From Selaginella moellendorffii (taxonomy: Eukaryota; Plantae; Lycopodiophyta), in contig NW_003314278.1 in NCBI RefSeq assembly GCF_000143415.4, positions 388,371 to 452,370 of the forward strand: a stretch of DNA of 64,000 nucleotides, read 5' to 3'. Both the position numbers and the translations under genes were made by a program. The notes under the pieces were generated by a model. The model was not told the origin of the DNA and did no database searches. It worked only from the letters and a program-made list of their open reading frames with translations. Each line of letters begins with the position of its first letter. The stretch's first letter is position 1. Positions 1 to 64,000 of this stretch are shown here, piece after piece.

Positions 1-12
1 GACGCGTGTCAA

Positions 13-142
13 CACGTGGCTCGACAAGCGACGCGTGTAATTAACGCAATTTTACTCCAAGTCTGGCGTCCGGGAGCGTCCTCGTCTCAAATCTTGAGCG
101 CTCTCACTCTTCTCTTATCGGCTTCCAAGCGTCCACGTGGAC
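13..142 (+). promoter_or_regulatory. G-box/ABRE-like elements upstream of EF-G
   Basis: CACGTGGC at 13-20 and the palindrome GTCCACGTGGAC at 131-142, both within 270 nt of the ATG. Motif match only. Confidence 0.3.
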
Positions 143-280
143 GACCGTCAGCCCACCCGCGAAGATCCACAATGTACCACAATAAATCGATTTATATTTT
201 CTCGCACTATATGGTTTAAAACCACACCTTTATATCCATTCCCAGCGTATTGGGCCAGTGTGGGAATAAGCGAGGCGGTA

Positions 281-3079
281 ATGGCAATGGCGGAAGCGGC
301 CGCTACTCTTCCAGCAGCGAAGTTCCCCTCTTGCTCATCGATTTCTTCGGTCGCCGGGAACTCGCAAGCGAGATTATGCTGCGGCGCCAGATCGAGAGCG
401 CCGTTTGTGGGCCTCCGGGGCTTTCCAGGGCTCAGATTTTCAGGGCAGAATGGCGCGGCCAAGAATGCGCGGGCTTGCAATGCTGCGAGGCGTGGGATTG
501 TGTGTATGGCGGCTTCCGGTAAGTCTTTTGTGATTCTACATAGCCAGCTATGGATTTTTGTCATCGAGATTTTTCTTGGTTCCTTTGGATATGGTCGGTC
601 GTGCTATGAGTTGCAATTCATTGGCATCTTGGTTTATAGATTTTACGCGAGCATCATAGTCATATCCTCTATCACGAAGAATTTTCTTTGTGTTCTTGCA
701 AATCTACGTAGCTATAGCACGGAAAGAACGTTCCATAGTTTTTTTTTTTTTGTGTGCTTGCTTCTATCAAGAAAATATTTCTTTTCATACAATTCATACT
801 TTCTCTGGTTGCTTACATTCGAATTTATTTTCTCACACAGATACACGAGAGTTTCCACTCGAGGACTACCGAAACATTGGAATCATGGCTCACATCGACG
901 CTGGCAAGACTACAACAACCGAGCGCATTCTTTACTACACCGGCAAGAACTACAAGATCGGCGAAGTTCACGAAGGAAATGCGACCATGGACTGGATGGA
1001 ACAGGAAAGAGAACGAGGCATTACTATAACTTCCGCTGCCACAACCGCCGTGTGGAAGAACCATCGGATCAACATCATTGACACTCCGGGGCACGTCGAC
1101 TTTACTCTTGAGGTGGAACGAGCTCTCAGAGTTTTGGACGGGGCTATTTGCCTCTTCGACAGCGTTGCCGGTGTGGAGCCACAGTCAGAGACCGTGTGGA
1201 GGCAGGCTGACAAATACGGGGTGCCGAGGATCTGCTTTGTAAATAAGATGGATAGGATGGGAGCCAATTTTTTCCGGACGAGGGACATGATCGTCAGCAA
1301 CTTAGGAGCCAAACCGCTGGTACTACAGCTTCCGATAGGAGCGGAGGATACATTCAAAGGGGTGGTCGATTTGATTACCATGAAGGCTATTTTGTGGAGC
1401 GGAGAACAGCTAGGTGCGAAGTTTAGCTACGAGGAGATTCCCGACAACTTGGCAAAGGACGCGAAAGATTACAGGGCACAGCTTGTCGAGCTGGTGGTGG
1501 AACAAGACGATGAAGTTATGGAGCAGTACTTGGAAGGAGTGGAGCCGGATGAAGCAACCATCAAGAGACTTATACGGCAGGGAACGATCTCAAACAGCTT
1601 TGTCCCAGTTCTTTGCGGATCGGCATTCAAGAACAAAGGTGTGCAGCCTCTGCTGGATGCGGTGATAGAGTTTCTTCCTTCTCCAGTGGAGTTGCCTTCG
1701 ATCAAAGGGACTGACATGGACGATCCGGAGGTCGTTCTCGAGCGAAAACCATGTGACAAAGAACCATTCTCGGGGCTGGCCTTCAAGGTGATGACAGATC
1801 CTTTTGTTGGAGCACTGACGTTCATGCGGGTCTACTCCGGCGTTCTCACGGCCGGATCTTACGCCCTCAATGCGAACAAGAACAAGAAGGAGAGGATCGG
1901 GCGTCTGCTCCAGATGCACGCAAACTCACGGGAAGATGTCAAGGTTGCAGTGACTGGAGACATCGTAGCTCTCGCTGGTTTGAAGGACACGATCACAGGG
2001 GAGACGCTGTGTGATCCAGAGAAGCCAGTGATCCTGGAAAGAATGGACTTCCCTGATCCCGTCATCAAGGTGGCAATAGAACCAAAGACGAAGGCTGATG
2101 TCGACAAGATGTCAACTGGCCTTATCAAGCTTGCGCAAGAGGATCCGTCGTTCCATTTCTCCAGAGACGACGAAACAAACCAAACAGTCATCGAAGGCAT
2201 GGGAGAGCTCCATCTGGAAATCATCGTTGACAGGCTGAAACGGGAGTTCAAGGTTTGCTTCGAGAATTCGCTACAAGATTGTGGTTCTAAAGTCTTTTCT
2301 GATTCAGGTGGAAGCTAACGTGGGAGCTCCACAAGTGAACTATCGCGAGAGTATCTCCAAGCCAACTGAGGTGAAGTACGTACACAAGAAACAGTCAGGA
2401 GGACAAGGCCAGTTCGCAGAGGTTGTGATTAAGTTCGAGCCACTGGAGCCTGGCAGCGGATACGAATTCAAGAGCGAGATCAAAGGTGGAACCGTTCCCA
2501 AGGAATACGTTCCGGGGGTGGTGAAAGGCCTCGAGGACAGTATCAGCAACGGGATCCTGGCAGGCTACCCGGTGGTGGACTTTCGAGCAACCTTGGTCGA
2601 TGGTTCTTACCACGACGTCGACTCCAGCATCCTGGCGTTCCAGCTCGCAGCTCGGGGAGCTTTCAGGGAGGGGATTCCCAAAGCAGGGCCCAAGCTTCTG
2701 GAACCAGTGATGAAGGTGGAAGTGGTGACACCGGAGGAGCACATGGGAGACGTGATCGGAGACTTAAACTCGAGGAGAGGCCAGATCAACAGCTTGGGAG
2801 AGAAGCCCGGTGGCTTGAAGGTAAGGCTGGTTCTTCTCACGAATCTTTCGCTTCATAGCGTTTTTCTCTGGTGAGAGTGAATCTAAGCTCGGTTTGCTAT
2901 GGTTCCAGGTTGTGGATGCGTTTGTTCCACTGGCGGAGATGTTCCAGTACGTGAGTAATCTCCGAGGAATGACAAAGGGACGAGCAAGCTACTCGATGCA
3001 GCTCTCCAAATTCGAGATCGTGCCACAGCATGTCCAAACGCAAATCACCTCCAAAGCTCAAACAGTCGCTGCGGCCTAA
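281..3079 (+). CDS. fusA: Plastid translation elongation factor G (nuclear-encoded, transit peptide); exons 281-518, 841-2252, 2308-2820, 2909-3079
   Basis: GTPase motifs [22 protein letters not shown] and NKMD; EF-G domains III-V ([29 protein letters not shown]). Ser/Ala/Arg-rich N-terminal exon resembles a transit peptide. All introns are GT-AG and keep the frame. Confidence 0.96.
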
Positions 3080-3242
3080 AACGCTTCTCTTTAACTTCCT
3101 TCGCGCGATTTTAAAGATTTTGTATAACAGCATATTCGAAATGCCTTGAAATCTGGACGATTCAGAGCAAAACGTCACTTTAAACCTCAGCCGTCGAGAT
3201 CGGGCAATCTCAGCCGTCAAATTTAGAGGGGTTTAGGGTTAT

Positions 3243-6170
<2,928 letters not shown>

Positions 6171-6875
6171 GTCTGTGGTGAGTGAATCTGTGAATCTTCG
6201 AACTCTTTTTAAAGCGCTTTTGTCCGGCAGGATGACAAAACGGACGATGGAGTTTCCAATGGATGGAGTGTCGCTTAACACTAACGTAGGAATTAAGGTG
6301 TTGTAATCCCTCTGGTCTTTAGTTACGTATTATTTGTTGACTTATACACTAGGGACGAGATGGCAGGGAGAAGCACGCACACCGCCTTCAAAAGCTTCCA
6401 ATACTAGAGGTGAAAGCTACCATTCTCTTGTGTGATTTGTCGCAACTGACCAATCTTATTTTTTTCTCAGTCTCAGGGAAAAGTACGCACGTCGTCAACT
6501 GTTGTATACGAGTGGTGAGATATTTTTCCGCAGAATGAAAGTAAAGTAGAAATGATGGCCCGAAAACCATAGCTTTTTACTTCGTTCTCTCAAGAGAAGT
6601 TCTAAAAACCAAGGCTTCTTTCTTATAAGCATTTAAGCGGCAGCGACCGAGACATCTCCAAGAGACGATCCAGCTCTGCTGCTGAGGGCTCTCTGAGAGC
6701 CTGAGCTCCTCACAGTTGCTTGAGATATGTCTAATTGAGTTGTAATTTGGTTTCTCTTAGGATGTTAGATTCTCCTTCCAACCATCCTTGGTGACTGGCA
6801 CGTACGAGGAGATGAAACGCTTTGAAAAGATCCAAGGGAAGTGTCATTGAAGAGTGTCAAACCGGATTGAAAAAT

Positions 6876-6930
6876 TGGCCTCTGCAGGCTTCGAACCTGG
6901 GACCTTGGCGTTATTAGCCGCTCTGACCAG
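6876..6930 (-). tRNA. 5'-truncated tRNA-Ile(AAT) pseudogene fragment
   Basis: Minus strand reads CTGGTCAGAGCGGCTAATAACGCCAAGGTCCCAGGTTCGAAGCCTGCAGAGGCCA followed by ATTTTT. It has the anticodon loop CTAATAA, a T-loop GGTTCGA, an acceptor 3' strand and a Pol III terminator. The 5' acceptor strand is missing and the anticodon stem has a small deletion. Confidence 0.75.
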
Positions 6931-8207
6931 TCGAGTTTGATGTCTACTGAAAACTGTCTGTCTATAGTGGTCGCAGCGACCGTGAGAATCCAAGGTACAC
7001 AGACGATGCAGCAAGGCCGGCGTTTCCTCCCGGGAATGATACCAAGATTTTCCTTTCTATGGCGTGGAACGAACCGATAGCAATGGGGTCCTCGTCATAA
7101 GCTCAAGGGAATCCTCCGAGAGACACCGATAAGATATCTACGCCGTCATCGATGGCAGGCAAGGATGCCGTCGCTGGGACAACCGAACAAGAAACAAACT
7201 CTGTACGCTGCAACTCTGCAAACTCCTCCTCTCGCTGTTCCGGCCCCCAGTCCAAACTCACTCACTTGAGGAACTAGAGTTCCGGCGATGGTGGAAGTTG
7301 TGTGTGTCCCGTGCCCAACTTCGTCCCTCGCGTTTATGAAGTTGCAATAGATCATGTAGTTGCGAGCTCCAATCAACTTCCTGCTGGACAAGTTATAGAT
7401 CTTCTCTAAAAGGTGAGCTCGAAATTTACTTGTTGCAGTGAATGAGCTCTGATGCATTGGTGACGCCTTTGTTGTTACAGGTTCCTTTCCATCGAGCTGG
7501 TACCTCGCTCATCCCAGCATCGGAAAAGCTCTTGGATTCAGGCTATATCCTTGTCATATCACTCACGAGTAAGTTCTTGGAGAGATCTCATGGCCGACTT
7601 GAGCTGATTTTATACCTGTGTCTACAACTCCAACGATAACATCAGCTGCTGGTAGCGAGTTTTTGGATTCATTCTTGGAAGGAATTGTTACGTTCGGCAT
7701 TCCAATGAAATCCCACGAGTGCGTCGTCTGGAGTTGCAGCATTCTATTTGGAAAGACCTTGACAACACCCGGTGTACCTGCTTTCACTCTCCAAATTAAC
7801 GAGATCTTCACTCATCGAGGTAAACTTGATTTATTACTTGAAAGAATCTCGGCCTGGTCTTCCGTAAGCCATGCTGAGAATTCAGTGAGCGCCATCTTGT
7901 AGGTGAATCCCATCGCTTCCCAGGATTCGTGCAAGCATGCTAGCGAGTGACGAAACAACTGTGGCAGAATCCACATCCTCTCTCTTCCCTCCGGTGTATG
8001 CGATATATTTCTGTCGAAGGAAAACGAAAGGCAAACAAGTTGTTCTCTTCCTTACGAGTGGGATCATCATAAACTTGCCTGCTTGTCTCCAGCTTTGGGC
8101 TCGGTTCTGGTACTGTGGAGCTCGCCATCGCCGGTGTGGAAGGAAGCATCACTTTGACTAGCAATTGCTGCCAGTAGCATTAAGCACACGGCAACGATGG
8201 AGTCCCT
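6931..8207 (-). pseudogene. Tandem subtilase duplicate, truncated and frameshifted
   Basis: Colinear with 4825-6170 (TTHSWDF, VGVVDTG, GHGTHTTST). The start ATG has become AGG, there are several indels, and it ends before the catalytic Ser at the tRNA fragment. Confidence 0.88.
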
Positions 8208-8681
8208 GTTTGTGGTGTGTGAATCTTGTGGGATGGAATCAGTTTCTTTTGAACTGCTCGCCAAGGAATTCCAGAGTATCGGAGAAAATGTAACAAAATT
8301 GCTGCGTTCCTTCGTATGCGACATTTTACATGTTTAGTACTGTTTCTAATCTAGTGTTCATAAAGTTTCCAAAAGTATAATTTGCTGGCTGTGACACCCC
8401 CCTTAGACCACTCGGGCAAACCAGCTTATCGCCTTAGGATAATTACATTAAAGGGTTGGAGCATTCGCCTTAGCATAATTACATTTCGGGATAGCATTCC
8501 GGCTGCAACGCATTCCAAATCCACATCAATTCGCTTACAACGTGTTTGTTGTTGATGATGTGACCTCCCACCAAGTCCGCAAAGTGAACAGTATAGAAGT
8601 CTATAACTTTAAAGCCCACCTCTACTATCCATAGCTGCGCACTCTTTCTTGAGCATTCTTTCCCTTCTTATCTGTTCTAGG

Positions 8682-9950
8682 ATGGCAGCCACCGTCACAA
8701 TTGTTGGCAATGCTTATGTGTACCCAAGAGAGGGGTCCAATAGTTTCGGTTCTATTTCTGAAGCCGGGCTTGGAGCATGGACAGATGTCACTGGATCTAC
8801 CCGTGTCTACTTCTGGCCACAGAAAACTGGGTCGATTTCTGTTTCAATCAAGGCAAGATCTGTTGACAATACTAACACTTTGCGTTTAAGTCTCGATGGT
8901 AGTGCCAGTGCTGCACACGACGTAGTCCTGCCCAAGTCCTCTAATTTCCAAACTTATACAGTAGGAACATACACCATTTCGAGCTCAAGGTATCACTATC
9001 TGGAGATACGTGCAGTCACCAAAAACTCAATCTACCTTCCTGATGTGCAAGCACTGGTCATCTCTGGTTCTGCTGCCGAAGGCCTCAAGTATAACAAGAG
9101 CTCCTTCCGCGGTGCACCCTCAACGCATCTTTCGTACAAAACAGAGGGTATCGAGGGGGGTATCACTTGGTTCTACACTGAAATCTATGTCAAGCAAGGC
9201 GAAGATCCCCTTTACTCCTACTACATGACGAATGGTTTTGGAGATGGCTACTTTGGTATTCAGGTAAGTTCCAGTGTAATTGCATTATCCACTTCCTAAT
9301 ATTCTTATCATCTATAGGTGAACTCACCGACTGAAAGGAGAGTATTATTTTCAATATGGAGCAACTATGATACTCAGAAACCAGAGGAGATCCCCGAAGA
9401 CTACAAAGTGAAGCTGGTGAAAAAAGGAAGTGATGTGATTTCAGGAGAATTTGGTAACGAAGGGTCGGGTGCACAGAGCTACTTCAAATACATGTGGAAA
9501 ACTGACACCGTTTACAGATGCCTTGTCAAGGCTGAAGCTTCTGGTAGCGACAACACCATATTTTCAGGTTACTTCCATATGCCGGAGTCGGGCTGGAAGC
9601 TGATAGCTCGATGGAACAAACCAAAGACTGGAGCTCTCTTGTTGACAGGGCTTTATTCCTTTGTGGAGAACTTTTCAAGCAATGGAAACGACTACTTCAA
9701 GGCTCACTTTGGCAACCAGTGGGCTTATGGTAAGGATGGATGGGTGCAGCTGACCAAGGCCGGATTCACCACGACCGCCAGTGAAGAGAAGCATCAGCGA
9801 TATGATTATGGCGCTGGGGCAGAAGGCGTTTGGATGTATATGTATAGTGGTGGATTTAAGCAGACGAACAATGTGAAGGCTGGAGATATCATACAAAGGA
9901 GCGGTGGTCCTAGTCCTGATGTGGACTTGAAAAAATTGGATGCTCTCTAA
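8682..9950 (+). CDS. DUF5077 + DUF3472 domain protein (Bacteroidetes-type family); exons 8682-9263 and 9318-9950
   Basis: Family-typical motifs RGAPSTHLSY, WFYTEI, SYYMTNGFGDGYFGIQ|VNSPTERRVLFSIWS, GEFGNEGSGAQSY, LYSFVENF and FGNQW. A 54-nt phase-0 GT-AG intron joins the two ORFs. Confidence 0.88.
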
Positions 9951-10064
9951 AAACTAAAACACCACCGCAGTTAAATAAAAAGAAAATAACAACAGTTTAT
10001 TGTATTACATGCACGATCTAAGCATCCACTTTGCCAACGATGACACATCAAGGTTTGGCGCTTA

Positions 10065-10412
10065 CATCGCGTGCTCAAGTGCTCGTTGAGAATGGTTCGC
10101 TCTTTCATGGAGTTCTATTTTTCTCTTCTTTTTTTGAGCTTGCACTTCGCTTGACAACGATTCTAGGTGGAAAAAAATCCCTCTCTAGTTTACCTCTTTA
10201 CCTCGTGAGCTTCACGTTGCCACACGGATTGAAAAAGATAGCTGGTCTTGGAGATGATTGTTGTCTTTCCATCGAGCTGGTACTTCGCTCATTCCAGCTG
10301 AATTAAAATGACTATAGATGCCTTAGGAAAAAAAACGTAACCAAGCTTGTTTCCAGCTTTGATCTCGGCTGTGGTACCTTGGAGCTTGCCATCACCGATG
10401 TGGAAGTAAGTG
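10065..10412. pseudogene. Scrambled fragments of the helicase 5' exons (~10065-10245, +) and of the subtilase (~10263-10298 and ~10345-10412, -)
   Basis: Degenerate matches to 12764-13011, 5415-5447 and 6035-6100. Confidence 0.7.
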
Positions 10413-10464
10413 CGACAAATGGCCAGAGACCAATAAGCATACGATGCGAAGCCTACGCGCATTA

Positions 10465-10683
10465 TGCTTTATCAATAAAAAATTGAAGTTTTAGCTTTAT
10501 AATTTATAAATTAAAAACTTTTCATATGATTTTGTGTTATAATATTGTGAAATATAAAAAATAAATTAAAAAACTGATAGAAATATTAATAAATATTAAT
10601 TAAGTACTAGGAAATGGCATGTGGACACATGCTAATTAATGTCCCACTTTACTGAATAAGTTCCACTTTAACGAAATAAAGCA
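10465..10683. mobile_element. MITE copy with most of the left TIR deleted (same family as 37887-38171)
   Basis: About 210 nt nearly identical to 37961-38171. It starts TTA|TGCTTTAT and ends with the intact right TIR AAGTTCCACTTTAACGAAATAAAGCA. Confidence 0.8.
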
Positions 10684-10820
10684 TCATTTAGCTTATTGCA
10701 TTAATATAATTACATTAAGGACTTTTTAAAACCGAGGCTCCGCTAGCCATGTTATTTGTAAAGGTACAGTCCAAACAAAAAGCTTTTGAGCAATTATTTT
10801 ACAGTGCTGGCATGTACGTT

Positions 10821-11291
10821 TTAGAGAGCATCCAATATTGGGAAGTCCACGTCAGGATCAGGACCAACGCTCCTTTCTATGACATCTCCAACCTTCACAT
10901 TGTTGGTCTGCCTCAGATGGACATCTCTTGAAGAACCAGAGATGATCAGCGCTTGCACCTCAGGAAGGTAGGTTGAGTTTTGGGTGACTGCACGTATTTC
11001 CAGATAGTGATACTCTGGTATAAGTTCCCACTGTATAAGTTTTGACTTGGGCAAAACTACGTCGTGTGCAGCATTGGGACTACCATCGAGGCTTAAGCGC
11101 AAGGTGTTAGTGTTGTCAACTGATCTTGCCTGGATTGAAACAGAGATCCATCCAGTTTTCTGTGGAAAAAAGAAGACACGGGTTGATCCAGTGGCATCGG
11201 TCCATCCTTCAAGGCCATCATTAGAAATAGAACCGAAACTGTCGTTTGGGTACACGTAACCATTGCCAACAAGAGTGACGGTGGCTGCCAT
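10821..11291 (-). CDS. Inverted paralog of the DUF5077/DUF3472 gene retaining only DUF5077 and the C-terminal tail (156 aa; possibly a pseudogene)
   Basis: MAATVTLVGNGYVYP...ALIISGSS is joined in frame to QTNNVKVGDVIERS...LDAL*. The whole DUF3472 region and the intron are absent. Confidence 0.7.
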   Translation of the reverse strand: MAATVTLVGNGYVYPNDSFGSISNDGLEGWTDATGSTRVFFFPQKTGWISVSIQARSVDNTNTLRLSLDGSPNAAHDVVLPKSKLIQWELIPEYHYLEIRAVTQNSTYLPEVQALIISGSSRDVHLRQTNNVKVGDVIERSVGPDPDVDFPILDAL

Positions 11292-11654
11292 TAGAAGTGG
11301 ATAGATAAAGAAGGGGAAGAGGGCTCAACTAGAAGTGGGCAATGGACTTTGAGGAACAATCCGAGACACACACACACAAAAGATTGCACAGCAATTTATA
11401 GACTTCAGAAGCACCTAAAAAGAACTAAGAAGGTGCGATTAGGCTATGGTTCAACATCGCTTGAGAAATATTGCATTTATAAGTGTGGGGTTGAGGGCTC
11501 CTTTCAGTATGGACACGTTATTTTGGCTTGAGAAGCAGATCATGGAGATGGAGATGGAGAAGCGGGATATCATGGAGATGGAGCCCTGCACCAAACTTTT
11601 TTCCTTGGTAAATTATGTTTGCCTTTTTAGTAAACCAAACATTTCTTTTTTCTG

Positions 11655-11778
11655 AGATGGATCCGAAATGGAGTCCGAGATGGACCCGAAATGGAGTCCG
11701 AGATGGAGTCCGAGATGGATCCGAGATGGAGTCTGAGATGGACCCGAGATGGACCCGAAATGGAGTCTGAGATGGAGT
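11655..11778. repeat. Tandem 11-12 nt minisatellite (GAGATGGAGTCC / GAAATGGAGTCC / GAGATGGACCC)
   Basis: About 11 adjacent imperfect units are visible. Confidence 0.9.
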
Positions 11779-11789
11779 GGCATAACGGC

Positions 11790-12090
11790 CTGGTATGGGT
11801 ATCTCTACCCCCCCCCCCCCCCTCCCCACTTCTATCCCGAAGGGAAGGCCCAAGCCCCTACGAAGGGCAAAGACTAATGAGCCATGAGGTACTCAACTGG
11901 GGCACCACTCCACATGACCCGGGAGCACTACAGTCGGTTTCCCTTTCAGGAGTGGGAGCTGCTTTTGAGCACTTCCTTGGGTGGCCCCTCTGGCACCACC
12001 CAAGTCCATACTCACTCCCACCCAAGGCCCCTCGGCCCCAATGTCAACCTCAAGTCAGTTTGGAAGCACCACTAGAGAGTTCCTTCAAGA
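11790..12090 (-). mobile_element. LTR-derived fragment
   Basis: Reverse-complement similarity to ~41950-42220, which lies downstream of the gypsy chromodomain. Confidence 0.6.
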
Positions 12091-12387
12091 CTGTATAAAA
12101 AGAGAAAATAATATGTTATACATTGTTTGGTTTTGTGTTATTCAATCCAATTGATCAAATGGAAATTTATAATTATAAAAATTTGTATACAAAATTAATC
12201 TTAATGCATAGTAGAATAAGCTAGAATATATTAAGAAGTTTAAGAAAATCTATAAATTATAAATATGTTTAGAAATTTCTAAAATATTTAAACATACTCT
12301 AAATAGGTTTGCTTACGCAAACCAAAATTGAATTATTTTTACTATGAACATTAAAGAGTTTATTGCATGGGTTTAGGGCTTTGTGCA

Positions 12388-15300
12388 ATGGAGGAGGCGG
12401 GCAAAGGCGCACGAAGAGGCGGAGGAGGCGAGATGCTTGTAAGTGGCCAGGAGCGCAATGCAAGAGATTGCGCTATCGCTGGATGTGATCTTTGATGTGA
12501 TTGGAAATTCCAGGGCCTCGTGCTTTCACGCCGCTTAAATGTGGAGCATTTAACGATTTCGAGCGCTCTGCTCGCGGATGTAAGTTCTTGATTTCGTGAT
12601 CTATACACTCCATACGATTTCTTCTTCGTGTTTGTAGTTCTTCCTTCCTGCGGATTCTCGTTCGGGTGGTGCAAAATGCAGGTGCAATCTTCGACTGGGA
12701 AATCGATCGAAGCATCCACTTCTGCCGCCGATGAATCGTCGAGGTTTGAGACGCTTTCATCATGCGTGCTCAAGTGGTCGCTGGACAACGTCGAGAATGG
12801 CTCGCTCATTCAGGTGAGTTGTTTTTTTTTTTTCTCTTCTTTCTTTGAGCTTGCACTTTGCTTGACAAGGAAGATGGTGTTCCAGGTGGGAAAAATTCCT
12901 CTCGAGTTTACCTCTTTGAGGCAGTATCTCGCGAGCTTCAGGTTGCCGCTACTCGAGGAAGTGCGAGAAGGATTAAGCCGCGGCCTCTCACGGATTAAAA
13001 AAGATGGCTGGGCTATGGTACGAGTGGAGATGGAAGACACAGACGAAGCGCTTCGACGGGTCTGGCTCAAGGTGGACGGTAAAGACAACTCCTCTTTCAA
13101 GCCAATGGATGTTGTCCTACTCGCGACAAGCCCAACTTCCTCCGCGAAGGACGTGCAAGCTTCGGGAAAGATGCACGCGCTGGTTCTACTGACCGGCTTT
13201 GATGTTCCAACGGGCTTTTGGGAGGCCGAGATGTACTCCACATCCCAGATGGAGAACGCTCTGACTGATCCGGAGAGAAGCTGGTACGTCATTGGCTTGG
13301 AGTCGCTGGTATCAGCTTCGAGGATTTGGAATGCGTTGCAGCGGCCGCTGTTTGCCGATGAAAATCGGTTCCCGATTTTCGACGAGGTGCTGCAACAGGT
13401 ACCTAGAGAATTTTTCTGTCACTGAAGTTACGTATTTTTCGCTAACTTCATGTTTTCGTTTATAGGCACTTTGGGTGGATGATGCTGACAAAGGATTTCT
13501 TTCTGGAACAAGATGCTCGCATCTGAACGATTCTCAATCAAGGGCCGTGTCCAGCACCGTCTTGGCGCTTGAGAAAAATCAAAAGCCGTACGTGAGGCTG
13601 ATACAGGGACCTCCGGGTACAGGGAAAACGTCGGTGCTAGCCGCACTTCTTTCTGCGCTACGGAGCTCTGGAAGGCGTGTATTGGTTTGCGCTCCTACAA
13701 ACATGGCCGTTCAGGAACTAGTCACTCGGTTTCTGAAGACAAACGACTCCGGCTCCAATAATATTCTGCTCATGGGAAATGAGACAAGGCTGACTGGTGT
13801 TAGAGACAAGCCGCTGTCGGAAGTGTTTCTTCCATATCGCTTGAACAGGATATCGTCGACCTTAAGCCGCTGGAAATCAGAAGCGTCTTCCATGGTCGAC
13901 TTTCTGAATATGGAGGCCTCTCAAAACTTCTCGGACGTCGTACGAAGAAAGTTCGCCAGTCTTGAACAGCAGATGGTGCAGGCTCTTTCGGACCTGCCGA
14001 CCACACTCGTTCAGTCGGCTGAAATCGTCGAAGTGAAAAGCCTCCTCACCAAGATAAGCGATCTTATTGATGCTATTGCTTGCTTTGGTGTCAACAGGAG
14101 CATCAAGAACAACCTTGACAAACTAGCTGTCCTCCTTCAGAGCCTTCAAGTGAGTGCTGACCGCATGACGAGCTTCATCAGAAGGCAGCTCGTCAGGCAT
14201 TCGACCATGGTGTTTTGCACGCTGTCTTGCGCTGCTATGCCGTTGGTGCAAAATTCGGCGGTGCCTTTTGACGTAGCTGTTCTTGACGAGGCTTCTCAAG
14301 CTATCGAAGCGGAAACAGCTATCATTATGGGCCTTTCTTGTCTAAAGCAACTCGTCCTTGTTGGAGACCACCGGCAGTTACCACCCACTGTTCTTAGCGA
14401 GGTACTTTTAACCGTGCAAACTTCGTACTGATTCGATGCCTGTATGTGTTTACAGAAGTCTAAAATGTCCGGTTATGGAAGGAGCTTGTTCCAGAGGCTC
14501 CATGCGCTGGACCACCCGAATATTATGCTTAATGTTCAGTACCGCATGCACCCATCTATTTGCCAGTTCTCAAACTATGAATTCTACAAGCGAAAAATCC
14601 AAGATGGCCCGAATGTAACAGTGAGTTCTTACGGCGCAGCGTTCCGCTCGCTCTTATACGGCCCATATATATTTATCCATGCGAACAGTTCGGAATGCAC
14701 TGCCAAAGAGGGGAGCTTGGAAAATCCCACGGAAATTGAAGTCATCATGTTTCTATTGGAGAAACTCCAAAAAGGTACACAAAGAAGCTGGCTGAAAATT
14801 CTAAGATGTGATTTTCCAGAGAAACTAAACTGCAGCAACCTTGAGGTGGGAGTTATCTCCTTTTACAAGGCACAAGTTACTGCACTAAGCAGTCGCATAC
14901 GACATGCTTCGTTTTCTTTCAAGGTCGAGGCCAATACTGTCGACGGATTTCAAGGTCGTGAAATGGACGTAGTTATTTTGTCGACTGTCAGATCGAACCC
15001 TTCCGGAGATTTGGGCTTTCTGAAAGATCATCGACGTCTGAATGTTTCAATAACTCGAGCCAGGTGGTTGCCATAATGTTTGAGCCTCTACTTACTTTTT
15101 CCCATGCAGATACTGTCTTTGCATTGTTGGTAACGAGCATACCTTGGCTAAGAACGAGACCATTTGGAGGGATTTAGTTCAGAATGCAAAAAGCAGAGAT
15201 TGCTTTGTGGACTCGGCCGACGTTCCAGAGCTGGAGAAGCGTGTTGGAGGCAAAGTGGACCAGTTTTATGATATCCTGATTAACAGTTCTCTTCTCGAAA

Positions 15301-18300
15301 ACTGTATCTGGAAGGTGAGTGTCCTCATCGGTTTTCTTGCCTACCTGAGCATGTTTTTCTCTTTGCAGGTCTTCTTCAGCAAGGAGTTCAAGACCAGTTA
15401 CGCTCGTCAATCGGCGTCCTTCAGAAATGGCTGCACGAGATTTGTCCTGGGACTTGCTAGAGGTCACTGGCCTGAGTTGAACTCTGCGATGCCGCTGACA
15501 CTCTCAGAGGATATTCACGTGTTTCGCATGAACGGTTTGCTTCTAGTCTGGAGAGTGGTTTTGACGAGCAATAGAAGGTCTCAGGTCATCGAGCTATGTG
15601 ATGTGGTGGGCGTTCAAGGACTACAGCGAATTGTCCAACGATTGAATACTGTCAGCTCGACTTACTCATTGGATTACGTGGAACGCTGTCGAACTATGAC
15701 GACAAAGACGTCCGTTTGCGGTAGAATCGCTGTTCCGGAAGTATGGAGTGGAGATGTTGTCCAGAAAGTCATCGACGACGGCAATGCAGCGCCTCCAATT
15801 AGTCAGCCTGGTCCCAAAGTTTCAGAGAATCTATCTCAACTGAAGTTCTATTCAGAGTCATCTGGAATTGCGAACTACGTTCTGACAGACAGTGGCGGTA
15901 CAGAAGTCGAGCTGCCGTTCCCTCTAAGTCGTCCACAGACCGAGCTGATATTGTCTTCTTCGTCGGCTTTTGTTATCGGAAGGTCGGGCACAGGCAAAAC
16001 CACGGTTATCAGTGTTAAGATGATGCGCATGGAGCAGCTCCATCGCATATCAAGGTGTGGTTTTGGTGATAACGGGAGTTTTGATAGCGCCGAGGGGACG
16101 TGCTTGCGTCAAGCGTTCATTACCGTTAGCCAGAGGCTGTGTTTCGCGGTCAAGAACTACCTCGAAAAGTTTAAAAGGTATGCGACGAACTCCTGTTACT
16201 CATCAGCGTCACCAGTTTTTCTTACACTTCAGGTCTTTACTACGAAGTGATGCTTATACTGCTGTTCTTGGGGTCACCTGCAACGAAGATGTCATGCTTG
16301 ACGAAGAGTTTCAAGGCGGCATTCCAGACAGTTTCATCAACATCCAACCTGAGGCCTTTCCTCTCGTCTTGACCCTCAGAAAGCTTTTGGATATGGTTAA
16401 TGGAACTGTGTCGAGGCCTTTCCGAAGCAGAACACTTGAAGACCGGGAAGTGGACTTCGACGTCTTTGTGTTGGTTTACTGGCCGCGTATGAAGGCCTCT
16501 TTGAGGAAGACGTACGATGCATCAGATGTCTACGCGGCTATCGTGTCTCACATCAAGGGAAGCGCTGAGTCCCTTCACTGTCCGGACGGAAGGCTTTCTC
16601 GCGAGGCTTTCGTCAACTTGGCATCACAGCGTATTTCGGTGTTCGATGAGGGGCAACGGGACACGATCTACGACCTCTATCTCCACTACGAGAAACTCAA
16701 GAAAGAAAACGACGACTATGACATGGCAGACTATGTTTGGCATTTGTACCGGCAGCTCAGGGTGGACGGGTTCAAGGGAGACAAGCTTGATCTTGTCTAT
16801 ATTGACGAGGTGCAAGATTTTACGCTGGCTCAGGTATGCCTGCTCAAGTTCGTATGCACGAATTATCGGGAAGGCTTCATTTTTGCTGGAGATACGGCTC
16901 AGACCATCACTAGAGGTGTGGAATTCCGGTTTGAAGATGTACGTCGGGTTTTCTATACAGAGTTTCTGGAAGCCGAGGCGAGGTGTCCGGATATCGTGCA
17001 GCTGATAGACAATTTCAGGACAACGGGCGCCATTGTCCAGGTTGCAAATAGTGTTATGGAGCTGATACTTCGGTTCTTCCCTCTCAGGGTCGACAGGCTC
17101 GAGCCGGAAAGTAGTTCTGTGCTCGGCGAAGTTCCAGTTGTTTTGAATCTCCCGGACGATAGCACATCTATCAACTTTTTGTTTCAGAGTCATGGATCCA
17201 GCTCCGGTTACGAGTTTGGCTCGGATCAAGCCGTACTAGTCCGGAACAAGTCCCAGAAGCAGCAGCTGCTAAAGGAACTCGGCACAAGATGCCTCGTCCT
17301 TACGGTGGAGGACAGTAAAGGATTAGAGTTTGAGGTAGGCTTTATTTTCTTCTAACATGCTCTAAGCTACTCTTACACAGGATGTATTGATCTTTAACTT
17401 CTTCACTGACTCGGCAAGCCCTGAAGCGTGGAAAGCACTTTCTTCTGTTTTTGGTAGAAGCCGTCCAGCTAATTGTTTACCTCAGCTTCCCAGGATTTTG
17501 TGCAATGAACTCAAGGAGCTATATGTTGCCATCACGAGAACTAAACGGAGGCTGTGGATCATCGACGAGAACCTGGAATATCAGCGGCCAATGCTTGATT
17601 ACTGGAAGAATCTGAACGTTGTCAAGAGAGGTGCGTTGGATGCGTCACTGATATCCTCGATTCACCAGATAAGCTCCCCCGAGCAGTGGCACCAACGTGG
17701 TGTTGAGGTAAATATCTGTGTAGTGGATTCACTCTTTAAACAACATGTATTGGCTGGTCTGTGTAGATGTTTAATGCTCGCCGGTTTGACATGGCAAAGC
17801 TTTCCTTCAAACGAGCAGGCGATAGATACCGAGCAAAACTATCTGAAGCTGCGGAATTTCAAGAGAGGGGAGAAAAATTCCTTAGAGTCGACGAGAGTGC
17901 TGCAAAAAGGGACCTACAACGTGCGGCCGCACTGTACGAGTCCCTGGAAAAGAAGGACGCTGTAGCAAAGTGTTTCAGATTGATGAAAGACTTCCAAAGG
18001 GCAGGTACTGTGATGAATAAATCTTCTCTCTCTCTCTCGTACTTATACTGATTTGTTGTGTAGGTTTTTTGTACAAGCAATGCTCAAAGCTAGAACTCTC
18101 GGGAGACTGCTACATGGCCGCAAATCTCCACAGCGAAGCTTCACAAGTATATGCGGAGGGGAACCATTACGAGAAATGCCTTGAAGCTTGTACCAAGGGA
18201 AGACTGTACAAAGAAGGCCTCGACTTCATTCGCAAATGGACAGTACCAAGCGTGCCTGCCAACACGTTGGAGAAGTTTCGGAAGAACGCTGCCGAGTACT

Positions 18301-20818
18301 TTCATCGCAAACTAGACGCTCACTCGATGATGGAGGCGGTGCAAGCCTCTTCGGATGCGGACTGGAAGATTGCGTTCTTGGAAAGAAGGGAGTACCTTGA
18401 CGAGCTTATCGAGCTTGCATGCAGCCTTGGCAACTTCGAGAAAGCTGCAGAAGTGGCTGCGAGGAAGGGAAACGTGCTCCGAGCATCGGAGCTACTCGAA
18501 AATGCCGGCAAGCGTTCCGAAGCGGCTCGGAAAATCCTCGAGCACATCAGGCTCCAGTCCTTGTGGGGAGGACAAAACTGTGGCTGGCCTCTGAAGAGTT
18601 TCCAAGACCGTGAGACTCTCGACAAGGCGGCACGTCTAGCTGCTGACAACCCCGTGTTCTCGCACGAGCTCAAAGTGCTCCGGACGACCACAGGCACTGC
18701 CACAGTGAGAGAGCTCCTGGAAAACTGGAAGGTGGCGAAGAACTCCAACGTCGAAGTCATTGCCTTGCGGCAGCTATTGGGAGGGGCGTCCGAGGCCTTG
18801 AAAGCAGCAGCCTACTCGTTTGAGCTCGATTCCGAGCGCTCTGGCTTGACGCTCGTCCAGGACAACGTCGAGAACTTGCTACAACTCGTGCTCTCGGCTT
18901 GGAACACCTGGTTTCAATGGATCCACTCCGTGGTGCAGTCTCTCGATGGAGTTCAGGATATGTTACCACGGGGAACTGCGGTTTCAGCGGCTTTGAACTA
19001 CCTGGGAATCAGCCGAGACATGAATCCCAAGCTCTGCATTGTGGAGTATGTTGGAGCTTTCTGGCTCCAAAACGAAACAGTCAGGCCGCTTTACAGTGGA
19101 GGCAGCAGGGGCCAACACAGGACCGAGCGAGTAGCATCACTCGCGAAGAAGTTTTTGGAAGAGCAGCTACTAGAGTCGGGGCTGGACTGCATCCGGAGTT
19201 TGCACAAGTGCAGCGAGATTTCTTCAACACAATCGAGAGTAACGCTCGTTATCCTCGGCTTGCTCGAGAGTCTTGCCACTGTCCTGGATAGCCATCAGGA
19301 GAAGCTCCAACTAAAGCTCCAGGGATACAGAAGGCTTCTCTACAATGTAGCGTTTCTCGGGGACGCGCAGAGTTTTCTCGACGTATCATCCATTTGCCAC
19401 GAGCGTTTCTTCACTGCGCACTTGGACCGCGTTGCAGGCGAGCAGAGCTTGGATTTTCTCGACAACTCCAGCGAGGTGCGGGGAACTCTGCGCGTTCTCT
19501 TACCGTTTCTGAGCGCTCCAAAGCTCGAGACGTTGAAGCGACACCTTCCAGAAGACATGGCTGGCTTGGCAACGTCCTACTCGCGCAGCAACCATCGGTG
19601 TACTCCTTTCGAGTTCCTGGATTCCGTAGTGAGGCCGTCAGTTGGATTTATCGGCGATATCATCACTAAGGACGTCATTCCAACAGACTTCATCAGGCCG
19701 CAATTCTATCTGCTGGAGAGAGCCACGGTGCTGAGCTTGGCTTGCTTCACGGGCCTGGAGCAGATGGTCCTTCCGGAGAGCCTGGCTTTCAAGTTTATGA
19801 CTGGAAGGCCGCAGGAACAGGTGCTCTCCAAAGTTCTCGAGCTGATCAAGCCCCCTGGAGAGGCCTCTGCTTGCGCCTGCCTCAATGCCATCGGCAGGAT
19901 TTGCATCTCGTTGCTTCTAGGAAGGCCAGACTTTTTCGTGGAGTGGCTGCGCAGGAGCAGCAAGCTCGTTCTTGAGCTGGTGAAAGTGCTCCTCACACTC
20001 ATGCTGGCGGGTATCAGAGGTAAACTTTTGGAGTGCTTACGTTCTCCCGTTCTGGACGTGCTGCCTTGGGAGATCAAGCAGAAGTTACAGGAAACGGTTT
20101 CTACGTCCAAAGTTCTGGAAAAAGACCTGTTGGAGCTCATGGCGATAACAGGTGATCCTTTCCTCGTCTTGATGCGTCGAAGCGGTGGTCACGATAATGT
20201 ACTGCGACGTGTTGGCATCGAGCCTTCTCCCGGAGTTTTCAGCTCGAAAGGTTTGCAAGCCACGAGCTGTGAGCGGACCGGGAACTGGTCGAAAAAAGAC
20301 GAGGCACTGGTTGAGTTGCGAGCAAGTATGAAAGGAAAGAAGAAGGAAAACGAGTACCTCCGCGAAGCGAACTCAGTGTTTAGCTCACTCGGTTTGAAAG
20401 ACGACAGCTTTTACGTTCGAGACTTCCTCACCACGGCGTGCCCGCTCAAGGCATGAGTTTTATATCCTTTTTCTTTTCGATTCTTTTGAGAACTCTTTCT
20501 TTCCTGCAGGCCTCCGCGGACGATTTTCTACTCGACTTGAGCTCCGCGATAGAAATAATGAAAACGGGACTCGGTATCAGGCCAAAGCAAGAAAAAGCCC
20601 GGTGTTTGCTTCAAAACATGATCCTGTACCACGGCAAGCTCGAGTGCATGACAACGCTTCTAAATCCCAGGGACGCCAGACACGAGCTCCTCGACTTGGC
20701 TGCTCTGCAAAAATCAGTCCAAGCACTGCGAGAGAAGCTCGAGAAAGGGAAGAAACTTCTGGGCGACCACGTCAAAAGGCTGCTAAGCAATCGCTGGGAC
20801 TTGCGAGAGTGGCAATAA
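12388..20818 (+). CDS. TRANK1/LBA1-like double SF1 helicase: DUF6469-like N-terminus + SEN1/UPF1-type helicase (AAA_11/AAA_12) + UvrD-like helicase + TPR-like repeats; multi-exon. Start uncertain (12388 or 12676)
   Basis: Helicase 1: GPPGTGKT, DEASQ, VGDHRQLPP, QYRMHPSI, TVDGFQGRE, RLNVSITRAR. Helicase 2: GRSGTGKTT, DEVQD, AGDTAQTITRG, NFRT, SKGLEF, ELYVAITRTKRRL. Ala-rich helical repeats follow. Short introns join successive ORFs. Confidence 0.9.
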
Positions 20819-21008
20819 GCTTGATCTCATGTAGATAGTACCATAGAGCGAACTACGTAAAATAGAGAAAACGTTAATAGCAAACAACTATAAGCAACAG
20901 ATACTTGAAAAAAATATTAACTTAGCCACAGTTAAAATCACAACTTTTTACCTTTCGTTCTATTGATAATTACAGCACGATTCATTCCCAAGTTGTGTGT
21001 TTTACTCC

Positions 21009-23049
21009 TTAGATGAATAATTCTCGTAAATATCTGATACACTCTGTTTTGGTCCCACTAGGATTTCGTAGCTGCCATATAAACATAGCTTCTTTCTGTA
21101 AAACAACCATTAGATAATATCTTGTGAATGGAAGGTTCAAAGTATTACCAGCTCACCCACTCTCGGACCACTCACAATGTGAAATTCGAGTTTGAGATCG
21201 TTCCCCGTGAGCAAAGGTTTTAAATTTAACAATCCTGAAAAAAGTATTGAATGTTGAAAACGAAAAAAACTACTACTTCTTACCAGATAAGCTGATGCTT
21301 TTAAGAATAGCGTTAAACACGTCTTTCTTCTGGACACTAGGGGCTGGCACGGAGAGAAATAAAGCAGCAGCTGACAAGCTGAAGTCCCTGTCTCTGAAGG
21401 CTAGGCCGGCCTCTACTCGAAAACTTTCGTTGAAAAGACAAGGTAATCCTCCAAAAAGTGTACGTTTGTTCAACTCATACCAATCTTGCACGAAGGTATT
21501 TCCAATTGCTTTGTACAATGCGTTCACCTGGTACACGAGACAGTTCAAGAGAGGAAGGAAATGTATAGAACGTGTACCTTTTTAAGCATTGCTTTTAATC
21601 CTATTCTCTCGGCCATCGAACCCAAAACTGTATCGTTTTCTTTCTTGAATGGATAGAGAATCCCAGCAACAAGAACAAGACGCCTTTCACCTTCCTGCGT
21701 TGAGTAAGTTAAAGAGTCAAAACCAAAGTGTTCAGTGTAAGTACATCAGCAATGTTGACAGACTCTAGAGTCTCGCAAACGACTTGAAAGTCCTTCACAC
21801 TAGCAAAGATTTAAATGAGTTACTGAACTGACTACCTTTGCGCACTCACTGGCCTCGTAAAAATCAGAGGCCAATAACCAAGCTTGTGCAGCAGGCACAT
21901 CGCCCGAGCAGGATTCTTTCCGAAGAGCATGGCTTGAATCTGAAAAACGAATTTAAGAGGCACACGAAAAATAAAAACCAAGAGATCGTTATTCCACCTC
22001 CTGAGAAATGCGCTCCCTGGTGATCTTTGTTTCGAATGCAGCCTTCACAGAATCAGCAGATGCCATGCACTCCAGTTCCTCGTCCAGCTCAAAATTAAAG
22101 CGCGCCGCTGATCAGGAAAAAGAAAGGTAATTAGCTTCTAGATAGAATTCTAAGGTGAAGAAGTAGTCACAGACCAAACCGAATGGATCTCAGGACACGC
22201 AATGGATCATCTAAAAAAGTTACGAGCGGAGGCAACGGAGTCCTGATCTTTCCAAGCTTGAGGTCCATTACACCTGGACAACAAAGTTGTGGAAAGAATC
22301 GAAAGATGAAATATACACAAACCTCGACCCGTGAAGTCCTCAACCTTGTCAGCGGCAACGTTGTAGAAGAGGCTGTTGATCGTGAGATCTCTCCGGTAAG
22401 CGTCTTCGGAAGGTGTTCCAAATTTCTAGCAAGAAGGAAAAGAGCGTAAGAACAAGAGGAAGTCGAGTGAAAATCAAAAGGGCCATAGTACCATTGATGT
22501 TGGGATCCTGGAATCGTTGGAGTACGTCTCGGATCGGAGATTAACAACATCAAGCTCTCCACCCAGGATCTCCAGCTTGGTCGTTTCTAAATGCTTGGAT
22601 CGTTCTGGATTGCTACAACATGTAAATTCCAGTTGTTAGAAAAATAGCAAGCTCTAGACAACACAAACCTTTTGATAACTTTGTAAGAACATGAAGGATC
22701 GGTCTTCCTCAAGCACCGGAGCACACGATCACAGAACTGCTGCCCAGTCATATCATCCAGCGCAATATCCAAATCGTGGCTCTCGACGCCAAGGAGCTGC
22801 GCAAATTGAATTGAGCTAGAACGATTGATCGAAAACACCAGACCTTATCGCGCACCCATCCGCCCGCCACTCTCACGTCGGTCTTCAAGTCGCATTCACG
22901 GATCGCCAGACGGAGAGCGTCGAGAATCTTCGCTTCCTCGCGCGTGTCGTCATGAGCTCTAGAACGCTAAAGGAAGATCCTTTGAGAATTAAAACTCCCG
23001 CCAAAACTCTAGGGTTTATTGGAGAAACTGTTCTCGTCACGCGGAGCAT
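21009..23049 (-). CDS. CCA tRNA nucleotidyltransferase (class II, PolyA_pol family); apparent frameshift in exon 1 near 22940
   Basis: [91 protein letters not shown] and the C-terminal WQLRNPSGT. Candidate ATGs (23049, 22953) are out of frame with the catalytic exon. Confidence 0.85.
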
Positions 23050-23192
23050 TGTCTACGTCATGGTGAGATGCGTCATATGCAGGGCGATTTGATGCGTGAC
23101 CCATCGCTGCGCGCGTTCAGATATTTGGGCGGAAGATCAAAGCGTTCTCCATTTTCCATCAGATTCTTGCCGACGATCTCACTCGGCAACAG

Positions 23193-24115
23193 CATGAGCT
23201 CTGTCCTGCCTCATTCGAAAACTTGCTCAAGCTTATTGGAAATGGTGAGCTATGTTTTTTTCTTTGGCGAAGTTTCTATGATGGATGGATTGCATGAACA
23301 GATGTTACGAATGACGCTATTGCCGAAGTTCCTCTTGCACGCTTGCTCTGTGGTTTCATCACGGCCTTACATCAGTGGTTTCGACGTGCTCGCTGACTTT
23401 TGCGAGAGGCTTTCAGCGTGCGGTTTTTGCAGCAAGGTACTTATCAAAGGGCTTTGTTTTCATTACACAAATCTCGGATTTTGCAGCCGCTTTGGAAAGC
23501 ATACAACCTCGCTCTCATGGTAATCTAGATCTGGTATGAGCCGTTTTGACACCCTTGTTGCACGCGGAAAAGCTGGCGAAGTTACAGAGGCTGAACAACC
23601 AGATGCAGCTCAGTGAAACAGGTGATAGATCTTGTTGCATATTTCGGGACTGACTATTGCTCAGTAACGGCGAAAGCAACAACCTTTCCAGGCATGCCAA
23701 CCGAGTGTCAATGTGGTTTGGCCTTGCAAGGTAACAAAACGGTGCTTCCTTTTGTAAACTAGGTGTTCTTTTTCTGGCAGTGGACGTGGATTCCCATAGG
23801 CTGGACAAGTCGATGAGATGCTTAGATGTTTTGGTCCTGGCCAAGCACTTAATCGATATTTACTTACTCTCAAGCTCTCCTGGTGCTTGGGATACCTCGA
23901 GAGGGGTCTCCATCTCATGCAAGAGGCTTTTCAACGATGTGAGATCCAGAGCTTAGCCACCGTGAGCAACGGACTTCCGTGAGTTGAGGATTTTACGTTT
24001 TATAACATTCTAATATGCTTTTCTTTCTTGTAGAGCATTCTCGAGGTTCTGGAGCTGGAAGGGACGAGCGTCCGTGTGAGTTGGGCATCTCGATAGAGAG
24101 TTTAATTCCGAAGGT
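23193..24115 (+). other. Possible multi-exon gene or gene remnant of unknown function
   Basis: Regular short GT-AG intron-like segments (e.g. ~23244-23301, 23437-23486, 23730-23780) separate short open frames. No family recognised. Confidence 0.3.
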
Positions 24116-24856
24116 AAGGTATCTGCAGGGAGCGTGAGTGACAAATATTTACAACCTCGTCAATAGGTGCTGAAAACACTCTCGTTCAGCGACGTGATAA
24201 GTCTCTTCCGATGGCTTCTTCCCCTCAAAGGAAACGTCTGGGCAGGTATGTAAAGAAGTCTTACGAGTCTTCTTCGTGTTTACGAGTGTCCCTTGCTCGC
24301 AGCTTCGCCTTCTCCTGATGCTGCTCCGGACGCTTATCCGAGACAAATGGCCCAGCGCGAGCGGTGACTGGAGCTCCGCTCTCTTTTGGAATGGCTTTTA
24401 ACGTCTCGAGCGATACACTTCTATCCAACTGACGGTGACAAAGCGACCAAGGCCATATGCGCATCAAAAGCTTCCGCGACCAGACGATTGTTGTTTCACT
24501 AACTTCGTTGTCCGGGTAGAAATCGCCGTGAATGTGTACCTCGGGGTGGTTTGGATGGAAGGCAAGGGCAAGACTAATTACACAGGTCTGCTTGCGCGTC
24601 CTGACAGGGAAGTGGAGGCTTAAGCCTCTTCGTGAGCAGGGCAAAACCGTTCGTCTCAGCGAGCCACTGTGGAAGCATGAGGTTGATATGGCGCGCTCTT
24701 CGTGTCAATCAGGAACCGGAGGAATGGCATGCTTCTGCCTTGAGAGAAACTCTCTTGGGTTTTGAATACAATGGAATATACGAGAATAGTTTAAGTGAGA
24801 ATATACCTCCTGCACGACTACTATTTAAGTTTCTGTAGTTTTATACTAGGGCAAGC

Positions 24857-25462
24857 ATGGAAGAACCTCCAAAGGTTGTATTGACAGAGATTGAGGAGTT
24901 TTGCTCGGGTCTACAGCCGAATCACGAAGGTAAGTATGTGATTTGATTCCAATTTTCACTGTTCTTATATTTGACATCTACCAGCTACTACTAGAGATGA
25001 AGAAGCCTACAGCAGGATGGATTTCAAATCTTTGCTGCCAACAAAAGAGGATCACGTAGGGAAAGGACTGGCTGGCGTTCTTCAATGTTTTCGAGAGAAT
25101 GGGAGCTTGAAGGAATCTAGAGGCGAATGGATTGGAAGAAGCAGAGACAAAAGGACACCAGAAAATGGTAAATTCGAATTCAACTTGGACCACCGCGATG
25201 AGCATGGCCGAACTGTAAGTTTATGTTCTATTTACTTTCTGATTTTACTTTATGTTTGATGCAGCTGACCCCCAAGGAAGCCTTCCGGCAGTTCTCGCAT
25301 AAGTTCCACCATGTAAAACCGGGGAAAAGGAAGCAAGAGAAGAAGCTAAAGAAGCAAGAACAGGAGCTAAAGAAGAGGAAGAAAGAAGAACACCCTCTGG
25401 AGTTTATGGAGAGATTGAGAGGCATTCAAATCAAGTCAGGAACAGCTTACATTAGAACTTGA
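24857..25462 (+). CDS. SART-1/Snu66 C-terminal-domain-only protein (~166 aa); exons 24857-24929, 24985-25214, 25265-25462
   Basis: VLTEIEEFCSGLQ, VGKGLAGVL, RDEHGRT|LTPKEAFRQFSHKFHHVKPGKRKQEKK match the SART-1 C-terminus. The GT-AG introns keep the frame. Confidence 0.8.
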
Positions 25463-26170
25463 CAAGGAGTTAACTTGTCAGCTGAATGAGTTTTAATAAC
25501 GTTGTATGAAAGCCCTTAGTGAACTTCTATTTGCACCAAGGGCTTTCATACACGCGGCAGCGCTCATTGCAATGGTGTATGGTAAAGGCGGTCTTTGATT
25601 CCACCGCGATCCTTCTTCGCAAGCTTGTGATGACTTGAACGGGCATTTGGAGGAGGCCAAAAGACACGCTCCAAGGTCATCTGGAAGATGCAAAACGCAT
25701 CTTTGACTGTACATCTAGTTTCAAGGACACAATCATGGCGTATGGAAGAGACATAAGGCGAAATAAACATCTGAGGAGATCTCTTCGAACAGCATTTTAT
25801 TCAAGCACTTGCCGGAAACTCCAGAAGAGACTTTGAAAGAAGGCTTAGGGGCGGTTCAAAGAAGAATTCGTCGAGATAGCCCAACTCGGTGCCCCATCTT
25901 TTTCCTGTGGGGCGAGATCTTTCAATGGCTTTGACGGACCATGTCGATGTCCACCTTTTTCAAGGGCCTCTGCTATTGACAATGTTAGCCTACAATTGCA
26001 GACCTGAAATTAGACACGAGAGGATTGACCATCCAATCTATGGAAACAGACGTGTGGAGGCAAAGGTGTTAGCTTGCAATATAAAACTCTTTAGGCTCCT
26101 GGGGATATTAAATTTTTCTTCAACGCTTCCCTGGATCCACAAACTTAAACAAGAAGGCAAAGTTTTTGCA

Positions 26171-27046
26171 ATGTCAAAGGTTTTGCTCAGCAGCTTTCAA
26201 CGCACTGGCGGTGGAAGCCTCCAGTTATTTGGAGGCACTTATCTCAAGAGCAACGCACAGCCGAATCGGTTTCGGAAAGGTAAGTTCATCAAACTAGCTT
26301 CGCACTAAAACTGGCCTGCTATATTAATTATGCAGTTAGCTCCTGTGCTTCAAAGCCAGCTGAGGCTCTAGTAAGTCGAAGCACCATCGTTACAAGATTG
26401 ATTGGAGCTGATTTCTTCCTACTTGTTCACAGGAGAAGCGGGAAAAGGAGAAGCAGCAGCCATATCAAGGCATTCTCCACGTCCAGGCTGGCAATCGAAT
26501 TGAGGAGCTTGATCACAGAGAAACGTCGCTGCTGGTCAAGGAAGTGAAGGGATGGCTGATGAAACTCGCGAGTGGCAAGGGGGAAATCAGTCCTTCGACT
26601 TACGACACCGCCTGGGTCGCCCGAATCCCGTCCGACTCCGACTCCTCTCTTCCCGAGTTCCCGGAGGCTCTGGAGTGGATCATACACAGTCAACTTCCGG
26701 ATGGATCATGGGGTGATGACTGTCACTTGCAACTCTATGACAGAGTTTTATCCACGCTCTCTTGCCTGGTCACGCTCAAGCTCTGGGACATCGGGCACAA
26801 CAGCATTGCGCAAGGCATGCCTCTTTTCTGATCTTCTGGTGATATCCTGGACTGTTTTCCGACTCTGATTCTTCACAGGCACGAACTTTTTGCGTGAGAA
26901 AAGCATGACGACGGAGATTTCTTGTCAGGTTTCGAGGTGACGTTCCCAATGATGCTCCACGAAGCAAAGCAGGTGGGCCTTAAGCTTCCGTATGACACAG
27001 AGTTCACAAGGTTGCTTGAGATCTCCACCACGGAGAAATTGGCAAA
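26171..27046 (+). pseudogene. Diterpene synthase (miltiradiene-synthase-like) 5' half, exons 1-4
   Basis: Transit peptide MSKVLLSSFQ; ISPSTYDTAWVA; SQLPDGSWG; LSGFEVTFPMML. It ends at TEKLA-K with a GC-type donor GCGAGT at 27047. There is a frameshifting deletion near 26900. Confidence 0.9.
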
Positions 27047-27052
27047 GCGAGT

Positions 27053-27212
27053 GGAGAAGAATCCAGTACCGTGGATCCTCGCATTTGCGAGAATGGGCAT
27101 TTTGACAAGGCCGTTCATGCAAGACCATTGTCTGCTGGATAGTTTCAACTTGAGCGCTGCCAGGAGCATGTTTGAGAGCATGAAGATGCGCACCTTGGTT
27201 TCCTGGACCACC
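27053..27212 (+). pseudogene. PPR (PLS-class) gene fragment
   Basis: EKNPVPW...ARSMFESMKMRTLVSWTT is a typical PPR motif junction. Confidence 0.65.
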
Positions 27213-27217
27213 AACGC

Positions 27218-27990
27218 TCAAAACGCTTGAAGGACAAAATCAGGAGTTAGAACCATACTCAGGTGCTTCAATCCCTTTCGAAAGCTTCCACAGTCAGACC
27301 GTTTGCTTCTACATCCCAAAGAAACCAGGGGATACATTTCAGCAGCATTCACTCTCTGCGTTATCTCTTTGGCTTCTTCCGATCCACTCTCGTAGTCTGT
27401 CATGCGTTTCCTCCAAGAAGACACAAGAGCATCGTACTCGTGCTTTTCCCACGCAGGCAGATAGCGAGTGAACGTTGTCCGCTTGGCTTTTCTGACATTG
27501 AACTCGTCTGGTGATGAAGCAGCAACAAGGGTTTTATTTCCAACCATCCGCCCCAAGTCCACTCACTGATCGATGAGATGGTATCTACTTTGCTGTCCAG
27601 CACAATCTCCTGAGGGAAGTCTTCTCTATTCACCACCCTGAGCTTGTTACCCTTGAACATCAAAACAGTCGCTCTGGACTTGTAGATCATGACCGGAAGT
27701 ACCAGACGAATGCAGATTTACCAACCCCCGAATTTCCATTCAAATGGCAGCACAACATCCACATGAACGGCACCAGGATCTTCCTGATCTCTTTGTACAA
27801 CCCATCCAATATCTCCTTCACATACAGCTTCAGAATATTGCTGTGGAATGTGGTCAGACGAGCACCTTGAGCAAGAAATTTCATCTGTTCCAGATGGAAC
27901 ATTGATCCACCATGCCTGCTGAGATCTCCTAACATAGGCTGCATGTTCCCACAGGAGGCAAAGCATATTATTGTACGTTTTAATTGAAAA
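27218..27990 (-). pseudogene. Crinkler/RHS-type P-loop NTPase fragment, frameshifted
   Basis: LYVKEILDGLYKEI...LNGNSGVGKSAFVWYF...TLVAASSPD...RYLPAWEKHE follows the CR-NTPase pattern. The segment is spread over three frames. Confidence 0.55.
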
Positions 27991-28604
27991 GCATTTAGCT
28001 CAATGAGCTGCACAACTCCTTAAAATGGACATTCCAACAATGGCCTAATCTTCATTATTGAGCTTAGTCCTGGGTTCATTTTAAAAGATTGTAACCGAGC
28101 TTAGTCTTTGTACTGTGGGTTCCTTGTAAAAGATTGTAATTAGAAGCTCTATTAGCTAAAAGAGTGATGGAATCACAAGGAATCCAATCACGGTGGCATT
28201 CTTCAGGCCACTTTAGCACACGACAATGACATCCTCAATGTTAACAATCCACCTTGCGTGTACTAGTGCTCCACGATTGGGCAAGTCTCTGCATAGGTTC
28301 ATCATTTGGCGAGGAGCCCCACGTAGCTACATGTTATAACTTATGCTCTAGCATTCTTGAGGCCAATTTCGTCCTACTAGATGGTACATCCTGACAAAGA
28401 ACTTTTCTGATTTCAGAAGTGAATGTGATCTAGTCGGGAGCCATTCCTTCCAAGACCATCTCCTGGTAGAGGATCAAATTAAAGCGTGGAAGAAATTCCC
28501 AGTGAGAGCGTAGGCCTAGCAGTCCATGCGACAATGTTGTGGCACTCGGGCATTTGATCGAACATTGCCCGTGCCATGTGTGTGTCGTTTTGAGTGTAGA
28601 ACTC

Positions 28605-29450
28605 ATGCTTTTCCACGGTATGTATGGTTCTTCTCGTGCTCATTTTGCTTATACTATTGTCCAGATTGCTTCATTCCTCATAGATGTATTTTCCAAGATA
28701 AATGGAGGCCTGTAGTTCATCAACATCCAAGGCGTGGAGTGACCACAATGCAACTTGTGATGAGACGAGTTTGTGACCTCTGTATTATGCCTTCTGCTCT
28801 TTGGAAACTTTTGAGACAGCTTGCTCTCAGCTAATTGAGTTTAAGCTCGGTCAAGGCTTTCACAAGATTGGACAATAGTGTGAAAGACAAATGCCAAAAC
28901 CGTGTGTTTGAGGACAAGCTTAACTAGCTAGTTGCACCAAGATCACCACCAATTCCATGAGGTGTGACTTGTTTATGTTGAATCTAGGATTTTCCTCGAG
29001 AGCTTCCCTGGTTTATTGGATGTCTGGTGCAACCCTGGAGTTTTTTTTGCAGGTGAGTAAGCTTTCACGGTTTCAGAGCAATATATTATTGCCAAGAAAA
29101 GGCATCAAAAGTTGGAGCGCCCCGAGGATTTGAAAGGATCGAAACCTATGGACCTCCAAGCTTTGACAACCAAGTGAAGAATAGATGGGACCAGGGTGCC
29201 TGGATCAAATCAAACTCGAGCTCAGACAAGCCATCTTCCACGACAATACCTTAAACGGCTGTTGCTGGTTCTTGTTGCAGCATACTTATGCTTTGTTTCT
29301 CAAAAGTAGCCTTTGCATCAGCTGCTTGTCAGATTGAGACGAAGAGTCCACCCATTTTGTTTGCCATGGCCTCGCCAGAGCATGGAGCAAGTGAGAGTTT
29401 CATTCCATCGAGAAGAGAATGGTTTCTTTCTTCAGCTTGACTGCAGCAAA
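28605..29450. repeat. Dispersed repeat of an unidentified gene-like segment (other copies ~30590-30860, 31870-32615, 53975-54722)
   Basis: Shared blocks such as GCCTGGATCAAATCAAACTCGAGCTCAGACAAGCCATCTTCC and CAACATCCAAGGCGTGGAGTGACCAC. Confidence 0.8.
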
Positions 29451-29809
29451 TTTTTCTAGACATGCAAAACAACAGAAATCTTATAAAACCCACCTTGCAT
29501 ATGTCTCATGAATAAGTTCGGACTTTTCAGGAGTATGGCCTCAAGCTCCTCTTTGTTTATAAATTGCTTATAAATGTAAATGCAAATGCTCTTGTGCAGG
29601 AAGCTTATGAATACTTCTTATGAAAAGCACCTCAACTCTTGTATCCATTTCCGTGGCTCGATTTTGGTAGCATCTGTAACGTTATGCGGCTGTAGAGTGG
29701 CTGTTGCCTGATGCATTCTTGAAACACTTTGCTCTCTTTAACAGAAGAAACAGTCTGTTGTAACACACAAAGCTTAGACATTTTTCACCCCAAAAGGAAA
29801 GAAATATAC

Positions 29810-30125
29810 CTTGAGGTATAGCCTGAAGCCGTGTCCCACAACTTGACGCCCAAGGAAGTTAATCACCCATGTCAGAACAAGGTCGAGCTTAAGGTCCAGG
29901 TGTATTACTGCTCTGTAAAAGAAGTAGTGACTATCTTAAGAAGAAGAAGAAAAAAAAAAAAAAACTAATAGCGTACCTTATGTAGCATTTCTTGTCGCTA
30001 ATCTTCTGGAGGATGAATCCACCGTTGGCTTCCATGCGAATGACGCCCTCTTTTGGAGGAGGCAAATGAGAAGCATTAAAACCATGGATGGTCTCCTTGA
30101 TGATAGTCTCTGCTTCCTGGGGGAC
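29810..30125 (-). pseudogene. START-like lipid-binding domain gene fragment (2 exons)
   Basis: IHGFNASHLPPPKEGVIRMEANGGFILQKISDKKCYIR|AVIHLDLKLDLVLTWVINFLGRQVVGHGFRLYLK resembles plant START-like proteins. No upstream exons are recognisable. Confidence 0.6.
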
Positions 30126-31149
30126 CTGGCAAATCACCACCATTGGAGTGAATAAAATAACAAAAGAGGTGATAGCTGAACTGTTCGCAAGCAGCCAACC
30201 ACGGCATCCAATTCAGGTAGCTCCAGTTCGAAAGACGTGACCAGCATTTCTCTTGTCGCAAACGGCCATGGAACCTTGCACCTGGCAAGAGCTTGTAGAA
30301 TTTAAACGCGGGACGGAGGAGCTGCTACACTACCACCAGCGTTGTGGCTTTTGGATTGATCAGCAGGGCACAAGGGATATACGTTGCAGTGAAAGCATTG
30401 CTTTCCCACAGTTCATCTTTCGCCCTTTTTGCTCTAAATACTCTTGTGAAGGACAGCCACCTTTTTATTTTCCATGCATTGCCCCCTCTTCTTCACACAG
30501 GGTGTGACTTGAAATTTCATGGATTTTTTCAAATGTTTGGTCTTGTTGCTGCTAGGAACAAGCATCAAACTTGGATAGAACACGACAAGAAAGCCCCTTG
30601 ATGAAATCTCAAGCTCCCCAGGATTTGAAAGAACAGAGAAGTACCTCCAGCCTTGGACTCTTAACTTTGCTGCTAATCAAGAGCGTGCCTGGATCAATTT
30701 AATCTTCAATGCTCAAACAAGCCATCTTCGGACATTCAGTCGTTGGATGCAGCAAACCTTGTTTCTCAAAAGAAGAAAAGGTAGGTTATCCCAGGGATTC
30801 AGTGGTGAAATCTTCATTCCATAATGGTTTCTTTCTTGAGCTTGACAACCGCAGAAAGGATGACAGCCTTATAAAACGTTCCCACGGGTTTAGAAAGGAT
30901 GCTTAGAAATGAGCGAGAGCTTGCGCCGTTATGGTGAAGGTATGATATACGTTAAGAAGCAATTAGTGTCCGATTTGGATGGGAACCTGATGGCCGGATA
31001 TCTGGCTAGAATAAACAAATATATTGGCAAGGTCACAGGTTCGAATCCACAGCCAGCGACCCAATCAAAAAAATTTGCAACGCTTCTCCCTCCTTTGCAT
31101 CTTGCAAGCTACTGTGATCAGAGCGAGCTCTTCTGCCTGCAGTCATCTC

Positions 31150-31265
31150 GGGATGAGAACTACTTGTCGTCCATAGCCCAAGACTACAGCATGTCCACGA
31201 TCATGGAACACTTAAGATGCTTGGTGGATCTCCTGGGGAGATCTGGGAAGCTAGACGAGGCCAGT
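31150..31265 (+). pseudogene. PPR (PLS/E-class) fragment
   Basis: SIAQDYSMSTIMEHLRCLVDLLGRSGKLDEA. Confidence 0.7.
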
Positions 31266-31606
31266 GTCGAGCCAAATTTCAGCGCTGGAGAATGAAAGAG
31301 TGGGGAAAAGTCCGATGCTAGTGCAGCTCCAACCACTCTTCTCAATCCCTGTCGATTACACTCGAAGGAATGTCCCTGAATGAGGCTCGAATCATTGATA
31401 GCTGCCAAGAGAAATAACTGGATGCTCGAAAAAGAGTAACAAGGGCAAATGCCGCGATCGCAATCTTCCACGAGAGAGAACCTCGATCTTTCATCTTCTG
31501 GAAGATTTCCAGCACCCGCACTTTCCATACATTTCTATGACCAGATTAGCAAGGAACCTCGAGGCCGCTGGAGACGATTTTCCTCGTGGATGCGCCTTCC
31601 CCCTCC

Positions 31607-34071
31607 CAGATCTGTGCTCACCGCATTCTCGCCCAGGCGCCCACCGCTGGAGATCGCTCCTCCTTGCTGCAAATCTTCGCTGGATGGCACCTCCTCGTCA
31701 AGGCTCAAGAACGATGCCATGGAAAACCACCGCCATTGCCATTATACGCTACTGCTGCACATTTTCGATCCAGGGGGCTCTTTACCCGGGCGGTCTGCTG
31801 CTGCCGGGCGTGCTCTACAAGTCGAGCAGCATGGTCTTTCTTCTCAGTCTCAGACATCTTCAAACTAGGCTCACAAGCACAAGCACTGCTTTTCCGCGGT
31901 ATGTATGGTTCTTCTCGTGCTCATTTTGCTTATACTCTTGCCAGTCCAGATCACTTCATTCCTCATCTTCGCCACCCTTTGGCCTCGAGCATTTTCCAAG
32001 ATAAAATAGAGGCCTGTAGTTCATCAACATCCAAGGCGTGGAGTGACCACAACGCAACTTGTGATGAGATGAGTTGGTGACCTGGTATACTTTTTTGTGT
32101 TATGCCATCTGCTCTTTGGAAACTTTTGAGAAAGCTTGCTCTCAGCCGATTGAGTTTGAGCTTGGTCAAGGCTCTCACAGGTTTATTGGATCTCTGGTGC
32201 AACCCTGGAGTTTTGTTTGCGGGTGAGTAAGCTTTCACGGTTTCAGAGCAATATATTATATTATTGCCAAGAAAAGGCATCAAAACTTGGAGCTCCAGAG
32301 TCTCACGCCCCGAGGATTTGAAAGGATCCAAACCTATGGACCTCCAGCTTGGACAACCAAGTGAAGAATAGATTCCCGGGACCATGGTGCCTGGATCAAA
32401 TCAAACTCGAGCTCAGACAAGCCATCTTCCAGAACAATATCTCAAACGGATACTTTGTTTCTCAAAAATAGCTTCTGCATCAGCTGCTTGCTCAGATTGA
32501 GATGCAGAGTCCATCCAACCCGTTTTGTTTGCCATGGCCTCGCCAGAGCATGGAGAAAGTGAGAGTTTCATTCCATCGAGAAGAGAATGGTTTCTTTCTT
32601 GAGCTTGACAGCAGCAACGCGCTGCACGCCATGCGCCCACAAAACGAAAATCTGTTGCGCCGCTGTTTACATTATGGTATACGTTAAGAAGCAATTAGTG
32701 TACACTTTGGACGGGATCCTGATGGCCGGATATCTGGCTAGAATAAAAAAATATATTGGCAAGGTCACAGGTTCGAACCCACAGCCAGAGACCCAATCAA
32801 TTTTTTTTGTATGAACGAGGGATTTCTCTTCTCCGCAAAGTCGCGGAGCTAAATCTTCTCTCGTGCCGATCCCCCAGGCGCGACGCCACGAATGATCCAC
32901 GCCGCCGCGCCGGGTTCAGGCTCTTGGATCGCGCGATATTCTTGGATTTCGCTGGCAAATGCGAGCAGCAGGAACAGGGCATTCGATCGATGCGGCGTCA
33001 GTCTTGTTCGATTAGGAGTTCCGTGAACGTCTCCTGGAACGCGATGATCACCGCGTATGTGGCGGCATCCCGCATCCGAGAAGAAATCTTTGATTTCATG
33101 CCGGATGAAGACGGTATTGATTCGGCCAGTAGCTGCTCTCCAGGATCCGCGCGTGGATCCTCTGGCCTCGCAGCCCCTGGATGTCGTCCACGTGGGCAGT
33201 CAGATGGATTCCAAATCTTAAATCCAATAAGAGGAGTTGAAACAATATTTTGTTATCTCCCAGTGTTCATGGCTTTGTGGTTATAGCATGCATGCTGTAA
33301 TGTTCTATTGTGAAGGGTTGCTGGGTTCGATTCCCATCCATCTCGACTTTCAATTAAGAATAATACGGTGTTAGGGTCGCAAACAGATTGACTATCTCCA
33401 ATGTAGTCATGCAATCAAATTTTGTGGAAGGGAAGATATATATTTGATTTGTGCTGTTTGGGAAGGGAAGATATATATTTGATTTACACACAAACAGCAC
33501 AAACATGCCATTGAGCTTACCAATTCGATCATATATACCAGTTGTCACTTCAGCATAATCTATCAATCACACATAATGTTGTGCCATTGAATTCTCAATG
33601 GCCCTGCCAGCATATGCAAGCCTTCCTCACCATTTGAACAAGAAAGATGCTAGACAACAAGCTAGAAATAGTGAATGAGAATGAACTTTTAAACGCAGTT
33701 TATATTAGTGGTAACTACAAACAAATAAAAGGTTAAGAGCGATACATCACAGCCGTTGGATTAAAGGATATCTTAGAATATACCATCCAAACCGTTAGAT
33801 TTTAGTGCAGAGACTCGGGTATTCGTCTTCCTCTGTGCAGCGGAAAGCTGCCATCTCTCGATGTTTGGGTGGCTTGAATCCCTCGGAGCTCTCCATCCGG
33901 TTGCATCGGGTATTCGTCTTCCTCTATGCAGCGGAAAGCTGCCATCTCTCGATGTTTGGGTGGCTTGAATCCCTCGGAGCTCTCCATCCGGTTGCACCCA
34001 GACAAAGGTGACGTTTTCCATCCCCTCTCTCTCAACTACACAACGGGCCTGTCGTGCCAGACTTGGGACGA
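31607..34071 (+). repeat. ~2.4-kb direct duplication, copy A (includes the PPR fragment VSWNAMITAY)
   Basis: Near-identical to 53850-56156; the ORF translations recur almost verbatim. It ends at GACTTGGGACGA where LTR sequence begins. Confidence 0.92.
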
Positions 34072-35443
34072 CTCACGAGCCCAAGCGAAAACTCGTGCAA
34101 ACGGAACATCTCAATCCATCTTATGAGCCCAAGAGCAAGCTCATATAATACGGTACAAAACGGTAACCAAATCCATACCCAAGGAACGATTGCGAAGTCT
34201 TAGCACCCAAACGTGTACCCACTCGAATCATCGTTTTCATCTCTGCGTATGCAATGAGACTAGTTGCCCAATCTCATTGGATAGTATCGCTGAGACGTAT
34301 CCTCTGATACCAAATGTAGCGCACGTGGTTTTGACCCTTTATCCTATGGTGATTTACCATAGGATAACACCACAAGTGGAACCTAGACCCTCTTTGTGCC
34401 ACATGACAGATGCCACGTGTCACATGCCACGTGTCTATAGGAACCCGAGGTTCAGGGCCTTGGGCCACTGAACGAAGGAACGGTGCCAAACTCCTAAGCA
34501 TGGGGCCAAGGAGTGACAGAACCGATCCACGGAGCAACTCCCGAGCGTAAAGCCTAAAGAGCGAAGGGACAGGAGCCCAGAGCGACTTGGAACAGTCCTA
34601 GAGTGACCAACATCCTAATGCCAGGACCAGCACGCAAAACGGGGCCAAACCGAGTCTGGCGCTATTTCAGCATACCGGTGGCCTAACACGAAGACATGGG
34701 TACTCCACCAACTAGCATGGTGTGGAGCTTGGGCTTAGACCCAAGCCGGACGCAGAATAAGGACAGGCATGCAAGCGGGAGCTAGATTATGCCTCAGGTT
34801 GGTTGGCCATGCCCGACCTACCCACTATCCCTACTATACATTTGGAACCCCCCCCCCTTCCCCTTGAGGAACACATGCTTTGGGCTTTCACCCCAAGCTT
34901 ACCCTTAGTACCAGGAGTTAGTTTCTGGGACAAGCTTGAAACTTACTAAATATAGAATGGCGCTAGATTGCGAATTTGGACATGGGACAAACACCATTGT
35001 GTTCAGGTCAATCTCTACATTTCATAGATATGCCAAATGAGCAAATCTGGACACTTTCCATAAATAGCATTTGGGACCGAAATGAGACTAACACAAAGGG
35101 CATGATAGCGAGGGTGTTTGGCAGACACGGTAAGCTATCATCCAGCGATATTGAGGGACTAATCTCAATATGCGAGGGTTCTTGTCAAGCCAGTGCAAGA
35201 CAGAGCAAAAGAGAACTAAAAAGCCAGGTTAAGTATGCTTGGCTGAATAGACACTTAGGAATTCCGTCCTTATGCTCATCCGGCCAAGTACAGATGCAAA
35301 GTCCAGTTTACTAACACTTGAACAAGAGGGGCTGACAAAGGGTCCAGGAATACCGACCTCCTACCATCGTGGCAGTAAGGAAAGAGTGTCCGTAAGGACT
35401 GGTCGACAGGTAACTTTCAATACCCGAAGTCACATTCGCGACA
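34072..35443 (-). mobile_element. Gypsy-family LTR (truncated)
   Basis: Begins TGTCGCGAATGTG on the minus strand. Homologous to 44500-45283, which follows a polypurine tract. Confidence 0.8.
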
Positions 35444-37160
35444 CTACCTTTAGATCCTGGGCCTCCACCCTAGATCATTCTCCTCGGGCATTCACCAGTA
35501 CCACAAGATTCCTACTTTGTCTATGCAGGGCTACCATGAACCAATTGAACTAATCCATCCCAAAGATTACGTTAAATCCCGCCATGTCCAACACGGTGAA
35601 ATCCATATCTACTTTCCATGTCCCTATTTCGACTCTTGCTTATCAAAGTACCTTATCGATGCTTTGGCTACCTTGAATAAACTCTATAGTCCTTGGTTCA
35701 CTCAGCCGTTGCACCGTTAGTTCGGCTTGCTAGACTATGTCTGCAGCCACAAAATTATCCAAAGCACCCGTGTCAATAAGGATCTTAACAAAGCTACCTC
35801 TGATCTTCCCTTGGAGGGCTAGTAGATATCACAAATGACTCTCTACCAAAGTTGCTCGTGTAATGAGTAACTTTGAGTTAGGGATTGCATCACGTGTCTC
35901 AGTTTAGATTTCATCCAACTTAATGGCCATATTAGCTCTGGCCTTCTTCAGGTGGGGACATTCCCTCAAAAAGTGTCCTGCTTCACCGCAGTTGAAGCAT
36001 ATGTTATTTCTCACACTATTAGTAGACTTGACTTTTTTATCAATAGGTTTGTCCCTTTTCGCTTGACTCCCCCACGTACTTACTCGTTGGCCACCGGATC
36101 TGCCTTTCCAGAACCACGAGGACTCATTTTTAGAGAAACTCTTCTTGAATTTCCCTTTGCCATATGTCCCCCTTGGTTTGGCTCCTTTGCTAAACATGGA
36201 CCCCGGCCCCATCGTGTTCCCCTTTTGCAAGTTATCATTGAAATGCACCTTCATAGTTGCATCCAACACTTCCTTGTAGTTGGTCGGGTTCTAACGCATC
36301 ACCTCATTGCGAACCTAGGTTTGCAAGCCTGATATAAAGGCATGGAATGCATTCCATATCACCCATGTCTGTGACAAGTATCCTCTTTGCCATAAATGCA
36401 TTCACATACTCTTGAATGGTTCCGGTCTGCTTCAGCCTACTCAGCTCATCCCTTAAGTGTAGAGTAGCATTCAGAGGAACATAGGTTGCATGGATCCTCG
36501 CATTCATCATTTCCCAAGTGGCCACCAGTCCTTCATTAGCCTCTGTTGTTCTCCACCAAGATATAACATTATTTGCCAAGTATGGTTTTGCACATGGGAC
36601 CTTCTCCGAGCTCGGTAATTGCAACGCTCGAAAGTAATCCTCCATATCGTAAAACCAATCTTCCACCACCTTATAGTCATTCACTCCCTTGAAGACTGGT
36701 GGGGGCTTTGGTTTGTATTTGGGAACTTCTTGAGGGACTGATTCCACTTCGGTTTGTTCAACCTTGTTCGGTTCCCCCTCAGTCCCTGCCGAAGGTTCCA
36801 CACCTTTTGCATTGCCAACATCTACAGTTTTTCGCTTTTTCTTCCGCTTCTCATCACGCTTTAGCTTGTGTACGAGAGTCTCTAGCAGGGCATTGGTCTA
36901 AGTTAATTGTCCTTTTAAAACGTCCAATCAAGCCTTGGATGACTGAACCTCACCACTGGACTCATGTTTGGAAGTTTCCTCACTAGAGTCCTTATGCAAG
37001 GATTCTTCATCTATAGCTTCTTGTTGAACTAGAGGCTCCAGCTTTGGAAGAGGTTCCATCTCCACCTTGGTTCGTTTATGCCCTGCTTTTGCCATCTCCC
37101 AGCAATCCACCTCTATCCTTCGGTAGAATTGAGGAAAAGGTTTCGATACCAAATTGTACA
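35444..37160 (-). mobile_element. Ty3/gypsy internal region: PBS, gag, zinc knuckle, aspartic protease (degenerate)
   Basis: PBS TGGTATCGAAA at 37151-37141; gag (VEDWFYDMEDYF...LKQTGTIQEY); CFNCGEAGHFLREC; ILIDTGA. Confidence 0.9.
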
Positions 37161-37778
37161 GTCTCTAGTGGTCAAGTTAGATTAATGGTGTAGCAGTTGG
37201 GAGAACCAAGGAATATAAAGTTTGTTCAAGGTAGCCAAAGCACCGATAAGGTACTTTAACAAATAAAAGTTAAAGTAGGGACATAGAAAGTGGATATGAA
37301 TTTCACCATTTTGGACATAAAAAAATTTAACGTGATCTTTGGGATGGATTGGTTCAATTAGTTTGTGGTAGCTTTACACGAACAAGGTTAAAACTTAGTG
37401 GTATTAACAAATACCCAAAGAGAATGATCTAAAGTGGAAGCCTAGGACCTAAAGGCAAGGCAATGTAAGGCTAAAAACTCTTACTTGAACCTGGTGTCCA
37501 TGAGAGGACAACTCACTAAAGGAACCAAAACAATATTTTTGTGCTTACTCTCAATGGGGAGTGACAAAAAGATGGAAACAAAGGAAGTGTCTTTAGTGAT
37601 TTAGTAGGTGTTAAACCAATTTTGAAATACCATGTTAAAGGAGTTATTAATGGGATTACCCCCTGCTTGACAAATAAAACATAAAATTGAGTTGGTCAAG
37701 GGTGTTAAGGCAGCGGTCAAAGAACTCAAATACTAACTTGAGGAGTTGATTAATAAAGGGTATATTAGTTTGAGAAAG

Positions 37779-38728
37779 TGTAGCATATGTGATTATGGGA
37801 TGAGATTTAGATATATTATCATTGTGAATTCTTGGAACTTTGAGGAATAAATGAGAATAAAATAGCCACTAAGGGATCTCTTATTATGCTTTATTTCGTT
37901 AAAGTGGAACTTTTCATTATCCCACTTATGGTGTGTGGCCACATGCCATTTTTATAACAACAATAAAAATTTGAAGTTTTAGCTTTATAATTTATAAATT
38001 AAAAACTTTTCATATGATTTTGTGTTATAATATTGTGAAATATAAAAAATAAATTAAAAAACTGATAGAAATATTAATAAATATTAATTAAGTACTAGGA
38101 AATGACATGTGGACACATGCTAATTAATGTCCCATTTTACTGAATAAGTTCCACTTTAACGAAATAAAGCATTATTAAGCAATTGCTCTTTTTCCAGTTA
38201 ACTTAAGGGAAGAAATATAAAATATGTTATATATGGTATCAAAGAAAATGGCATATGTTCGATTCCCATTGATTAATGGCTACTTAAAATATAATATACC
38301 CTTGAGTAAGATATATTTCTATCCCTAAAACTAAAATCATATATATTGAGCATCTATGAGTATATCCTTCGTTTTACAAGGCATTTATGAGTACATCCTT
38401 CATTTTGTAGGGCATTTATAAAGGAAGGTATCCACCATGGGACTGTGGTATAAGTGGATGACTAATTGCCTTATATAGAATATCTAATATACATAATAGA
38501 AGAATTAGTAGATTTAATGCGGAAATGAAGGTGTTAATTCCCCTTAAATCAAGTCAATAAAGATATTAACATCTCTAAAAGAGGGGTGAGTGTAAAATAT
38601 ATGATTATGGGATGAGATTTGGATATATTATCACTGTGAATCTTTAGAACCTTGAAGGATAAATTGAGATAAAATAGTTAATAAAGGCTCTTTCATCAAA
38701 CAATTGTCTTTTTTCCAATTGACTTAAG
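37779..38728 (+). mobile_element. TRIM (miniature LTR retrotransposon) inserted in gypsy pol
   Basis: 5' LTR starts TGTAGCA at 37779; PBS TGGTATCAAAG at 38234-38244; ~330-nt non-coding interior; PPT AAAAGAGGGGTGAG at 38577-38590; a homologous, truncated 3' LTR starts TGTAAAA at 38591. Confidence 0.75.
37887..38171. mobile_element. 285-bp MITE with 26-bp perfect TIRs and TTA target-site duplication
   Basis: TGCTTTATTTCGTTAAAGTGGAACTT ... AAGTTCCACTTTAACGAAATAAAGCA, flanked by TTATTA on both sides. Confidence 0.88.
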
Positions 38729-41700
38729 ATGAGAGAGATAGAGGAGAGAGATAAAGTGTGCTTTTTACCAAGGATTAAGGATATATTTGATAGGTTGGGA
38801 AAGGCAAAATACTTTTTGGGATTTAATCCAAAATCTGGATACTACCAAATCAAGGTAACAGAGGAACATGTAAAAAAAACAACTTGTCAGATGAGGTATG
38901 AGAGTTTTGAGTTCCTAGTGATGCCCTTTATGTTGTGCAATGCATTAGTAATAATCTCAACACTAATGAACCATATCTTTATGTGATCTTTTTGTGGTAG
39001 TTTACATTAATGACATTTTTGTCTATAGCAAAATGCTAGAGGAGTATGTCGAACACTTGACGAATGTGTTTGAGAAACTAAAGGAACACAAATTATACCC
39101 TAAAGAGAGTAAGTGTGATTTTGCTCAATAAAAGGTAAAGTTTCTCAAGCATATAGTGGGCAAGAACAGGCTTAAAGTGGATCTTAAGAAGGTCTAAGAA
39201 ATCCAAGAATGGGAAATACCATCAAATATACACAAATTAAGGGCATTTTTTGGGTTATACAACATCAACCACTATTTAAGAGTAACTTTACCTTTAACAG
39301 ACTAAATGGGAAAAGAGAAGATTATATAGTGGCATTTGTCCACCTCAAAGGGGAATTAAGGAAAGCTCGGCATTATCAAATTTTGGTAAGGACTTCAAAG
39401 TAGAAATAGACACCTAAAACTTTGCATTAAATGTAATTTTGAAGTAAAAGAATTACCTAGTAGTGTTCTTCTTGAAAAAGTTAGATAAGGCTTAATAAAT
39501 GTGGCTTGCCATGAAAAAGAACTATTTGCGGTGCTCAAGATGCCCAAGGAGTGGCAATACTACCTTATGAAGCACTTCAAGGTATATATGGATAATATGG
39601 CAATGAAATACTTCTTGTCACAACTTGACTTCCAAGGAAAACAAGATTGGTGGGCAAATGCTTTGGCTAAGTTTAATTGCGAGATTCTATATAAACTTGT
39701 CAAGAGCAATGTTGTTATAGATGCTTTAAATCAAAAAGCAAACTTGAAGTTGGCAATATCTAATGCAATAATAACCGTTTAGGATGATATGCAGACAATG
39801 TATGAGGATGATAGTTTAGCACAATAAGTATTGCTACGGAACGAAGAGGTGTGGGATGCTCACCAAAAAAATGAGCTACATAGGGAAGAAAAAACTGATT
39901 ATGTGAAATATAATAAATTCATTTATTATAAGAAAACAAGGGTGTATGTCCCAAAGGGGAACTAATGAAGATGGCTTTAAAAGAATGTCATGATAAACTT
40001 TTTGTAAGACACAATGAAGTGCTTAAGACAATAGACTTACTCAAGAAAAAGTATCACTAGCCAAACATGGCTAAGGATGTTCAAAACTATGTAAAGATAT
40101 GCCTAATGTATCAGCAGGTGAAGGCTATGACCAAGGCTACTGGAGGCTTGTTACAAAGCTTTTTAATTCTCGATTGTCCATGAAAATATCTTACAATAAA
40201 CTTTATCAAAGGACTCCCCCCAAGTGAGAGGTTTAATGTGATATTTATAGTGGTAAATTGGCTTTCTAAAATGACACTTTTCATACCCACCACAATGGAA
40301 GTGGATATGGAAGGTATGGTGAAACTATTCTTTAAACAAGTGGTTCAAGTGCGAGGAAGGCCAAAAGAAATCATCTCAAATTGAGATAAAAAATTTACTA
40401 ATAAGCTTTAGAGAACTCTCCTAGAGTAACATCGCACTAAGCTGCAATTCAATATAACCTATCACCCATAGACATGTAATAAGTAGCAAGTCAAGTATAA
40501 TAGTAATAACATTTCTTGACAAATGGGCAAATAGAAAGGGTAAATAGGCAAATAAAGGATTATTTGTGATGCTATGTATTTAGAGACTAGACTAATTTAG
40601 TAAGTCATTTGTGACTTTGAGAAATGTGTTATAACAACTTACCACATTCAAATATCAAAGTGAGTCCATAAGAAGTTATCAATAAACGAGTTATTAAAGG
40701 TCCCATAGAATTTGGTGTGGCCAGTACCGTGAAGAGTTACCTACAATGGAGGCATTTATAGCAAAAAGGCTCAACATTTGGAATTTGGTGAGGGATTCCT
40801 TAAAACAAGTTCAACAAAGGCAAACTAAATATATGAACCAAAAGTGCAGAGACATAGGTTCTAACTTGGGGAGAAGGTCTGGAACACAAAAAATTACTAA
40901 ATGAGTCCACTAGAAATTAACCCAAAGGTAAAGTGTATGTATTTTTGGAATAAAGTGATCTTAAGTTTTTTTAACATATTCATAAGGCCTTATGAAATTA
41001 AGCCTTAAATTAGTAATGTGGCTTACTTTCTTAGGAGATGGAGAGGATGCACTTTATGTTCTACATGAATTTACTCAAGCCATACTTTGAGGACCCTCTT
41101 TGCAAAGACCAAGTGAGACTTTTACTCGAGGTTATTCAAGGGGAAAAGGAATACGAAGTCGAGGCTATCTTTAATATGTATAGGAGCAAGCGATAAAGAC
41201 ATGAAGTGAAAGATTTCCATGTGAAGCGAAAAGGGTTTCCATCTATAAAGCATAAGAACCAGAAAAAATACCTAACAAATGCTCAAGATCTAGTAGAGGA
41301 ATTTTTACAAGTTAGAATTTTATATATTTATGCAAAATTCAATTAAAGTATCCATTTATGAAATTGAGGAATGTTCTATGTTGAGAGCCAAAAGTAAGCT
41401 AATTAGTATTAGGTCAATCAGGTGTAGAGAGCTACGGCCAACTCCCCGAAAGGATGTCAAATCCATAAACATATTTTATGAAGTTTGGGTTCAAATCCCA
41501 ACCATCTAGTAAAGCAAGGGTAAATTCATATCCCAACCCTCTACTAAGGCGAGGTGAGGTGAAGGGTATATATAGACTCTTAGTAGGGGAGGCTGACTTA
41601 GGCACACCACTAAGTGGGAAGCCATGGTCAATAAGTTATAAGATTGAATAGATATATTCGATATGGGTTTTAAATTTCTTTTATAGGTAGTAGAGTTGTA

Positions 41701-43299
41701 AAGAACTATCTCCCCAAGGTGTCGTAAGCTAAAGGATCCCAGATGAGATTGAGTTTGAGTTTGAGTAAGAGACTAAGTTCGAGATTTAAGATTAGGTTCG
41801 AGACCAAGTCCAAGTGCAAGATTGAGTTTGAGTCCAAATACTAATATAAGTTCTAGGGTGAAAGCCCAAAACGATCATCCCCTTGGGGGGGTGGGGGCTG
41901 TGAGGGGTTCCAAAAGTATAGTGGGGATAATAAAGTTAAAAATCTAATCTTGAATGAACACTCTAGTGGTGCTTCCAAACTAAGTTGAGGAAAGGACTAA
42001 GGGTTAATAATCTTGGGTGGGAGTGAGCACAGGCTTAAGGAGTGCTAGAAAGGCTCTTCAAGTGCTCAAGAGCAATTCCTACTCTTGGAAGGGAAACTGA
42101 CTATAATGCTCCCAACTTAAGTTTTAGTGGTGTCTTACTTAAGTACTATTAGGCTTATTGATTCTTGTCCTTCCTAGGGGCTTGAGCCTTCCCTTCAGGA
42201 AGGAGGTGGGGAATCTATATTAGGTCATTAGGCCATAATGTTTCATGTCCTAGACTAAAAGATACACCCAAGGTTTGGGATTTAGAGGGTTCTATGAACA
42301 AACCTTCTATACCATAGGATATTAAGAACATGGAGGCTTGGTGTACTTGGTTATTATTTGTGCCTATAAAGAGTGTAGCCGAACTTGAAATCCAATTTAA
42401 CCTAGGGAGGGGGATTGAGAGAGAGTTTAGAAACCTATGAAGAGTTGGTTGACACTTTAGTAAATAGCTAAGTAGAATTAAGTTGAAGTTAGAATGATAT
42501 GCGGGAACCTTGGCAAGGGAGCTTATCTAAAGCTAAGGCAAAGGTGGTCGGATAAACGAAATAAATTAACAAATTAATAAAGGAAAATTTCGCTTACAAC
42601 ATGATGATGTCTCATATGCTCATATAAAATAGAAGAGTCATGGTAAGCATGAAGGAAGAGTGGAATGAAAACCAAAGGTAAAAACACTATTAGAAACAAA
42701 AGATCATCCAAATTAATCCTTACAAAATAATGAAAATTATCATTAAGGTGATATTGAGAATGTAAATGCAAAAAATACAAGGTTCTTAAAGCTATTATAA
42801 AGCCCTCAGATCGACACCTCAACCCTTCCACTAACTCGGAGGGAGAGGATTTTGATATAGAGTATTAGCATAATTTATTGACCTCATAGGGTGAAGAATA
42901 ATTTTAACATCATATATTTAAAGTTTCAAGGCCTATTGAGCAATATCACTAATTAAGTTCTTTCACTTTAATAATGAAGTGATTGTAATATGATCATCTT
43001 ATTTAAGAACTATGCAAGTAAGCATGTAACTTCTCAAAACCCCAAACCCTTACTAAACAGTGTAGACCACTCTTAAGCTCATAAGAAAAAAAGTTCAACT
43101 CACAAGCTAAGCTTAATTTTTAATTGTAGTTTAATAAATTTTATTAATTAATGTTTATAGCAAACTTAACTATAACTTATCTTTTAACATCTCTCTGCAC
43201 TTTATATAAGTAAATTTTTAAAGGATTCAAGAATTTAAATATTTACTACATACCATAATAAGTAGGTTTGTCATAACTTTAAATAAAATAAGATATATT

Positions 43300-44300
43300 T
43301 TTAAAAAAATACCTTATTTAGAAAAGTAATCTTGAATACTATATGTTCTTTATGGTTTTCTCTAGATTAGTCTTTTGGGTTTGAGATATCAGTAAGTTAT
43401 TGCTAATACTTGCTTGAGCAACTTTGGTTTTTTCATATTGTTGACTCAGATTTATTTAGATTGGTTAGTGTGATAGTTGGCATGAATAAATATTTATCGG
43501 TCTTTCATCATTTATTCTGTTTTGTTTATTATTGTTACAGTTGGTTCTAATAGATTGTATATTATTTCCTTTGGGTGATACATTTGTGAGCAGTTTTTTT
43601 TGCTAGTCAATGATATTTTATATTTTTTAAGCAAGTTTTTTGACATGTTATTTATAATTTTTTAAAGTTAAGCTTTATTATTGAGTTTTCTTGATGATAC
43701 ACTTACTATTGAATTTCGTCGGATAGTTCATCCTATGCCTTGAAACTATAATGATTGGTGGTTCTTATATTATTAGTTTATTAGATGATAACTTACTTGG
43801 AATACTTTTGTGTTCTAATCTATGACTAATTCACTAATAATTTATTCTCTAAGCTATTATTGTTTCTGACTTTGATATTATCTATCTTTTGATCTTTGGG
43901 TTGGGCTAGTATAGACAGGCTGGCTTTAGCACTTAGTGTGCATAGTGAAAGTGGGTAGCTACTGTCGATTAGCTATATTACCCGACTCTCTCTCGATATT
44001 CTTTATTTTGTAAAAAGAGTGTGACCATGTAAACAACTCTTGCCTATTTATAATAGTCTATTTAAACTTTAGTGATTTCTTAAGAGGATTAGGACCTCTG
44101 GCTTCTTTCTTTATATCACCAATGGGCAAAGGCATATCATCATTTGTAGGCTAGGTAACATTAAAAGTAGCAAGGGTGGCTAACTCCATTGGTCATTTCT
44201 TTATTGGCAACAACTGGAAGATATTTAAGTTGTAGCACATTTGTATTAGATAAAGAGGTTGTCTTCTAACTTATTTAAGTTGGTGCATTTCTCACAAAGT
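43300..44300 (+). mobile_element. Highly decayed gypsy integrase/3' region copy (related piece ~51640-52270)
   Basis: Reverse-complement similarity to ~45400-45800 and ~46700-46860 (e.g. AGCAAGGGTGGCTAACTC...GTCATTTCTTT). Confidence 0.6.
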
Positions 44301-44499
44301 GTGAACATTGTAAACTTTTTTTGGAGTTGTTTTTTTGGCAGTGATCTAGACTAAGGTATGTATTGATGAGGACATCAATTTTCCTTAATGTAGCGCACCT
44401 GAATTTGGAGCCAAACTCCAACCCCATTGCACTACAAAACAAGGGTTCAATACAATCCCACGAACACCAACTCCCCATATTCAACACCTACATGACACA

Positions 44500-47460
44500 A
44501 TTTTGGCATACCGTTGGCCTAACGCAAGGAAGGTACCCACCAACTAGAGCAGCATGGAGCTTGGGCTTAAACCCAAGCCGGACGCAGAACAAGAAGCGAT
44601 ATAGTCTAGCGGAAGCCAAACTAATGTTTCAGGTGGTCGAACATGCATTCCAACCACTATCCCTACTATACATTTAGAACCCCCATAGAGCGCCCCCCTC
44701 CCCCCCTTGAGGAACACATGCTTTGGGCTTTCACCCCAAGCCTCCCTTAGTACCAGGAGTTAATCTCTAGGATAAGTTTGAAACTTACTAAATATTGAAT
44801 GTCCTTAGATTGCAAATCTAGACATGGGACGAACACCATTGTGTTCAAGTCGATCTCTACATTCCGTAAATATGCCAAATGAGCAAATCTAGACACTTTC
44901 CATAAATAGCATTTGAGACCAAAATGAGACTAACACAAAGGGCATAATAGTAAGGGTGTTTGGCAGACACGGTAAGCTATCATTCAGCTATATTGAGGGA
45001 TTAGTCTCAATACACGAGGGTTCTTATCACTAGCCAGTGCAAGACATAACAAGACAGGAACTCCTTACTGGGCTAAATATGCTTAGATAATAGCACGTAG
45101 AAATTCCGTCCTTATGCTCATCCGATCTAAGTACACTCGAAAACCAGTTAACTCCACTAGCACAAGAGGGGCTACTAAAGGGATCTAACTGTACCGACCT
45201 CCTACCGTCATGGCAGTAAAAAAAGAATGCCCGTAGGACTGGCCAACAAGTATCTTTCAATACCCGAAGTCACATTCGCGACACTCTCCCCCCCTTGGGG
45301 AAGATCGATGTCCTTGTCGATGCATACCCAAGTCTAAAAAGCCGTCAAGGAAACAACTCTGAAAGTTAATGGAAAGCACATTATGTGGGAAACACACCGA
45401 CTTAAATGAGTTATGGAACGACATCTCTATATCCAAAGATGTTAAGACTCAGACACCCTTTGGGCGTCACCGACAAAGAAATGACTAACAGAGTTAGCCA
45501 CCCTTGCTATTCAGAGTACCACTTAGCTTACAAAGGAATGATACATCCTTACTTGTAGGGACATAGGGAAAAGACTAGAGGCCCAACTTCCCCTGAGCAA
45601 GAAATCAACCCCGTCGGGAAGATTTAGACAACTATTATAAACTGGTAGATTAAATTGTTTACACGACCATGCCCCTTTTCAAAAATGAGTCATCGAGAGA
45701 GAGGCAGAGACTTATGATCAATCTATAATAGCTATCCCCATGGTTATGGATCGGACCTATGCACCAAAGTGCCAAAGTCAGGCTGCCAAAACTGACCCAA
45801 TTACTAACGAATGAGAGAGACAAAACTTTGATTTATTGAAATATATTACTTTATTGATTTGCAAGATTTATTACAAAGTTTACAAAAATTAATCTTTATT
45901 ACTATTCTCATACTCCGTGACAAACTCACGAGCATGTGTAAGATTCCTAAGAGGTTCCCAAGTTGATTCACAAGTCGGATAACCTTTCCACTTAACTAGA
46001 TATTCCTTCGCACAAGCCCATCTCTGAAACCTGGAATCCAAGATAGTTTCAACTTCGTATTTTGGTTCACCATCCACAATGTTTGGTGGCAGAAGAATCT
46101 CCCCATGTCGTGCAATATCCATGGTGTAAGGAGCTAATAAATTGGCATGAAATACATTATGAATATTGGACATCTCCACAGGAAGATCCAATTGATAGGA
46201 TACATCACCAATTTGTTTCAACACCCGATAGGGTCCAACATATCTCAGTAACAGCTTTTGACAAAAAATCCCTTAATGTTCAAATTCTAGGAAGATAGCC
46301 ACACCTGATCTCCCACTTGATAGAATACATCCCAACAATGCTAATCCTTATCACATCGATACCTATCTTGAGCTTTGCCCATCGCCTTAGTAGCTCTAGA
46401 CCAACCTTGGCATTGCTGCTCTGCATAAATCTCAACGGCCGGGACCAACACTTCAGATATAGGTTTTGGTACAATAATCTGAGGAACCCCACGAGCATTC
46501 CCTTGCAGCATCTCCTATGGAGAACAACCAATAGCACTGTGAAATGTGTTGTTATAACAGATTTCTATTGTATCCAAATGCTCAACCCTGTCGCGGCTTG
46601 GAGTTCAGTTCCGATGAATGTAGCACTTGAAGAAAATAACATTCTAATATATCATAACCAACTTTAACAATAATGAACAAAACAGAATTAATACCACAAG
46701 GCTAATAACACCCATTTAGGTGAACTATTGCACTGACTCATTTTAATAAATACCAGTCAACAATATAAAGGAACAAAAATTGCTCAAATACATGTTAGCA
46801 ACATCCTATTATCTCAAACCCAAAAAACCAATTCAAACTAAATCACAAAAAATATATGATAATGCAAAAAATTAGAAGCCATCAAAGTAATAACTAACCA
46901 TCATAGAAATTGTCAATCACCCCATCAATAGAGATGCATATCATTGGTCAAAAAAGAATCTACCATCCCAAAGAATGATAAACCATCCATCATTAATAAT
47001 AATCAAGCAAGATCTGTAATAAGGATAATCAATTATGCTAGATGAAAATCAATCATCACTATTAATTGTTAGATGTAAATACTAACTTAAATATCTATCT
47101 AAATTAATGAGCCAAAATGCTTTCTCTACTTTCCCTAATAACTCCTAACTAACGGAACAATAAGAACTTTATAGCCAAATCTTATATAACAATAATCATA
47201 ACTCTTGAAGCAACCAATTTAAATGCTAAAGAATAGTTATAACAAATAACATCCTCCTTGATACATTTATAAGCCAAACTTCATAATGCAAGAGCTAATG
47301 AAAAGTATATCTACATCAATCCAAAAGCCAAGCATGACAAAGATATACTCAATAAGTGATTTCCAAATGATCCCACATAAATCTATTTTCCATATCAAGC
47401 ATAACTCACTTTATAATAAGCACAATAAAGTTTTTTAATAATCAATATAGCTGTGAAGAA
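44500..47460 (-). mobile_element. Ty3/gypsy chromovirus 3' portion: integrase remnant, chromodomain, PPT, 3' LTR
   Basis: YQLDLPVEMSNIHNVFHANLL; chromodomain YEVETILDSR...EYLVKWKGYPTCESTWEP; PPT AAGGGGGGGAGAG immediately before TGTCGCG at 45283. Confidence 0.9.
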
Positions 47461-47913
47461 AATCTTACATTCAAGTGTTTTAACCAAGCTTATTTTACCT
47501 TGTTTTTGCTTTTGTAGATAGTACTAATAAATTTAACCACTTTACTTTTTTCTTGTCAACCTCATATAGCTTTGAATATTTCTGAAGATAAAGTTGATGA
47601 ATTTAGGGCCTACACTAATATGACTTTTCCATTTAAACTGAAAGAGGAGAAAATGATAATTGACTATTGTTTCATATTCACTTTATATAAAGTGCATTCT
47701 AGCACTTTGATTACAAATCTAAAAACTTGAATCTCCTTGAACTTGGAATTCTATTAATCTTATTGTTGTTTGCTCTTGCCCACACCAGAAAAAAGAAACT
47801 TCAAACATACAACCATACAAGTACAAATCACACCACCAACAAAATAGAGCCTAATAAAGATCAAAATGCTAATATAAAAAACTTTTAGAAACAAAGATTA
47901 AAAAAAAGGAATA

Positions 47914-48500
47914 AAATACTCTAAAACCTAAAGAGAAGGATGGAGAGGAAAATGTAAAAAAAAACTCTCTATCCTTCTCTTTAGGTTTTAAAGTTTTCTA
48001 TCTCTATCTCAAGGGTTTTTACCACATGAAGTCTAATTATCATTGATAATGTTAGTAATAACATTCTACTATGGCATGTAGATCCAAAATATTCTAGTTG
48101 ACTATCAACATGTGTGAAGTATCATTATATTGTCAAATATTTAGCGTTAAGTGAAGTTAGTAATGATAATTCTTCAATGATATTGATTTGATTATCAGTA
48201 CAAGTCTTATTCATAAGTGTAAATATTGCTCAATGACATTACAGCATGTGCCTACAGTTTAGGTTCTTATACAACAAGAATAGAGATAGAGATAAAATAC
48301 TTTAATTCCTAAAGAGAAGGATGGAGAGGAAAATGTAAAAAAAACCTCTCCATCCTTCTCTTTAGGTTTTAAAGTTTTCTATCTCTATCTCAAGGGTTTT
48401 TACCACATGAAGTCTAATTATCAGTGATAATGTTAGTAATAACATTCTTCTATGGCATGTAGATCCAAAATATTCTATTTGACTATCAACATGTGTGAAG
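47914..48500. repeat. Duplicated ~200-nt unit (about 380 nt apart), each carrying an inverted-repeat hairpin
   Basis: 47914-48121 is nearly identical to 48293-48502. Arms are CCTAAAGAGAAGGATGGAGAG / CTCTC(C/T)ATCCTTCTCTTTAGG. Confidence 0.85.
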
Positions 48501-49746
48501 TAATATAGTGCTTTGAATCCAATCACCCATAGATAGTGCTAATAATAAAGATTTTTAATTTATGGATAAGGATTCATCCATTCATAGATTAGTATAGTAT
48601 AACATATTTAATATGTTAATGCAAAATTCCTTTTTATACTCTTTAACGTTCCTATAACCAATCCAAAACATATATGAAATCTTGATGAGAATGCATCCTT
48701 TCTATATCATTAGGAAAAAATAATATCATATCTATAATAACTTAAACATTGATTGTTGAAGTAATATAGTGCTTTGAATCCAAGCACCCATAGATAGTGC
48801 TAATAATGAAGATTTTTAATTCTAAGAGTTTAGGATCACTGGCTAAGATATCAATATCATTGAAAGGGCTGTACAACGTTAATGGTTGACATCACACAAA
48901 ATATAGTACAATAGTTGCTATCTTTGAAAAAAGTTGCTATCTCTTGAAATATTCTGTATGTTTTTCAAGTTTTTAGTTATAGCATCATTACTATATCCAA
49001 AAAATAAAGATTTTCATACAGTAAGATTGTATCTCATGTTATTTGTAAGATAAATTAAGATATCATGATATGGTAATAGCTGCCAAGATTAGAGTTAGGT
49101 TTCACTGTCATTAGTTAGTGTTGCGAGAGATTGAGCATATGACTAATTGAGCATATGAGAGATTGAGAGCACTACAAGAGATTGAGTGCATGATATATTG
49201 AGCACTATAAGAGATTGAGTATGTGAGAGACTCAATACTATAATAGATTGAGTGCCATGAGAGTTAGGGGCAAAGCAAAGTGCAAGCACTGTAGAAGTGT
49301 TAAGTGTGAAAAGCCGAGCAACAATGCCACGAAGGGTAAGTTTCTTCCAATTAGTTTCTTTTCCATTTATTTGTTATTATCTATTTTCTTTCTCTCTTTG
49401 TTTCTACTGTTTCTTGCCAAGATCAAGAGCAATAGGGGCCAACTAGGTTAAGGTTGTTGGTGAGGTTGGGCATTATAGGTAATTTTATCATTAGTGGGGC
49501 CAATGTTATTTAAATAACCTTAGCCTCTGGGCAATAAAACTATCTAGGGTTTAACTTGGGCTAGCCACCTTGGGTAGTTTTGCAATTTAAAGAGCTGAAG
49601 TTATTTGAATAATTTTGCACCTCTAGGCCATGAAATTACTTGAGATGGCCATGAAACTATTTAAGGTCAAGCTTAATCCAACTAAGATATCTACCACTTA
49701 AGGCACTAGTTTACATTCAATTTGTGTAAAGGGTGTAAGGGATGGA

Positions 49747-50703
49747 NNNNNNNNNNNNNNNNNNNNNNNNNNNNNNNNNNNNNNNNNNNNNNNNNNNNNN
49801 NNNNNNNNNNNNNNNNNNNNNNNNNNNNNNNNNNNNNNNNNNNNNNNNNNNNNNNNNNNNNNNNNNNNNNNNNNNNNNNNNNNNNNNNNNNNNNNNNNNN
49901 NNNNNNNNNNNNNNNNNNNNNNNNNNNNNNNNNNNNNNNNNNNNNNNNNNNNNNNNNNNNNNNNNNNNNNNNNNNNNNNNNNNNNNNNNNNNNNNNNNNN
50001 NNNNNNNNNNNNNNNNNNNNNNNNNNNNNNNNNNNNNNNNNNNNNNNNNNNNNNNNNNNNNNNNNNNNNNNNNNNNNNNNNNNNNNNNNNNNNNNNNNNN
50101 NNNNNNNNNNNNNNNNNNNNNNNNNNNNNNNNNNNNNNNNNNNNNNNNNNNNNNNNNNNNNNNNNNNNNNNNNNNNNNNNNNNNNNNNNNNNNNNNNNNN
50201 NNNNNNNNNNNNNNNNNNNNNNNNNNNNNNNNNNNNNNNNNNNNNNNNNNNNNNNNNNNNNNNNNNNNNNNNNNNNNNNNNNNNNNNNNNNNNNNNNNNN
50301 NNNNNNNNNNNNNNNNNNNNNNNNNNNNNNNNNNNNNNNNNNNNNNNNNNNNNNNNNNNNNNNNNNNNNNNNNNNNNNNNNNNNNNNNNNNNNNNNNNNN
50401 NNNNNNNNNNNNNNNNNNNNNNNNNNNNNNNNNNNNNNNNNNNNNNNNNNNNNNNNNNNNNNNNNNNNNNNNNNNNNNNNNNNNNNNNNNNNNNNNNNNN
50501 NNNNNNNNNNNNNNNNNNNNNNNNNNNNNNNNNNNNNNNNNNNNNNNNNNNNNNNNNNNNNNNNNNNNNNNNNNNNNNNNNNNNNNNNNNNNNNNNNNNN
50601 NNNNNNNNNNNNNNNNNNNNNNNNNNNNNNNNNNNNNNNNNNNNNNNNNNNNNNNNNNNNNNNNNNNNNNNNNNNNNNNNNNNNNNNNNNNNNNNNNNNN
50701 NNN
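49747..50703. other. Assembly gap (957 N)
   Basis: Run of n characters. Confidence 1.
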
Positions 50704-51229
50704 AAGCAAAGGTGACTCTTACAAACTAGATATTGTAACACATGTTTTTTGTAGTGATGATTATTATTAATAATTTCATTCCAATTCAATAAGATGCTTA
50801 TGATGAGGAGTTGGAGGAACTCTCATCGACAATATATCATATAATGGTAGCATATTTTTTGTTGTTTTTTTCATTCACTTGGCTCTATTTAATTCTGTCC
50901 TATTTCTCCAATAGCGCATTGAGGCACTATGGGTGTCTTTGTTGACTCCTATAGTAGATTACTAACACCTTTCATAGAAGACAATATGAATATGGACATA
51001 AAGTACCAATTTAACTATTAGTGTTAAATGACTCTAACTGGATCTATAAGCTTATAATGTATGCAACATATATTTGTTATGTCATAGCTTTTGCATACTT
51101 GGAAAGACTTCCAAAGCATCCAGTTTTAGAAACTACAACTGATTATAATCTATAAAACAAAGTATTAAAATTTTAATAAATATAATTTACATTCTTGAGG
51201 TTAAAGGCATCTTATGAAATCCTTTGAGC

Positions 51230-51410
51230 TGGCATTTGAAGAAATTATGTTCTTTAATAACAAACACTAATTTACTAGAGTCATGTGCTACCTTTACCAT
51301 AGAACCATTACCTACTGTGTAATCAATCACAACATCATTTAATGAGCAATAGAGCTTAAATAAAACTTGCATCAATGATGGAGTTTGAAATTGGTACCTA
51401 GGAAACGTGT
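51230..51410 (-). pseudogene. Degenerate N4/N6 DNA methyltransferase-like fragment (SAM-binding region)
   Basis: QFQTPSLMQVLFKLYCSLNDVVIDYTVGNGSMVKVAHDSSKLVFVIKE resembles QKPxxLxxxLIxxxSxxGDxVLDPFxGSGSTxxAAxxxGRxxIGIE. Confidence 0.4.
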
Positions 51411-52309
51411 TGCAAATTTGCTTATGCACATGGTTGGGTATGGAATTGTTATACTCAGGCAAAACATATGTTGCACACTCACTTTCATGAAATTAACCAT
51501 ATGTATTTCTATAGAAGGCATGCTAAATCCACATCATAACCTAGAAAATAAAGAGTTTAGAAATTCCATTTGCCTTAGACACCCTTAGTATCAATGCCAA
51601 TATGATTCATGATGCATCTAGAAGAAAATAACTTCAAATAAACTTTTGAGTTTTCTTGATAAAATACTTGCAATTAAATTCAGTTAAATAGTTCATCCTA
51701 TATCTTCTAACTATAGTGATCTTAGTGGTTCCTATACTACACTTTTAGTTTATTGAATGATAACTTAATTGGAATACTCTTTTGTTCTAATATAAGAGTT
51801 ATTCACTATTAATTTGATATTTCTAAAATATCTTTGTTTATGACTTTAATATTATCCATTTTATTGTTCTTGAAGTTTGGGCCAGTATATGCAAACTAAC
51901 TTCAACACTTCGTATATATATAAAATATTTAGTCATAGGATAATTAGAATTGACTAGTCACATAACTCACTTGTTCCTATTTCCATTAAAAAGGCATGAC
52001 TATATAAACAACTCTAATTGTTTGTTTATAGTAGTCTATCTAAACTTTATTGATAGGTTTATTTTATATATTCAAGAAGGTTAGGTGTTTTATCACTTAA
52101 AAGTAAAAATACATTAACTTTTATAAGCTAGGTGATACCTAAAATAGCAAGGGTGCTCTATTGGTCATTTCCTTGTTGGTGATGGCTAAAAGGTATTTGA
52201 GTGCTAGCATATTTTATGTAAATAGAGATAATTCTTTAACTCAATTAAGTTGGTAAATTTCTTAATGTCTTCATTGACCATTGACTAATAATCCCTATTG
52301 AGCTAAGGA

Positions 52310-52580
52310 GAATCAACACCCCCATTTCCACTTTTAATTTTATAGGTAAGAATATATCTTATTCAAGGGTAAATAATATTTTTAAGGAGCCACTAATCAA
52401 TAAGAATTGAATTGATGCCATTTACTATGATACCATATGTAATGTATTCTATCAATTTCCCTTTAATTAACTAAAAAAAGAGCAATGCTTTATAAAAAAG
52501 CTTTTAGTGGTTATTTTATCCTTATATATCATTTAATGTTCTAAGGATTCATGGTGACGGTATATTGAAATCTCATCCTT
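52310..52580 (-). mobile_element. Second, decayed copy of the TRIM family
   Basis: Reverse-complement similarity to the 37779-38545 TRIM (without the MITE), including the PBS TGGTATCA at 52435-52428. Confidence 0.65.
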
Positions 52581-53849
52581 AAAAAATAAAATTACAGAGT
52601 GATATTAAAATAATCCTAGAGCATCCTTAATTCTTGGTTTAACAACAATATTTGAATCTCCTCATCTTTCAGCTTTATGTTCACTATATTTTTTTCACTT
52701 TTTCTTCACTGTCCTCATGATTGCAGTTCCCAAATTTCACCGTTCTGCAAGTCACCTAGATGTGGGAATTTAATCATTGTATCAGGTGAGTCTTCCCTAC
52801 AATCTCAATATAGGAGATGTAGTAGGAATTAATATATTGATAATGAGGTGGAAGAAAGTTAATTGCATCCTTACTTGAAATGATAAGTCTATTATATATT
52901 AATGACAATGTCAGATCTTATAATTACAAATTAGTATTTTCATCTATAACCATTACTTTCATCCAAGATTACCGTTCAATATTGGAAGTGTAGATGGACT
53001 TGATTCTCTGATGTCAGACAACTTCAATTCTTTCAAAAAGTTTGATTTCTATTATTATTATGCACAAACAACTTCTAAAAATTCCTAATGGAGGTTCACT
53101 ATAAAAATATGCTTTGATCTTCTTATATAGGAGAATTGGGATATAAGTAGGAAAAAAGAGTTTTTTATATGAATTAATATATAAACTATGATGCCATCAA
53201 AAGTTGGTGCTTTTTATCATATTGTTTATTTCTTCATTTCTTTTACTCTAGACTATCTAGACTATTGTTTTTCACTTTATACTATTCTTTCAAAAATAAT
53301 AAAAGCATTTTTATTAATGGTGACAATAATTTATACATTCCCAAATGGGTCATAAGGACTAAGAGTGTAATATAGAAATTGTGGTAGTAAGAAAAACTTT
53401 ATATTCTCATATTCACTTATGCTATAACTCTTACTAACAGATTTAAATAACTATCACAAATTAAACTTAATAAATCTAGAATTAAAACTCTACTATTATT
53501 ATTTTTAATACAACATTACATAATATATTATTTGCTTACAAGCTGTTTTTATAATTTTATTAGTATAGATTTTGTTGAAGTACAATAAGCTGATATAAAT
53601 ATTATTGTAATCTATTTTATAATATTATAATTGATACCTAAGAAAATTCAAGTTGTGAGTGCATGGAATATGGAAAAAGAATACAAAAAATATGTATATC
53701 AATTAGCCTAAAAACCCTAACTTATATATAAGAGCGAGTGGTCCGGATTGAAACCAATTCAACGGTTACCAAAACCCCACTATCCTAATATTAGTATACA
53801 GCATCATAATCGTATATTTAGACTTCATATCATAATAATGGAAGACTAT

Positions 53850-56156
53850 CAGATTCTGTGCTCACCACATTCTCGCCCAGGCGCCCACCACTGGAGATCG
53901 CTCCTCCTTGCTGCAAATCTTCGCTGGATGGCACTTCCTCGTCAAGGGCTCAGAACAATGCCATGGGAAAACAAACTAGGCTCACAAGCACAAGCACTGC
54001 TTTTCCGGCGTATGTAATGGTCTTCCCGTGCTCATTTTGCTTATACTCTTGCCAGTCCAGATCACTTATTCCTATCTTCGCCACCCTTTGGCCTCAAGCA
54101 TTTTCCAAGATAAAATAGAGGCCTGTAGTTCATCAACATCCAAGGCGTGGAGTGACCACAACGCAACTTGTGATGAGATGAGTTAGTGACCTGGTATACT
54201 TTTTTGTGTTATGCCATCTGCTCTTTGGAAACTTTTGAGAAAGCTTGCTCTCAGCCGATTGAGTTTGAGCTTAGTCAAGGCTCTCACAGGTTTATTGGAT
54301 CTCTGGTGCAACCCTGGAGTTTTGTTTGCGGGTGAGTAAGCTTTCACGGTTTCAGAGCAATATATTATATTATTGCCAAGAAAAGGCATCAAAACTTGGA
54401 GCTCCAGAGTCTCACGCCCCGAGGATTTGAAAGGATCCAAACCTATGGACCTCCAGCTTGGACAACCAAGTGAAGAATAGATTCCCGGGACCATGGTGCC
54501 TGGATCAAATCAAACTCGAGCTCAGACAAGCCATCTTCCAGAACAATATCTCAAACGGATACTTTGTTTCTCAAAAATAGCTTCTGCATCAGCTGCTTGC
54601 TCAGATTGAGATGCAGAGTCCATCCAACCCGTTTTGTTTGCCATGGCCTCGCCAGAGCATGGAGAAAGTGAGAGTTTCATTCCATCGAGAAGAGAATGGT
54701 TTCTTTCTTGAGCTTGACAGCAGCAACGCGCTGCGCGCCATGCGCCCACAAAACGAAAATCTGTTGCGCCGCTGTTTACATTATGGTATACGTTAAGAAG
54801 CAATTAGTGTACACTTTGGACGGGATCCTGATGGCCGGATATCTGGCTAGAATAAAAAAATATATTGGCAAGGTCACAGGTTCGAACCCACAGCCAGAGA
54901 CCCAATCAAATTTTTTTGTATGAACGAGGGATTTCTCTTCTCCGCAAAGTCGCGGAGCTAAATCTTCTCTCGTGCCGATCCCCCAGGCGCGACGCCACGA
55001 ATGATCCACGCCGCCGCGCCGGGTTCAGGCTCTTGGATCGCGCGATATTCTTGGATTTCGCTGGCAAATGTGAGCAGCAGGAACAGGGCATTCGATCGAT
55101 GCGGCGTCAGTCTTGTTCGATTAGGAGTTCCGTGAACGTCTCCTGGAACGCGATGATCACCGCGTATGTGGCGGCATCCCGCATCCGAGAAGAAATCTTT
55201 GATTTCATGCCGGATGAAGACGGTATTGATTCGGCAGTAGCTGCTCTCCAGGATCCGCGCGTGGATCCTCTGGCCTCGCAGCCCCTGGATGTCGTCCACG
55301 TGGGCAGTCAGATGGATTCCAAATCTTAAATCCAATAAGAGGAGCTGAAACAATATTTTGTTATCTCCCAGTGTTCATGGCTTTGTGGTTATAGCATGCA
55401 CACTGTAATGTTCTATTGTGAAGGGTTGCTGGGTTTGATTCTCATCCGCCTCGACTTTCAATTAAGAATATAATACGGTGTTAGGGTCGCCCCCTAACAT
55501 GAACACTACTTTATTATTTTCACCTAAGATTAACTGTCGACATTATTACGGACTTAAACAAACAGATCATTAAAAAGTATTAACTTAGGTGCATCTCCAC
55601 TGTAGTCATGCAATCAAATTTTGTGGAAGGGAAGATATATATTTGATTTGCACACAAACAGCACAAACATGCCATTGAGCTTACCAATTCGATCATATAT
55701 ACCAGTTGTCACTTCAGCATAATCTATCAATCACACACAATGTTGTGCCATTGAATTCTCGATGACCCTGCCAGCATATACAAGCCTTCCTCACCATTTG
55801 AACAAGAAAGACGCTAGACAACAAGCTAGAAATAGTGAATGAGAATGAACTTTTAAACGCAGTTTATATTAGTGGTAACTACAAACAAATAAAAGGTTAA
55901 GAGCGATACATCACAGCCGTTGGATTAAAGGATATCTTAGAATATACCATCCAAACCGTTAGATTTTAGTGCGGCTACGGTGAGAGAGACTCAGGTATTC
56001 GTCTTCCTCTGTGCAGCGGAAAGCTGCCATCTCTCGATGTTTGGGTGGCTTGAATCCCTCAGAGCTCTCCATCCGGTTGCACCCAGACAAAGGCGACGTT
56101 TTCCATCCCCTCTCTCTCAACTACACAACGGGCCTGTCGTGCCGGACTTGGGACGA
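53850..56156 (+). repeat. ~2.3-kb direct duplication, copy B
   Basis: Near-identical to 31607-34071 apart from indels. It continues uninterrupted toward the TPS 3' half. Confidence 0.92.
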
Positions 56157-56342
56157 GCTGGTCCAGGAGCTCAGCTGCATCTATTCTGACGCAATTGCTT
56201 CGCTCCCTGACACATCCCTTCTGGACGCCAAGACGCGGCAAAATGCGGCGATCATCCAAGGCATCCAGCCGCCCAAGGACGAAAGGGAGCCGGCTTGTCT
56301 TCAATTATGTAATATTTGGTTTGAAAATTGGTGTTCGTCCAG

Positions 56343-58847
56343 GATTCCTTTGGATAGATTCCATTCCACTCCCATCACGTTGCTATATTCCTTGGAGGGC
56401 CTTCAAGATCTTGAGATCGACTGGCAAAAGATCCTCAAGCTTCAGTCCAAAGATGGATCCATTTTTAACTCGCCCTCGTCAACCGCATGTGTTTACTTGA
56501 AGACCAAGGACAAGAAGTCGTTGCAATACTTACAAAAAACTATGAAACATCAAAACTATGCTGGTAAACCGGCTGTCTTCTTCAATCCTCTGTACTAATC
56601 GACTATGCTGTGCAGTTTCTTGCCATTACCCTATTGATCTCTTCGAAAGTTTACGGGTGGTCGACACCATTGAGCGCTTGGGCATTGATCTCTTCTTCAG
56701 AGATGAAATCAAAGCCGTCCTTGACAACCTGTATAGGTACAATGCTGCTATACTTTTAGTACTTACTTTGGGTTTGCACCAGCTTTTGGACAAACGAAGG
56801 AATTGGATGGGGATCTACGTGCATAGTCAATGACATCGAGGACACAGCAATGGCCTTCCGTACCCTTCGGATGCATGGGTATAGTGTATCTCCAGGTACA
56901 AAAACGTTTTGTGATGGAAGAATCTAAATCTCGGAACTACGCACAGATGCATTCAACCAGTTCTGGCTGCCAGGAGACAAGTTTTGTTGCTTTGTTGGTG
57001 AATTGTCACATGAGGTCTCTGCAATGCTCAACTTGTATCGGGCTTCCCAGGTTGATTTTCCGAATGAGGAGATTCTTACAAAGACTTTCAAGTACTCCCA
57101 CGATTATTTACTTAATGTTGAGAGCTCTCACACATCGGCAACCAAGAAAAACCTCATGGGAGAGGTAATGAGATCTAGATAGCTTGATTGTCCTCGTCGC
57201 CACCTTTGATCTGTTCGAACAGTAGAAAAAACAGAATAAAAAAAAGATTCAAGCCAAAGTTAGATCGTACCCAAGGTGGATAGAGATTTTTTATGGAACG
57301 CTTTGTGGAGTTCTTGATCATGAGCTCCAATTCCAATTCCTCATCCTCCCTGCTCCACAGTGGTGGTCTTCCATTTGCATCGCGATTGTCAAATTCCATC
57401 CGCTCCAGTGCCTATTATTCCAGATGTATCTATTATCTCTACAGGTCACATTTGAGCTAGCAAATCCATTTCATGACTGCTTGCCAAGGATTTACAACAA
57501 TGCATATATCAAGCACTATAGCATTGATGATCCTTGGATTGCTAAGACTATTTATCGGTAAGTGACATTCATACTAACCTTTATAACTTCTCTCTCTTAC
57601 ATCTCTTTTGTTAAAAGATTGCCTCTTGTGAATAAGAAAGTGCTTCTAGAACTTGCAAATCGGTATGCTCAACAATGTCAATCCTATCAACCTTCTGAGC
57701 TGAAAATATTGGTGAAGTAAGTGAAAAAATAGTTTTATTAAACAAACAGTAATTCATTGGTGTGTTTTTATTTAGATGGTGGCATTCATCGCACTTTGAA
57801 GATATCCCTTCTACAAGATTTAAAGCTAATATTAATATGCTCCCCTATATTTACTATGTTATTTGTGCAACTTTCCATGAGCAAGAATTTGGCCCGTTGA
57901 GACTTTTTTTTACCAAAACTTGCTGCATGAATACTTTATTTGATGATATTTTGGATAGCGCAAAAAGTATTACAGAGCTTGATAGTCTCCAAAATATGAT
58001 TGAAAGGTTATATACATCAATTTTTAAAAGTTAAAATAACACTTTCTTTTTTGTTTCCATCCAGCTGGGATACATCTTTTTTATCACAAAAAGAATATAA
58101 GATTATCTTTCAAGAATTTTATAATACCATTCTTGTTATGACTAAAATGGCTTCTAAAATAAATGAAAATCTATCTCCGGAATTCATCCACAAATACCTT
58201 TTAGCAATTGTAAGTATTTTCTATTTATTTTTGCCACGGCTTAATAGGGTTGTTCACATTAATCTTTACAGTATGCTAAGCTTATAAAATCTGGGATTAC
58301 TGATGCTCGTTGGAAAATTCAAGGTTTTGAGGAGTATATGGAAAATGCTGAAGTTAGCATCTCCATTGCAACTCACCTACTTATGGGCATATTATTTTGT
58401 GGTGACCCTTTAACAGAAGATTTATTAAACATCATTTGTGATGGCAGGCTTCTTAAACTTGGTAGTATCATCTCTAGGATTTGCAACGACATCCAAACAT
58501 ATAAGGTTCCTTCTCTTCCTATATTTGGCTTTTATTATTTTTAATCTCTTTCTTTCTTTTTAGGTTGAGATGAAACTGGGGCAATCGTTTCTTGTTATAT
58601 GAAAGACCACCCAGGTGCAACTGAAGAAGATGCACTAGCATACTTACAAAGTTTGCTTGAGAAAACCAAAAAGCAACTCAACGAAATCTATTTCACTGAA
58701 AAAAATCTACCCAAAAATATCAAAAGGTTTAACTTTGATATAGTACGGATGATGCTGTTCACCTACAACAAAACAAAGCAGATAGATCTCTTTAGAAACC
58801 CAGATAAAGAGCTTCAAAGCATGATTGAATTTTGTTTGAAAACTTAA
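56343..58847 (+). pseudogene. Diterpene synthase (miltiradiene-synthase-like) 3' half
   Basis: [44 protein letters not shown]; class II motif read as DIED (56832-56843); class I DDILD (57942-57956); RICNDIQTY. A frameshifting deletion lies near 58585. Confidence 0.92.
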
Positions 58848-58959
58848 CATACTATAAAGTTATAACTAATGGTTAAAAAAACATTTAAAGAAAAAACAAA
58901 AAGGTAAAGGTTAACTAGCCCTTTGTTTTTCTTTAGAGAACCTTCAACATCCACATCAG

Positions 58960-60722
58960 AAGGATAACACAAGCAACAAGTAGTGAAACGTTTCAGATCC
59001 TACAGTTCTATCCTTCTGCTGTGCGGGCGGCCACAAGATCTTCCTGCCAGCCAAAACTGAGAACTCAGGAAGGAGAAAAACGCAAGAAGAGAATACCTTT
59101 TGTGTTGAAGGCTCGATAACGTGGTCGACCTCCTGAGCACTGCTCAAATAAATACGCCATTACGACAAGTCCGTTCTTCCGCATGGATACGTGCTGCTTT
59201 TCCACTGCACCTTAAAGGTACGAGCATGGTAAAGTCCTGGATTTGCCACAAGAAACCCCCAACACAGGCAAATTTGTCAGCATTTCCATCTGATAATATT
59301 GGAAATCGAATTCCACCTTGTGAAACAAACAAAAAGTCAGCAACTTCCTGAGACTCCATAACACTCGTCAAGCTCTGTAAATTTTTTACGCGAGTTCCGT
59401 TCAACCTTCCTGCGTTTAAAGAACTCTCATATGTGTGCCGCTTGCTAGTTGTAACCCACCAGTAACCAAGAAATCATATCAAGTGAGAGAACTAGAAAAA
59501 GGAAAAAACCTTACAGATTGGTGGCACCAAGTGGCGCCGTCCTGGCCAAGGTGGCTCCTCTTGAAGCAGCTGACATTCAAGGCCATCACACACCGCCACG
59601 GCCACTGTCTCCTCAATTCAGCCTTTGGCTCCAAATGTTGGCGGTGATGGTCCAGGACACAGTTATCTTGCTTGGTGGACAAGATCTCGACGTCATCGTC
59701 GCAACAGCATCCGCATTGACATCTGGAATTACAACAAATGAACTCGAGGACATGCAAGGTTTTGGTGTTCAGATTGACACAAAGCAATATTAGAAATGGT
59801 AACTAAACGGAACAGAAGTGAGACGTATGGTCGAAATATAGTTACAATCTTACCTCCAATGGATGCTGCTCCTAGGCCTTCACATTATCCTGACAGGCAA
59901 GTGTTAGTGTGAAATACATGGAAAGCTAAGATGAGATGAGATGGAGGATCGCCAGGAAACAGGATACAAGTTACCAGAGCTTATCCATGGCAGCTGGCTG
60001 GAAGGCTCTTTTGGAGTAGAGGGGTTGATGCAAACGGTCAGACAGGGGATAGATATATATCGTGCAGGAATTAACAGGTAATGGCCTCGGGAGAAAAAAA
60101 GAGCAGGAAATAAAAAGCATTCTTGCGAGTTTTTCGCGGGGAAGTTCCTGCAGAAGTTTCAAAAGTGCATTGATATAGCTCGCGAGAAACAGCATACCTC
60201 CATCACGTCTTACTTGCTACATCTCCAAGTTGGAAAATTTCTAAGACCCGTGTCCGGCCGGCTACTTTCGACCGCCACCAAGCGATGCTAGTGAATGGCA
60301 AGACTGGGCTGTTGCGAGCCACTGCTCTAGCCTGGGAATGCCAAGTGGTCAGATCATATTTCAACCAAAGAGAGGAGCTTACCGCACTTGCTTTTGTTGG
60401 GGAAACATATGTTCCAGGCCATGCATGGACTGGAAGGCCAGTGAGATGCGATTGTCCACGAGAAATCTCAGAGCAATCATTCTCGAAAGGCACAAAGCCA
60501 GTTTGAAAGAGAAGAAGAAAAGAGAAAAACACTGACCATCATCCACTGTTGTTTGAGAGTCGAGCACAAAAGAGATCCTTCTTTGGCGTCACGAAATCGC
60601 AATCGTCGTGCTTCTTCTACACACAAATCAAACATCGCAATCGCGAGAAAGAAATGGGGCCACCATACGGTGGCTGGATTCTCCGACGGCAAGCTGTGCG
60701 GCATTGTGGGAGCCGCTCCCAC
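58960..60722 (-). other. Unidentified multi-exon gene-like remnant
   Basis: Exon-like GC-balanced blocks with splice-like boundaries, but with in-frame stops. No family recognised. Confidence 0.25.
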
Positions 60723-60981
60723 CGCTCATTGCTCCGCCGCAAGCGATTCGAGGCGCTGTAATCCTAATCCAAATCCTGGAGCTGCGCATTCCTTCTGGCG
60801 CCAATGGATCTCACCTCGCAGAAGAAGTTCAAATATTTAATTATTATTAAGAAAATTAAAATAATAAGCAATATACCATATACTGGGAATAAAGTGGTAT
60901 ATTCTCTAGTATTCAAAGCTCGCTTTTGCGTAGCTAGAAGAGGAGGACCACGCATTCCTCGCTTCCACAGCACCGCGCATT

Positions 60982-61790
60982 TTGAGAGCGTTTGATGTCC
61001 AGCAGCGCGGAGAGGACGAGGATCGACCGCTTCCGCGCCCGCTGCCGAGGTCTCGTCTCCTCTGGGTGTCGCTGCTCGTTCTCCTGGCCGCGATCTCGGC
61101 TGGAGGAATCGCGCCTCTCTTCCGTGCACCCGGCATTGGATTCCACACCGCTGGATCGGCCCGGGATGGAGCAGCAATGGCGCTGGGGTTTCACTTCCAG
61201 GCGCCCCCAAACAGCAGCATCTGGATGATCAGTCCAAACGCCCCGGTGTTCTACCTACCGCGGATTCTACCATCTCTTCTACCGATTCACCACTCCATCG
61301 TCATCCACGAGCAAGAACCAGAGCTCCTGGGGCCACGCCATCGCCAAGGACCTCCTCCACTGGACGCATCTCCCCACGGCGCTGGATCCCGGGCCAGAGA
61401 GGTACGACGAGCAAGGAATTCTTGGCGGATCCATGACGCTTCTCGTCCAGGGCCCCGTGATCCTCTACACTGGAATCTCCAGCGATGGCGCCACCACACA
61501 GAATGCCGCTGTCCCGGTCGATCCAGGCGACTCCATGCTCAAGCACTGGAAGAAGATCGCCCAAAACCCTCTCATTCCAGCAGGAGGAAGGGTGGCGATG
61601 AGAGATCCAAGCAGCGCGTGGAGGGATTCTTCTTGGCGGATCCTTCTTGGCGGCGAGAATGCCAGCGATGGCGTTGGATTCGTCTACTGGAGCAACGATT
61701 TCCTGGACGGGGAGTGGAAGAGGCTGGAGACACCACTGCTGCGAATGCCAGGAGCTGGGATTTTGGAATCTCCAGATTTCTTCCAGGTTC
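60982..61790 (+). pseudogene. GH32 vacuolar-invertase-like gene fragment, frameshifted and truncated
   Basis: Hydrophobic N-terminal anchor, GFHFQ, WMISPNAPVFY, FYHLFY, WGHAIAKDLLHW, ILYTG, RDPSSAW, LESPDFF. A 4-nt CTAC duplication at ~61255 shifts the frame. Confidence 0.88.
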
Positions 61791-62709
61791 CATCGGCAGG
61801 ATTTGCATCTCGTTGCTTTTAGCAAGGCCAGACTTTTTCGTGGAGTGGCAGCGAGCTCGTTCTTGAGCTGGTGAAAGTCCTCCTCACACTCATGGTGGCG
61901 GGTATCAGAGGTAAGCTTTTGGAGTGCTTACGTTCTCCCGTTCTGGACGTGCTGCCTTAGGAGATCAAGCAGAAGTTACAGGAAACGGTTTCTACGTCCA
62001 AAGTTCTGGAAAAAGACCTGTTGGAGCTCATGGCGATCACAGGTGATCCTTTCCTCGTCTTGACACGTCGAAGCGGTGGTCACGATAATGTACTGCGAAG
62101 TGTTGGCATCGAGCCTTCTCCCGGAGTTTTCAGCTCGAAAGGTTTGCAAGCCACGAGCTGTGAGCGGACCGGGAACTGGTCGAAAAAAGACGAGGCACTG
62201 GTTGAGTTGCGAGCAAGTATGAAAGGAAAGAAGAAGGAAAACGAGTACCGAAGCGAAGCGAAGTCAGTGTTTAGCTCACTCGGCTTGAAAGACGACAACT
62301 TTTACGTTCGAGCCTTCCTCACCACGGCGTGCCCGCTCAAGGCATGAGTTTTATATCCTTTTTCTTTTCGATTCTTTTGAGAACTCTTTCTTTCCTGCAG
62401 GCCTCCGCGGACGATTTTCTACTCGACTTGAGCTCCGCGATAGAAATAATGAAAACGGGACTCAGCATCAGGCCAAAGCAAGAAAAAGCCCGGTGTTTGC
62501 TTCAAAACATGATCCTGTTCCAAGGCAAGCTCGAGTGCATGACAACGCTTCTAAATCCCAGGGACGCCAGACACGAGCTCCTCGACTTGGCTGCTCTGCA
62601 AAAATCAGTCCAAGCACTGCGAGAGAAGCTTGAGAAAGGGAAGGAACTTCTGCGCGACCACGTCAAAAGGCTGCTAACCAATCGCTGGGACTTGCGAGAG
62701 TGGCAATAA
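61790..62709 (+). pseudogene. Duplicate of the helicase 3' exons
   Basis: Near-identical to 19888-20818, with a small deletion at ~61850 and TGG->TAG at ~61958. Confidence 0.9.
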
Positions 62710-62909
62710 GCTTGATCTCATGTAGATAGTACCATAGAGCGAACTACGTAAAATAGAGAAAACGTTAACAGCAAACAACTATAAGCAACAGAAACCTTAG
62801 CGATACTTGAAAAAAATATTAACTTAGCCACAGTTAAAATCACAACTTTTTACCTTTCGTTCTATTGATAATTACAGCACGATTCATTCCCAAGTGGTGT
62901 GTTTGACTC

Positions 62910-64000
62910 CTTAGATGAATAATTCTCGTAAATATCTGATACACTCTGTTTTGGTCCCACTAGGATTTCGTAGCTGCCATATAAACATAGCTTCTTTCTG
63001 TAAAACAACCATTAGATAATATCTTGTGAATGGAAGGTTCAAAGAATTACCAGCTCACCCACTCTCGGACCACTAACAATGTGAAATTCGAGTTTGAGAT
63101 CGTCCCCCGTGAGCAAAGGTTTTAAATTTAACAATCCTGAAAAAAGTATTGAATATTGAAAACGAAAAAAACTACTACTTACCAGATAAGCTGATGCTTT
63201 TTAGAATAGCGTTAAACACGTCTTTCTGCTGGACGCTAGGGGCTGGCACGGAGAGAAATAAAGCAGCAGCTGACAAGCTGAAGTCCCTGTCTCTGAAGGC
63301 TAGGCCGGCCTCTACTCGAAAACTTTCGTTGAAAAAACAAGGTAATCCTCCAGAAAGTGTACATTTGCTCAACTCATACCAATCTTGCACGGAGGTATTT
63401 CCAATTACTTTGTACAGTGCTTTCACCTGGTACACGAGACAGTTCAAGAGAGGAAGGAAATGTATAGAACGTGTACCTTTTTAAGCATTGCCTTTAATCC
63501 TATTCTCTCGGCTATCGAGCCCAAAACTGTATCGTTTTCTTTCTTGAATGGATAGAGAATCCACAAGAACAAGACGCCTTTCACCTTCCTCCGTTGAGTA
63601 AGTTAAAGAGTCAACACCAAAGTGTTCAGTGTAAGTACCTCAGCAATGTTGACAGACTCTAGAGTCTCGCAAACGACTTGAAAGTCCTTCACACTAGCAA
63701 AGATTTAAATGAGTTCGAGAAACGAAAAGGGGACTGAACTGACTACCTTTGCGCACTCACTGGCCTCGTAAAAATCAGAGGCCAATAACCAAGCTTGTGC
63801 AGCAGGCACATCGCCCGAGCAGGATTCTTTCCGAAGAGCATGGCTTGAATCTGAAAAACGAATGTAAGAGGCACACGAAAAATAAAAACCAAGAGATCGT
63901 ATTCCACCTCCTGAGAAATGCGCTCCCTGGTGATCTTTGTTTCGAATGCAGCCTTCACAGAATCAGCAGATGCCACGCACTCCAGTTCCTCGTCCAGCTC
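62910..64000 (-). CDS. Duplicate CCA-adding enzyme gene, 3' exons (runs off the window)
   Basis: Near-identical to 21009-22090 ([25 protein letters not shown]). Confidence 0.8.

Follow-up and report, generated by a model that had tools for sequence, protein, structure and literature searches.

HC7 of Bacillus cereus is the only enzymatically characterised DUF3472 protein that we found, and PMC13003899 calls it a di-glutamate mucinase, citing Narimatsu et al. (2024 Nat Catal 7:386). The substrate of HC7 is animal mucin carrying Tn/T O-glycans, and its structures (PDB 8PMU, 8PN3 and 8PN5) were deposited under the name "DUF3472 domain-containing protein". HC7 has 659 residues and lacks a DUF5077 domain, carrying other accessory modules instead (CBM5, according to PMC13003899). 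The original prediction for the locus described here, made from the DNA sequence, had regarded the family as uncharacterised, a description that the HC7 entries make outdated.

Another relative is BACCAC_02064 from Bacteroides caccae (PDB 4QHW and 4QHX), a secreted or lipidated protein in which a DUF5077 domain and a DUF3472 domain together make up the full length. Entry 4QHW is a structural-genomics deposit entitled "putative two-domain sugar hydrolase" with no assigned activity, and it therefore gives no function. In the newer version of Pfam, the DUF3472 family (PF11958) carries the label BPSS1860, after a Burkholderia surface protein that is required for host-cell attachment (PMC7998038).

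Genes of this family have also entered eukaryotes. Undheim and Jenner (2021) showed that DUF3472 genes, with or without DUF5077, were transferred repeatedly from bacteria to eukaryotes and that the proteins occur in centipede venom (PMC7864903). The animal genes are of bacterial origin, contain introns and have been duplicated in their hosts. The tree in PMC7864903 includes Streptophyta, and the supplements of that paper contain no occurrence of Selaginella. Here we describe a DUF5077+DUF3472 gene in a stretch of 64,000 nucleotides of the lycophyte Selaginella moellendorffii, referred to below as the window.

Results

Gene structure and expression

The coding sequence lies in two exons (Table 1) and specifies a product of 404 residues. 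Exon 1 comprises 582 nt (194 codons) and ends GGT ATT CAG/GTAAGT; the intron (GTAAGT...ATAG) separates Q194 from V195 in the motif GYFGIQ/VNS, and exon 2 contributes 210 codons and the TAA stop codon. Translated exon 1 matches the beginning of S. moellendorffii XP_002971429.1 exactly, and translated exon 2 its end; this protein is the product of SELMODRAFT_441509 (UniProt D8RK59). The gene is thus already annotated, as hypothetical, and the suggestion that it was undescribed does not stand. A literature search found no published account of this plant gene or of its horizontal transfer.

Table 1. Positions of gene features, of the second copy and of neighbouring genes in the window.
Feature	Position	Strand	Remarks
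Start codon ATG	8682	+	Sequence reading
5' UTR	8578..8681	+	Longest transcript contig begins at 8578
Exon 1, coding, 194 aa	8682..9263	+	DUF5077 and start of DUF3472
Intron, spliceosomal, 54 nt, phase 0	9264..9317	+	Contigs from four studies
Exon 2, coding, 210 aa and TAA	9318..9950	+	Remainder of DUF3472, with E242 and E311
Invariant glutamate E242	9459-9461	+	Motif FGNEGSG
Invariant glutamate E311	9666-9668	+	Motif FVENF
3' UTR to poly(A) site	9951..10007	+	Transcript contig ends
Second copy, internally deleted, 156-aa frame	10821..11291	-	Tail-to-tail with main gene; tblastn
EF-G neighbour	690-2874		Plant gene
Subtilase neighbour	~4200-5300	-	Plant gene
SF1 helicase neighbour	12600-20456		Plant gene

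Transcripts of the gene were present in at least 16 runs from 7 studies. Four runs, each from a different study, yielded one RNA-type contig apiece (1288-1361 nt, together spanning approximately 8578-10007), and all four contigs aligned to the window without a mismatch and with only one gap, a 54-nt GT..AG skip at 9264-9317. Both the predicted 404-residue gene with its 54-nt GT-AG intron at GYFGIQ/VNS and the splicing that had been proposed as a check are thereby confirmed exactly. The contigs begin at 8578, 8616, 8642 and 8657. At the other end, one contig (X1) reaches 10007 and closes with A6 and then Illumina adapter sequence, which identifies a poly(A) site, and the others end at 9957-10000. 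None of the transcript contigs covers the 5' flank of 8578, and past the transcript 3' end there is only trace depth (maximum 4). The region 8578-8681 has no upstream ATG, which makes the codon at 8682 the first ATG of the transcript, and upstream of 8649 there is a stop codon in the same frame.

The third-position GC content of the gene is 0.49, compared with 0.57-0.65 for neighbouring plant genes and 0.57-0.62 for bacterial relatives, and was discarded as a marker of origin because it is not diagnostic.

Domain content and N-terminus

Exons 1 and 2 were searched separately against the profile collections, and later searches used the public protein (P0351, equal to exon 1 followed by exon 2). 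Residues 5-131 of exon 1 (nt 8694-9074) match Pfam DUF5077 (PF16871) over profile positions 1-121 of 122, with 75.2 bits against a cut-off of 24.6. DUF3472 (PF11958) begins at residues 138-194 of exon 1, which cover profile positions 6-61 (58.9 bits, cut-off 24.8), and exon 2 covers positions 63-268 of 269 (223.5 bits, E = 5e-66). Profile position 61 is the last residue of exon 1; the family profile thus carries on from one exon to the other, far beyond what chance would give. With both Pfam domains above their gathering cut-offs, the predicted DUF5077+DUF3472 assignment is secure. NCBIfam gave no match for exon 1 or exon 2.

Bacterial members usually carry a secretion or lipoprotein leader, an element outside the Pfam definition. 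The bacterial relatives extend some 40 residues further at the N-terminus and start with a leader of the type MK..hydrophobic..C lipobox. This leader is missing from the plant proteins, which open with MAATVT, where the first strand of the DUF5077 domain lies, and residues 3-14 already form strands of domain 1 in the AF2 model. Together with the position of the first ATG, these observations agree with the predicted lack of a signal peptide.

Relationship to Chitinophaga proteins

A protein search returned 2850 hits, of which the best 120 were examined. The closest were the other Selaginella copies, at 96% and 79% identity. The next full-length matches, P0306 (63%) and P0311 (61%), are both encoded on contigs with SusC/SusD, and they are followed by proteins of Chitinophaga niastensis, C. 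nivalis and other Chitinophaga at 55-59%. Among these 120 hits, 63% is the top identity to any bacterial protein, and neither they nor the exon-fragment hits name a plant other than S. moellendorffii. An alignment-based contig scan gave at least 600 stretches, from which 80 loci were kept; the closest Chitinophaga genomes lie outside these 80, and the close relatives named here are drawn from the protein search. Relatives are encoded at 589 of 600 sampled bacterial genome loci, and SusC/SusD genes adjoin the gene in 5 of the 7 bacterial loci that were inspected. A contig scan with exact peptide patterns taken from the plant protein found no relative.

In a careful maximum-likelihood tree (LG+C20) of 43 rows, reduced for size and not by result, the three Selaginella proteins form a group with support 100/100. 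This trio lies inside a 15-row Chitinophaga clade (100/99), which in turn lies within Chitinophagaceae (enclosing nodes 95/92 and 100/100), so that Selaginella is nested three levels deep in the bacterial family. The topology did not change with 346 rows or in a quick tree of 93 rows, and in the latter the springtail and rotifer members are placed apart from Selaginella. The node that parts Selaginella from the Chitinophaga sequences has support of only 83/85, which limits the placement of the donor to the clade as a whole. The nesting, which recurs in all three trees, supports horizontal acquisition of the gene from a Chitinophaga-like bacterium (Bacteroidota, Chitinophagaceae) as the probable origin, in line with the Bacteroidota source named in the original prediction.

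A eukaryote-looking, signal-less relative carried by two samples, L083 and L084 (runs SRR17638753 and SRR6920682), bears on the age of the transfer. The protein encoded by L083 (P0353) begins MATQSDSSNLNTVTLY with no leader, and the flanks of its coding part are AT-rich (GC 0.39-0.41, versus 0.545 in the coding part). In L084, which shares approximately 95% identity with L083, the GYFG codons are immediately followed by a net insertion of 75 nt (GT..AG) that contains stop codons and lies no more than 1-2 nt from the site of the Selaginella intron. Near the start of this insert 14 of 16 bases match the Selaginella intron, a score equalled by 25 of 2000 shuffles. P0353 also falls inside the same 15-row clade as Selaginella in the 43-row tree and has 5 exclusive residues in common with the Selaginella trio, compared with 0-3 for bacterial members, and an AU test did not reject Selaginella plus P0353 as one clade (p = 0.131). 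These features are consistent with a transfer much older than S. moellendorffii, shared with or received through another deeply diverged eukaryote, and we consider this a serious contender at somewhat below even odds. In the free tree, however, P0353 groups with Chitinophaga sequences and not with Selaginella. Moreover, dS between Selaginella and P0353 is saturated, and intron sequence likeness should thus not persist; the resemblance may reflect chance or the constraint on splice signals. Independent gain of an intron is also plausible, since CAG/GT is a proto-splice site.

Predicted fold and the two glutamates

The AF2 model of the plant protein has a pLDDT of 97.3. Its residues 1-130 match CBM35/CBM6 modules (Z 14-16), and the DUF3472 part is a beta-jelly-roll. 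The closest structure is 4QHW (Z 49.2, TM 0.89, rmsd 2.1 Å over 389 residues, 38% identity; profile E = 3e-161). The concanavalin-type jelly roll also matches glutamic peptidases (eqolisin/scytalidoglutamic peptidase, neprosin) and GH16 glucanases with Z 13-14.4 over 170-194 residues, a resemblance of fold only, with no kinship in sequence. GH16 and PL7 are among the weaker jelly-roll matches, and laminin G and neurexin also appear in the fold search. The GH16/PL7/lectin-like fold of the original prediction was thus close, but the best functional analogue is a glutamate-dependent glycopeptidase.

That analogue is HC7, whose DUF3472 jelly roll superimposes on residues 143-403 of the plant model with Z 28-29 and rmsd 2.3-2.7 Å over 239 residues. 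The sequences are related at a profile E of 8e-12 and a single-sequence E of 0.002, with 19% identity. Because of this low identity and single-sequence score, and because the domain architectures differ, we class the plant protein as one that may work like HC7 but stands outside the HC7 subfamily itself. The wild-type structure 8PMU reads LFQEDW where the Glu200Ala mutants read LFQADW, and this sole difference falls on the glutamate of the profile's SFlEnF motif. The profile alignment thus pairs Glu200, catalytic in HC7, with plant E311 (FVENF), and it pairs E131 of HC7 (FGGEGTG) with plant E242 (FGNEGSG), which we infer from its conservation to be the second catalytic glutamate.

Both plant glutamates belong to a set of 15 residues that are invariant in 80 diverse members of mean identity ~32%, including all three Selaginella proteins: G185, Y190, G192, Q194, F205, W208, F239, G240, E242, G243, G245, W254, F309, E311 and D357. 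Every one of these residues is also common to the plant protein and 4QHW. By likeness to HC7, the plant protein is a candidate enzyme.

The protein could instead be a non-catalytic binder of glycans or surfaces, lectin- or adhesin-like, in which the conserved glutamates serve binding. The BPSS1860 label of PF11958 is in keeping with this view, as are the CBM-like N-terminal domain and the laminin G and neurexin matches, given that many concanavalin-type jelly rolls are lectins. However, invariance of two glutamates and 13 further residues at such low mean identity is a pattern typical of active sites, and one of the glutamates corresponds to a residue that is catalytic in HC7. The attachment phenotype of BPSS1860 is itself compatible with an enzyme, and the tie between that protein and the family rests on the Pfam label. 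We therefore judge a purely binding role to be unlikely. A point that does weigh against the enzyme reading is that a cytosolic location would place classical extracellular glycoprotein substrates out of reach.

Genomic context, copies and selection

As predicted, the gene has plant genes around it, for EF-G, a subtilase and an SF1 helicase (Table 1). The window is collinear with S. moellendorffii scaffold GL377571.1, the other haplotype scaffold, which bears two further copies (407288 and 407289). Both scaffolds have the order EF-G / subtilase / gene pair / helicase, at 94.8-98.5% nucleotide identity. The two further S. moellendorffii copies have the intron at the identical site, with lengths of 54 and 60 nt, and three copies retain an uninterrupted open frame.

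The second copy in the window is the counterpart of SELMODRAFT_407288 (blastn to L085). Its N-terminal part, which resembles DUF5077, and its final 31 residues are retained and align by tblastn with aa 1-130 (84%) and aa 371-401 (94%) of P0323, but it has lost approximately 790 nt that held the intron and nearly all of the catalytic DUF3472 domain. To speak of a system, as the original prediction had done, is too strong for what is a single gene, or a tail-to-tail pair.

Comparison of 441509 gave dN/dS values of 0.28 with 407289 and 0.40-0.48 with 407288, ratios by which the main gene is under purifying selection. The internally deleted copy gave 0.80 with 407288, indicating relaxed constraint. 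The state of this copy, and the loss of the secretion signal, might be taken to mean that the gene is a transcribed but useless relic in decay. Such a fate is improbable for the main gene, in view of the three intact frames, the dN/dS values of 0.28-0.48, the retention of 15 of 15 invariant family residues and the transcripts in several studies.

Vertical descent of an old eukaryotic or plant gene lost by most lineages, with the bacterial likeness due to reverse transfer, would account for the scattered eukaryotic members (centipedes, springtail, rotifer, ciliates and the "Streptophyta" of the published tree), but is very improbable given the strongly supported nesting of Selaginella in bacterial clades at genus and family level, the separate branching of the other eukaryotes tested, the prevalence of relatives at the sampled bacterial loci and the ancestral leader that the bacterial proteins keep and the plant copy lacks. 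Bacterial contamination or misassembly, which might be suspected when the nearest relatives are soil Bacteroidota and the family is overwhelmingly bacterial, was ruled out by the spliced, polyadenylated transcripts and the collinear second haplotype with its plant genes and three intron-bearing copies, and identity to any bacterial protein among the best 120 of 2850 hits does not exceed 63%.

Discussion

We consider the following account likely, with a probability of roughly 0.75: a working plant gene derived from a Chitinophaga-like bacterium, whose product would be an active glycan-guided two-glutamate hydrolase. The data establish the structure, expression and identity of the gene, its bacterial ancestry, the fold and the retention of the glutamates; catalysis, the class of substrate, the location and the biological role are inferred. 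An ancestor of S. moellendorffii took the gene from a Chitinophaga-like bacterium. Homologues in the donor lineage are lipoproteins whose leader is cleavable, and their genes often adjoin those for the outer-membrane glycan importers SusC/SusD; this combination of leader and neighbours points to a surface protein with a glycan or a glycoprotein as its target. Since its arrival in the plant, the gene has shed the leader, acquired a single short intron at CAG/GT, undergone tail-to-tail duplication and stayed under purifying selection. The product is predicted to be soluble, with a CBM6/CBM35-like beta-sandwich (DUF5077) followed by the DUF3472 jelly roll, and would hydrolyse a glycopeptide bond or a glycosidic bond by a two-glutamate acid/base mechanism. 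Having no signal peptide, the protein would act in the cytosol or would meet its substrate only once a cell has been damaged; any part in defence or in the turnover of glycoconjugates is speculation.

The locus offers a clean and well-supported case of a bacterial gene that became a working plant gene, with an intron gained, a leader lost, duplication and purifying selection, and its probable donor can be named to genus level, as Chitinophaga-like, a common rhizosphere group. It opens no long-standing question, and the gene is already in public catalogues. The use of the plant copy is practical: it is an easily expressed, signal-less, single-chain member with which to determine the activity of the large 4QHW-type subfamily, and it is useful for such work because the only enzymatically characterised relative found cuts glycoproteins by an unusual two-glutamate mechanism.

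A bolder proposal, which we hold only tentatively, is that Selaginella, and possibly wider lycophytes if L083 and L084 are counted, has long kept an intracellular, CBM-guided di-glutamate hydrolase of bacterial origin. If so, the protein would be the first plant member of an enzyme class that bridges glycosidases and peptidases, and it would act on a glycoconjugate beyond the reach of native plant enzymes, for example glycoproteins of invaders or symbionts after cell damage, or cytosolic O-glycosylated proteins.

The DUF3472 proteins of centipedes and other animals belong to the same Pfam family, often with DUF5077, and their genes resemble the plant gene in bacterial origin, introns and duplication in the host. 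The animal transfers are independent events, as the positions of the springtail and rotifer members indicate, and the venom proteins of centipedes are secreted whereas the plant protein lacks a signal peptide. Independent uptake by centipedes (in venom), springtails, rotifers and others suggests that, as a stand-alone tool, the protein has unusual value.

Antibacterial gene transfer across the tree of life reportedly includes a GH25 lysozyme, a bacterial gene resident in S. moellendorffii. The lysozyme would represent the same type of event, the integration of a bacterial hydrolase-type gene, with a different family and a different donor.

Gene structure and transcription

The original prediction described a two-exon gene with an ATG at 8682 and one intron, and the sequence bears out this model. 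Translations of both exons are an exact prefix and suffix of P0351, the public record of Selaginella moellendorffii SELMODRAFT_441509 (XP_002971429.1, UniProt D8RK59, 404 aa), which we used as the full-length reference for later analyses. When the exons were searched separately against Pfam profiles, exon 1 matched DUF5077 at residues 5-131 (75.2 bits) and, up to its final residue, positions 6-61 of the DUF3472 profile, and exon 2 matched DUF3472 positions 63-268 of 269 (223.5 bits, E 5e-66). Because the first match ends at position 61 and the second resumes at 63, splicing restores an unbroken family profile.

Features of the main gene and its neighbors
Feature	Position	Strand	Remarks
EF-G	690-2874		
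Subtilase	between EF-G and main gene	minus	
Exon 1	8682-9263	plus	194 codons, ATG at 8682
Intron	9264-9317	plus	54 nt, GTAAGT...ATAG; spliced out in contigs of 4 runs
Exon 2	9318-9950	plus	210 codons plus TAA
Second copy	10821-11291	minus	in-frame 156-aa remnant, tail-to-tail with main gene
SF1 helicase	12600-20456	plus	

A sequencing-run search listed 20 runs that contain the stretch, the majority with roughly 0.62-0.72 of the words in it. In four runs, each from a different study, one contig (1288-1361 nt, spanning about 8578-10007) showed 0 mismatches and a single 54-nt GT..AG skip exactly at the intron. No contigs covered the 5' flank of the transcript in these four runs, and the contigs 3' of its end were at trace depth (4 at most); one contig terminates at 10007 with A6 followed by adapter. 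The RNA status of the runs is an automatic guess; contigs that lack the intron and flanks and end in poly(A) are the expected product of mRNA. The contigs are direct evidence that the host-sized intron predicted within the most conserved motif (at a CAG/GT site inside GYFGIQ/VNS) is removed. A run with a different organism code (X7, organism B) contains this spliced transcript without any mismatch and represents either the same species under a different name or a very close relative.

Copies of the gene

Scaffold GL377571.1 carries two more copies in tail-to-tail orientation, SELMODRAFT_407289 (96% identical) and SELMODRAFT_407288 (79%), located between a large SF1 helicase gene and a subtilase gene with EF-G next to it. 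This gene order matches that of the window, and the two regions align with 94.8-98.5% nucleotide identity, so they are either alternative haplotypes or very recent duplicates. The remnant in the window lacks about 790 nt, which comprise the intron and almost the whole of DUF3472, and retains the DUF5077-like part and the final 31 residues; the complete 401-aa SELMODRAFT_407288 occupies its position on the other haplotype scaffold. The site of the intron is identical in the three complete copies (54, 54 and 60 nt). Calculated exon by exon, dN/dS for the main gene was 0.28 against SELMODRAFT_407289 (dS 0.058) and 0.40-0.48 against SELMODRAFT_407288 (dS 0.23-0.27); the truncated copy gave 0.80. 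In one run, contigs of trace depth at 10172-10547 may represent the 3' end of the truncated copy.

Bacterial ancestry

The intron, the polyadenylated transcripts, the neighboring plant genes and the second haplotype together exclude contamination. When exon 2 was searched exhaustively with HMMER, 799 cluster representatives were returned; the best, a fragment from a rotifer and a sequence from a Puia MAG, reached an identity of only 55-56%. In a word search with P0351, the Selaginella copies ranked first, followed by P0306 (63%) and P0311 (61%), then members of Chitinophaga, including C. niastensis and C. nivalis (55-59%), and, further down at about 49%, Puia, Hanamia and Ginsengibacter. No named plant other than Selaginella appeared in the best 120 of 2850 matches. 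P0306 and P0311 are assigned to Bacteroidota because their contigs also encode SusC/SusD, LacI and MFS proteins.

Three trees were concordant: a FastTree version of 346 rows, a quick IQ-TREE version of 93 rows and a careful version of 43 rows (LG+C20, UFBoot/SH-aLRT). The three Selaginella proteins group together (100/100). They are part of a clade of 15 rows that also contains the genus Chitinophaga (100/99) and that lies within Chitinophagaceae (95/92, then 100/100), itself among other Bacteroidota. This nesting upholds the proposed origin by horizontal transfer from Bacteroidetes. The branch between Selaginella and the twelve Chitinophaga-type rows has support of only 83/85, and the donor can therefore be named no more closely than "Chitinophaga-like". 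In the 93-row tree, springtail sequences and a rotifer sequence, the latter grouped with Panacibacter, branch apart from Selaginella, indicating that eukaryotes acquired the family several times. A centipede study presents a matching picture of repeated transfer, and Streptophyta are among the groups in its tree of DUF3472 proteins (PMC7864903). The acquisition fits this known pattern and is a further case of a bacterial gene residing in a plant, itself a known class of event.

Bacterial relatives have a leader of about 40 residues with a lipobox cysteine (e.g. ...LLLAACAK...). The plant proteins start with MAATVT, straight at the first strand of the domain, and the transcript has no upstream ATG, in agreement with the predicted absence of a signal peptide.

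A leaderless relative

The same 15-row clade contains P0353, a protein encoded on a contig (L083) from run SRR17638753, which is 60% identical to the window's protein, lacks a leader and starts MATQSDSSNLNTVTLY... The flanks of L083 are AT-rich, non-coding and repetitive (GC 0.39-0.41 vs 0.545 in the coding part), and a direct repeat of about 60 nt is present two to three times in its 5' flank (L083 spans 1-1853). A contig from SRR6920682 (L084, spanning 1-1485) is about 95% identical to L083. Directly behind its GYFG codons, no more than 1-2 nt from the position of the Selaginella intron, it carries a GT..AG insert of net 75 nt that contains stop codons. P0353 and L084 represent a second, eukaryote-like relative. 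Either the acquisition is old and common to Selaginella and this other lineage, or L083/L084 go back to a parallel transfer in which an intron came to lie at the same proto-splice site. A clade of Selaginella and P0353 was not rejected by the AU test (p 0.131), and P0353 exclusively shares 5 residues with the trio, compared to 0-3 for each bacterial member. Near the start of the L084 insert, 14 of 16 bases match the Selaginella intron, a score reached by 25 of 2000 shuffles; because dS is saturated, this likeness may be due to chance.

Structure and predicted function

An AlphaFold2 model built from an 80-sequence alignment (pLDDT 97.3) is all-beta with two domains. It matches 4QHW (Bacteroides caccae BACCAC_02064, "putative two-domain sugar hydrolase") with Z 49.2 over 389 residues, and the plant protein is a full member of this DUF5077+DUF3472 family. 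Residues 1-130 resemble CBM35, CBM6 and CBM36 modules (Z 14-16), in agreement with a weak Pfam match to CBM_35_2. Residues 143-403 match HC7 (8PN3, 8PN5, 8PMU; Z 28-29, rmsd 2.3-2.7 A, 239 residues), described as a di-glutamate mucinase of Bacillus cereus that cuts Tn/T O-glycan mucins (PMC13003899, citing Narimatsu et al. 2024). Weaker matches (Z 13-14) include glutamic peptidases (neprosin, scytalidoglutamic peptidase, CPAVM1) and GH16 glucanases.

In profile alignments, wild-type HC7 reads LFQEDW and Glu200Ala mutants read LFQADW, and the Glu200 position corresponds to the invariant glutamate of FVENF, E311 of the plant protein. The FGNEGSG glutamate (E242, aligned with HC7 E131) is just as invariant over 80 members, making it the putative partner of E311. 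The plant protein may work like HC7, but it lies outside the HC7 subfamily, with 19% identity and a different architecture.

SusC/SusD pairs adjoin the family gene in five of the seven bacterial loci inspected, which fits either a surface enzyme or a binding protein supplying a glycan importer. A purely binding role, as reported for BPSS1860, is the main functional rival. Together with this context, the HC7-like fold, invariant glutamates and CBM-like module argue for a hydrolase. We infer catalysis, substrate, location and role: the plant protein, which no longer carries an export signal, is probably active as a CBM-guided two-glutamate hydrolase of glycoconjugates. In the loci of the closest bacterial relatives, the SusC/SusD genes are accompanied by a LacI-type regulator or MFS transporters; the flanks covered contain no recognizable glycoside hydrolase, and the target glycan is not evident from them.

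The plant sequence is already annotated in GenBank, RefSeq and UniProt, and our literature searches found no publication on the gene itself. New here are its genus-level donor affinity, its verified transcript structure and its link to the di-glutamate enzyme class. The case overall is real and well supported.

Other features of the region

Upstream of the main gene, the interval 4794-8455 contains more than one stretch of subtilase-related sequence: segments 4794-6189 and 6932-8455 both match the other haplotype's fn3_6/subtilase genes at 78-88% identity, which suggests partial tandem duplication of the subtilase. The helicase gene is very large, with AAA_11 and AAA_12 followed by UvrD-like domains and long open frames without Pfam matches between and after them (e.g. 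15144-16250 and 18069-20456); it is annotated as a 1856-aa product on the other haplotype. G+C is 0.43-0.54 in the gene-rich first 36 kb and falls sharply over 38000-54000, to 0.19 at 50001-52000, with large GC-skew swings; this interval is probably rich in repeats or transposons.

Follow-up and report, generated by a model that had tools for sequence, protein, structure and literature searches.

A predicted RelE/ParE-like domain between the two helicase motors of a giant Selaginella moellendorffii protein

The gene LOC9642950 of Selaginella moellendorffii encodes a 2496-aa protein (XP_002971430.2, P0065) with two helicase motors. The region between them, positions 15309–15743 of the window (the whole stretch of 64,000 nucleotides that was analysed), is confidently predicted by structural modelling to encode a real, independently folding, RelE/ParE-like domain of ~85–125 residues. 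Judging by sequence searches, it represents a family that occurs in giant double helicases from both land plants and green algae and has no Pfam model. We consider it rather probable that the domain is a domesticated, non-cutting RelE/ParE relative acting as a binding or coupling module, and that in the Selaginella copy it is probably a spacer or adaptor.

The gene and its two motors

The protein maps onto positions 12676–20815 in 12 exons without stops. The parts of the gene outside the inter-motor region are the following.

12676..20818, + strand: whole double-helicase gene, 12 exons (tblastn and exact-match mapping of XP_002971430.2)
12676..13398, + strand: N-terminal region, exons 1–2, with a weak DUF6469 match (Pfam PF20073, E 0.0027; DUF6469 is recorded on relatives)
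13520..15137, introns included, + strand: first motor, UPF1/SEN1/DNA2-type SF1B helicase (residues 236–726; AAA_11 and AAA_12)
15978..17563, introns included, + strand: second motor, UvrD-like SF1A helicase, from Walker A through the end of UvrD_C (residues 989–1483)
17564..20815, + strand: C-terminal region of ~1000 residues without a Pfam family (Pfam search)

By its domains and Walker A/B motifs, the first motor is a UPF1/SEN1/DNA2-like SF1B helicase. It matches AAA_11 (E 5.2e-47, 161 bits) and AAA_12 (E 3.6e-61, 207 bits), the cut-off being 27 for both, and the motifs GPPGTGKT, DEASQ, GDHRQLPP and QYRMHP are found in the ORF translations. The second motor is, by the same kind of evidence, a UvrD/Rep-like SF1A helicase, with matches to UvrD-helicase (E 4e-13, 50 bits; cut-off 23) and UvrD_C (E 1e-11, 45 bits; cut-off 25.6). 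Its motifs are GRSGTGKT (Walker A, 15978–16001), DEVQD, GDTAQTI and YVAITR. The flanks of the peptide are thus those named in the preliminary description, a UPF1/SEN1-type helicase upstream and a UvrD-type helicase downstream, and both Walker A/B sets (GPPGTGKT/DEASQ and GRSGTGKT/DEVQD) can be read intact, as it had stated. The TPR part that it also proposed was not recovered: XP_002971430.2 has no TPR or ankyrin matches in Pfam at E up to 0.01.

The first motor resembles UPF1, SEN1 and ZNFX1 in its clear AAA_11/AAA_12 helicase, and the combination of a UvrD-like helicase with a long helical C-terminus behind it is reminiscent of TRANK1; the label "TRANK1-like" reflects only these latter two features. 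Unlike TRANK1 and the UPF1/SEN1/ZNFX1 helicases, the Selaginella protein joins motors of opposite SF1 classes in one chain. In the literature searched, no paper connects TRANK1 or plant helicases to RelE/ParE.

Fold and distribution of the inter-motor domain

The peptide quoted in the preliminary description is encoded on the + strand by positions 15309–15314 plus 15369–15660. Exon 6, whose codons for ..CIWK run to 15314, is followed by a short intron, and the next exon (15369–16177) is 100% identical to residues 786–1054 of XP_002971430.2; from 15369 it reads VFFSKEFKTSYARQ...SQVIELCDVV. The region is divided as follows.

15309..15314, + strand: last two codons of exon 6, W784 and K785, probably the start of beta1 (sequence and family alignment; outside the folded query)
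15315..15368, + strand: 54-nt in-frame GT..AG intron inside beta1 of the RelE-like domain, skipped in XP_002971430.2 (sequence)
15369..15608, + strand: predicted RelE/ParE-fold core, model residues 1–80 (AF2 model; Foldseek and VIA-align matches over model residues 1 to ~90)
15612..15656, + strand: predicted helix alpha3, model residues 82–96, with conserved R91 (AF2 model, conservation)
15669..15743, + strand: family-specific extension, helix alpha4 and a beta-hairpin, model residues 101–125 (pLDDT 81–92; conservation)
15744..15977, + strand: mostly low-confidence linker into the second motor (pLDDT 46–76; family consensus), with a conserved KFYS..LPF.. lead-in within its 3' part

The domain was modelled by AF2 from a 56-row alignment. 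The five models built with homologues have a mean pLDDT of 76–79 across the full query; the best of them has 99 residues at pLDDT above 90 and pTM 0.65. The core consists of beta1 (model residues 2–3), alpha1 (5–12), alpha2 (16–30), beta2 (49–54), beta3 (57–65) and beta4 (71–80), with pLDDT 93–97, falling to about 71 in the 31–50 loop. In the model alpha3 occupies the position of the C-terminal helix of RelE/ParE. The predicted topology is that published for RelE (PMC11980606). The extension carries conserved Y103 and C107, and Y99 lies just ahead of it in the alpha3–alpha4 loop.

Two structural searches point to the same fold. In Foldseek against the PDB, the first ~50 rows are almost exclusively RelE, ParE, HigB, YafQ and PrpT toxins; the best match is 4fxe_E (E 4.8e-3, probability 1.00, target-normalised TM 0.70–0.73). 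VIA-align, which is independent of Foldseek, compared 48,161 representative chains. Its top match is 3bpq_D (Z 8.9, 83/86 residues, 2.8 A), and ranks 1–25, reaching down to Z 5.0 (4.6 in the next row), are almost all RelE/ParE-type toxin-antitoxin toxins or domains, the one exception being Txp40 at rank 19. The structural counterparts include E. coli RelE (4FXE/2KC8), M. jannaschii RelE (3BPQ), YoeB (2A6Q), YafQ (4Q2U), HigB (7NBU) and ParE (6X0A/5CZF). Among 30 neighbours by protein-language features, ParE_like and ParE_toxin are the only named families (score 0.85, weak). The RelE/ParE fold claimed earlier from the letters is accordingly borne out at the level of a predicted structure, by matches to RelE/ParE/HigB/YafQ/YoeB toxins. 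An ordinary helicase accessory subdomain was considered and rejected: no helicase chain is found among the Foldseek and VIA-align matches.

It might be argued that the inter-motor stretch is a flexible linker with no stable domain and that the AlphaFold model is an alignment artefact. The single-sequence model is indeed poor (pLDDT 40), and model residues 126–194 remain low-confidence even with homologues. However, the single-sequence run already has the identical order of helices and strands, the homologue-based runs reach the whole-query mean pLDDT quoted above, with pLDDT above 90 along model residues 1–125 in the best model, and both the periodic spacing of hydrophobic residues and the invariant G32 and Q72 are kept across plants and algae. 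We regard this explanation as barely credible.

The domain was found full-length in 62 proteins among 1.84 billion representatives, with E values as low as 1e-15 in other species (phmmer). Hence the peptide segment is not a chance ORF. Named relatives come from Selaginella, Adiantum, Amborella, Triticum, Malania, Euphorbia and Chlamydomonas eustigma, and the domain start W-[KRQ]-V-x-F-S is common to relatives. All matches with a named source are plants or green algae: there are no animal proteins among the 62 relatives, and phmmer revealed no recognisable prokaryotic relative among them and no close one.

Comparison with RelE/ParE toxins

The preliminary description had likened the protein to prokaryotic helicase-toxin fusions and bacterial toxins; sequence homology of this kind went undetected by Pfam, profile searches and hhalign. 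Pfam at E up to 10, run on the window domain and nine relatives, yielded no RelE/ParE family and only scattered chance matches, and the domain matches none of the RelE/ParE family models (ParE_toxin PF05016, YoeB, YafQ, HigB and others). PADLOC found no RelE/ParE family in the domain sequences, and phmmer and profile searches against PDB sequences gave nothing relevant. A search of short proteins with the domain profile, seeking stand-alone toxins, returned plant gene fragments only. The word-index search with the 274-aa exon gave no matches; the relatives, at ~2500 aa, exceed its length window. Comparison by hhalign with an E. coli RelE-family alignment (106 proteins, Neff 2.2) was non-significant both for the domain family (P 0.29) and for its algal subgroup (P 0.059); the depth of this profile is limited, since all of the 120 proteins returned shared at least 68% identity.

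Compared with RelE/ParE type II toxins, the Selaginella domain has no detectable sequence similarity, adds a helix and hairpin extension, and is internal to a 2496-aa eukaryotic protein and split by an intron. No cognate antitoxin is fused or adjacent to it, and XP_002971430.2 contains no antitoxin-type Pfam domain.

The active-site residues of RelE are R61 and R81 (PMC3482391). Their equivalents were sought through the non-significant, in-register hhalign alignment and matched ranges rather than by superposition. In that alignment R61 corresponds to position 58 of the family; the residue there is L in the Selaginella copy and Y/F in most plants, and R is limited to an algal-type group making up 18% of sequences. 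R81–R83 align to a gap, and neither Y87 nor R81 has a counterpart anywhere in the family, in distinction from the type II toxins. By this alignment the Selaginella domain lacks the R61 and R81 pair of the RNase active site.

The family itself keeps a set of polar and aromatic positions in strands beta3 and beta4, namely S/T62, D64, Q72, K/R75, W77 and D78. The Selaginella copy departs from the family at K36E, S62R, D64V, K75E and W77C, the last four changes being confined to this gene and its sister copy. Between these two copies the domain has 0 synonymous and 4 non-synonymous changes, too few for interpretation as dN/dS; the whole-gene dN/dS is 0.43. The caveat of the preliminary description that the domain may be inactive thus appears justified. 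A working RNase in the Selaginella copy is unlikely, as far as residues can tell, because the R61/R81 counterparts are missing and five family residues are replaced. In the rest of the family, D64, K/R53, K/R75 and S/T62 are all kept and may form a different catalytic set.

Proposed role and significance

RelE-containing fusions are known from prokaryotic defence, namely Cami1 (CARF-RelE, 8PHB) and a helicase that carries a RelE-like domain at its N-terminus and adjoins Tiamat-like genes. In contrast to the Selaginella domain, the RelE domains there are taken as catalytic. The RelE fold also has a non-nuclease branch, the ParE toxins, which are gyrase poisons. ParE toxins have the RelE fold without the RNase catalytic residues (PMC11980606), and the plant domain is similar to them in both respects; ParE-like families are also the only named ones among its language-model neighbours. 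Neither a helicase fusion nor a plant protein is among the multidomain RelE/ParE toxins surveyed in 2025, and for mono- and multidomain members together that survey gives only a few doubtful eukaryotic toxin-antitoxin fusions (PMC11980606).

We weighed several explanations of the domain. Under convergence, a lineage-specific helicase accessory domain would have arrived at a small alpha+beta meander with neither shared ancestry nor functional analogy to RelE. Since no sequence method ties the domain to RelE/ParE, we infer homology over convergence from the fold alone; convergence seems unlikely. A further explanation is an active RelE-like endoribonuclease effector, ribosome-dependent or helicase-fed, in RNA surveillance or antiviral defence. 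R81/Y87 counterparts, however, occur nowhere in the family, R61 is missing in land plants and in the Selaginella copy, and D64, K75, W77 and S62 are lost in the latter. Moreover, ParE proves that the fold does not by itself imply RNase activity (PMC11980606), and by Pfam the catalytic families have no sequence-level relation to the domain. We consider this explanation highly improbable.

The reading that we prefer is that the inter-motor domain would be a domesticated, very diverged RelE/ParE relative that has lost RNA cutting. Residues S/T62, D64, Q72, K/R75, W77 and D78 would make up a single patch, on the face of the sheet where RelE handles its mRNA; the argument for the same face comes from strand alternation and not from coordinates. 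This patch would most likely bind a partner, whether nucleic acid, a ribosome-associated surface or one of the protein's own motors, and such binding would serve to couple both helicases or to target them. In the Selaginella copy most of the patch is replaced, and for this reason the domain there probably acts as a structural spacer or adaptor whose binding is weakened or altered.

The natural binding site of RelE is the A site. A more specific proposal is that the plant and algal RelE-type module docks the double helicases on translating or stalled ribosomes or RNA ends, as the targeting or sensor element of an RNA-surveillance or antiviral machine, and might still cleave RNA in members keeping the YR motif together with the D64/K75/W77 patch. 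We rate it as quite unlikely. If true, a bacterial toxin fold would have become a targeting or sensor part of eukaryotic RNA-surveillance or antiviral machinery.

For the Selaginella gene the practical value of the result is annotation. The domain in this copy is real but has probably lost the conserved-surface function of its family; with an intact gene and two motors that retain their motifs, the RelE-fold domain could still matter there. RelE/ParE toxins are regarded as prokaryotic. Here a sequence-dark RelE-fold family is fixed between both motors of a giant helicase, across a range that extends from green algae to wheat. This would clearly exemplify the recruitment of a toxin fold to a conserved protein of eukaryotes, and it offers a first structural foothold in a large family of plant proteins that is entirely uncharacterised.

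The double-helicase gene and its surroundings

The window belongs to the nuclear genome of the lycophyte Selaginella moellendorffii and carries an intact copy of a gene for a protein with two helicase motors, P0065. The protein maps over its full length onto the window with stops and frameshifts absent, and its residues 786–1054 coincide with the exon 15369–16177 at 100% identity. The features used below are as follows.

12676–20815 (+): double-helicase gene, 12 exons; product XP_002971430.2 (P0065, 2496 aa, "uncharacterized protein LOC9642950")
P0065 residues 236–529 (+): AAA_11 (Pfam)
P0065 residues 536–726 (+): AAA_12 (Pfam)
15309–15314 (+): W784-K785, last two codons of exon 6
15315–15368 (+): in-frame GT..AG intron of 54 nt, splitting the inter-motor peptide, which resumes at 15369
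15978–16001 (+): second Walker A motif, P0065 residue 989 (motif reading)
L013 6096, equivalent to window 16110: first stop of the sister copy, TAA for CAA, residue 1033
L013 9185, equivalent to window 19188: second stop of the sister copy, TGA for TGC, residue 1986

According to Pfam, AAA_11 and AAA_12 form a UPF1/SEN1/DNA2-type SF1B helicase, while UvrD-helicase and UvrD_C have their best matches within residues 1191–1483. Residues 784–980 between them have no Pfam match even at E-values up to 10. The preliminary description, made from the sequence alone, had placed a RelE/ParE-like peptide here; this peptide is present on both sides of the intron. The Walker A/B sets of both motors, which it took to be intact, are legible in the ORF translations together with other helicase motifs. 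The TPR part of the proposed architecture was not recovered: Pfam found neither TPR nor ankyrin repeats in the C-terminal ~1000 residues. The label "TRANK1-like" would apply to P0065 only as an architectural analogy.

A sister copy or haplotype on GL377571.1 (L013; source of the 1856-aa model P0001) has small indels and, at the positions of codons 1033 and 1986, in-frame stops. The two copies differ by dS of 0.033, with dN/dS of 0.43 overall and 0.37 in both motors; in the RelE-like domain there are no synonymous and four non-synonymous differences, too few to judge.

The 3' end of the gene recurs in part at 61789–62706 (+), where residues 2219–2496 are covered with 80–93% amino-acid identity; this could represent either a duplicate that has been truncated or the terminal part of a neighboring paralogue. 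Upstream of the helicase gene there is a bacterial-type DUF5077 gene (8649–9299, +), whose N-terminal part has a partial inverted paralogue, a 156-aa ORF at 10821–11291 (−). Overlapping ORFs on both strands at 11446–12098, with low-complexity repetitive translations (MESEMESEM / ISDSISD), probably represent an intergenic short tandem repeat upstream of the helicase gene. In the region 38000–54000 the G+C content falls from ~47% to 19–36%, with the minimum at 50–52 kb and strong skew swings; the stretch may consist of AT-rich repeats or derive from transposons.

Conservation of the inter-motor domain

Homologues were sought with phmmer (E-value up to 1e-3) among 1.84 billion representative proteins using 194 residues encoded by 15369–15950. 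There were 62 matches, nearly all spanning the entire query. The named relatives are Selaginella paralogues and proteins of Adiantum, Amborella, Triticum, Malania, Euphorbia and the green alga Chlamydomonas eustigma; most have a length of 2400–2900 aa and are labeled "UvrD-like helicase ATP-binding domain-containing" or "uncharacterized". The RelE/ParE-fold domain is conserved across Viridiplantae and in P0065 is flanked by two intact SF1 motors. Metagenomic relatives lie on intron-poor eukaryotic contigs, adjoined by C2, Roc/LRR and THUMP genes. In one of them, P0028, the gene call just upstream of the helicase part contains RNase_T (exonuclease) and DUF6469, and as read from this neighborhood the N-terminus of some family members may hold a genuine nuclease.

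The consensus of the family reads W-K-V-x-F-S-x-x-F-x-x-S-F-x-K-L ... G-W-R-P-K ... V-x-G-L-x-L-[IV]-W-S-V-D-I ... Q-V-L-K-V-W-D-I-L-P (positions are numbered from window 15369). G32 and Q72 are invariant, and the retained polar and aromatic positions are S/T62 (96%), D64 (95%), Q72 (100%), K/R75 (91%), W77 (95%) and D78 (88%).

Predicted fold and its relation to toxins

All searches and structure predictions were based on single-exon references or on the public P0065, with no exon joining; hence the folded query (15369–15950, within a single exon) lacks the WK that opens strand β1. AlphaFold2 gave pLDDT of 40 from the single sequence and, with a 56-row alignment, above 90 for 99 residues (pTM 0.65); block means were 92–97 at residues 1–30 and 51–110 and ~71 in the 31–50 loop. 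The model runs β1 (2–3), α1 (5–12), α2 (16–30), β2 (49–54), β3 (57–65), β4 (71–80), α3 (82–96), followed by a family-specific α4 and β-hairpin (101–122).

Among 350,542 PDB chains, Foldseek placed RelE, ParE, HigB2, YafQ, PrpT and related toxins in nearly all of the first ~50 rows, the best match being 4fxe_E (E-value 4.8e-3, probability 1.00, target-normalized TM 0.70; TM 0.73 for 4fxe_F). In an independent VIA-align run against 48,161 representative chains, RelE/ParE-type toxins and domains filled ranks 1–25 with the sole exception of the insecticidal toxin Txp40 (rank 19). The Z-scores were 7.9 for YafQ, 7.8 for Pyrococcus horikoshii RelE, 7.6 for E. coli RelE, 7.3 for YoeB, 7.0 for ParE and 6.8 for the CARF-RelE protein Cami1; the next match below these ranks scored 4.6. 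Since helicase subdomains are absent from both sets of matches, an ordinary helicase accessory subdomain is ruled out and the originally proposed RelE/ParE fold stands. An artefact of modelling, to which the single-sequence result might point, is very improbable. A protein-language-model search provides a weak lead, ParE_like and ParE_toxin being the only named families among 30 neighbors (score 0.85).

Sequence methods are blind to this relationship. A profile built from ten domain-only sequences matched no PDB sequence at E-values up to 10 and, among short proteins, only plant fragments. With hhalign, the 55-sequence domain alignment yielded P of 0.29 against 106 E. coli-type RelE proteins; ten algal-type members alone aligned over the full length with every secondary-structure element in register, setting their Y-R-L-I-W on RelE Y60-R61-L-V-Y, at P of only 0.059. 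Common ancestry with the toxins is therefore suggested by the predicted fold. Pure convergence without functional analogy would suit the silent sequence searches; we consider it rather unlikely.

The closest structures are type II toxins (RelE, ParE, HigB2, YafQ, YoeB, PrpT). In architecture, the nearest counterparts are two multidomain RelE fusions of prokaryotes: Cami1, and a helicase that carries a RelE-like domain at its N-terminus and is described near Tiamat-like genes (preprint 10.64898/2026.09.30.754977). Helicase fusions and plant proteins are both absent from a survey published in 2025 on RelE/ParE toxins with one or several domains (PMC11980606), and our literature search found no connection of TRANK1 or plant helicases to RelE/ParE.

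Catalytic positions and possible function

The active site of RelE comprises R61 and R81 (PMC3482391). In the algal-type alignment (P 0.059) R61 corresponds to family position 58, which is R in 18% of sequences, Y/F in most land plants and L in the window gene, and R81–R83 fall opposite a gap in all family members. This agrees with the initial caveat that the domain may be inactive; the analysis lends no support to a toxin, RNase or immunity role of this copy. An active RNase is accordingly improbable. ParE toxins demonstrate that the same fold may exist without RNase residues (PMC11980606).

If side chains alternate along the strands, those of positions 62/64 and 75/77 would lie on one face of adjacent strands, the face that RelE uses for mRNA. 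Five of the positions that the family keeps best are altered in the window gene (K36E, S62R, D64V, K75E, W77C); the last four changes are confined to this gene and the sister copy, and the Selaginella paralogue P0002 retains T62, D64, K75 and W77.

We favor, with reasonable though not high confidence, a domain without catalytic activity that descends from the toxin fold or resembles it, and that binds a partner. The conserved sheet surface would contact RNA/DNA, a ribosome-associated surface or one of the motors, and such binding could couple or target the helicases. As this surface is remodelled in the present lineage, the domain of the window gene is probably merely an adaptor or spacer. For the family as a whole, the predicted structure supports a eukaryotic branch of the RelE/ParE fold that is embedded in helicases and dark to sequence methods.
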